From Auanema rhodensis (taxonomy: Eukaryota; Animalia; Nematoda), in the NCBI GenBank assembly GCA_964057225.1, contig OZ059896.1, positions 1,922,001 to 1,986,000 of the forward strand: a DNA stretch of 64,000 nt, read 5' to 3'. The notes under the pieces were generated by a model, which did not search any database, was not told where the DNA came from, and worked only from the letters and a program-made list of their open reading frames with translations. Position numbers and translations under genes: made by a program. Of this stretch, positions 1 through 64,000 are shown piece after piece (position 1 is the first letter of the stretch; every line of letters begins with the position of its first letter).

Positions 1-3000
1 ATAACTAATTTTTGTATTGAGCGTTTCTCCATGTAGTATAGTGCATTCGATGCGGATTTTTAAGCTGCGTCGATCTGTGTTATCAGATTTGCGCTAGCTT
101 GAAAATGCACCGAGATATCAACTGATATAGGTTCACACTTATATCCTCGATTTTCACCCTGAAGATTTAATTTTTTCGTTGAATAACATTGTCCATCGTC
201 TTTGTCTTGAAAAAAGGAATCTAAAAACATCTACTTTTTGTGAAATTATTTCGAAATTTTTCGGGAAAATTTTTGTCAAAATGTTTTTGGAAGCATTGTT
301 GAGTGTACATGGAAACTCAACATACACTAATGCATCATTTTTCAAACGATCATAACTAATTTTTGTATTGAGCGTTTCTCCATGTAGTATAGTGCATTCG
401 ATGCGGATTTTTAAGCTGCGTCGATCTGTGTTATCAGATTTGCGCTAGCTTGAAAATGCACCGAGATATCAACTGATATAGGTTCACACTTATATCCTCG
501 ATTTTCACCGTGAAGAATTAATTTTTTTGTTGAATAACAATGTCCATCGTCTTTGTCTTGAAAAAAGGAATCTAAAAACATCTACTTTTTGTGAAATTAT
601 TTTGAAATTTTTCGTGAAAATTTTTGTCAAAATGTTTTTGGAAGCATTGTTGAGTGTACATGGAAACTCAACATACACTAATGCATCATTTTTCAAACGA
701 TCATAACTAATTTTTGTATTGAGCGTTTCTCCATGTAGTATAGTGCATTCGATGCGGATTTTTAAGCTGCGTCGATCTGTGTTATCAGATTTGCGCTAGC
801 TTGAAAATGCACCGAGATATCAACTGATATAGGTTCACACTTATATCCTCGATTTTCACCGTGAAGAATTAATTTTTTTGTTGAATAACAATGTCCATCG
901 TCTTTGTCTTGAAAAAAGGAATCTAAAAACATCTACTTTTTGTGAAATTATTTTGAAATTTTTCGGGAAAATTTTTGTCAAAATGTTTTTGGAAGCATTG
1001 TTGAGTGTACATGGAAACTCAACATACACTAATGCCTCATTTTTCAAACGATCATAACTAATTTTTGTATTGAGCGTTTCTCCATGTAGTATAGTGCATT
1101 CAATGCGGATTTTTAAGCTGCGTCGATCTGTGTTATCAGATTTGCGCTAGCTTGAAAATGCACCGAGATATCAACTGATATAGGTTCACACTTATATCCT
1201 CGATTTTCACCCTGAAGATTTAATTTTTTCGTTGAATAACATTGTCCATCGTCTTTGTCTTGAAAAAAGGAATCTAAAAACATCTACTTTTTGTGAAATT
1301 ATTTTGAAATTTTTCGGGAAAATTTTTGTCAAAATGTTTTTGGAAGCATTGTTGAGTGTACATGGAAACTCAACATACACTAATGCATCATTTTTCAAAC
1401 GATCATAACTAATTTTTGTATTGAGCGTTTCTCCATGTAGTATAGTGCATTCGATGCGGATTTTTAAGCTGCGTCGATCTGTGTTATCAGATTTGCGCTA
1501 GCTTGAAAATGCACCGAGATATCAACTGATATAGGTTCACACTTATATCCTCGATTTTCACCCTGAAGATTTAATTTTTTCGTTGAATAACATTGTCCAT
1601 CGTCTTTGTCTTGAAAAAAGGAATCTAAAAACATCTACTTTTTGTGAAATTATTTTGAAATTTTTCGGGAAAATTTTTGTCAAAATGTTTTTGGAAGCAT
1701 TGTTGAGTGTACATGAAAACTCAACATACACTAATGCATCATTTTTCAAACGATCATAACTAATTTTTGTATTGAGCGTTTCTCCATGTAGTATAGTGCA
1801 TTCGATGCGGATTTTTAAGCTGCGTCGATCTGTGTTATCAGATTTGCGCTAGCTTAAAAATGCACCGAGATATCAACTGATATAAGTTCACACTTATATC
1901 CTCGATTTTCACCCTGAAGAATTAATTTTTTTGTTGAATAACAATGTCCATCGTCTTTGTCTTGAAAAAAGGAATCTAAAAACATCTACTTTTTGTGAAA
2001 TTATTTTGAAATTTTTCGGGAAAATTTTTGTCAAAATGTTTTTGGAAGCAATGTTGAGTGTACATGGAAACTCAACATACACTAATGCATCATTTTTCAA
2101 ACGATCATAACTAATTTTTGTATTGAGTGTTTCCCAATGTAGTATAGTGCATTCGATGCGGATTTTTAAGCTGCGTCGATCTGTGTTATCAGATTTGCGC
2201 TAGCTTGAAAATGCACCGAGATATCAACTGATATAGGTTCACACTTATATCCTCGATTTTCACCGTGAAGAATTAATTTTTTCGTTGAATAACAATGTCC
2301 ATCGTCTTTGTCTTGAAAAAAGGAATCTAAAAACATCTACTTTTTGTAAATTTATTCTGAAATTTTTCGGGAAAATGTTTGTCAAAATGTTTTTGGAAGC
2401 AATGTTGAGTGTACATGGAAACTCAACATACACTAATGCATCATTTTTCAAACAATCATAACTAATTTTTGTATTGAGCGTTTCTTAATGTAGTATAGTA
2501 CATTCGATGCGGATTTTTAAGCTGCGTCGATCTGTGTTATCAGATTTGCGCTAGCTTAAAAATGAACCGAGATATCAACTGATATAGGTTCACACTTATA
2601 TCCTCGATTTTCACCCTGAAGATTTAATTTTTTCGTTGAATAACATTGTCCATCGTCTTTGTCTTGAAAAAAGGAATCTAAAAACATCTACTTTTTGTGA
2701 AATTATTTCGAAATTTTTCGGGAAAATTTTTGTCAAAATGTTTTTGGAAGCATTGTTGAGTGTACATGGAAACTCAACATACACTAATGCATCATTTTTC
2801 AAACGATCATAACTAATTTTTGTATTGAGCGTTTCTCCATGTAGTATAGTGCATTCGATGCGGATTTTTAAGCTGCGTCGATCTGTGTTATCAGATTTGC
2901 GCTAGCTTGAAAATGCACCGAGATATCAACTGATATAGGTTCACACTTATATCCTCGATTTTCACCGTGAAGAATTAATTTTTTTGTTGAATAACAATGT

Positions 3001-6000
3001 CCATCGTCTTTGTCTTGAAAAAAGGAATCTAAAAACATCTACTTTTTGTGAAATTATTTTGAAATTTTTCGGGAAAATTTTTGTCAAAATGTTTTTGGAA
3101 GCATTGTTGAGTGTACATGGAAACTCAACATACACTAATGCATCATTTTTCAAACGATCATAACTAATTTTTGTATTGAGTGTTTCCCAATGTAGTATAG
3201 TGCATTCGATGTGGATTTTTAAGCTGCGTCGATCTGTGTTATCAGATTTGCGCTAGCTTAAAAATGCACCGAGATATCAACTGATATAAGTTCACACTTA
3301 TATCCTCGATTTTCACCCTGAAGAATTAATTTTTTTGTTGAATAACAATGTCCATCGTCTTTGTCTTGAAAAAAGGAATCTAAAAACATCTACTTTTTGT
3401 GAAATTATTTCGAAATTTTTCGGGAAAATTTTTGTCAAAATGTTTTTGGAAGCAATGTTGAGTGTACATGGAAACTCAACATACACTAATGCATCATTTT
3501 TCAAACGATCATAACTAATTTTTGTATTGAGCGTTTCTCCATGTAGTATAGTGCATTCGATGCGGATTTTTAAGCTGCGTCGATCTGTGTTATCAGATTT
3601 GCGCTAGCTTGAAAATGCACCGAGATATCAACTGATATAGGTTCACACTTATATCCTCGATTTTCACCGTGAAGAATTAATTTTTTCGTTGAATAACAAT
3701 GTCCATCGTCTTTGTCTTGAAAAAAGGAATCTAAAAACATCTACTTTTTGTAAATTTATTCTGAAATTTTTCGGGAAAATGTTTGTCAAAATGTTTTTGG
3801 AAGCAATGTTGAGTGTACATGGAAACTCAACATACACTAATGCATCATTTTTCAAACAATCATAACTAATTTTTGTATTGAGCGTTTCTTAATGTAGTAT
3901 AGTACATTCGATGCGGATTTTTAAGCTGCGTCGATCTGTGTTATCAGATTTGCGCTAGCTTAAAAATGAACCGAGATATCAACTGATATAGGTTCACACT
4001 TATATCCTCGATTTTCACCCTGAAGATTTAATTTTTTCGTTGAATAACATTGTCCATCGTCTTTGTCTTGAAAAAAGAAATCTAAAAACATCTACTTTTT
4101 GTGAAATTATTTCGAAATTTTTCGGGAAAATTTTTGTCAAAATGTTTTTGGAAGCATTGTTGAGTGTACATGGAAACTCAACATACACTAATGCATCATT
4201 TTTCAAACGATCATAACTAATTTTTGTATTGAGCGTTTCTCCATGTAGTATAGTGCATTCGATGCGAATTTTTAAGCTGCGTCGATCTGTGTTATCAGAT
4301 TTGCGCTAGCTTGAAAATGCACCGAGATATCAACTGATATAGGTTCACACTTATATCCTCGATTTTCACCGTGAAGAATTAATTTTTTTGTTGAATAACA
4401 ATGTCCATCGTCTTTGTCTTGAAAAAAGGAATCTAAAAACATCTACTTTTTGTGAAATTATTTTGAAATTTTTCGGGAAAATTTTTGTCAAAATGTTTTT
4501 GGAAGCATTGTTGAGTGTACATGGAAACTCAACATACACTAATGCATCATTTTTCAAACGATCATAACTAATTTTTGTATTGAGTGTTTCCCAATGTAGT
4601 ATAGTGCATTCGATGTGGATTTTTAAGCTGCGTCGATCTGTGTTATCAGATTTGCGCTAGCTTAAAAATGCACCGAGATATCAACTGATATAAGTTCACA
4701 CTTATATCCTCGATTTTCACCCTGAAGAATTAATTTTTTTGTTGAATAACAATGTCCATCGTCTTTGTCTTGAAAAAAGGAATCTAAAAACATCTACTTT
4801 TTGTGAAATTATTTTGAAATTTTTCGGGAAAATTTTTGTCAAAATGTTTTTGGAAGCAATGTTGAGTGTACATGGAAACTCAACATACACTAATGCATCA
4901 TTTTTCAAACGATCATAACTAATTTTTGTATTGAGCGTTTCTCCATGTAGTATAGTGCATTCGATGCGGATTTTTAAGCTGCGTCGATCTGTGTTATCAG
5001 ATTTGCGCTAGCTTAAAAATGCACCGAGATATCAACTGATATAGGTTCACACTTATATCCTCGATTTTCACCCTGAAGATTTAATTTTTTCGTTGAATAA
5101 CATTGTCCATCGTCTTTGTCTTGAAAAAAGGAATCTAAAAACATCTACTTTTTGTGAAATTATTTTGAAATTTTTCGGGAAAATTTTTGTCAAAATGTTT
5201 TTGGAAGCATTGTTGAGTGTACATGGAAACTCAACATACACTAATGCATCATTTTTCAAACGATCATAACTAATTTTTGTATTGAGCGTTTCTCCATGTA
5301 GTATAGTGCATTCGATGCGGATTTTTAAGCTGCGTCGATCTGTGTTATCAGATTTGCGCTAGCTTGAAAATGCACCGAGATATCAACTGATATAGGTTCA
5401 CACTTATATCCTCGATTTTCACCCTGAAGATTTAATTTTTTCGTTGAATAACATTGGTCCATCGTCTTTGTCTTGAAAAAAGGAATCTAAAAACATCTAC
5501 TTTTTGTGAAATTATTTTGAAATTTTTCGGGAAAATTTTTGTCAAAATGTTTTTGGAAGCATTGTTGAGTGTACATGAAAACTCAACATACACTAATGCA
5601 TCATTTTTCAAACGATCATAACTAATTTTTGTATTGAGCGTTTCTCCATGTAGTATAGTGCATTCGATGCGGATTTTTAAGCTGCGTCGATCTGTGTTAT
5701 CAGATTTGCGCTAGCTTAAAAATGCACCGAGATATCAACTGATATAAGTTCACACTTATATCCTCGATTTTCACCCTGAAGAATTAATTTTTTTGTTGAA
5801 TAACAATGTCCATCGTCTTTGTCTTGAAAAAAGAAATCTAAAAACATCTACTTTTTGTGAAATTATTTTGAAATTTTTCGGGAAAATTTTTGTCAAAATG
5901 TTTTTGGAAGCAATGTTGAGTGTACATGGAAACTCAACATACACTAATGCATCATTTTTCAAACGATCATAACTAATTTTTGTATTGAGTGTTTCCCAAT

Positions 6001-9000
6001 GTAGTATAGTGCATTCGATGCGGATTTTTAAGCTGCGTCGATCTGTGTTATCAGATTTGCGCTAGCTTAAAAATGAACCGAGATATCAACTGATATAGGT
6101 TCACACTTATATCCTCGATTTTCACCCTGAAGATTTAATTTTTTCGTTGAATAACATTGTCCATCGTCTTTGTCTTGAAAAAAGGAATCTAAAAACATCT
6201 ACTTTTTGTAAAATTATTTCGAAATTTTTCGGGAAAATTTTTGTCAAAATGTTTTTGGAAGCATTGTTGAGTGTACATGGAAACTCAACATACACTAATG
6301 CATCATTTTTCAAACGATCATAACTAATTTTTGTATTGAGCGTTTCTTCATGTAGTATAGTGCATTCGATGCGGATTTTTAAGCTGCGTCGATCTGTGTT
6401 ATCAGATTTGCGCTAGCTTAAAAATGCACCGAGATATCAACTGATATAAGTTCACACTTATATCCTCGATTTTCACCCTGAAGAGTTAATTTTTTTGTTG
6501 AATAACAATGTCCATCGTCTTTGTCTTGAAAAAAGGAATCTAAAAACATCTACTTTTTGTGAAATTATTTTGAAATTTTTCGGGAAAATCTTTGTCAAAA
6601 TGTTTTTGGAAGCAATGTTGAGTGTACATGGAAACTCAACATACACTAATGCATCATTTTTCAAACGATCATAACTAATTTTTGTATTGAGCGTTTCTCC
6701 ATGTAGTATAGTGCATTCGATGCGGATTTTTAAGCTGCGTCGATCTGTGTTATCAGATTTGCGCTAGCTTAAAAATGCACCGAGATATCAACTGATATAA
6801 GTTCACACTTATATCCTCGATTTTCACCCTGAAGAATTAATTTTTTTGTTGAATAACAATGTCCATCGTCTTTGTCTTGAAAAAAGAAATCTAAAAACAT
6901 CTACTTTTTGTGAAATTATTTTGAAATTTTTCGGGAAAATTTTTGTCAAAATGTTTTTGGAAGCAATGTTGAGTGTACATGGAAACTCAACATACACTAA
7001 TGCATCATTTTTCAAACGATCATAACTAATTTTTGTATTGAGTGTTTCCCAATGTAGTATAGTGCATTCGATGCGGATTTTTAAGCTGCGTCGATCTGTG
7101 TTATCAGATTTGCGCTAGCTTAAAAATGAACCGAGATATCAACTGATATAGGTTCACACTTATATCCTCGATTTTCACCCTGAAGATTTAATTTTTTCGT
7201 TGAATAACATTGTCCATCGTCTTTGTCTTGAAAAAAGGAATCTAAAAACATCTACTTTTTGTAAAATTATTTCGAAATTTTTCGGGAAAATTTTTGTCAA
7301 AATGTTTTTGGAAGCATTGTTGAGTGTACATGGAAACTCAACATACACTAATGCATCATTTTTCAAACGATCATAACTAATTTTTGTATTGAGCGTTTCT
7401 CCATGTAGTATAGTGCATTCGATGCGGATTTTTAAGCTGCGTCGATCTGTGTTATCAGATTTGCGCTAGCTTAAAAATGCACCGAGATATCAACTGATAT
7501 AAGTTCACACTTATATCCTCGATTTTCACCCTGAAGAATTAATTTTTTTGTTGAATAACAATGTCCATCGTCTTTGTCTTGAAAAAAGGAATCTAAAAAC
7601 ATCTACTTTTTGTGAAATTATTTTGAAATTTTTCGGGAAAATTTTTGTCAAAATGTTTTTGGAAGCAATGTTGAGTGTACATGGAAACTCAACATACACT
7701 AATGCATCATTTTTCAAACGATCATAACTAATTTTTGTATTGAGCGTTTCTCCATGTAGTATAGTGCATTCGATGCGGATTTTTAAGCTGCGTCGATCTG
7801 TGTTATCAGATTTGCGCTAGCTTAAAAATGCACCGAGATATCAACTGATATAAGTTCACACTTATATCCTCGATTTTCACCCTGAAGAATTAATTTTTTT
7901 GTTGAATAACAATGTCCATCGTCTTTGTCTTGAAAAAAGAAATCTAAAAACATCTACTTTTTGTGAAATTATTTTGAAATTTTTCGGGAAAATTTTTGTC
8001 AAAATGTTTTTGGAAGCAATGTTGAGTGTACATGGAAACTCAACATACACTAATGCATCATTTTTCAAACGATCATAACTAATTTTTGTATTGAGTGTTT
8101 CCCAATGTAGTATAGTGCATTCGATGCGGATTTTTAAGCTGCGTCGATCTGTGTTATCAGATTTGCGCTAGCTTAAAAATGAACCGAGATATCAACTGAT
8201 ATAGGTTCACACTTATATCCTCGATTTTCACCCTGAAGATTTAATTTTTTCGTTGAATAACATTGTCCATCGTCTTTGTCTTGAAAAAAGGAATCTAAAA
8301 ACATCTACTTTTTGTAAAATTATTTCGAAATTTTTCGGGAAAATTTTTGTCAAAATGTTTTTGGAAGCATTGTTGAGTGTACATGGAAACTCAACATACA
8401 CTAATGCATCATTTTTCAAACGATCATAACTAATTTTTGTATTGAGCGTTTCTCCATGTAGTATAGTGCATTCGATGCGGATTTTTAAGCTGCGTCGATC
8501 TGTGTTATCAGATTTGCGCTAGCTTAAAAATGCACCGAGATATCAACTGATATAAGTTCACACTTATATCCTCGATTTTCACCCTGAAGAATTAATTTTT
8601 TTGTTGAATAACAATGTCCATCGTCTTTGTCTTGAAAAAAGGAATCTAAAAACATCTACTTTTTGTGAAATTATTTTGAAATTTTTCGGGAAAATTTTTG
8701 TCAAAATGTTTTTGGAAGCAATGTTGAGTGTACATGGAAACTCAACATACACTAATGCATCATTTTTCAAACGATCATAACTAATTTTTGTATTGAGTGT
8801 TTCCCAATGTAGTATAGTGCATTCGATGCGGATTTTTAAGCTGCGTCGATCTGTGTTATCAGATTTGCGCTAGCTTGAAAATGCACCGAGATATCAACTG
8901 ATATAGGTTCACACTTATATCCTCGATTTTCACCGTGAAGAATTAATTTTTTCGTTGAATAACAATGTCCATCGTCTTTGTCTTGAAAAAAGGAATCTAA

Positions 9001-12000
9001 AAACATCTACTTTTTGTAAATTTATTCTGAAATTTTTCGGGAAAATGTTTGTCAAAATGTTTTTGGAAGCAATGTTGAGTGTACATGGAAACTCAACATA
9101 CACTAATGCATCATTTTTCAAACAATCATAACTAATTTTTGTATTGAGCGTTTCTTAATGTAGTATAGTACATTCGATGCGGATTTTTAAGCTGCGTCGA
9201 TCTGTGTTATCAGATTTGCGCTAGCTTAAAAATGAACCGAGATATCAACTGATATAGGTTCACACTTATATCCTCGATTTTCACCCTGAAGATTTAATTT
9301 TTTCGTTGAATAACATTGTCCATCGTCTTTGTCTTGAAAAAAGGAATCTAAAAACATCTACTTTTTGTGAAATTATTTCGAAATTTTTCGGGAAAATTTT
9401 TGTCAAAATGTTTTTGGAAGCATTGTTGAGTGTACATGGAAACTCAACATACACTAATGCATCATTTTTCAAACGATCATAACTAATTTTTGTATTGAGC
9501 GTTTCTCCATGTAGTATAGTGCATTCGATGCGAATTTTTAAGCTGCGTCGATCTGTGTTATCAGATTTGCGCTAGCTTGAAAATGCACCGAGATATCAAC
9601 TGATATAGGTTCACACTTATATCCTCGATTTTCACCGTGAAGAATTAATTTTTTTGTTGAATAACAATGTCCATCGTCTTTGTCTTGGAAAAAGGAATCT
9701 AAAAACATCTACTTTTTGTGAAATTATTTTGAAATTTTTCGGGAAAATTTTTGTCAAAATGTTTTTGGAAGCATTGTTGAGTGTACATGGAAACTCAACA
9801 TACACTAATGCATCATTTTTCAAACGATCATAACTAATTTTTGTATTGAGTGTTTCCCAATGTAGTATAGTGCATTCGATGTGGATTTTTAAGCTGCGTC
9901 GATCTGTGTTATCAGATTTGCGCTAGCTTAAAAATGCACCGAGATATCAACTGATATAAGTTCACACTTATATCCTCGATTTTCACCCTGAAGAATTAAT
10001 TTTTTTGTTGAATAACAATGTCCATCGTCTTTGTCTTGAAAAAAGGAATCTAAAAACATCTACTTTTTGTGAAATTATTTTGAAATTTTTCGGGAAAATT
10101 TTTGTCAAAATGTTTTTGGAAGCAATGTTGAGTGTACATGGAAACTCAACATACACTAATGCATCATTTTTCAAACGATCATAACTAATTTTTGTATTGA
10201 GTGTTTCCCAATGTAGTATAGTGCATTCGATGCGGATTTTTAAGCTGCGTCGATCTGTGTTATCAGATTTGCGCTAGCTTGAAAATGCACCGAGATATCA
10301 ACTGATATAGGTTCACACTTATATCCTCGATTTTCACCGTGAAGAATTAATTTTTTCGTTGAATAACAATGTCCATCGTCTTTGTCTTGAAAAAAGGAAT
10401 CTAAAAACATCTACTTTTTGTAAATTTATTCTGAAATTTTTCGGGAAAATGTTTGTCAAAATGTTTTTGGAAGCAATGTTGAGTGTACATGGAAACTCAA
10501 CATACACTAATGCATCATTTTTCAAACAATCATAACTAATTTTTGTATTGAGCGTTTCTTAATGTAGTATAGTACATTCGATGCGGATTTTTAAGCTGCG
10601 TCGATCTGTGTTATCAGATTTGCGCTAGCTTAAAAATGAACCGAGATATCAACTGATATAGGTTCACACTTATATCCTCGATTTTCACCCTGAAGATTTA
10701 ATTTTTTCGTTGAATAACATTGTCCATCGTCTTTGTCTTGAAAAAAGGAATCTAAAAACATCTACTTTTTGTGAAATTATTTCGAAATTTTTCGGGAAAA
10801 TTTTTGTCAAAATGTTTTTGGAAGCATTGTTGAGTGTACATGGAAACTCAACATACACTAATGCATCATTTTTCAAACGATCATAACTAATTTTTGTATT
10901 GAGCGTTTCTCCATGTAGTATAGTGCATTCGATGCGAATTTTTAAGCTGCGTCGATCTGTGTTATCAGATTTGCGCTAGCTTGAAAATGCACCGAGATAT
11001 CAACTGATATAGGTTCACACTTATATCCTCGATTTTCACCGTGAAGAATTAATTTTTTTGTTGAATAACAATGTCCATCGTCTTTGTCTTGGAAAAAGGA
11101 ATCTAAAAACATCTACTTTTTGTGAAATTATTTTGAAATTTTTCGGGAAAATTTTTGTCAAAATGTTTTTGGAAGCATTGTTGAGTGTACATGGAAACTC
11201 AACATACACTAATGCATCATTTTTCAAACGATCATAACTAATTTTTGTATTGAGTGTTTCCCAATGTAGTATAGTGCATTCGATGTGGATTTTTAAGCTG
11301 CGTCGATCTGTGTTATCAGATTTGCGCTAGCTTAAAAATGCACCGAGATATCAACTGATATAAGTTCACACTTATATCCTCGATTTTCACCCTGAAGAAT
11401 TAATTTTTTTGTTGAATAACAATGTCCATCGTCTTTGTCTTGAAAAAAGGAATCTAAAAACATCTACTTTTTGTGAAATTATTTTGAAATTTTTCGGGAA
11501 AATTTTTGTCAAAATGTTTTTGGAAGCAATGTTGAGTGTACATGGAAACTCAACATACACTAATGCATCATTTTTCAAACGATCATAACTAATTTTTGTA
11601 TTGAGCGTTTCTCCATGTAGTATAGTGCATTCGATGCGGATTTTTAAGCTGCGTCGATCTGTGTTATCAGATTTGCGCTAGCTTAAAAATGCACCGAGAT
11701 ATCAACTGATATAGGTTCACACTTATATCCTCGATTTTCACCCTGAAGATTTAATTTTTTCGTTGAATAACATTGTCCATCGTCTTTGTCTTGAAAAAAG
11801 GAATCTAAAAACATCTACTTTTTGTGAAATTATTTTGAAATTTTTCGGGAAAATTTTTGTCAAAATGTTTTTGGAAGCATTGTTGAGTGTACATGGAAAC
11901 TCAACATACACTAATGCATCATTTTTCAAACGATCATAACTAATTTTTGTATTGAGCGTTTCTCCATGTAGTATAGTGCATTCGATGCGGATTTTTAAGC

Positions 12001-15000
12001 TGCGTCGATCTGTGTTATCAGATTTGCGCTAGCTTGAAAATGCACCGAGATATCAACTGATATAGGTTCACACTTATATCCTCGATTTTCACCCTGAAGA
12101 TTTAATTTTTTCGTTGAATAACATTGGTCCATCGTCTTTGTCTTGAAAAAAGGAATCTAAAAACATCTACTTTTTGTGAAATTATTTTGAAATTTTTCGG
12201 GAAAATTTTTGTCAAAATGTTTTTGGAAGCATTGTTGAGTGTACATGGAAACTCAACATACACTAATGCATCATTTTTCAAACGATCATAACTAATTTTT
12301 GTATTGAGCGTTTCTCCATGTAGTATAGTGCATTCGATGCGGATTTTTAAGCTGCGTCGATCTGTGTTATCAGATTTGCGCTAGCTTGAAAATGCACCGA
12401 GATATCAACTGATATAGGTTCACACTTATATCCTCGATTTTCACCCTGAAGATTTAATTTTTTCGTTGAATAACATTGGTCCATCGTCTTTGTCTTGAAA
12501 AAAGGAATCTAAAAACATCTACTTTTTGTGAAATTATTTTGAAATTTTTCGGGAAAATTTTTGTCAAAATGTTTTTGGAAGCATTGTTGAGTGTACATGG
12601 AAACTCAACATACACTAATGCATCATTTTTCAAACGATCATAACTAATTTTTGTATTGAGCGTTTCTCCATGTAGTATAGTGCATTCGATGCGGATTTTT
12701 AAGCTGCGTCGATCTGTGTTATCAGATTTGCGCTAGCTTGAAAATGCACCGAGATATCAACTGATATAGGTTCACACTTATATCCTCGATTTTCACCCTG
12801 AAGATTTAATTTTTTCGTTGAATAACATTGTCCATCGTCTTTGTCTTGAAAAAAGGAATCTAAAAACATCTACTTTTTGTGAAATTATTTTGAAATTTTT
12901 CGGGAAAATTTTTGTCAAAATGTTTTTGGAAGCATTGTTGAGTGTACATGGAAACTCAACATACACTAATGCATCATTTTTCAAACGATCATAACTAATT
13001 TTTGTATTGAGCGTTTCTCCATGTAGTATAGTGCATTCGATGCGGATTTTTAAGCTGCGTCGATCTGTGTTATCAGATTTGCGCTAGCTTGAAAATGCAC
13101 CGAGATATCAACTGATATAGGTTCACACTTATATCCTCGATTTTCACCCTGAAGATTTAATTTTTTCGTTGAATAACATTGGTCCATCGTCTTTGTCTTG
13201 AAAAAAGGAATCTAAAAACATCTACTTTTTGTGAAATTATTTTGAAATTTTTCGGGAAAATTTTTGTCAAAATGTTTTTGGAAGCATTGTTGAGTGTACA
13301 TGGAAACTCAACATACACTAATGCATCATTTTTCAAACGATCATAACTAATTTTTGTATTGAGCGTTTCTCCATGTAGTATAGTGCATTCGATGCGGATT
13401 TTTAAGCTGCGTCGATCTGTGTTATCAGATTTGCGCTAGCTTGAAAATGCACCGAGATATCAACTGATATAGGTTCACACTTATATCCTCGATTTTCACC
13501 GTGAAGAATTAATTTTTTTGTTGAATAACAATGTCCATCGTCTTTGTCTTGGAAAAAGGAATCTAAAAACATCTACTTTTTGTGAAATTATTTTGAAATT
13601 TTTCGGGAAAATTTTTGTCAAAATGTTTTTGGAAGCATTGTTGAGTGTAAATGGAAACTCAACATACACTAATGCATCATTTTTCAAACGATCATAACTA
13701 ATTTTTGTATTGAGTGTTTCCCAATGTAGTATAGTGCATTCGATGTGGATTTTTAAGCTGCGTCGATCTGTGTATTATCAGATTTGCGCTAGCTTAAAAA
13801 TGCACCGAGATATCAACTGATATAAGTTCACACTTATATCCTCGATTTTCACCCTGAAGAATTAATTTTTTTGTTGAATAACAATGTCCATCGTCTTTGT
13901 CTTGAAAAAAGGAATCTAAAAACATCTACTTTTTGTGAAATTATTTTGAAATTTTTCGGGAAAATTTTTGTCAAAATGTTTTTGGAAGCAATGTTGAGTG
14001 TACATGGAAACTCAACATACACTAATGCATCATTTTTCAAACGATCATAACTAATTTTTGTATTGAGCGTTTCTCCATGTAGTATAGTGCATTCGATGCG
14101 GATTTTTAAGCTGCGTCGATCTGTGTTATCAGATTTGCGCTAGCTTAAAAATGCACCGAGATATCAACTGATATAGGTTCACACTTATATCCTCGATTTT
14201 CACCCTGAAGATTTAATTTTTTCGTTGAATAACATTGTCCATCGTCTTTGTCTTGAAAAAAGGAATCTAAAAACATCTACTTTTTGTGAAATTATTTTGA
14301 AATTTTTCGGGAAAATTTTTGTCAAAATGTTTTTGGAAGCATTGTTGAGTGTACATGGAAACTCAACATACACTAATGCATCATTTTTCAAACGATCATA
14401 ACTAATTTTTGTATTGAGCGTTTCTCCATGTAGTATAGTGCATTCGATGCGGATTTTTAAGCTGCGTCGATCTGTGTTATCAGATTTGCGCTAGCTTGAA
14501 AATGCACCGAGATATCAACTGATATAGGTTCACACTTATATCCTCGATTTTCACCCTGAAGATTTAATTTTTTCGTTGAATAACATTGGTCCATCGTCTT
14601 TGTCTTGAAAAAAGGAATCTAAAAACATCTACTTTTTGTGAAATTATTTTGAAATTTTTCGGGAAAATTTTTGTCAAAATGTTTTTGGAAGCATTGTTGA
14701 GTGTACATGGAAACTCAACATACACTAATGCATCATTTTTCAAACGATCATAACTAATTTTTGTATTGAGCGTTTCTCCATGTAGTATAGTGCATTCGAT
14801 GCGGATTTTTAAGCTGCGTCGATCTGTGTTATCAGATTTGCGCTAGCTTGAAAATGCACCGAGATATCAACTGATATAGGTTCACACTTATATCCTCGAT
14901 TTTCACCCTGAAGATTTAATTTTTTCGTTGAATAACAATGTCCATCGTCTTTGTCTTGAAAAAAGGAATCTAAAAACATCTACTTTTTGTGAAATTATTT

Positions 15001-18000
15001 TGAAATTTTTCGGGAAAATTTTTGTCAAAATGTTTTTGGAAGCAATGTTGAGTGTACATGGAAACTCAACATACACTAATGCATCATTTTTCAAACGATC
15101 ATAACTAATTTTTGTATTGAGCGTTTCTCCATGTAGTATAGTGCATTCGATGCGGATTTTTAAGCTGCGTCGATCTGTGTTATCAGATTTGCGCTAGCTT
15201 AAAAATGCACCGAGATATCAACTGATATAGGTTCACACTTATATCCTCGATTTTCACCCTGAAGATTTAATTTTTTCGTTGAATAACATTGTCCATCGTC
15301 TTTGTCTTGAAAAAAGGAATCTAAAAACATCTACTTTTTGTGAAATTATTTTGAAATTTTTCGGGAAAATTTTTGTCAAAATGTTTTTGGAAGCATTGTT
15401 GAGTGTACATGGAAACTCAACATACACTAATGCATCATTTTTCAAACGATCATAACTAATTTTTGTATTGAGCGTTTCTCCATGTAGTATAGTGCATTCG
15501 ATGCGGATTTTTAAGCTGCGTCGATCTGTGTTATCAGATTTGCGCTAGCTTGAAAATGCACCGAGATATCAACTGATATAGGTTCACACTTATATCCTCG
15601 ATTTTCACCCTGAAGATTTAATTTTTTCGTTGAATAACATTGGTCCATCGTCTTTGTCTTGAAAAAAGGAATCTAAAAACATCTACTTTTTGTGAAATTA
15701 TTTTGAAATTTTTCGGGAAAATTTTTGTCAAAATGTTTTTGGAAGCATTGTTGAGTGTACATGGAAACTCAACATACACTAATGCATCATTTTTCAAACG
15801 ATCATAACTAATTTTTGTATTGAGCGTTTCTCCATGTAGTATAGTGCATTCGATGCGGATTTTTAAGCTGCGTCGATCTGTGTTATCAGATTTGCGCTAG
15901 CTTGAAAATGCACCGAGATATCAACTGATATAGGTTCACACTTATATCCTCGATTTTCACCCTGAAGATTTAATTTTTTCGTTGAATAACATTGGTCCAT
16001 CGTCTTTGTCTTGAAAAAAGGAATCTAAAAACATCTACTTTTTGTGAAATTATTTTGAAATTTTTCGGGAAAATTTTTGTCAAAATGTTTTTGGAAGCAT
16101 TGTTGAGTGTACATGGAAACTCAACATACACTAATGCATCATTTTTCAAACGATCATAACTAATTTTTGTATTGAGCGTTTCTCCATGTAGTATAGTGCA
16201 TTCGATGCGGATTTTTAAGCTGCGTCGATCTGTGTTATCAGATTTGCGCTAGCTTGAAAATGCACCGAGATATCAACTGATATAGGTTCACACTTATATC
16301 CTCGATTTTCACCCTGAAGATTTAATTTTTTCGTTGAATAACATTGTCCATCGTCTTTGTCTTGAAAAAAGGAATCTAAAAACATCTACTTTTTGTGAAA
16401 TTATTTTGAAATTTTTCGGGAAAATTTTTGTCAAAATGTTTTTGGAAGCATTGTTGAGTGTACATGGAAACTCAACATACACTAATGCATCATTTTTCAA
16501 ACGATCATAACTAATTTTTGTATTGAGCGTTTCTCCATGTAGTATAGTGCATTCGATGCGGATTTTTAAGCTGCGTCGATCTGTGTTATCAGATTTGCGC
16601 TAGCTTGAAAATGCACCGAGATATCAACTGATATAGGTTCACACTTATATCCTCGATTTTCACCCTGAAGATTTAATTTTTTCGTTGAATAACATTGGTC
16701 CATCGTCTTTGTCTTGAAAAAAGGAATCTAAAAACATCTACTTTTTGTGAAATTATTTTGAAATTTTTCGGGAAAATTTTTGTCAAAATGTTTTTGGAAG
16801 CATTGTTGAGTGTACATGAAAACTCAACATACACTAATGCATCATTTTTCAAACGATCATAACTAATTTTTGTATTGAGCGTTTCTCCATGTAGTATAGT
16901 GCATTCGATGCGGATTTTTAAGCTGCGTCGATCTGTGTTATCAGATTTGCGCTAGCTTAAAAATGCACCGAGATATCAACTGATATAAGTTCACACTTAT
17001 ATCCTCGATTTTCACCCTGAAGAATTAATTTTTTTGTTGAATAACAATGTCCATCGTCTTTGTCTTGAAAAAAGAAATCTAAAAACATCTACTTTTTGTG
17101 AAATTATTTTGAAATTTTTCGGGAAAATTTTTGTCAAAATGTTTTTGGAAGCAATGTTGAGTGTACATGGAAACTCAACATACACTAATGCATCATTTTT
17201 CAAACGATCATAACTAATTTTTGTATTGAGTGTTTCCCAATGTAGTATAGTGCATTCGATGCGGATTTTTAAGCTGCGTCGATCTGTGTTATCAGATTTG
17301 CGCTAGCTTAAAAATGAACCGAGATATCAACTGATATAGGTTCACACTTATATCCTCGATTTTCACCCTGAAGATTTAATTTTTTCGTTGAATAACATTG
17401 TCCATCGTCTTTGTCTTGAAAAAAGGAATCTAAAAACATCTACTTTTTGTGAAATTATTTCGAAATTTTTCGGGAAAATTTTTGTCAAAATGTTTTTGGA
17501 AGCATTGTTGAGTGTACATGGAAACTCAACATACACTAATGCATCATTTTTCAAACGATCATAACTAATTTTTGTATTGAGTGTTTCCCAATGTAGTATA
17601 GTGCATTCGATGTGGATTTTTAAGCTGCGTCGATCTGTGTTATCAGATTTGCGCTAGCTTAAAAATGCACCGAGATATCAACTGATATAAGTTCACACTT
17701 ATATCCTCGATTTTCACCCTGAAGAATTAATTTTTTTGTTGAATAACAATGTCCATCGTCTTTGTCTTGAAAAAAGGAATCTAAAAACATCTACTTTTTG
17801 TGAAATTATTTTGAAATTTTTCGGGAAAATTTTTGTCAAAATGTTTTTGGAAGCAATGTTGAGTGTACATGGAAACTCAACATACACTAATGCATCATTT
17901 TTCAAACGATCATAACTAATTTTTGTATTGAGCGTTTCTCCATGTAGTATAGTGCATTCGATGCGGATTTTTAAGCTGCGTCGATCTGTGTTATCAGATT

Positions 18001-21000
18001 TGCGCTAGCTTGAAAATGCACCGAGATATCAACTGATATAGGTTCACACTTATATCCTCGATTTTCACCGTGAAGAATTAATTTTTTCGTTGAATAACAA
18101 TGTCCATCGTCTTTGTCTTGAAAAAAGGAATCTAAAAACATCTACTTTTTGTAAATTTATTCTGAAATTTTTCGGGAAAATGTTTGTCAAAATGTTTTTG
18201 GAAGCAATGTTGAGTGTACATGGAAACTCAACATACACTAATGCATCATTTTTCAAACAATCATAACTAATTTTTGTATTGAGCGTTTCTTAATGTAGTA
18301 TAGTACATTCGATGCGGATTTTTAAGCTGCGTCGATCTGTGTTATCAGATTTGCGCTAGCTTAAAAATGAACCGAGATATCAACTGATATAGGTTCACAC
18401 TTATATCCTCGATTTTCACCCTGAAGATTTAATTTTTTCGTTGAATAACATTGTCCATCGTCTTTGTCTTGAAAAAAGGAATCTAAAAACATCTACTTTT
18501 TGTGAAATTATTTCGAAATTTTTCGGGAAAATTTTTGTCAAAATGTTTTTGGAAGCATTGTTGAGTGTACATGGAAACTCAACATACACTAATGCATCAT
18601 TTTTCAAACGATCATAACTAATTTTTGTATTGAGTGTTTCCCAATGTAGTATAGTGCATTCGATGTGAATTTTTAAGCTGCGTCGATCTGTGTTATCAGA
18701 TTTGCGCTAGCTTAAAAATGCACCGAGATATCAACTGATATAAGTTCACACTTATATCCTCGATTTTCACCCTGAAGAATTAATTTTTTTGTTGAATAAC
18801 AATGTCCATCGTCTTTGTCTTGAAAAAAGGAATCTAAAAACATCTACTTTTTGTGAAATTATTTTGAAATTTTTCTGGAAAATTTTTGTCAAAATGTTTT
18901 TGGAAGCAATGTTGAGTGTACATGGAAACTCAACATACACTAATGCATCATTTTTCAAACGATCATAACTAATTTTTGTATTGAGCGTTTCTCCATGTAG
19001 TATAGTGCATTCGATGCGGATTTTTAAGCTGCGTCGATCTGTGTTATCAGATTTGCGCTAGCTTGAAAATGCACCGAGATATCAACTGATATAGGTTCAC
19101 ACTTATATCCTCGATTTTCACCGTGAAGAATTAATTTTTTCGTTGAATAACAATGTCCATCGTCTTTGTCTTGAAAAAAGGAATCTAAAAACATCTACTT
19201 TTTGTAAATTTATTCTGAAATTTTTCGGGAAAATGTTTGTCAAAATGTTTTTGGAAGCAATGTTGAGTGTACATGGAAACTCAACATACACTAATGCATC
19301 ATTTTTCAAACAATCATAACTAATTTTTGTATTGAGCGTTTCTTAATGTAGTATAGTACATTCGATGCGGATTTTTAAGCTGCGTCGATCTGTGTTATCA
19401 GATTTGCGCTAGCTTAAAAATGAACCGAGATATCAACTGATATAGGTTCACACTTATATCCTCGATTTTCACCCTGAAGATTTAATTTTTTCGTTGAATA
19501 ACATTGTCCATCGTCTTTGTCTTGAAAAAAGGAATCTAAAAACATCTACTTTTTGTGAAATTATTTCGAAATTTTTCGGGAAAATTTTTGTCAAAATGTT
19601 TTTGGAAGCATTGTTGAGTGTACATGGAAACTCAACATACACTAATGCATCATTTTTCAAACGATCATAACTAATTTTTGTATTGAGCGTTTCTCCATGT
19701 AGTATAGTGCATTCGATGCGGATTTTTAAGCTGCGTCGATCTGTGTTATCAGATTTGCGCTAGCTTGAAAATGCACCGAGATATCAACTGATATAGGTTC
19801 ACACTTATATCCTCGATTTTCACCGTGAAGAATTAATTTTTTTGTTGAATAACAATGTCCATCGTCTTTGTCTTGAAAAAAGGAATCTAAAAACATCTAC
19901 TTTTTGTGAAATTATTTCGAAATTTTTCGGGAAAATTTTTGTCAAAATGTTTTTGGAAGCATTGTTGAGTGTACATGGAAACTCAACATACACTAATGCA
20001 TCATTTTTCAAACGATCATAACTAATTTTTGTATTGAGCGTTTCTTAATGTAGTATAGTACATTCGATGCGGATTTTTAAGCTGCGTCGATCTGTGTTAT
20101 CAGATTTGCGCTAGCTTAAAAATGAACCGAGATATCAACTGATATAGGTTCACACTTATATCCTCGATTTTCACCGTGAAGAATTAATTTTTTTGTTGAA
20201 TGACAATGTCCATCGTCTTTGTCTTGAAAAAAGGAATCTAAAAACATCTACTTTTTGTAAATTTATTCTGAAATTTTTCGGGAAAATGTTTGTCAAAATG
20301 TTTTTGGAAGCAATGTTGAGTGTACATGGAAACTAAACATACACTAATGCATCATTTTTCAAACAATCATAACTAATTTTTGTATTGAGCGTTTCTTAAT
20401 GTAGTATGGTACATTCGATGCGGATTTTTAAGCTGCGTCGATCTGTGTTATCAGATTTGCGCTAGCTTAAAAATGAACCGAGATATCAACTGATATAGGT
20501 TCACACTTATATCCTCGATTTTAACCCTGAAGATTTAATTTTTTCGTTGAATAACATTGTCCATCGTCTTTGTCTTGAAAAAAGGAATCTAAAAACATCT
20601 ACTTTTTGTGAAATTATTTCGAAATTTTTCGGGAAAATTTTTGTCAAAATGTTTTTGGAAGCATTGTTGAGTGTACATGGAAACTCAACATACACTAATG
20701 CATCATTTTTCAAACGATCATAACTAATTTTTGTATTGAGCGTTTCTCCATGTAGTATTGTGCATTCGATGCGGATTTTTAAGCTGCGTCGATCTGTGTT
20801 ATCAGATTTGCGCTAGCTTGAAAATGCACCGAGATATCAACTGATATAGGTTCACACTTATATCCTCGATTTTCACCGTGAAGAATTAATTTTTTTGTTG
20901 AATAACAATGTCCATCGTCTTTGTCTTGAAAAAAGGAATCTAAAAACATCTACTTTTTGTGAAATTATTTTGAAATTTTTCGGGAAAATTTTTGTCAAAA

Positions 21001-24000
21001 TGTTTTTGGAAGCATTGTTGAGTGTACATGGAAACTCAACATACACTAATGCATCATTTTTCAAACGATCATAACTAATTTTTGTATTGAGTGTTTCCCA
21101 ATGTAGTATAGTGCATTCGATGTGGATTTTTAAGCTGCGTCGATCTGTGTTATCAGATTTGCGCTAGCTTAAAAATGCACCGAGATATCAACTGATATAA
21201 GTTCACACTTATATCCTCGATTTTCACCCTGAAGAATTAATTTTTTTGTTGAATAACAATGTCCATCGTCTTTGTCTTGAAAAAAGGAATCTAAAAACAT
21301 CTACTTTTTGTGAAATTATTTTGAAATTTTTCGGGAAAATTTTTGTCAAAATGTTTTTGGAAGCAATGTTGAGTGTACATGGAAACTCAACATACACTAA
21401 TGCATCATTTTTCAAACGATCATAACTAATTTTTGTATTGAGCGTTTCTCCATGTAGTATAGTGCATTCGATGCGGATTTTTAAGCTGCGTCGATCTGTG
21501 TTATCAGGTTTGCGCTAGCTTGAAAATGCACCGAGATATCAACTGATATAGGTTCACACTTATATCCTCGATTTTCACCGTGAAGAATTAATTTTTTCGT
21601 TGAATAACAATGTCCATCGTCTTTGTCTTGAAAAAAGGAATCTAAAAACATCTACTTTTTGTAAATTTATTCTGAAATTTTTCGGGAAAATGTTTGTCAA
21701 AATGTTTTTGGAAGCAATGTTGAGTGTACATGGAAACTCAACATACACTAATGCATCATTTTTCAAACAATCATAACTAATTTTTGTATTGAGCGTTTCT
21801 TAATGTAGTATAGTACATTCGATGCGGATTTTTAAGCTGCGTCGATCTGTGTTATCAGATTTGCGCTAGCTTAAAAATGAACCGATATATCAACTGATAT
21901 AGGTTCACACTTATATCCTCGATTTTCACCGTGAAGAATTAATTTTTTTGTTGAATGACAATGTCCATCGTCTTTGTCTTGAAAAAAGGAATCTAAAAAC
22001 ATCTACTTTTTGTAAATTTATTCTGAAATTTTTCGGGAAAATGTTTGTCAAAATGTTTTTGGAAGCAATGTTGAGTGTACATGGAAACTAAACATACACT
22101 AATGCATCATTTTTCAAACAATCATAACTAATTTTTGTATTGAGCGTTGCTCAATGTAGTATAGTACATTCGATGCGGATTTTTAAGCTGCGTCGATCTG
22201 TGTTATCAGATTTGCGCTAGCTTAAAAATGAACCGAGATATCAACTGATATAGGTTCACACTTATATCCTCGATTTTAACCCTGAAGATTTAATTTTTTC
22301 GTTGAATAACATTGTCCATCGTCTTTGTCTTGAAAAAAGGAATCTAAAAACATCTACTTTTTGTGAAATTATTTCGAAATTTTTCGGGAAAATTTTTGTC
22401 AAAATGTTTTTGGAAGCATTGTTGAGTGTACATGGAAACTCAACATACACTAATGCATCATTTTTCAAACGATCATAACTAATTTTTGTATTGAGCGTTT
22501 CTCCATGTAGTATTGTGCATTCGATGCGGATTTTTAAGCTGCGTCGATCTGTGTTATCAGATTTGCGCTAGCTTGAAAATGCACCGAGATATCAACTGAT
22601 ATAGGTTCACACTTATATCCTCGATTTTCACCGTGAAGAATTAATTTTTTTGTTGAATAACAATGTCCATCGTCTTTGTCTTGAAAAAAGGAATCTAAAA
22701 ACATCTACTTTTTGTGAAATTATTTTGAAATTTTTCGGGAAAATTTTTGTCAAAATGTTTTTGGAAGCATTGTTGAGTGTACATGGAAACTCAACATACA
22801 CTAATGCATCATTTTTCAAACGATCATAACTAATTTTTGTATTGAGTGTTTCCCAATGTAGTATAGTGCATTCGATGTGGATTTTTAAGCTGCGTCGATC
22901 TGTGTTATCAGATTTGCGCTAGCTTAAAAATGCACCGAGATATCAACTGATATAAGTTCACACTTATATCCTCGATTTTCACCCTGAAGAATTAATTTTT
23001 TTGTTGAATAACAATGTCCATCGTCTTTGTCTTGAAAAAAGGAATCTAAAAACATCTACTTTTTGTGAAATTATTTTGAAATTTTTCGGGAAAATTTTTG
23101 TCAAAATGTTTTTGGAAGCAATGTTGAGTGTACATGGAAACTCAACATACACTAATGCATCATTTTTCAAACGATCATAACTAATTTTTGTATTGAGCGT
23201 TTCTCCATGTAGTATAGTGCATTCGATGCGGATTTTTAAGCTGCGTCGATCTGTGTTATCAGGTTTGCGCTAGCTTGAAAATGCACCGAGATATCAACTG
23301 ATATAGGTTCACACTTATATCCTCGATTTTCACCGTGAAGAATTAATTTTTTCGTTGAATAACAATGTCCATCGTCTTTGTCTTGAAAAAAGGAATCTAA
23401 AAACATCTACTTTTTGTAAATTTATTCTGAAATTTTTCGGGAAAATGTTTGTCAAAATGTTTTTGGAAGCAATGTTGAGTGTACATGGAAACTCAACATA
23501 CACTAATGCATCATTTTTCAAACAATCATAACTAATTTTTGTATTGAGCGTTTCTTAATGTAGTATAGTACATTCGATGCGGATTTTTAAGCTGCGTCGA
23601 TCTGTGTTATCAGATTTGCGCTAGCTTAAAAATGAACCGATATATCAACTGATATAGGTTCACACTTATATCCTCGATTTTCACCGTGAAGAATTAATTT
23701 TTTTGTTGAATGACAATGTCCATCGTCTTTGTCTTGAAAAAAGGAATCTAAAAACATCTACTTTTTGTAAATTTATTCTGAAATTTTTCGGGAAAATGTT
23801 TGTCAAAATGTTTTTGGAAGCAATGTTGAGTGTACATGGAAACTCAACATACACTAATGCATCATTTTTCAAACAATCATAACTAATTTTTGTATTGAGC
23901 GTTTCTTAATGTAGTATAGTACATTTGATGCGGATTTTTAAGCTGCGTCGATCTGTGTTATCAGATTTGCGCTAGCTTAAAAATGAACCGAGATATCAAC

Positions 24001-27000
24001 TGATATAGGTTCACACTTATATCCTCGATTTTCACCCTGAAGATTTAATTTTTTCGTTGAATAACATTGTCCATCGTCTTTGTCTTGAAAAAAGGAATCT
24101 AAAAACATCTACTTTTTGTGAAATTATTTCGAAATTTTTCGGGAAAATTTTTGTCAAAATGTTTTTGGAAGCATTGTTGAGTGTACATGGAAACTCAACA
24201 TACACTAATGCATCATTTTTCAAACGATCATAACTAATTTTTGTATTGAGCGTTTCTCCATGTAGTATTGTGCATTCGATGCGGATTTTTAAGCTGCGTC
24301 GATCTGTGTTATCAGATTTGCGCTAGCTTGAAAATGCACCGAGATATCAACTGATATAGGTTCACACTTATATCCTCGATTTTCACCGTGAAGAATTAAT
24401 TTTTTTGTTGAATAACAATGTCCATCGTCTTTGTATTGAAAAAAAGAATCTAAAAACATCTACTTTTTGTGAAATTATTTTGAAATTTTTCGGGAAAATT
24501 TTTGTCAAAATGTTTTTGGAAGCATTGTTGAGTGTACATGGAAACTCAACATACACTAATGCATCATTTTTCAAACGATCATAACTAATTTTTGTATTGA
24601 GTGTTTCCCAATGTAGTATAGTGCATTCGATGTGGATTTTTAAGCTGCGTCGATCTGTGTTATCAGATTTGCGCTAGCTTAAAAATGCACCGAGATATCA
24701 ACTGATATAAGTTCACACTTATATCCTCGATTTTCACCCTGAAGAATTAATTTTTTTGTTGAATAACAATGTCCATCGTCTTTGTCTTGAAAAAAGGAAT
24801 CTAAAAACATCTACTTTTTGTGAAATTATTTTGAAATTTTTCGGGAAAATTTTTGTCAAAATGTTTTTGGAAGCAATGTTGAGTGTACATGGAAACTCAA
24901 CATACACTAATGCATCATTTTTCAAACGATCATAACTAATTTTTGTATTGAGCGTTTCTCCATGTAGTATAGTGCATTCGATGCGGATTTTTAAGCTGCG
25001 TCGATCTGTGTTATCAGGTTTGCGCTAGCTTGAAAATGCACCGAGATATCAACTGATATAGGTTCACACTTATATCCTCGATTTTCACCGTGAAGAATTA
25101 ATTTTTTCGTTGAATAACAATGTCCATCGTCTTTGTCTTGAAAAAAGGAATCTAAAAACATCTACTTTTTGTAAATTTATTCTGAAATTTTTCGGGAAAA
25201 TGTTTGTCAAAATGTTTTTGGAAGCAATGTTGAGTGTACATGGAAACTCAACATACACTAATGCATCATTTTTCAAACAATCATAACTAATTTTTGTATT
25301 GAGCGTTTCTTAATGTAGTATAGTACATTCGATGCGGATTTTTAAGCTGCGTCGATCTGTGTTATCAGATTTGCGCTAGCTTAAAAATGAACCGAGATAT
25401 CAACTGATATAGGTTCACACTTATATCCTCGATTTTCACCGTGAAGAATTAATTTTTTTGTTGAATGACAATGTCCATCGTCTTTGTCTTGAAAAAAGGA
25501 ATCTAAAAACATCTACTTTTTGTAAATTTATTCTGAAATTTTTCGGGAAAATGTTTGTCAAAATGTTTTTGGAAGCAATGTTGAGTGTACATGGAAACTC
25601 AACATACACTAATGCATCATTTTTCAAACAATCATAACTAATTTTTGTATTGAGCGTTTCTTAATGTAGTATAGTACATTCGATGCGGATTTTTAAGCTG
25701 CGTCGATCTGTGTTATCAGATTTGCGCTAGCTTAAAAATGAACCGAGATATCAACTGATATAGGTTCACACTTATATCCTCGATTTTCACCCTGAAGATT
25801 TAATTTTTTCGTTGAATAACATTGTCCATCGTCTTTGTCTTGAAAAAAGGAATCTAAAAACATCTACTTTTTGTGAAATTATTTCGAAATTTTTCGGGAA
25901 AATTTTTGTCAAAATGTTTTTGGAAGCATTGTTGAGTGTACATGGAAACTCAACATACACTAATGCATCATTTTTCAAACGATCATAACTAATTTTTGTA
26001 TTGAGCGTTTCTCCATGTAGTATTGTGCATTCGATGCGGATTTTTAAGCTGCGTCGATCTGTGTTATCAGATTTGCGCTAGCTTGAAAATGCACCGAGAT
26101 ATCAACTGATATAGGTTCACACTTATATCCTCGATTTTCACCGTGAAGAATTAATTTTTTTGTTGAATAACAATGTCCATCGTCTTTGTCTTGAAAAAAG
26201 GAATCTAAAAACATCTACTTTTTGTGAAATTATTTTGAAATTTTTCGGGAAAATTTTTGTCAAAATGTTTTTGGAAGCATTGTTGAGTGTACATGGAAAC
26301 TCAACATACACTAATGCATCATTTTTCAAACGATCATAACTAATTTTTGTATTGAGCGTTTCTTAATGTAGTATAGTACATTCGATGCGGATTTTTAAGC
26401 TGCGTCGATCTGTGTTATCAGATTTGCGCTAGCTTAAAAATGAACCGAGATATCAACTGATATAGGTTCACACTTATATCCTCGATTTTCACCCTGAAGA
26501 TTTAATTTTTTCGTTGAATAACATTGTCCATCGTCTTTGTCTTGAAAAAAGGAATCTAAAAACATCTACTTTTTGTGAAATTATTTCGAAATTTTTCGGG
26601 AAAATTTTTGTCAAAATGTTTTTGGAAGCATTGTTGAGTGTACATGGAAACTCAACATACACTAATGCATCATTTTTCAAACGATCATAACTAATTTTTG
26701 TATTGAGCGTTTCTCCATGTAGTATTGTGCATTCGATGCGGATTTTTAAGCTGCGTCGATCTGTGTTATCAGATTTGCGCTAGCTTGAAAATGCACCGAG
26801 ATATCAACTGATATAGGTTCACACTTATATCCTCGATTTTCACCGTGAAGAATTAATTTTTTTGTTGAATAACAATGTCCATCGTCTTTGTCTTGAAAAA
26901 AGGAATCTAAAAACATCTACTTTTTGTGAAATTATTTTGAAATTTTTCGGGAAAATTTTTGTCAAAATGTTTTTGGAAGCATTGTTGAGTGTACATGGAA

Positions 27001-30000
27001 ACTCAACATACACTAATGCATCATTTTTCAAACGATCATAACTAATTTTTGTATTGAGTGTTTCCCAATGTAGTATAGTGCATTCGATGTGGATTTTTAA
27101 GCTGCGTCGATCTGTGTTATCAGATTTGCGCTAGCTTAAAAATGCACCGAGATATCAACTGATATAAGTTCACACTTATATCCTCGATTTTCACCCTGAA
27201 GAATTAATTTTTTTGTTGAATAACAATGTCCATCGTCTTTGTCTTGAAAAAAGGAATCTAAAAACATCTACTTTTTGTGAAATTATTTTGAAATTTTTCG
27301 GGAAAATTTTTGTCAAAATGTTTTTGGAAGCAATGTTGAGTGTACATGGAAACTCAACATACACTAATGCATCATTTTTCAAACGATCATAACTAATTTT
27401 TGTATTGAGCGTTTCTCCATGTAGTATAGTGCATTCGATGCGGATTTTTAAGCTGCGTCGATCTGTGTTATCAGATTTGCGCTAGCTTGAAAATGCACCG
27501 AGATATCAACTGATATAGGTTCACACTTATATCCTCGATTTTCACCGTGAAGAATTAATTTTTTCGTTGAATAACAATGTCCATCGTCTTTGTCTTGAAA
27601 AAAGGAATCTAAAAACATCTACTTTTTGTAAATTTATTCTGAAATTTTTCGGGAAAATGTTTGTCAAAATGTTTTTGGAAGCAATGTTGAGTGTACATGG
27701 AAACTCAACATACACTAATGCATCATTTTTCAAACAATCATAACTAATTTTTGTATTGAGCGTTTCTTAATGTAGTATAGTACATTCGATGCGGATTTTT
27801 AAGCTGCGTCGATCTGTGTTATCAGATTTGCGCTAGCTTAAAAATGAACCGAGATATCAACTGATATAGGTTCACACTTATATCCTCGATTTTCACCCTG
27901 AAGATTTAATTTTTTCGTTGAATAACATTGTCCATCGTCTTTGTCTTGAAAAAAGGAATCTAAAAACATCTACTTTTTGTGAAATTATTTCGAAATTTTT
28001 CGGGAAAATTTTTGTCAAAATGTTTTTGGAAGCATTGTTGAGTGTACATGGAAACTCAACATACACTAATGCATCATTTTTCAAACGATCATAACTAATT
28101 TTTGTATTGAGCGTTTCTCCATGTAGTATAGTGCATTCGATGCGGATTTTTAAGCTGCGTCGATCTGTGTTATCAGATTTGCGCTAGCTTGAAAATGCAC
28201 CGAGATATCAACTGATATAGGTTCACACTTATATCCTCGATTTTCACCGTGAAGAATTAATTTTTTTGTTGAATAACAATGTCCATCGTCTTTGTCTTGA
28301 AAAAAGGAATCTAAAAACATCTACTTTTTGTGAAATTATTTTGAAATTTTTCGGGAAAATTTTTGTCAAAATGTTTTTGGAAGCAATGTTGAGTGTACAT
28401 GGAAACTCAACATACACTAATGCATCATTTTTCAAACGATCATAACTAATTTTTGTATTAAGCGTTTCTCAATGTAGTATAATGCATTCGATGCGGATTT
28501 TTAAGCTGCGTCGATCTGTACTATCAGATTTGCGCTAGCTTGAAAATGCACCGAGATATCAACTGATATAAGTTCACACTTATATCCTCGATTTTCACCC
28601 TGAAGAATTAATTTTTTTGTTGAATAACAATGTCCATCGTCTTTGTCTTGAAAAAAGGAATCTAAAAACATCTACTTTTTGTGAAATTATTTTGAAATTT
28701 TTCGGGAAAATTTTTGTCAAAATGTTTTTGGAAGCAATGTTGAGTGTACATGGAAACTCAACATACACTAATGCATCATTTTTCAAACGATCATAACTAA
28801 TTTTTGTATTAAGTGTTTCCCAATGTAGTATAGTGCATTCGATGTGGATTTTTAAGCTGCGTCGATCTGTGTTATCAGATTTGCGCTAGCTTAAAAATGC
28901 ACCGAGATATCAACTGATATAAGTTCACACTTATATCCTCGATTTTCACCCTGAAGAATTAATTTTTTTGTTGAATAACAATGTCCATCGTCTTTGTCTT
29001 GAAAAAAGGAATCTAAAAACATCTACTTTTTGTGAAATTATTTTGAAATTTTTCGGGAAAATTTTTGTCAAAATGTTTTTGGAAGCAATGTTGAGTGTAC
29101 ATGGAAACTCAACATACACTAATGCATCATTTTTCAAACGATCATAACTAATTTTTGTATTGAGCGTTTCTCCATGTAGTATAGTGCATTCGATGCGGAT
29201 TTTTAAGCTGCGTCGATCTGTGTTATCAGATTTGCGCTAGCTTGAAAATGCACCGAGATATCAACTGATATAGGTTCACACTTATATCCTCGATTTTCAC
29301 CGTGAAGAATTAATTTTTTCGTTGAATAACAATGTCCATCGTCTTTGTCTTGAAAAAAGGAATCTAAAAACATCTACTTTTTGTAAATTTATTCTGAAAT
29401 TTTTCGGGAAAATGTTTGTCAAAATGTTTTTGGAAGCAATGTTGAGTGTACATGGAAACTCAACATACACTAATGCATCATTTTTCAAACAATCATAACT
29501 AATTTTTGTATTGAGCGTTTCTTAATGTAGTATAGTACATTCGATGCGGATTTTTAAGCTGCGTCGATCTGTGTTATCAGATTTGCGCTAGCTTAAAAAT
29601 GAACCGAGATATCAACTGATATAGGTTCACACTTATATCCTCGATTTTCACCGTGAAGAATTAATTTTTTTGTTGAATAACAATGTCCATCGTCTTTGTC
29701 TTGAAAAAAGGAATCTAAAAACATCTACTTTTTGTGAAATTATTTTGAAATTTTTCGTGAAAATTTTTGTCAAAATGTTTTTGGAAGCATTGTTGAGTGT
29801 ACATGGAAACTCAACATACACTAATGCATCATTTTTCAAACGATCATAACTAATTTTTGTATTGAGCGTTGCTTAATGTAGTATAGTGCATTCGATGCGG
29901 ATTTTTAAGCTGCGTCGATCTGTGTTATCAGATTTGCGCTAGCTTGAAAATGCACCGAGATATCAACTGATATAGGTTCACACTTATATCCTCGATTTTC

Positions 30001-33000
30001 ACCGTGAAGAATTAATTTTTTTGTTGAATAACAATGTCCATCGTCTTTGTCTTGAAAAAAGGAATCTAAAAACATCTACTTTTTGTGAAATTATTTTGAA
30101 ATTTTTCGGGAAAATTTTTGTCAAAATGTTTTTGGAAGCATTGTTGAGTGTACATGGAAACTCAACATACACTAATGCATCATTTTTCAAACGATCATAA
30201 CTAATTTTTGTATTGAGCGTTTCTCCATGTAGTATAGTACATTCGATGCGGATTTTTAAGCTGCGTCGATCTGTGTTATCAGATTTGCGCTAGCTTAAAA
30301 ATGAACCGAGATTTCAACTGATATAGGTTCACACTTATATCCTCGATTTTCACCCTGAAGATTTAATTTTTTCGTTGAATAACATTGTCCATCGTCTTTG
30401 TCTTGAAAAAAGGAATCTAAAAACATCTACTTTTTGTGAAATTATTTCGAAATTTTTCGGGAAAATTTTTGTCAAAATGTTTTTGGAAGCATTGTTGAGT
30501 GTACATGGAAACTCAACATACACTAATGCATCATTTTTCAAACGATCATAACTAATTTTTGTATTGAGCGTTTCTCCATGTAGTATAGTGCATTCGATGC
30601 GGATTTTTAAGCTGCGTCGATCTGTGTTATCAGATTTGCGCTAGCTTGAAAATGCACCGAGATATCAACTGATATAGGTTCACACTTATATCCTCGATTT
30701 TCACCGTGAAGAATTAATTTTTTTGTTGAATAACAATGTCCATCGTCTTTGTCTTGAAAAAAGGAATCTAAAAACATCTACTTTTTGTGAAATTATTTTG
30801 AAATTTTTCGGGAAAATTTTTGTCAAAATGTTTTTGGAAGCATTGTTGAGTGTACATGGAAACTCAACATACACTAATGCATCATTTTTCAAACGATCAT
30901 AACTAATTTTTGTATTGAGTGTTTCCCAATGTAGTATAGTGCATTCGATGTGGATTTTTAAGCTGCGTCGATCTGTGTTATCAGATTTGCGCTAGCTTAA
31001 AAATGCACCGAGATATCAACTGATATAAGTTCACACTTATATCCTCGATTTTCACCCTGAAGAATTAATTTTTTTGTTGAATAACAATGTCCATCGTCTT
31101 TGTCTTGAAAAAAGGAATCTAAAAACATCTACTTTTTGTGAAATTATTTTGAAATTTTTCGGGAAAATTTTTGTCAAAATGTTTTTGGAAGCAATGTTGA
31201 GTGTACATGGAAACTCAACATACACTAATGCATCATTTTTCAAACGATCATAACTAATTTTTGTATTGAGCGTTTCTCCATGTAGTATAGTGCATTCGAT
31301 GCGGATTTTTAAGCTGCGTCGATCTGTGTTATCAGATTTGCGCTAGCTTGAAAATGCACCGAGATATCAACTGATATAGGTTCACACATATATCCTCGAT
31401 TTTCACCGTGAAGAATTAATTTTTTCGTTGAATAACAATGTCCATCGTCTTTGTCTTGAAAAAAGGAATCTAAAAACATCTACTTTTTGTAAATTTATTC
31501 TGAAATTTTTCGGGAAAATGTTTGTCAAAATGTTTTTGGAAGCAATGTTGAGTGTACATGGAAACTCAACATACACTAATGCATCATTTTTCAAACAATC
31601 ATAACTAATTTTTGTATTGAGCGTTTCTTAATGTAGTATAGTACATTCGATGCGGATTTTTAAGCTGCGTCGATCTGTGTTATCAGATTTGCGCTAGCTT
31701 AAAAATGAACCGAGATATCAACTGATATAGGTTCACACTTATATCCTCGATTTTCACCGTGAAGAATTAATTTTTTTGTTGAATGACAATGTCCATCGTC
31801 TTTGTCTTGAAAAAAGGAATCTAAAAACATCTACTTTTTGTAAATTTATTCTGAAATTTTTCGGGAAAATGTTTGTCAAAATGTTTTTGGAAGCAATGTT
31901 GAGTGTACATGGAAACTCAACATACACTAATGCATCATTTTTCAAACGATCATAACTAATTTTTGTATTGAGCGTTTCTCCATGTAGTATAGTGCATTCG
32001 ATGCGGATTTTTAAGCTGCGTCGATCTGTGTTATCAGATTTGCGCTAGCTTGAAAATGAACCGAGATATCAACTGATATAGGTTCACACTTATATCCTCG
32101 ATTTTCACCGTGAAGAATTAATTTTTTTGTTGAATAACAATGTCCATCGTCTTTGTCTTGAAAAAAGGAATCTAAAAACATCTACTTTTTGTGAAATTAT
32201 TTTGAAATTTTTCGTGAAAATTTTTGTCAAAATGTTTTTGGAAGCATTGTTGAGTGTACATGGAAACTCAACATACACTAATGCATCATTTTTCAAACGA
32301 TCATAACTAATTTTTGTATTGAGCGTTTCTCCATGTAGTATAGTGCATTCGATGCGGATTTTTAAGCTGCGTCGATCTGTGTTATCAGATTTGCGCTAGC
32401 TTGAAAATGCACCGAGATATCAACTGATATAGGTTCACACTTATATCCTCGATTTTCACCCTGAAGATTTAATTTTTTCGTTGAATAACATTGTCCATCG
32501 TCTTTGTCTTGAAAAAAGAAATCTAAAAACATCTACTTTTTGTGAAATTATTTTGAAATTTTTCGGGAAAATTTTTGTCAAAATGTTTTTGGAAGCATTG
32601 TTGAGTGTACATGAAAACTCAACATACACTAATGCATCATTTTTCAAACGATCATAACTAATTTTTGTATTGAGCGTTTCTCCATGTAGTATAGTGCATT
32701 CGATGCGGATTTTTAAGCTGCGTCGATCTGTGTTATCAGATTTGCGCTAGCTTGAAAATGCACCGAGATATCAACTGATATAGGTTCACACTTATATCCT
32801 CGATTTTCACCCTGAAGATTTAATTTTTTCGTTGAATAACATTGTCCATCGTCTTTGTCTTGAAAAAAGAAATCTAAAAACATCTACTTTTTGTGAAATT
32901 ATTTTGAAATTTTTCGGGAAAATTTTTGTCAAAATGTTTTTGGAAGCATTGTTGAGTGTACATGAAAACTCAACATACACTAATGCATCATTTTTCAAAC

Positions 33001-36000
33001 GATCATAACTAATTTTTGTATTGAGCGTTTCTCCATGTAGTATAGTGCATTCGATGCGGATTTTTAAGCTGCGTCGATCTGTGTTATCAGATTTGCGCTA
33101 GCTTGAAAATGCACCGAGATATCAACTGATATAGGTTCACACTTATATCCTCGATTTTCACCCTGAAGATTTAATTTTTTCGTTGAATAACATTGTCCAT
33201 CGTCTTTGTCTTGAAAAAAGGAATCTAAAAACATCTACTTTTTGTGAAATTATTTCGAAATTTTTCGGGAAAATTTTTGTCAAAATGTTTTTGGAAGCAT
33301 TGTTGAGTGTACATGGAAACTCAACATACACTAATGCATCATTTTTCAAACGATCATAACTAATTTTTGTATTGAGCGTTTCTTCATGTAGTATAGTGCA
33401 TTCGATGCGGATTTTTAAGCTGCGTCGATCTGTGTTATCAGATTTGCGCTAGCTTGAAAATGCACCGAGATATCAACTGATATAGGTTCACACTTATATC
33501 CTCGATTTTCACCGTGAAGAATTAATTTTTTCGTTGAATAACAATGTCCATCGTCTTTGTCTTGAAAAAAGGAATCTAAAAACATCTACTTTTTGTAAAT
33601 TTATTCTGAAATTTTTCGGGAAAATGTTTGTCAAAATGTTTTTGGAAGCAATGTTGAGTGTACATGGAAACTCAACATACACTAATGCATCATTTTTCAA
33701 ACGATCATAACTAATTTTTGTATTGAGCGTTTCTCTATGTAGTATAGTGCATTCGATGCGGATTTTTAAGCTGCGTCGATCTGTGTTATCAGATTTGCGC
33801 TAGCTTGAAAATGCACCGAGATATCAACTGATATAGGTTCACACTTATATCCTCGATTTTCACCGTGAAGAATTAATTTTTTCGTTGAATAACAATGTCC
33901 ATCGTCTTTGTCTTGAAAAAAGGAATCTAAAAACATCTACTTTTTGTAAATTTATTCTGAAATTTTTCGGGAAAATGTTTGTCAAAATGTTTTTGGAAGC
34001 AATGTTGAGTGTACATGGAAACTCAACATACACTAATGCATCATTTTTCAAACGATCATAACTAATTTTTGTATTGAGCGTTTCTCCATGTAGTATAGTG
34101 CATTCTTTGCGGATTTTTAAGCTCCGTCGATCTGTGTTATCAGATTTGCGCTAGCTTAAAAATGCACCGAGATATCAACTGATATAAGTTCACACTTATA
34201 TCCTCGATTTTCACCCTGAAGAATTAATTTTTTTGTTGAATAACAATGTCCATCGTCTTTGTCTTGAAAAAAGGAATCTAAAAACATCTACTTTTTGTGA
34301 AATTATTTTGAAATTTTTCGGGAAAATTTTTGTCAAAATGTTTTTGGAAGCAATGTTGAGTGTACATGGAAACTCAACATACACTAATGCATCATTTTTC
34401 AAACGATCATAACTAATTTTTGTATTGAGCGTTTCTCTATGTAGTATAGTGCATTCGATGCGGATTTTTAAGCTGCGTCGATCTGTGTTATCAGATTTGC
34501 GCTAGCTTGAAAATGCACCGAGATATCAACTGATATAGGTTCACACTTATATCCTCGATTTTCACCGTGAAGAATTAATTTTTTCGTTGAATAACAATGT
34601 CCATCGTCTTTGTCTTGAAAAAAGGAATCTAAAAACATCTACTTTTTGTAAATTTATTCTGAAATTTTTCGGGAAAATGTTTGTCAAAATGTTTTTGGAA
34701 GCAATGTTGAGTGTACATGGAAACTCAACATACACTAATGCATCATTTTTCAAACGATCATAACTAATTTTTGTATTGAGCGTTTCTCCATGTAGTATAG
34801 TGCATTCTTTGCGGATTTTTAAGCTCCGTCGATCTGTGTTATCAGATTTGCGCTAGCTTAAAAATGCACCGAGATATCAACTGATATAAGTTCACACTTA
34901 TATCCTCGATTTTCACCCTGAAGAATTAATTTTTTTGTTGAATAACAATGTCCATCGTCTTTGTCTTGAAAAAAGGAATCTAAAAACATCTACTTTTTGT
35001 GAAATTATTTTGAAATTTTTCGGGAAAATTTTTGTCAAAATGTTTTTGGAAGCAATGTTGAGTGTACATGGAAACTCAACATACACTAATGCATCATTTT
35101 TCAAACGATCATAACTAATTTTTGTATTAAGCTTTTCTTAATGTAGTATAGTGCATTCGATGCGGATTTTTAAGCTGCGTCGATCTGTGTTAACAGATTT
35201 GCGCTAGCTTAAAAATGCACCGAGATATTAACTGATATAAGTTCACACTTATATCCTCGATTTTCACCCTGAAGAATTAATTTTTTCGTTGAATATTATT
35301 GTCCATCGTTTTTGCCTCAAAAAAAGGAATCTAAAAACATCTACTTTTTGCGAAATTATTTTGAAATTTTTCGAAAAAATTTTGTCAAAATGTTTTTGGA
35401 AGCAATGTTGAGTGTACATGGAAACTCAACATACACTAATGCATCATTTTTCAAACGATCATAACTAATTTTTGTATTGAGCGTTTCTCTATGTAGTATA
35501 GTGCATTCGATGCGGATTTTTAAGCTGCGTCGATCTGTGTTATCAGATTTGCGCTAGCTTGAAAATGCACCGAGATATCAACTGATATAGGTTCACACTT
35601 ATATCCTCGATTTTCACCGTGAAGAATTAATTTTTTCGTTGAATAACAATGTCCATCGTCTTTGTCTTGAAAAAAGGAATCTAAAAACATCTACTTTTTG
35701 TAAATTTATTCTGAAATTTTTCGGGAAAATGTTTGTCAAAATGTTTTTGGAAGCAATGTTGAGTGTACATGGAAACTCAACATACACTAATGCATCATTT
35801 TTCAAACGATCATAACTAATTTTTGTATTGAGCGTTTCTCCATGTAGTATAGTGCATTCGATGCGGATTTTTAAGCTGCGTCGATCTGTGTTATCAGATT
35901 TGCGCTAGCTTGAAAATGCACCGAGATATCAACTGATATAGGTTCACACTTATATCCTCGATTTTCACCGTGAAGAATTAATTTTTTCGTTGAATAACAA

Positions 36001-39000
36001 TGTCCATCGTCTTTGTCTTGAAAAAAGGAATCTAAAAACATCTACTTTTTGTAAATTTATTCTGAAATTTTTCGGGAAAATGTTTGTCAAAATGTTTTTG
36101 GAAGCAATGTTGAGTGTACATGGAAACTCAACATACACTAATGCATCATTTTTCAAACGATCATAACTAATTTTTGTATTGAGCGTTTCTCCATGTAGTA
36201 TAGTGCATTCGATGCGGATTTTTAAGCTGCGTCGATCTGTGTTATCAGATTTGCGCTAGCTTGAAAATGAACCGAGATATCAACTGATATAGGTTCACAC
36301 TTATATCCTCGATTTTCACCGTGAAGAATTAATTTTTTTGTTGAATAACAATGTCCATCGTCTTTGTCTTGAAAAAAGGAATCTAAAAACATCTACTTTT
36401 TGTGAAATTATTTTGAAATTTTTCGTGAAAATTTTTGTCAAAATGTTTTTGGAAGCATTGTTGAGTGTACATGGAAACTCAACATACACTAATGCATCAT
36501 TTTTCAAACGATCATAACTAATTTTTGTATTGAGCGTTGCTTAATGTAGTATAGTGCATTCGATGCGGATTTTTAAGCTGCGTCGATCTGTGTTATCAGA
36601 TTTGCGCTAGCTTGAAAATGCACCGAGATATCAACTGATATAGGTTCACACTTATATCCTCGATTTTCACCGTGAAGAATTAATTTTTTTGTTGAATAAC
36701 AATGTCCATCGTCTTTGTCTTGAAAAAAGGAATCTAAAAACATCTACTTTTTGTGAAATTATTTTGAAATTTTTCGGGAAAATTTTTGTCAAAATGTTTT
36801 TGGAAGCATTGTTGAGTGTACATGGAAACTCAACATACACTAATGCATCATTTTTCAAACGATCATAACTAATTTTTGTATTGAGCGTTTCTCCATGTAG
36901 TATAGTGCATTCGATGCGGATTTTTAAGCTGCGTCGATCTGTGTTATCAGATTTGCGCTAGCTTGAAAATGCACCGAGATATCAACTGATATAGGTTCAC
37001 ACTTATATCCTCGATTTTCACCCTGAAGATTTAATTTTTTCGTTGAATAACATTGTCCATCGTCTTTGTCTTGAAAAAAGAAATCTAAAAACATCTACTT
37101 TTTGTGAAATTATTTTGAAATTTTTCGGGAAAATTTTTGTCAAAATGTTTTTGGAAGCATTGTTGAGTGTACATGAAAACTCAACATACACTAATGCATC
37201 ATTTTTCAAACGATCATAACTAATTTTTGTATTGAGCGTTTCTCCATGTAGTATAGTGCATTCGATGCGGATTTTTAAGCTGCGTCGATCTGTGTTATCA
37301 GATTTGCGCTAGCTTGAAAATGCACCGAGATATCAACTGATATAGGTTCACACTTATATCCTCGATTTTCACCGTGAAGAATTAATTTTTTCGTTGAATA
37401 ACAATGTCCATCGTCTTTGTCTTGAAAAAAGAAATCTAAAAACATCTACTTTTTGTAAATTTATTCTGAAATTTTTCGGGAAAATGTTTGTCAAAATGTT
37501 TTTGGAAGCAATGTTGAGTGTACATGGAAACTCAACATACACTAATGCATCATTTTTCAAACGATCATAACTAATTTTTGTATTGAGTGTTTCCCAATGT
37601 AGTATAGTGCATTCGATGTGGATTTTTAAGCTGCGTCGATCTGTGTTATCAGATTTGCGCTAGCTTGAAAATGCACCGAGATATCAACTGATATAGGTTC
37701 ACACTTATATCCTCGATTTTCACCCTGAAGATTTAATTTTTTCGTTGAATAACATTGTCCATCGTCTTTGTCTTGAAAAAAGGAATCTAAAAACATCTAC
37801 TTTTTGCGAAATTATTTTGAAATTTTTCGAAAAAATTTTGTCAAAATGTTTTTGGAAGCAATGTTGAGTGTACATGGAAACTCAACATACACTAATGCAT
37901 CATTTTTCAAACGATCATAACTAATTTTTGTATTGAGCGTTTCTCCATGTAGTATAGTGCATTCGATGCGGATTTTTAAGCTGCGTCGATCTGTGTTATC
38001 AGATTTGCGCTAGCTTGAAAATGCACCGAGATATCAACTGATATAGGTTCACACTTATATCCTCGATTTTCACCGTGAAGAATTAATTTTTTCGTTGAAT
38101 AACAATGTCCATCGTCTTTGTCTTGAAAAAAGGAATCTAAAAACATCTACTTTTTGTAAATTTATTCTGAAATTTTTCGGGAAAATGTTTGTCAAAATGT
38201 TTTTGGAAGCAATGTTGAGTGTACATGGAAACTCAACATACACTAATGCATCATTTTTCAAACGATCATAACTAATTTTTGTATTGAGCGTTTCTCCATG
38301 TAGTATAGTGCATTCGATGCGGATTTTTAAGCTGCGTCGATCTGTGTTATCAGATTTGCGCTAGCTTGAAAATGCACCGAGATATCAACTGATATAGGTT
38401 CACACTTATATCCTCGATTTTCACCGTGAAGAATTAATTTTTTCGTTGAATAACAATGTCCATCGTCTTTGTCTTGATAAAAGGAATCTAAAAACATCTA
38501 CTTTTTGTAAATTTATTCTGAAATTTTTCGGGAAAATGTTTGTCAAAATGTTTTTGGAAGCAATGTTGAGTGTACATGGAAACTCAACATACACTAATGC
38601 ATCATTTTTCAAACGATCATAACTAATTTTTGTATTGAGCGTTTCTCTATGTAGTATAGTGCATTCGATGCGGATTTTTAAGCTGCGTCGATCTGTGTTA
38701 TCAGATTTGCGCTAGCTTGAAAATGCACCGAGATATCAACTGATATAGGTTCACACTTATATCCTCGATTTTCACCCTGAAGATTTAATTTTTTCGTTGA
38801 ATAACATTGTCCATCGTCTTTGTCTTGAAAAAAGAAATCTAAAAACATCTACTTTTTGTGAAATTATTTTGAAATTTTTCGGGAAAATTTTTGTCAAAAT
38901 GTTTTTGGAAGCATTGTTGAGTGTACATGAAAACTCAACATACACTAATGCATCATTTTTCAAACGATCATAACTAATTTTTGTATTGAGCGTTTCTCCA

Positions 39001-42000
39001 TGTAGTATAGTGCATTCGATGCGGATTTTTAAGCTGCGTCGATCTGTGTTATCAGATTTGCGCTAGCTTGAAAATGCACCGAGATATCAACTGATATAGG
39101 TTCACACTTATATCCTCGATTTTCACCGTGAAGAATTAATTTTTTCGTTGAATAACAATGTCCATCGTCTTTGTCTTGAAAAAAGAAATCTAAAAACATC
39201 TACTTTTTGTAAATTTATTCTGAAATTTTTCGGGAAAATGTTTGTCAAAATGTTTTTGGAAGCAATGTTGAGTGTACATGGAAACTCAACATACACTAAT
39301 GCATCATTTTTCAAACGATCATAACTAATTTTTGTATTGAGTGTTTCCCAATGTAGTATAGTGCATTCGATGTGGATTTTTAAGCTGCGTCGATCTGTGT
39401 TATCAGATTTGCGCTAGCTTGAAAATGCACCGAGATATCAACTGATATAGGTTCACACTTATATCCTCGATTTTCACCGTGAAGAATTAATTTTTTCGTT
39501 GAATAACAATGTCCATCGTCTTTGTCTTGAAAAAAGGAATCTAAAAACATCTACTTTTTGTAAATTTATTCTGAAATTTTTCGGGAAAATGTTTGTCAAA
39601 ATGTTTTTGGAAGCAATGTTGAGTGTACATGGAAACTCAACATACACTAATGCATCATTTTTCAAACGATCATAACTAATTTTTGTATTGAGTGTTTCCC
39701 AATGTAGTATAGTGCATTCGATGTGGATTTTTAAGCTGCGTCGATCTGTGTTATCAGATTTGCGCTAGCTTGAAAATGCACCGAGATATCAACTGATATA
39801 GGTTCACACTTATATCCTCGATTTTCACCGTGAAGAATTAATTTTTTCGTTGAATAACAATGTCCATCGTCTTTGTCTTAAAAAAAGGAATCTAAAAACA
39901 TCTACTTTTTGTAAATTTATTCTGAAATTTTTCGGGAAAATGTTTGTCAAAATGTTTTTGGAAGCAATGTTGAGTGTACATGGAAACTCAACATACACTA
40001 ATGCATCATTTTTCAAACGATCATAACTAATTTTTGTATTGAGCGTTTCTCCATGTAGTATAGTGCATTCGATGCGGATTTTTAAGCTGCGTCGATCTGT
40101 GTTATCAGATTTGCGCTAGCTTGAAAATGCACCGAGATATCAACTGATATAGGTTCACACTTATATCCTCGATTTTCACCGTGAAGAATTAATTTTTTCG
40201 TTGAATAACAATGTCCATCGTCTTTGTCTTGAAAAAAGGAATCTAAAAACATCTACTTTTTGTAAATTTATTCTGAAATTTTTCGGGAAAATGTTTGTCA
40301 AAATGTTTTTGGAAGCAATGTTGAGTGTACATGGAAACTCAACATACACTAATGCATCATTTTTCAAACGATCATAACTAATTTTTGTATTGAGCGTTTC
40401 TCCATGTAGTATAGTGCATTCGATGCGGATTTTTAAGCTCCGTCGATCTGTGTTATCAGATTTGCGCTAGCTTAAAAATGCACCGAGATATCAACTGATA
40501 TAAGTTCACACTTATATCCTCGATTTTCACCCTGAAGAATTAATTTTTTTGTTGAATAACAATGTCCATCGTCTTTGTCTTGAAAAAAGGAATCTAAAAA
40601 CATCTACTTTTTGTGAAATTATTTTGAAATTTTTCGGGAAAATTTTTGTCAAAATGTTTTTGGAAGCAATGTTGAGTGTACATGGAAACTCAACATACAC
40701 TAATGCATCATTTTTCAAACGATCATAACTAATTTTTGTATTAAGCTTTTCTTAATGTAGTATAGTGCATTCGATGCGGATTTTTAAGCTGCGTCGATCT
40801 GTGTTATCAGATTTGCGCTAGCTTAAAAATGCACCGAGATATTAACTGATATAAGTTCACACTTATATCCTCGATTTTCACCCTGAAGAATTAATTTTTT
40901 CGTTGAATATTATTGTCCATCGTTTTTGCCTCAAAAAAAGGAATCTAAAAACATCTACTTTTTGCGAAATTATTTTGAAATTTTTCGAAAAAATTTTGTC
41001 AAAATGTTTTTGGAAGCAATGTTGAGTGTACATGGAAACTCAACATACACTAATGCATCATTTTTCAAACGATCATAACTAATTTTTGTATTGAGCGTTT
41101 CTCTATGTAGTATAGTGCATTCGATGCGGATTTTTAAGCTGCGTCGATCTGTGTTATCAGATTTGCGCTAGCTTGAAAATGCACCGAGATATCAACTGAT
41201 ATAGGTTCACACTTATATCCTCGATTTTCACCGTGAAGAATTAATTTTTTCGTTGAATAACAATGTCCATCGTCTTTGTCTTGAAAAAAGGAATCTAAAA
41301 ACATCTACTTTTTGTAAATTTATTCTGAAATTTTTCGGGAAAATGTTTGTCAAAATGTTTTTGGAAGCAATGTTGAGTGTACATGGAAACTCAACATACA
41401 CTAATGCATCATTTTTCAAACGATCATAACTAATTTTTGTATTGAGCGTTTCTCCATGTAGTATAGTGCATTCGATGCGGATTTTTAAGCTGCGTCGATC
41501 TGTGTTATCAGATTTGCGCTAGCTTGAAAATGCACCGAGATATCAACTGATATAGGTTCACACTTATATCCTCGATTTTCACCGTGAAGAATTAATTTTT
41601 TCGTTGAATAACAATGTCCATCGTCTTTGTCTTGAAAAAAGGAATCTAAAAACATCTACTTTTTGTAAATTTATTCTGAAATTTTTCGGGAAAATGTTTG
41701 TCAAAATGTTTTTGGAAGCAATGTTGAGTGTACATGGAAACTCAACATACACTAATGCATCATTTTTCAAACGATCATAACTAATTTTTGTATTGAGCGT
41801 TTCTCCATGTAGTATAGTGCATTCGATGCGGATTTTTAAGCTCCGTCGATCTGTGTTATCAGATTTGCGCTAGCTTAAAAATGCACCGAGATATCAACTG
41901 ATATAAGTTCACACTTATATCCTCGATTTTCACCCTGAAGAATTAATTTTTTTGTTGAATAACAATGTCCATCGTCTTTGTCTTGAAAAAAGGAATCTAA

Positions 42001-42567
42001 AAACATCTACTTTTTGTGAAATTATTTTGAAATTTTTCGGGAAAATTTTTGTCAAAATGTTTTTGGAAGCAATGTTGAGTGTACATGGAAACTCAACATA
42101 CACTAATGCATCATTTTTCAAACGATCATAACTAATTTTTGTATTAAGCTTTTCTTAATGTAGTATAGTGCATTCGATGCGGATTTTTAAGCTGCGTCGA
42201 TCTGTGTTATCAGATTTGCGCTAGCTTAAAAATGCACCGAGATATTAACTGATATAAGTTCACACTTATATCCTCGATTTTCACCCTGAAGAATTAATTT
42301 TTTCGTTGAATATTATTGTCCATCGTTTTTGCCTCAAAAAAAGGAATCTAAAAACATCTACTTTTTGCGAAATTATTTTGAAATTTTTCGAAAAAATTTT
42401 GTCAAAATGTTTTTGGAAGCAATGTTGAGTGTACATGGAAACTCAACATACACTAATGCATCATTTTTCAAACGATCATAACTAATTTTTGTATTGAGCG
42501 TTTCTCCATGTAGTATAGTGCATTCGATGCGGATTTTTAAGCTGCGTCGATCTGTGTTATCAGATTT
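1..42567. repeat. Sat351: tandem satellite array, 351-bp monomer, ~121 copies, all in the same orientation; continues off the left edge
   Basis: ATAACTAATTTTTGTATT recurs at 1, 352, 703 and onward, and the ORF track recurs every 351 bp. Monomers differ at a small set of shared variable sites, with occasional 350/352/353-bp monomers. The array ends at ...GTTATCAGATTT (monomer position 90). Confidence 0.99.
56..106 (+). other. 51-nt imperfect hairpin present in every Sat351 monomer (first copy shown)
   Basis: ATTTTTAAGCT-GCG-TCG-ATCTG [TGTTAT] CAGAT-TTG-CGC-T-AGCTT(A/G)AAAAT gives 21 pairs counting G.U, one mismatch, one bulge and a 6-nt loop. Confidence 0.85.
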
Positions 42568-42921
42568 ACTTCAACTTCTAATCAACAACCCAACGGCCCT
42601 CTTTAGGGCCACATTTAAATTTGATGTATTCATAATGATTTATAATATAATACTGTGTCTGTCTTGTCTTTTTTTGCTATGTAATGATAATTGATATGAT
42701 ATGTTTCGCTGTTATGTAAAGGAGAATCCCTATCTTTGATACTCCATATCCATCTCTATTTTTTTTTATGAATTTCATTAATTATGCTTTCATGTTGATA
42801 ACAACAACAGTGATCATATCTAATGCCTCACATGTTTCTATTCCACGTTTGTTCGCAAATAAACAGTTGTTTATGTTATTCTTATCGTTTATATAAAATT
42901 TAAATATACATTTCTAGAATT
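42568..42921 (+). pseudogene. Histone-gene 3' end/flank fragment, copy 1 (354 bp, no coding sequence)
   Basis: Non-satellite block containing a histone stem-loop 27 nt from its start. It is repeated essentially identically at 43496-43849 (offset 928). Confidence 0.8.
42595..42610 (+). promoter_or_regulatory. Replication-dependent histone mRNA 3' stem-loop, copy 1 (nematode-type)
   Basis: GGCCCT-CTTT-AGGGCC forms a 6-bp stem with a 4-nt loop, with 5' flank CCAAC and 3' flank ACA. This fits the histone stem-loop consensus, with C at the first loop position as in C. elegans. Confidence 0.93.
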
Positions 42922-43390
42922 TACCATGACTTGTTATAACTTTCTTTCGTATCATGTTCATGGAATAAATAATATTTTACTCTAGTATATTTTGTACATC
43001 TCTTGATAATTTTCTCATTTTTTTTTGTATTTGTTAAAATTTCTTCCTGTTTTCTTACTGAAAATGCTTCTTGATACTTTTTTTTTATTTTTAATACTTG
43101 ATTTTATCATGACTTGATTTTACTTTTGTTGAAACCTGTTCATATTTTAAATGTTTACTGATACTCTAGTATAATTTGTACATCTTTCGATAATTTTCTC
43201 ATTCTTCTTTGTATTTGTTAAAATTTCTTCATGTTTACTTGCTGAAAATCCTTCTTGATACTTCTTCTTTGCTTTTAAAACTTGATTTTACCATGACTTG
43301 TTATAACTTTTTTTGAAACCTGTTCATATTTAAAATGTTTACTGATACTCTATAGTACGTTATATATCTCTTGATAATTTTCTCATTCTT
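42922..43390 (-). repeat. Sat184 fragment, ~2.5 monomers, reverse orientation
   Basis: TACCATGACTTGTTATAACTTTCTTTCGTATCATGTTCATGG... is the reverse complement of the main array (e.g. 46233-46274) and is near-identical to it. Confidence 0.95.
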
Positions 43391-43496
43391 GAGTGTACAT
43401 GGAAACTCAACAATTTTTGTATTAAGCTTTTCTTAATGTAGTATAGTGCATTCGATGCGGATTTTTAAGCTGCGTCGATCTGTGTTATCAGATTTG
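43389..43496. repeat. Sat351 fragment with a 36-bp internal deletion
   Basis: Reads TTGAGTGTACATGGAAACTCAACA|ATTTTTGTATTAAGCTTTTCTTAATG...CAGATTTG and lacks TACACTAATG...CATAACTA. It carries the rare ATTAAGCTTTTCTTAA variant. Confidence 0.95.
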
Positions 43497-43849
43497 CTTC
43501 AACTTCTAATCAACAACCCAACGGCCCTCTTTAGGGCCACATTTAAATTTGATGTATTCATAATGATTTATAATATAATACTGTGTCTGTCTTGTCTTTT
43601 TTTGCTATGTAATGATAATTGATATGATATGTTTCGCTGTTATGTAAAGGAGAATCCCTATCTTTGATACTCCATATCCATCTCTATTTTTTTTTATGAA
43701 TTTCATTAATTATGCTTTCATGTTGATAACAACAACAGTGATCATATCTAATGCCTCACATGTTTCTATTCCACGTTTGTTCGCAAATAAACAGTTGTTT
43801 ATGTTATTCTTATCGTTTATATAAAATTTAAATATACATTTCTAGAATT
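43496..43849 (+). pseudogene. Histone-gene 3' end/flank fragment, copy 2
   Basis: Direct repeat of 42568-42921 through ...TTTCTAGAATT, continuing into the H4 promoter region. Confidence 0.8.
43523..43538 (+). promoter_or_regulatory. Replication-dependent histone mRNA 3' stem-loop, copy 2
   Basis: GGCCCTCTTTAGGGCC with the same CCAAC/ACA flanks as copy 1. Confidence 0.93.
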
Positions 43850-43974
43850 GAGCGGCAAAATTAAGCGCCAATATGCTTGGTGGCGATTACAATGGGTTTT
43901 TGCGCGGTGACCTCTACAGCACTAGTATATAACGGAGATGCTAGGGTTACTATTCAACACACAGCTTGATCAGC
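43850..43974 (+). promoter_or_regulatory. Putative histone H4 promoter and 5' UTR
   Basis: Locally GC-richer segment with CCAAT at 43868-43872, GCGCGGTGAC at 43902-43911, and TATATAA at 43926-43932 ending 43 nt before the H4-like ATG, followed by a short CA-rich leader. Confidence 0.7.
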
Positions 43975-44019
43975 ATGTCTGAACGTGGTAAAGGAGGAAA
44001 AGGTCTTGAATTTATATGA
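43975..44019 (+). pseudogene. H4: Truncated histone H4 (N-terminal stub, MSERGKGGKGLEFI*)
   Basis: ATG TCT GAA CGT GGT AAA GGA GGA AAA GGT CTT GAA matches H4 MSGRGKGGKGLG at 10/12 residues, and both differences fit single GGA>GAA changes. KGL distinguishes it from H2A. Homology is lost after codon 11-12, with TGA at 44017-44019. Confidence 0.88.
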
Positions 44020-44062
44020 TTGAATAATAAAATAGTGATTGACTTATCTGTGCTATGTGCTT

Positions 44063-44086
44063 GTTGTTGATTAGAAGTTGAAGTAA
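44063..44086 (-). repeat. 24-bp inverted copy of the sequence leading into the histone stem-loop
   Basis: GTTGTTGATTAGAAGTTGAAGTAA is the exact reverse complement of TTACTTCAACTTCTAATCAACAAC at 42566-42589, with one mismatch to 43494-43517. Confidence 0.9.
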
Positions 44087-44346
44087 TGATGCTGACTACA
44101 ACCGCTCTTTCTTTTTTTTAAAATGATATGATTGTTTAGATTTTCATTGCTTGCTTATGCTATTTTGAAAATTTGAATATTCTTAGTGTTGTATTTTTTT
44201 TAATTTTTATTTTTTCTCTTTTTTTTCATATTTATACTTATATATATAAATATAATGTATATATTGAGAGATTTAGCTAACTAGTTAATATATTAGCATT
44301 TGTACAGTTCGGCTTTCATTGACGTTAGGAATGTGGGCGTGGTTTA

Positions 44347-44580
44347 TTTACTCTAGTATACTCTATACATCTCCTGATAATTGTTTGATCTTATTTATAT
44401 TTGTTGAAAATTCTTCACATTTTCTTATTGAAAGTGCTTCTTGATATTTCTTCTTTGCTTTTATTATTTGATTTTACAATGACTTGATATAACTTTCTTT
44501 TGTATCCTGTTCATGGAATGAATAATTATATACTGTAGTATAATTTGTACATCTCTTGATAATTGTTTGTTCTTATTTGT
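44347..44580 (-). repeat. Diverged Sat184, ~1.3 monomers, reverse orientation
   Basis: Aligns to the reverse complement of Sat184 but with many private substitutions (GATAATTGTTTG, TTCTTCACATTTTC, GAAAGTGC, TACTGTAG). Confidence 0.88.
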
Positions 44581-44582
44581 TA

Positions 44583-47500
44583 TCCATGAACAGGATACGA
44601 AAGAAAGTTATAACAAGTCATTGAAAAATTAAGTATTAAAAACAAAAAAAAAGTATCAAGAAGCATTTTCAGTAAGAAAACATGAAGAAATTTTAACAAA
44701 TACAAATAAGAATGAGAAAATTATCAAGAGATGCATAACGTATTATAGAGTATCAGTAAACATTTAAAATATGAACAGGTTTCAAAAAAAGTAATATCAA
44801 TTCATGGGAAAGTATTAAAAGCAGAGAAGAAGTATCAAGAAGGATTTTCAGTAAGAAAACATGAAGAAATTTTAACAAATACAAAGAAGAATGAGAAAAT
44901 TATCAAGAGATATATAACGTACTATAGAGTATCAGTAAACATTTTAAATATGAACAGGTTTCAAAAAAAGTTATAACAAGTCATGGTAAAATCAAGTTTT
45001 AAAAGCAAAAAAGAAGTATCAAGAAGGATTTTCAGCAAGAAAACATGAAGAAATTTTAACAAATACAAAGAAGAATGAGAAAATTATCGAAAGATGTACA
45101 AATTATACTAGAGTATCAGTAAACATTTAAAATATGAACAGGTTTCAACAAAAGTAATATCAAGTCATGATAGAATCAAGTATTAAAAACAAAAAAAAAG
45201 TATCAAGAAGCATTTTCAGTAAGAAAACATGAAGAAATTTTAACAAATACAAAGAAGAATGAGAAAATTATCAAGAGATATATAACGTACTATAGAGTAT
45301 CAGTAAACATTTTAAATATGAACAGGTTTCAAAAAAAGTTATAACAAGTCATGGTAAAATCAAGTTTTAAAAGCAAAGAAGAAGTATCAAGAAGGATTTT
45401 CAGCAAGAAAACATGAAGAAATTTTAACAAATACAAAGAAGAATGAGAAAATTATCGAAAGATGTACAAATTATACTAGAGTATCAGTAAACATTTAAAA
45501 TATGAACAGGTTTCAACAAAAGTAATATCAAGTCATGATAAAATCAAGTATTAAAAACAAAAAAAAGTATCAAGAAGCATTTTCAGTAAGAAAACATGAA
45601 GAAATTTTAACAAATACAAAGAAGAATGAAAAAATTATCAAGAGATGCATAACGTATTATAGAGTATCAGTAAACATTTTAAATATGAACAGGTTTCAAA
45701 AAAAGTTATAACAAGTCATGGTAAAATCAAGTTTTAAAAGCAAAGAAGAAGTATCAAGAAGGATTTTCAGTAAGAAAACATGAAGAAATTTTAACAAATA
45801 CAAAGAAGAATGAGAAAATTATCGAAAGATGTACAAAGTATACTAGAGTATCAGTAAACATTTAAAATATGAACAGGTTTCAACAAAAGTAAAATCAAGT
45901 CATGATAAAATCAAGTATTAAAAACAAGAAAAAAGTATCAAGAAGCATTTTCAGTAAGAAAACAGGAAGAAATTTTAACAAATACAAAAAAGAATGAGAA
46001 AATTATCAAGAGATGTACAAAGTATACTAGAGTATCAGTAAACATTTAAAATATGAACAGGTTTCAACAAAAGTAAAATCAAGTCATGATAAAATCAAGT
46101 ATTAAAAACAAAAAAAAAGTATCAAGAAGCATTTTCAGTAAGAAAACAGGAAGAAATTTTAACAAATACAAAAAAGAATGAGAAAATTATCAAGAGATGT
46201 ACAAAATATACTAGAGTAAAATATTATTTATTCCATGAACATGATACGAAAGAAAGTTATAACAAGTCATGGTAAAATCAAGTATTGAAAACAAAAAAAA
46301 GTATCAAGAAGCATCTTCAGTAGGAAAACATGAAGAAATTTTAACAAATACAAAAAAGAATGAGAAAATTATCGAAAGATGCATAACATATTATAGAGTA
46401 TCAGTAAACATTTGGAATATGAACAGGTTTCAAAAAAAGTTATAACAAGTCATGGTAAAATCAAGTTTTAAAAGCAAAGAAGAAGTATCAAGAAGGATTT
46501 TCAGTAAGAAAACATGAAGAAATTTTAACAAATACAAAAAAGAATGAGAAAATTATCGAAAGATGCATAACATATTATAGAGTATCAGTAAACATTTGGA
46601 ATATGAACAGGTTTCAAAAAAAGTTATAACAAGTCATGGTAAAATCAAGTTTTAAAAGCAAAGAAGAAGTATCAAGAAGGATTTTCAGTAAGAAAACATG
46701 AAGAAATTTTAACAAATACAAAGAAGAATGAAAAAATAATCAAGAGATGCATAACGTATTATAGAGTATCAGTAAACATTTTAAATATGAACAGGTTTCA
46801 ACAAAAGTAATATCAAGTCATGATAGAATCAAGTATTAAAAACAAAAAAAAAGTATCAAGAAGCATTTTCAGTAAGAAAACATGAAGAAATTTTAACAAA
46901 TACAAAGAAGAATGAGAAAATTATCAAGAGATATATAACGTACTATAGAGTATCAGTAAACATTTTAAATATGAACAGGTTTCAAAAAAAGTTATAACAA
47001 GTCATGGTAAAATCAAGTTTTAAAAGCAAAGAAGAAGTATCAAGAAGGATTTTCAGCAAGAAAACATGAAGAAATTTTAACAAATACAAAGAAGAATGAG
47101 AAAATTATCGAAAGATGTACAAATTATACTAGAGTATCAGTAAACATTTAAAATATGAACAGGTTTCAACAAAAGTAATATCAAGTCATGATAAAATCAA
47201 GTATTAAAAACAAAAAAAAGTATCAAGAAGCATTTTCAGTAAGAAAACATGAAGAAATTTTAACAAATACAAAGAAGAATGAAAAAATTATCAAGAGATG
47301 CATAACGTATTATAGAGTATCAGTAAACATTTTAAATATGAACAGGTTTCAAAAAAAGTTATAACAAGTCATGGTAAAATCAAGTTTTAAAAGCAAAGAA
47401 GAAGTATCAAGAAGGATTTTCAGTAAGAAAACATGAAGAAATTTTAACAAATACAAAGAAGAATGAGAAAATTATCGAAAGATGTACAAAGTATACTAGA

Positions 47501-50500
47501 GTATCAGTAAACATTTAAAATATGAACAGGTTTCAACAAAAGTAAAATCAAGTCATGATAAAATCAAGTATTAAAAACAAAAAAAAAGTATCAAGAAGCA
47601 TTTTCAGTAAGAAAACAGGAAGAAATTTCAACAAATACAAAAAAGAATGAGAAAATTATCAAGAGATGTACAAAGTATACTAGAGTATCAGTAAACATTT
47701 AAAATATGAACAGGTTTCAACAAAAGTAAAATCAAGTCATGATAAAATCAAGTATTAAAAACAAAAAAAAAGTATCAAGAAGCATTTTCAGTAAGAAAAC
47801 AGGAAGAAATTTTAACAAATACAAAAAAGAATGAGAAAATTATCAAGAGATGTACAAAATATACTAGAGTAAAATATTATTTATTCCATGAACATGATAC
47901 GAAAGAAAGTTATAACAAGTCATGGTAAAATCAAGTATTGAAAACAAAAAAAAGTATCAAGAAGCATCTTCAGTAGGAAAACATGAAGAAATTTTAACAA
48001 ATACAAAAAAGAATGAGAAAATTATCGAAAGATGCATAACATATTATAGAGTATCAGTAAACATTTGGAATATGAACAGGTTTCAAAAAAAGTTATAACA
48101 AGTCATGGTAAAATCAAGTTTTAAAAGCAAAGAAGAAGTATCAAGAAGGATTTTCAGTAAGAAAACATGAAGAAATTTTAACAAATACAAAAAAGAATGA
48201 GAAAATTATCGAAAGATGCATAACATATTATAGAGTATCAGTAAACATTTGGAATATGAACAGGTTTCAAAAAAAGTTATAACAAGTCATGGTAAAATCA
48301 AGTTTTAAAAGCAAAGAAGAAGTATCAAGAAGGATTTTCAGTAAGAAAACATGAAGAAATTTTAACAAATACAAAGAAGAATGAAAAAATAATCAAGAGA
48401 TGCATAACGTATTATAGAGTATCAGTAAACATTTTAAATATGAACAGGTTTCAAAAAAAGTTATAACAAGTCATGGTAAAATCAAGTTTTAAAAGCAAAG
48501 AAGAAGTATCAAGAAGGATTTTCAGCAAGAAAACATGAAGAAATTTTAACAAATACAAAGAAGAATGAGAAAATTATCGAAAGATGTACAAATTATACTA
48601 GAGTATCAGTAAACATTTAAAATATGAACAGGTTTCAACAAAAGTAATATCAAGTCATGATAAAATCAAGTATTAAAAACAAAAAAAAAGTATCAAGAAG
48701 GATTTTCAGTAAGAAAACATGAAGAAATTTTAACAAATACAAAGAAGAATGAAAAAATTATCAAGAGATGCATAACGTATTATAGAGTATCAGTAAACAT
48801 TTTAAATATGAACAGGTTTCAAAAAAAGTTATAACAAGTCATGGTAAAATCAAGTTTTAAAAGCAAAGAAGAAGTATCAAGAAGGATTTTCAGTAAGAAA
48901 ACATGAAGAAATTTTAACAAATACAAAGAAGAATGAGAAAATTATCGAAAGATGTACAAAGTATACTAGAGTATCAGTAAACATTTAAAATATGAACAGG
49001 TTTCAACAAAAGTAAAATCAAGTCATGATAAAATCAAGTATTAAAAACAAAAAAAAAGTATCAAGAAGGATTTTCAGTGAGAAAACATGAAGAAATTTTA
49101 ACAAATACAAAGAAGAATGAAAAAATTATCAAGAGATGCATAACGTATTATAGAGTATCAGTAAACATTTTAAATATGAACAGGTTTCAAAAAAAGTTAT
49201 AACAAGTCATGATAAAATCAAGTTTTAAAAGCAAAGAAGAAGTATCAAGAAGGATTTTCAGTAAGAAAACATGAAGAAATTTTAACAAATACAAAGAAGA
49301 ATGAGAAAATTATCGAAAGATGTACAAAGTATACTAGAGTATCAGTAAACATTTAAAATATGAACAGGTTTCAACAAAAGTAAAATCAAGTCATGATAAA
49401 ATCAAGTATTAAAACAAAAAAAAAGTATCAAGAAGCATTTTCAGTAAGAAAACAGGAAGAAATTTTAACAAATACAAAAAAGAATGAGAAAATTATCAAG
49501 AGATGTACAAAATATACTAGAGTAAAATATTATTTATTCCATGAACATGATACGAAAGAAAGTTATAACAAGTCATGGTAAAATCAAGTATTGAAAACAA
49601 AAAAAAGTATCAAGAAGCATCTTCAGTAGGAAAACATGAAGAAATTTTAACAAATACAATAAAGAATGAGAAAATTATCGAAAGATGCATAACATATTAT
49701 AGAGTATCAGTAAACATTTGGAATATGAACAGGTTTCAAAAAAAGTTATAACAAGTCATGGTAAAATCAAGTTTTAAAAGCAAAGAAGAAGTATCAAGAA
49801 GGATTTTCAGTAAGAAAACATGAAGAAATTTTAACAAATACAAAAAAGAATGAGAAAATTATCGAAAGATGCATAACATATTATAGAGTATCAGTAAACA
49901 TTTGGAATATGAACAGGTTTCAAAAAAAGTTATAACAAGTCATGGTAAAATCAAGTTTTAAAAGCAAAGAAGAAGTATCAAGAAGGATTTTCAGTAAGAA
50001 AACATGAAGAAATTTTAACAAATACAAAGAAGAATGAAAAAATAATCAAGAGATGCATAACGTATTATAGAGTATCAGTAAACATTTTAAATATGAACAG
50101 GTTTCAACAAAAGTAATATCAAGTCATGATAGAATCAAGTATTAAAAACAAAAAAAAAGTATCAAGAAGCATTTTCAGTAAGAAAACATGAAGAAATTTT
50201 AACAAATACAAAGAAGAATGAGAAAATTATCAAGAGATATATAACGTACTATAGAGTATCAGTAAACATTTTAAATATGAACAGGTTTCAAAAAAAGTTA
50301 TAACAAGTCATGGTAAAATCAAGTTTTAAAAGCAAAGAAGAAGTATCAAGAAGGATTTTCAGCAAGAAAACATGAAGAAATTTTAACAAATACAAAGAAG
50401 AATGAGAAAATTATCGAAAGATGTACAAATTATACTAGAGTATCAGTAAACATTTAAAATATGAACAGGTTTCAACAAAAGTAATATCAAGTCATGATAA

Positions 50501-53500
50501 AATCAAGTATTAAAAACAAAAAAAAGTATCAAGAAGCATTTTCAGTAAGAAAACATGAAGAAATTTTAACAAATACAAAGAAGAATGAAAAAATTATCAA
50601 GAGATGCATAACGTATTATAGAGTATCAGTAAACATTTTAAATATGAACAGGTTTCAAAAAAAGTTATAACAAGTCATGGTAAAATCAAGTTTTAAAAGC
50701 AAAGAAGAAGTATCAAGAAGGATTTTCAGTAAGAAAACATGAAGAAATTTTAACAAATACAAAGAAGAATGAGAAAATTATCGAAAGATGTACAAAGTAT
50801 ACTAGAGTATCAGTAAACATTTAAAATATGAACAGGTTTCAACAAAAGTAAAATCAAGTCATGATAAAATCAAGTATTAAAAACAAAAAAAAAGTATCAA
50901 GAAGCATTTTCAGTAAGAAAACAGGAAGAAATTTCAACAAATACAAAAAAGAATGAGAAAATTATCAAGAGATATATAACGTACTATAGAGTATCAGTAA
51001 ACATTTTAAATATGAACAGGTTTCAAAAAAAGTTATAACAAGTCATGGTAAAATCAAGTTTTAAAAGCAAAGAAGAAGTATCAAGAAGGATTTTCAGCAA
51101 GAAAACATGAAGAAATTTTAACAAATACAAAGAAGAATGAGAAAATTATCGAAAGATGTACAAATTATACTAGAGTATCAGTAAACATTTAAAATATGAA
51201 CAGGTTTCAACAAAAGTAATATCAAGTCATGATAAAATCAAGTATTAAAAACAAAAAAAAGTATCAAGAAGCATTTTCAGTAAGAAAACATGAAGAAATT
51301 TTAACAAATACAAAGAAGAATGAAAAAATTATCAAGAGATGCATAACGTATTATAGAGTATCAGTAAACATTTTAAATATGAACAGGTTTCAAAAAAAGT
51401 TATAACAAGTCATGGTAAAATCAAGTTTTAAAAGCAAAGAAGAAGTATCAAGAAGGATTTTCAGTAAGAAAACATGAAGAAATTTTAACAAATACAAAGA
51501 AGAATGAGAAAATTATCGAAAGATGTACAAAGTATACTAGAGTATCAGTAAACATTTAAAATATGAACAGGTTTCAACAAAAGTAAAATCAAGTCATGAT
51601 AAAATCAAGTATTAAAAACAAAAAAAAAGTATCAAGAAGCATTTTCAGTAAGAAAACAGGAAGAAATTTCAACAAATACAAAAAAGAATGAGAAAATTAT
51701 CAAGAGATGTACAAAGTATACTAGAGTATCAGTAAACATTTAAAATATGAACAGGTTTCAACAAAAGTAAAATCAAGTCATGATAAAATCAAGTATTAAA
51801 AACAAAAAAAAAGTATCAAGAAGCATTTTCAGTAAGAAAACAGGAAGAAATTTTAACAAATACAAAAAAGAATGAGAAAATTATCAAGAGATGTACAAAA
51901 TATACTAGAGTAAAATATTATTTATTCCATGAACATGATACGAAAGAAAGTTATAACAAGTCATGGTAAAATCAAGTATTGAAAACAAAAAAAAGTATCA
52001 AGAAGCATCTTCAGTAGGAAAACATGAAGAAATTTTAACAAATACAAAGAAGAATGAGAAAATTATCGAAAGATGTACAAAGTATACTAGAGTATCAGTA
52101 AACATTTAAAATATGAACAGGTTTCAACAAAAGTAAAATCAAGTCATGATAAAATCAAGTATTAAAACAAAAAAAAAGTATCAAGAAGCATTTTCAGTAA
52201 GAAAACAGGAAGAAATTTTAACAAATACAAAAAAGAATGAGAAAATTATCGAAAGATGCATAACATATTATAGAGTATCAGTAAACATTTGGAATATGAA
52301 CAGGTTTCAAAAAAAGTTATAACAAGTCATGGTAAAATCAAGTTTTAAAAGCAAAGAAGAAGTATCAAGAAGGATTTTCAGTAAGAAAACATGAAGAAAT
52401 TTTAACAAATACAAAAAAGAATGAGAAAATTATCGAAAGATGCATAACATATTATAGAGTATCAGTAAACATTTTAAATATGAACAGGTTTCAAAAAAAG
52501 TTATAACAAGTCATGGTAAAATCAAGTTTTAAAAGCAAAGAAGAAGTATTAAGAAGGATTTTCAGTAAGAAAACATGAAGAAATTTTAACAAATACAAAG
52601 AAGAATGAGAAAATTATCAAGAGATATATAACGTACTATAGAGTATCAGTAAACATTTTAAATATGAACAGGTTTCAAAAAAAGTTATAACAAGTCATGG
52701 TAAAATCAAGTTTTAAAAGCAAAGAAGAAGTATCAAGAAGGATTTTCAGTAAGAAAACATGAAGAAATTTTAACAAATACAAAAAAGAATGAGAAAATTA
52801 TCGAAAGATGCATAGCATATTATAGAGTATCAGTAAACATTTAAAATATGAACAGGTTTCAACAAAAGTAATATCAAGTCATGATAAAATCAAGTATTAA
52901 AAACAAAAAAAAAGTATCAAGAAGGATTTTCAGTAAGAAAACATGAAGAAATTTTAACAAATACAAAGAAGAATGAAAAAATTATCAAGAGATGCATAAC
53001 GTATTATAGAGTATCAGTAAACATTTTAAATATGAACAGGTTTCAAAAAAAGTTATAACAAGTCATGGTAAAATCAAGTTTTAAAAGCAAAGAAGAAGTA
53101 TCAAGAAGGATTTTCAGTAAGAAAACATGAAGAAATTTTAACAAATACAAAGAAGAATGAGAAAATTATCGAAAGATGTACAAAGTATACTAGAGTATCA
53201 GTAAACATTTAAAATATGAACAGGTTTCAACAAAAGTAAAATCAAGTCATGATAAAATCAAGTATTAAAACAAAAAAAAAGTATCAAGAAGCATTTTCAG
53301 TAAGAAAACATGAAGAAATTTTAACAAATACAAAACAGAATGACAAAATTATCGAAAGATGTACAAAGTATACTAGAGTATCAGTAAACATTTAAAATAT
53401 GAACAGGTTTCAACAAAAGTAAAATCAAGTCATGATAAAATCAAGTATTAAAAACAAAAAAAAAGTATCAAGAAGCATTTTCAGTAAGAAAACAGGAAGA

Positions 53501-56500
53501 AATTTTAACAAATACAAAAAAGAATGAGAAAATTATCAAGAGATGTACAAAATATACTAGAGTAAAATATTATTTATTCCATGAACATGATACGAAAGAA
53601 AGTTATAACAAGTCATGGTAAAATCAAGTATTAAAAACAGAAAAAAGTATCAAGAAGCATCTTCAGTAGGAAAACATGAAGAAATTTTAACAAATACAAA
53701 AAAGAATGAGAAAATTATCGAAAGATGCATAACATATTATAGAGTATCAGTAAACATTTGGAATATGAACAGGTTTCAAAAAAAGTTATAACAAGTCATG
53801 GTAAAATCAAGTTTTAAAAGCAAAGAAGAAGTATCAAGAAGGATTTTCAGTAAGAAAACATGAAGAAATTTTAACAAATACAAAAAAGAATGAGAAAATT
53901 ATCGAAAGATGCATAACATATTATAGAGTATCAGTAAACATTTGGAATATGAACAGGTTTCAAAAAAAGTTATAACAAGTCATGGTAAAATCAAGTTTTA
54001 AAAGCAAAGAAGAAGTATCAAGAAGGATTTTCAGCAAGAAAACATGAAGAAATTTCAACAAATACAAAGAAGAATGAGAAAATTATCGAAAGATGTACAA
54101 ATTATACTAGAGTATCAGTAAACATTTAAAATATGAACAGGTTTCAAAAAAAGTAATATCAATTCATGGGAAAATCGAGTTTTAAAAGCAAAGAAGAAGT
54201 ATCAAGAAGGATTTTCAGTAAGAAAACATGAAGAAATTTTCAAGAATACAAAGAAGAATGAGAAAATTATCAGGAGATGTACAAAGTATACTAGAGTAAA
54301 CTATTATTTATTCCATGAACAGGATACGAAAGAAAGTTATAACAAGTCATGGTAAAATCAAGTATTAAAAACAAAAAAAAGTATCAAGAAGCATTTTCAG
54401 TAAGAAAACATGAAGAAATTTTAACAAATACAAATAAGAATGAGAAAATTATCAAGAGATATATAACGTACTATAGAGTATCAGTAAACATTTTAAATAT
54501 GAACAGGTTTCAAAAAAAGTTATAACAAGTCATGGTAAAATCAAGTTTTAAAAGCAAAGAAGAAGTATCAAGAAGGATTTTCAGTAAGAAAACATGAAGA
54601 AATTTTAACAAATACAAATAAGAATGAGAAAATTATCAAGAAATGTACAAAGTATACTAGAGTAAACTATTATTTATTCCATGAACAGGATACGAAAGAA
54701 AGTTATAACAAGTCATGATAAAATCAAGTATTAAAAACAAAGAAGAAGTATCAAGAAGGATTTTCAATAAGAAAACATGAAGAAATTTTAACAAATACAA
54801 AGAAGAATGAGAAAATTATCAAGAAATGTATAACGTATTATAGAGTATCAGTAAACATTTAAAATATGAACAGGTTTCAAAAAAAGTAATATCAATTCAT
54901 GGGAAAATCGAGTTTTAAAAGCAAAGAAGAAGTATCAAGAAGGATTTTCAGTAAGAAAACATGAAGAAATTTTTAAGAATACAAAGAAGAATGAGAAAAT
55001 TATCAAGAAATGTACAAAGTATACTAGAGTAAATAATTATTTACTACATGAACAAGATACGAAAGAAAGTAATATCAAGTCATGATAAAATCAAGTTTTA
55101 AAAACAAAAAAAAGTATCAAGAAGCATTTTCAGTAAGAAAACATGAAGAAATTTTAACAAATACAAATAAGAATGAGAAAATTATCAAGAGATATATAAC
55201 GTACTATAGAGTATCAGTAAACATTTTAAATATGAACAGGTTTCAAAAAAAGTTATAACAAGTCATGGTAAAATCAAGTTTTAAAAGCAAAGAAGAAGTA
55301 TCAAGAAGGATTTTCAGTAAGAAAACATGAAGAAATTTTAACAAATACAAAAAAGAATGACAAAATTATCGAAAGATGTACAAAGTATACTAGAGTATCA
55401 GTAAACATTTAAAATATGAACAGGTTTCAACAAAAGTAAAATCAAGTCATGATAAAATCAAGTATTAAAAACAAAAAAAAAGTATCAAGAAGCATTTTCA
55501 GTAAGAAAACAGGAAGAAATTTTAACAAATACAAAAAAGAATGAGAAAATTATCAAGAGATGTACAAAATATACTAGAGTAAAATATTATTTATTCCATG
55601 AACATGATACGAAAGAAAGTTATAACAAGTCATGGTAAAATCAAGTATTAAAAACAAAAAAAAGTATCAAGAAGCATCTTCAGTAGGAAAACATGAAGAA
55701 ATTTTAACAAATACACAGAAGAATGAGAAAATTATCAAGAGATATATAACGTACTATAGAGTATCAGTAAACATTTTAAATATGAACAGGTTTCAAAAAA
55801 AGTTATAACAAGTCATGGTAAAATCAAGTTTTAAAAGCAAAGAAGAAGTATCAAGAAGGATTTTCAGTAAGAAAACATGAAGAAATTTTAACAAATACAA
55901 AAAAGAATGAGAAAATTATCGAAAGATGCATAACATATTATAGAGTATCAGTAAACATTTGAAATATGAACAGGTTTCAAAAAAAGTAATATCAATTCAT
56001 GGGGAAGTATTAAAAGCAGAGAAGAAGTATCAAGAAGGATTTTCAGTAAGAAAACATGAAGAAATTTTCAAGAATACAAAGAAGAATGAGAAAATTATCA
56101 GGAGATGTACAAAGTATACTAGAGTAAACTATTATTTATTCCATGAACAGGATACGAAAGAAAGTTATAACAAGTCATGGTAAAATCAAGTATTAAAAAC
56201 AAAAAAAAGTATCAAGAAGCATTTTCAGTAAGAAAACATGAAGAAATTTTAACAAATACAAATAAGAATGAGAAAATTATCAAGAGATATATAACGTACT
56301 ATAGAGTATCAGTAAACATTTTAAATATGAACAGGTTTCAAAAAAAGTTATAACAAGTCATGGTAAAATCAAGTTTTAAAAGCAAAGAAGAAGTATCAAG
56401 AAGGATTTTCAGTAAGAAAACATGAAGAAATTCTAACAAATACAAATAAGAATGAGAAAATTATCAAGAAATGTACAAAGTATACTAGAGTAAACTATTA

Positions 56501-59500
56501 TTTATTCCATGAACAGGATACGAAAGAAAGTTATAACAAGTCATGGTAAAATCAAGTATTAAAAACAAAAAAAAAGTATCAAGAAGCATTTTCAGTAAGA
56601 AAACATGAAGAAATTTTAACAAATACAAATAAGAATGAGAAAATTATCAAGAAATGTACAAAGTATACTAGAGTAAACTATTATTTATTCCATGAACAGG
56701 ATACGAAAGAAAGTAATATCAAGTCATGATAAAATCAAGTATTAAAAACAAAGAAGAAGTATCAAGAAGGATTTTCAATAAGAAAACATGAAGAAATTTT
56801 AACAAATACAAAGAAGAATGAGAAAATTATCAAGAAATGTATAACGTATTATAGAGTATCAGTAAACATTTAAAATATGAACAGGTTTCAAAAAAAGTAA
56901 TATCAATTCATGGGAAAATCGAGTTTTAAAAGCAAAGAAGAAGTATCAAGAAGGATTTTCAGTAAGAAAACATGAAGAAATTTTTAAGAATACAAAGAAG
57001 AATGAGAAAATTATCAAGAAATGTACAAAGTATACTAGAGTAAATAATTATTTACTACATGAACAAGATACGAAAGAAAGTAATATCAAGTCATGATAAA
57101 ATCAAGTTTTAAAAACAAAAAAAAGTATCAAGAAGCATTTTCAGTAAGAAAACATGAAGAAATTTTAACAAATACAAATAAGAATGAGAAAATTATCAAG
57201 AGATATATAACGTACTATAGAGTATCAGTAAACATTTTAAATATGAACAGGTTTCAAAAAAAGTTATAACAAGTCATGGTAAAATCAAGTTTTAAAAGCA
57301 AAGAAGAAGTATCAAGAAGGATTTTCAGTAAGAAAACATGAAGAAATTTTAACAAATACAAAAAAGAATGACAAAATTATCGAAAGATGTACAAAGTATA
57401 CTAGAGTATCAGTAAACATTTAAAATATGAACAGGTTTCAACAAAAGTAAAATCAAGTCATGATAAAATCAAGTATTAAAAACAAAAAAAAAGTATCAAG
57501 AAGCATTTTCAGTAAGAAAACAGGAAGAAATTTTAACAAATACAAAAAAGAATGAGAAAATTATAAAGAGATGTACAAAATATACTAGAGTAAAATATTA
57601 TTTATTCCATGAACATGATACGAAAGAAAGTTATAACAAGTCATGGTAAAATCAAGTATTAAAAACAAAAAAAAGTATCAAGAAGCATCTTCAGTAGGAA
57701 AACATGAAGAAATTTTAACAAATACACAGAAGAATGAGAAAATTATCAAGAGATATATAACGTACTATAGAGTATCAGTAAACATTTTAAATATGAACAG
57801 GTTTCAAAAAAAGTTATAACAAGTCATGGTAAAATCAAGTTTTAAAAGCAAAGAAGAAGTATCAAGAAGGATTTTCAGTAAGAAAACATGAAGAAATTTT
57901 AACAAATACAAAAAAGAATGAGAAAATTATCGAAAGATGCATAACATATTATAGAGTATCAGTAAACATTTGAAATATGAACAGGTTTCAAAAAAAGTAA
58001 TATCAATTCATGGGGAAGTATTAAAAGCAGAGAAGAAGTATCAAGAAGGATTTTCAGTAAGAAAACATGAAGAAATTTTTAACAAATACAAAGAAGAATG
58101 AGAAAATTATCAAGAGATATATAACGTACTATAGAGTATCAGTAAACATTTTAAATATGAACAGGTTTCAAAAAAAGTTATAACAAGTCATGGTAAAATC
58201 AAGTTTTAAAAGCAAAGAAGAAGTATCAAGAAGGATTTTCAGTAAGAAAACATGAAGAAATTTTAACAAATACAAAAAAGAATGAGAAAATTATCGAAAG
58301 ATGCATAACATATTATAGAGTATCAGTAAACATTTGAAATATGAACAGGTTTCAAAAAAAGTAATATCAATTCATGGGGAAGTATTAAAAGCAGAGAAGA
58401 AGTATCAAGAAGGATTTTCAGTAAGAAAACATGAAGAAATTTTTAACAAATACAAAGAAGAATGAAAAAATTATCAAGAGATGCATAACGTATTATAGAG
58501 TATCAGTAAACATTTAAAATATGAACAGGTTTCAAAAAAAGTTATAACAAGTCATGGTAAAATCAAGTTTTAAAAGCAAAGAAGAAGTATCAAGAAGGAT
58601 TTTCAGTAAGAAAACATGAAGAAATTTTAACAAATACAAAAAAGAATGAGAAAATTATCGAAAGATGCATAACATATTATAGAGTATCAGTAAACATTTG
58701 AAATATGAACAGGTTTCAAAAAAAGTAATATCAATTCATGGGGAAGTATTAAAAGCAGAGAAGAAGTATCAAGAAGGATTTTCAGTAAGAAAACATGAAG
58801 AAATTTTCAAGAATACAAAGAAGAATGAGAAAATTATCAGGAGATGTACAAAGTATACTAGAGTAAACTATTATTTATTCCATGAACAGGATACGAAAGA
58901 AAGTTATAACAAGTCATGGTAAAATCAAGTATTAAAAACAAAAAAAAGTATCAAGAAGCATTTTCAGTAAGAAAACATGAAGAAATTTTAACAAATACAA
59001 ATAAGAATGAGAAAATTATCAAGAGATATATAACGTACTATAGAGTATCAGTAAACATTTTAAATATGAACAGGTTTCAAAAAAAGTTATAACAAGTCAT
59101 GGTAAAATCAAGTTTTAAAAGCAAAGAAGAAGTATCAAGAAGGATTTTCAGTAAGAAAACATGAAGAAATTTTAACAAATACAAATAAGAATGAGAAAAT
59201 TATCAAGAAATGTACAAAGTATACTAGAGTAAACTATTATTTATTCCATGAACAGGATACGAAAGAAAGTTATAACAAGTCATGGTAAAATCAAGTATTA
59301 AAAACAAAAAAAAAGTATCAAGAAGCATTTTCAGTAAGAAAACATGAAGAAATTTTAACAAATACAAATAAGAATGAGAAAATTATCAAGAAATGTACAA
59401 AGTATACTAGAGTAAACTATTATTTATTCCATGAACAGGATACGAAAGAAAGTAATATCAAGTCATGATAAAATCAAGTATTAAAAACAAAGAAGAAGTA

Positions 59501-61692
59501 TCAAGAAGGATTTTCAATAAGAAAACATGAAGAAATTTTAACAAATACAAAGAAGAATGAGAAAATTATCAAGAAATGTATAACGTATTATAGAGTATCA
59601 GTAAACATTTAAAATATGAACAGGTTTCAAAAAAAGTAATATCAATTCATGGGAAAATCGAGTTTTAAAAGCAAAGAAGAAGTATCAAGAAGGATTTTCA
59701 GTAAGAAAACATGAAGAAATTTTTAAGAATACAAAGAAGAATGAGAAAATTATCAAGAAATGTACAAAGTATACTAGAGTAAATAATTATTTACTACATG
59801 AACAAGATACGAAAGAAAGTAATATCAAGTCATGATAAAATCAAGTTTTAAAAACAAAAAAAAGTATCAAGAAGCATTTTCAGTAAGAAAACAGGAAGAA
59901 ATTTTAACAAATACAAAAAAGAATGAGAAAATTATCAAGAGATGTACAAAATATACTAGAGTAAAATATTATTTATTCCATGAACATGATACGAAAGAAA
60001 GTTATAACAAGTCATGGTAAAATCAAGTATTAAAAACAAAAAAAAGTATCAAGAAGCATCTTCAGTAGGAAAACATGAAGAAATTTTAACAAATACACAG
60101 AAGAATGAGAAAATTATCAAGAGATATATAACGTACTATAGAGTATCAGTAAACATTTTAAATATGAACAGGTTTCAAAAAAAGTTATAACAAGTCATGG
60201 TAAAATCAAGTTTTAAAAGCAAAGAAGAAGTATCAAGAAGGATTTTCAGTAAGAAAACATGAAGAAATTTTAACAAATACAAAAAAGAATGAGAAAATTA
60301 TCGAAAGATGCATAACATATTATAGAGTATCAGTAAACATTTGAAATATGAACAGGTTTCAAAAAAAGTAATATCAATTCATGGGGAAGTATTAAAAGCA
60401 GAGAAGAAGTATCAAGAAGGATTTTCAGTAAGAAAACATGAAGAAATTTTTAACAAATACAAAGAAGAATGAAAAAATTATCAAGAGATGCATAACGTAT
60501 TATAGAGTATCAGTAAACATTTAAAATATGAACAGGTTTCAAAAAAAGTTATAACAAATCATGGTAAAATCAAGTTTCAAAAGCAAAGAAGAAGTATCAA
60601 GAAGGATTTTCAATAAGAAAACATGAAGATATTTCAACAAATACAAATAAGAATGAGAAAATTATCAAGAGATATATAACGTACTATAGAGTATCAGTAA
60701 ACATTTTAAATATGAACAGGTTTCAAAAAAAGTTATAACAAGTCATGGTAAAATCAAGTTTTAAAAGAAAAGAAGAAGTATCAAGAAGGATTTTCAGTAA
60801 GAAAACATGAAGAAATTTTAACAAATACAAAAAAGAATGAGAAAATTATCGAAAGATGCATAACATATTATAGAGTATCAGTAAACATTTGAAATATGAA
60901 CAGGTTTCAAAAAAAGTAATATCAATTCATGGGGAAGTATTAAAAGCAGAGAAGAAGTATCAAGAAGGATTTTCAGTAAGAAAACATGAAGAAATTTTAA
61001 CAAATACAAAGAAGAATGAAAAAATTATCAAGAGATGCATAACGTATAATAGAGTATCAGTAAACATTTAAAATATGAACAGGTTTCAAAAAAAGTAATA
61101 TCATTTCATGGGGAAGTATTAAAAGCGAAGAAGAAGTATCAAGAAGGATTTTCAATAAGAAAACATGAAGAAATTTCAACAAATACAAATAAGAATGAGA
61201 AAATTATCAAGAGATGTACAAAGTATACTAGAGTAAACTATTATTTATTCCATGAACATGATACGAAAGAAAGTAATATCAAGTCAAGGTAAAATCAAGT
61301 ATTAAAAACAAAAAAAAGTATCAAGAAGCATTTTCAGTAAGATAACATGAAGAAATTTCAACAAATACAAATAAGAATGAGAAAATTATCAAGAGATGTA
61401 TAACATATTATAGAGTATCAGTAAACATTTAAAATATGAACAGGTTTCAAAAAAGGTAATATCATTTCATGGGGAAGTATTAAAAGCAAAGAAGAAGTAA
61501 CAAGAAGGATTTTCAATAAGAAAACATGAAGAAATTTCAACAAATACAAATAAGAATGAGAAAATTATCAAGAGATATATAACGTACTATAGAGTATCAG
61601 TAAACATTTTAAATATGAACAGGTTTCAAAAAAAGTTATAACAAGTCATGGTAAAATCAAGTTTTAAAAGCAAAGAAGAAGTATCAAGAAGG
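44583..61692 (+). repeat. Sat184 main array: 183-184-bp monomers (179-bp deletion variant), ~93 copies, A/purine-rich on + strand
   Basis: ATGAACAGGTTTC occurs at 44771, 44950, 45134, 45318, 45502 and 45685 (spacing 179/184/184/184/183). Several monomer subtypes and higher-order units are present. Confidence 0.98.
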
Positions 61693-61695
61693 TTC

Positions 61696-63364
61696 TTTCA
61701 TTCTTATTTGTATTTGTTGAAATTTCTTCATGTTTTCTTATTGAAAATCCTTCTTGATACTTCTTCTTTGCTTTTAATACTTCCCCATGAAATGATATTA
61801 CTTTTTTTGAAACCTGTTCATATTTTAAATGTTTACTGATACTCTATAATACGTTATGCATCTCTTGATAATTTTTTCATTCTTCTTTGTATTTGTTAAA
61901 ATTTCTTCATGTTTTCTTATTGAAAATCCTTCTTGATACTTCTTCTTTGCTTTTAATACTTCCCCATGAAATGATATTACTTTTTTTGAAACCTGTTCAT
62001 ATTTTAAATGTTTACTGATACTCTATAATACGTTATGCATCTCTTGATAATTTTTTCATTCTTCTTTGTATTTGTTAAAATTTCTTCATGTTTTCTTATT
62101 GAAAATCCTTCTTGATACTTCTTCTTTGCTTTTAATACTTCCCCATAAAATGATATTACTTTTTTCGAAATCTGTTCATATTTTAAATGTTTACTGATAC
62201 TCTATAATACGTTATGCATCTCTTGATAATTTTTTCATTCTTCTTTGTATTTGTTAAAATTTCTTCATGTTTTCTTACTGAAAATCCTTCTTGATACTTC
62301 TTCTCTGCTTTTAATACTTCCCCATGAATTGATATTACTTTTTTTGAAACCTGTTCATATTCCAAATGTTTACTGATACTCTATAATATGTTATGCATCT
62401 TTCGATAATTTTCTCATTCTTTTTTGTATTTGTTGAAATTTCTTCATGTTATCTTACTGAAAATGCTTCTTGATACTTTTTTTTGTTTTTAATACTTCCC
62501 CATGAAATGATATTACTTTTTTTGAAATCTGTTCATATTTTAAATGTTTACTGATACTCTATAATACGTTATGCATCTCTTGATAATTTTTTCATTCTTC
62601 TTTGTATTTGTTAAAATTTCTTCATGTTTTCTTATTGAAAATCCTTCTTGATACTTCTTCTTTGCTTTTAATACTTCCCCATGAAATGATATTACTTTTT
62701 TTGAAACCTGTTCATATTTTAAATGTTTACTGATACTCTATAATACGTTATGCATCTCTTGATAATTTTTTCATTCTTCTTTGTATTTGTTAAAATTTCT
62801 TCATGTTTTCTTACTGAAAATCCTTCTTGATACTTCTTCTCTGCTTTTAATACTTCCCCATGAATTGATATTACTTTTTTTGAAACCTGTTCATATTCCA
62901 AATGTTTACTGATACTCTATAATATGTTATGCATCTTTCGATAATTTTCTCATTCTTTTTTGTATTTGTTGAAATTTCTTCATGTTATCTTACTGAAAAT
63001 GCTTCTTGATACTTTTTTTTGTTTTTAATACTTCCCCATGAATTGATATTACTTTTTTTGAAACCTGTTCATATTTTAAATGTTTACTGATACTCTATAA
63101 TATGTTATACATCTCTTGATAATTTTCTCATTCTTATTTGTATTTGTTAAAATTTCTTCATGTTTTCTTAATGAAAATCCTTCTTGATACTTCTTCTTTG
63201 CTTTTAAAACTTGATTTCCCCATGAGTTGATATTACTTTTTTTGAAACCTGTTCATATTTTAAATGTTTACTGATACTCTATAATATGTTATACATCTCT
63301 TGATAATTTTCTCATTCTTATTTGTATTTGTTAAAATTTCTTCATGTTTTCTTACTGAAAATGC
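61696..63364 (-). repeat. Sat184 inverted block, ~9 monomers, mostly the 179-bp type
   Basis: Strand composition flips after ...GTATCAAGAAGG at 61692 and the sequence is the reverse complement of the array. A 536-bp trimer is duplicated (identical ORFs at 62183 and 62719). Confidence 0.97.
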
Positions 63365-63365
63365 A

Positions 63366-64000
63366 GGAAAATTTTTGTCAAAATGTTTTTGGAAGCAATG
63401 TTGAGTGTACATGGAAACTCAACATACACTAATGCATCATTTTTCAAACGATCATAACTAATTTTTGTATTGAGCGTTTCTCCATGTAGTATAGTGCATT
63501 CGATGCGGATTTTTAAGCTGCGTCGATCTGTGTTATCAGATTTGCGCTAGCTTGAAAATGCACCGAGATATCAACTGATATAGGTTCACACTTATATCCT
63601 CGATTTTCACCGTGAAGAATTAATTTTTTTGTTGAATAACAATGTCCATCGTCTTTGTCTTGAAAAAAGGAATCTAAAAACATCTACTTTTTGTGAAATT
63701 ATTTTGAAATTTTTCGGGAAACTTTTTGTCAAAATGTTTTTGGAAGCAATGTTGAGTGTACATGGAAACTCAACATACACTAATGCATCATTTTTCAAAG
63801 GATCATAACTAATTTTTGTATTGAGCGTTTCTTAATGTAGTATAGTGCATTCGATGCGGATTTTTAAGCTGGGTCGATCTGTGTTATCAGATTTGCGCTA
63901 CCTTAAAAATACACCGAGATATCAACTGATATAAGTTCACACTTATATCCTCGATTTTCACCCTGAAGAATTAATTTTTTTGTTGAATAACAATGTCCAT
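63366..64000. repeat. Sat351 resumes in the same orientation as the left array; continues off the right edge
   Basis: Begins GGAAAATTTTTGTCAAAATG (monomer position 264). The last monomers carry private changes (GGAAACTTTT, AAAGGATC, GCTGGGTCG, GCTACCTT). Confidence 0.97.

Follow-up and report, generated by a model that had tools for sequence, protein, structure and literature searches.

Within a 64,000-nucleotide stretch of nematode DNA (hereafter the window, by which we mean the whole stretch that was analysed), a long array of the satellite Sat351 gives way to a perfect histone 3′ hairpin. We find that this hairpin belongs to a slice of a histone gene cluster, that its two junctions with the satellite have a single origin, and that fuller versions of the same slice are present in other sequencing runs. 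Our preferred explanation, which we hold with good confidence, is that the hairpin is a neutral relic of a histone cluster. The features of the junction region and its surroundings are listed below, with their strand and the basis on which they were assigned.

1–42567, + strand: Sat351 array, 121 monomers of ~351 bp (TRF, blastn)
42568–42594, + strand: 27-nt leader, the interval between satellite and hairpin (sequence, junction comparison)
42595–42610, + strand: histone 3′ hairpin, copy 1, with a 6-bp stem GGCCCT/AGGGCC and a CTTT loop
42611–42921, + strand: spacer copy 1, 3′ of the hairpin, cut by Sat184 at 42921/42922 (100% identical to 43539–43849)
42922–43388, + strand: Sat184, ~2.5 units (TRF row 42978–43390, self-blast)
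43389–43496, + strand: partial Sat351 monomer, ending in the same phase as the main array (self-blast, junction comparison, contig of run X19)
43494–44086, + strand: complete histone relic, 593 bp (sequence, 24-mer search)
43523–43538, + strand: histone 3′ hairpin, copy 2, identical string (Rfam, pattern search)
43850–43974, + strand: H4 promoter and 5′ UTR, with CCAAT at 43868 and TATATAA at 43926 (motif positions)
43975–44008, + strand: H4 stub, ATG plus 10 codons plus one base (translation)
44009–44343, + strand: unique AT-rich segment, including an inverted 24-mer (public-run contigs)
44344–63362, mixed strand: Sat184 block (TRF, blastn, Rfam scan)

The hairpin at the end of the Sat351 array

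Tandem Repeats Finder (TRF) resolved the array at 1–42567 into 121.3 copies of a 351-bp unit with 97% matches. When the last monomer was compared with the window by blastn, 122 full-length matches were obtained, 121 of them inside this array and one at 63543–63894, mostly at 94–95% identity. The last monomer (42217–42567) is 99.7% identical to 40814–41164, which lies four units upstream, and ~95% identical to the others, a pattern that hints at a local four-monomer higher-order repeat or at the recent duplication of 1.4 kb where the array ends. The array ends at 42567, where its final monomer is truncated at the phase ...TATCAGATTT, and the 27 bases of leader that separate this point from the hairpin (42568–42594) read ACTTCAACTTCTAATCAACAACCCAAC. 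A preliminary description of this DNA had stated that the 42-kb array stops and that a perfect + strand histone hairpin follows 27 nt on, and the positions obtained here (TRF end 42567, hairpin 42595–42610) bear this out. The sequence TTAGGC was absent from the seam, and no tandem TTAGGC was found anywhere in the window.

The hairpin letters at 42595–42610 and 43523–43538 are GGCCCTCTTTAGGGCC, that is, GGCCCT-CTTT-AGGGCC, flanked by CCAAC on the 5′ side and ACATTT on the 3′ side. The pattern GGCCCTNNNNAGGGCC occurs at just these 2 sites in 64 kb, against 0 expected from shuffles. The stem-loop features of the Rfam family Histone3 (RF00032) are present, namely a 6-bp G+C-rich stem, a 4-nt loop, an A-rich 5′ flank and an AC-rich 3′ flank, and the hairpin forms within the predicted fold of the local RNA. 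The Histone3 search proposed in the preliminary description was run within the window, where both hairpins match the model at 28.3 bits (E = 2.2e-4). As the curated gathering score is 34, an Rfam scan at that threshold matches neither hairpin, and both become visible via an E-value threshold; the shortfall arises in the 3′ half of the 46-nt model and not in the hairpin. Apart from these two sites, the Rfam scan found no further hairpins in 42000–64000.

Upstream of the hairpin there is ordinary Sat351 monomer and no histone coding sequence, and a histone Pfam match was found in none of the five scanned ORFs (≥32 aa) of this upstream satellite DNA. The absence of an upstream histone coding sequence noted in the preliminary description is thus borne out; the locus as a whole does contain some, with an H4 promoter and a 34-nt H4 stub downstream at 43850–44008.

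In C. elegans, H3 mRNAs end 3–6 nt past the hairpin (PMC1924863, Table 1, which gives the genomic sequence). There, the hairpin is directly succeeded by an AATCC element and AATAAA, and CTTT is the nematode consensus loop (PMC1924863). Over 23 letters, AACGGCCCTCTTTAGGGCCACAT, which comprise the hairpin with 5′ AAC and 3′ ACAT, the C. elegans H3 element is identical to that of the window. Unlike the nematode histone 3′ hairpin (RF00032, CDL-1/SLBP), the hairpin of the window has no histone coding sequence upstream, scores below the Rfam gathering cut-off and has no adjacent AATCC or AATAAA. For copy 1, the nearest AATCC is at 42725, 115 nt off, and the nearest AATAAA is at 42858, 248 nt off. 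AATCC within 30 nt is likewise absent from three native-looking histone 3′ flanks in contigs of two public runs (X7 and X8, described below), and this downstream element may be absent from the species altogether.

An alternative that we consider unlikely is that the hairpin is the working 3′ end of a + strand Sat351 RNA, cut 3–6 nt past the hairpin. Such a satellite RNA would be non-polyadenylated and bound by CDL-1 (the SLBP homologue) or by the germline complex PETISCO:TOST-1, or it would serve as a protein sink. Consistent with a working end, hairpin and flanks match letter for letter the C. elegans element to which CDL-1 binds and at which mRNA ends are set, and a preprint shows germline binding of PETISCO:TOST-1 to the hairpin region of nematode histone mRNA (PMC12803260). 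Against it, AATCC and AATAAA are not in their usual C. elegans place, an arrangement that would also fit a neutral relic unless this species lacks the AATCC element altogether.

Anatomy and local copying of the histone relic

The complete relic (43494–44086) consists, in order, of a 24-mer, the hairpin, a spacer of ~310 bp, the H4 promoter, the H4 start, 54 bases and the same 24-mer inverted. The 24-mer, TT(A/G)CTTCAACTTCTAATCAACAAC, thus bounds the relic, standing at 43494–43517 on one side and, as a perfect inverted copy, at 44063–44086 on the other. Searched as TTACTTCAACTTCTAATCAACAAC, it has 3 occurrences in the window (42566–42589, 43494–43517 and 44063–44086) vs 0 expected; at the first of these, it is made up of the leader together with 42566–42567. 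Inspection of the 24-mer and its context in all reading frames revealed no resemblance to the C-terminus of a core histone. The leader most likely represents the end of a histone 3′ UTR.

Downstream of the spacer, the 34-nt H4 stub reads MSERGKGGKGL and then continues into unrelated sequence, EFI-stop, which terminates the frame after three codons. The H4 start at 43975–43983 encodes Met-Ser-Glu-Arg in place of the usual Met-Ser-Gly-Arg, and the Glu is shared with the variant relic of organism B (run X7, see below); this H4 could be a germline variant that has diverged, or else a pseudogene of older date. The H4 promoter at 43850–43974 is the sole histone-derived promoter, and it faces away from the preceding Sat351; on the + strand, no histone-derived promoter is visible upstream of the hairpin. 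These observations provide two reasons for preferring a neutral relic. First, the parts are arranged and oriented as in a histone cluster, and some of them have no place in a 3′-end module; the accompanying H4 promoter and stub would be superfluous if the hairpin were purely such a module, which argues against a working 3′ end of Sat351 RNA. Second, an upstream + strand promoter of histone origin is lacking, and the only one present points away from Sat351.

The preliminary description had noted the same fusion of satellite and hairpin a second time, at 43496–43538. The same string does recur there (43523–43538), but the two occurrences are not independent. By self-blast, 42480–42921 is 98.6% identical to 43409–43849, and the Sat351 breakpoint is the same in both junctions, after ...TATCAGATTT. 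Beyond the junction, 42569–42921 and 43497–43849 are 100% identical, and the five mismatches and one indel between the copies are all confined to the 88 bp of satellite and the junction base. This base is A in copy 1, like the inverted 24-mer, and G in copy 2, like the satellite, which continues GCGCTAGC. The join itself falls in a 4-nt near-match, TTGC in the satellite and TTAC in the histone sequence. A shared breakpoint together with complete identity past the junction shows that there was one event, copied once, such that the two apparent fusions are a single 442-bp block and its duplicate.

Copy 1 of the relic ends at 42921, where it is interrupted by 2.5 units of Sat184. The Sat351 piece that leads into copy 2 (43389–43496) has a 35-bp internal deletion, corresponding to 42449–42483 in the main array. 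This gap adjoins a hairpin of the monomer itself, TGTTGAGT...ACTCAACA, and the piece carries the ‘AAGCTTTTCTTAATG’ monomer variant, unlike the last monomer of the main array. As the two copies are identical in flank and hairpin alike, the window alone cannot reveal any difference in conservation between hairpin and flank; their identity throughout offers no sign of selective conservation, which is a further point against a working 3′ end.

On its other side, the relic borders a large Sat184 block that reads on the + strand to 44585, on the − strand from 44586 to 61700 and on the + strand again from 61696 to 63362. The orientation flips at 44586 and 61696 make fold-back junctions. A match to MIR844 at 61665–61776 was rejected, as its score of 28.7 bits compares with a cut-off of 70 and it coincides with a Sat184 fold-back point. 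The next Sat351 array starts at 63368, 5 bases past the end of Sat184, at monomer position 176. No histone-derived sequence was found at this opposite seam (63362–63368), and the relic therefore marks just one of the two kinds of Sat184/Sat351 seam in the window. That a seam of the opposite kind exists without a histone piece also favors a neutral relic.

On the + strand, the window presents the H4 promoter, then Sat184, then the next Sat351 array. A working 3′ end could, on paper, be connected to a promoter in this order, as the transcription unit would possibly begin one seam earlier, at the H4 promoter there, and run through Sat184. In its fullest form, this would be a giant histone-framed unit in which an S-phase H4 promoter drives transcription through Sat184 and the next Sat351 array up to a cut at the hairpin, a scenario that we regard as very improbable. 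If it were true, the unit would yield a cell-cycle-coupled, non-polyadenylated satellite RNA bound by CDL-1 or by PETISCO:TOST-1 in the germline and, if the genome is that of Auanema rhodense, such repeats would later be discarded from body cells.

Fuller versions of the relic in public sequencing runs

Four public runs (X1, X7, X8 and X19) were compared with the window, all in the form of Logan contigs, which carry sequence and cannot show RNA ends, strand or level. The relic is present in X1 (organism A), X7 (organism B) and X8 (organism C), that is, in three runs from two studies, and X1 contains 60% of the words sampled from 42300–44400. Two types of relic can be distinguished: X1 has the window type as well as a variant that we call type V, and X7 and X8 have type V only.

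The type V contigs of X7 and X8 are unbroken between 43497 and the H4 start and include both hairpin and spacer. In X8 and X1, contigs extend past 44008, where the H4 stub of the window breaks off, as GAAAGGGAGGAGCCAAACGCCATCGTAAGG, which encodes GKGGAKRHRK, the normal H4 sequence. A further contig, found in X7 and X8, contains another histone hairpin followed by 30 nt, then 44009–44187 and then Sat184; the 107 letters upstream of this second hairpin have no match in the window. Additionally, a separate X7 contig has 43512–43541 alone in common with the window and differs on both sides, in the way that a paralogous histone 3′ end should. Put together, the contigs suggest a fuller locus composed of a gene X, its hairpin, the spacer, an H4 gene, a hairpin, 30 nt, the segment beginning at 44009 and Sat184, and the relic of the window would correspond to this locus after Sat351 had replaced gene X and a deletion had taken most of H4.

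These contigs also bear on the possibility that the satellite-hairpin join is an assembly artefact, a mis-join of repeat-rich reads. Satellite seams are difficult to assemble, and among the contigs listed none bridges 43496 with at least 31 letters on both sides; the join of Sat351 to the hairpin is supported, if not strictly proven, by the sequences at hand. The relic was nonetheless found in short-read contigs of all three of the runs named above, X1 has most of the sampled words across the region, and the join is present twice in the window with the same breakpoint. Moreover, the type V contig of X7 terminates exactly at 43497, which fits a branch of the assembly graph at the A/G junction base. 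We therefore think a mis-join extremely unlikely.

None of the runs is registered as RNA. Run X19, which may be an RNA run (a guess on our part), contributed one 381-nt contig of plain Sat351. This contig supplies the 35 letters missing from copy 2, and it continues as satellite (GCTAGCTTAAAA...) past the junction position; the satellite-hairpin junction was not found in X19. That a possible RNA run has the plain satellite and not the junction argues against a working 3′ end of Sat351 RNA. An exact protein look-up with ORFs spanning the junction and the spacer gave no match. In X7, summed contig depth is ~8,500 at the H4 start (43947–44028), 4,000–20,000 in the hairpin bins (43496–43577) and ~8 in the spacer, such that depth at the H4 start and hairpin is ~500 to 2,400 times that of the spacer; the H4 excess is absent from X1 and X8. 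Either the H4 start belongs to an amplified repeat in organism B or the run holds RNA.

That both junctions stem from a single event, and that other runs contain fuller versions, are further reasons for preferring a neutral relic, and these findings suggest how it may have come about. A small histone cluster, consisting of gene X with its 3′ UTR and hairpin, the spacer and an H4 gene, would once have stood at the edge of Sat184. Sat351 would have become joined 27 nt upstream of the gene X hairpin, at the TTGC/TTAC near-match, with loss of the gene X coding sequence. H4 would have been lost from codon 12 to ~30 nt beyond its own hairpin through a deletion that spanned a few hundred bases and left the 593-bp relic, and a 442-bp block (88 bp of satellite and 354 bp of relic) would then have been copied once locally. 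Under this order of events, the hairpin would be intact because its copies are young or mutually homogenised, and not because it is in use. The preliminary description had offered a neutral capture of a histone orphon and an SLBP-regulated satellite RNA or decoy as equally possible. Of these, the neutral capture fits the anatomy of the slice, its single event and its fuller versions, while the regulated RNA or decoy found no support.

Conservation of the hairpin block and comparison with known systems

The two relic types allow the hairpin to be compared with its surroundings. Between the window type and type V (X7), there are 0 differences in 84 positions at 43497–43580, a block made up of the UTR tail and the hairpin plus the 42 nt that follow it. 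Past 43580, there are 8 differences in 92 positions and 15 in 310, plus indels (23/402 in total), and at the boundary a 92-nt block stands in place of 43581–43591. The hairpin block differs from these further stretches with Fisher P = 0.007 and 0.02, and the probability of no change in the block is 0.02–0.09 if the relic lineage alone drifted; for the 16-nt hairpin by itself, P = 0.4–0.6, a test without power. That the hairpin block is better preserved than the spacer between relic types is a hint in favor of a working 3′ end. Constraint could account for the pattern, as could conversion of the block by live histone genes or a mosaic origin with its boundary at the 92-nt block.

The same comparison touches on a role at the level of DNA, in which histone-locus-body or S-phase transcription factors would be drawn to the seam by the H4 promoter piece, the hairpin being a passenger. 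The CCAAT box, the TATA box and the H4 start are all intact, as such a role would have it, but relic types differ in the spacer and in the 5′ UTR (X7 has indels at 43945–43950), and there is no direct evidence for recruitment. We give this explanation hardly any credence.

Histone orphons and histone pseudogene fragments, reportedly described by Childs and colleagues in 1981, are parts of tandem histone clusters that have become scattered to other genomic sites. The word orphon also appears in PMC3225859. Like an orphon, the relic is a fragment of a histone cluster that has no complete genes and lies outside a working cluster. Unlike orphons, it is an intergenic slice with both flanking genes cut, sits exactly at the seam of two satellites and has been propagated with them. 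On its sequence, the whole structure appears to fit the orphon concept.

A second parallel comes from the newt, where Diaz and Gall reportedly observed in 1981 that histone clusters lie amid satellite DNA on lampbrush loops and that transcription from gene promoters reads into the satellite. Readthrough from structural-gene promoters has been described for newt satellite 2 (PMC2114352). As in the newt, a histone-gene promoter here adjoins satellite arrays, and the newt is a precedent for readthrough satellite RNA. However, the newt histone genes are intact and their readthrough reflects failed 3′ end formation, whereas the genes of the relic are gone. The direction would also be opposite, since the proposal considered here is that a histone 3′ end might act on satellite RNA.

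The nematode Auanema rhodense discards multi-megabase tandem repeats with units of 167–504 nt from its body cells, and the eliminated DNA includes a cluster of divergent histone H3 variants (10.64898/2026.08.27.747507). Like these germline-restricted blocks of 167–504-nt units, the window has multi-kb arrays. The four published A. rhodense FISH probes (AT-1, XR-1, XT-1 and XT-2) have no match in the window, even with 4 mismatches allowed. The preprint text consulted makes no mention of histone hairpins at repeat seams (10.64898/2026.08.27.747507), and our literature search found no description of a histone hairpin at the end of a satellite.

Taken together, the relic provides an example of how fragments of gene clusters are caught where two satellites meet and are subsequently carried along as the arrays multiply, and it is a sequence marker with which the duplication of the large repeat blocks of this nematode genome can be traced. 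If satellite RNA were processed at the hairpin, a histone-type end would have been found on a satellite transcript for the first time, and repeat RNA would thereby be linked to S phase and to the germline complexes that bind histone mRNA.
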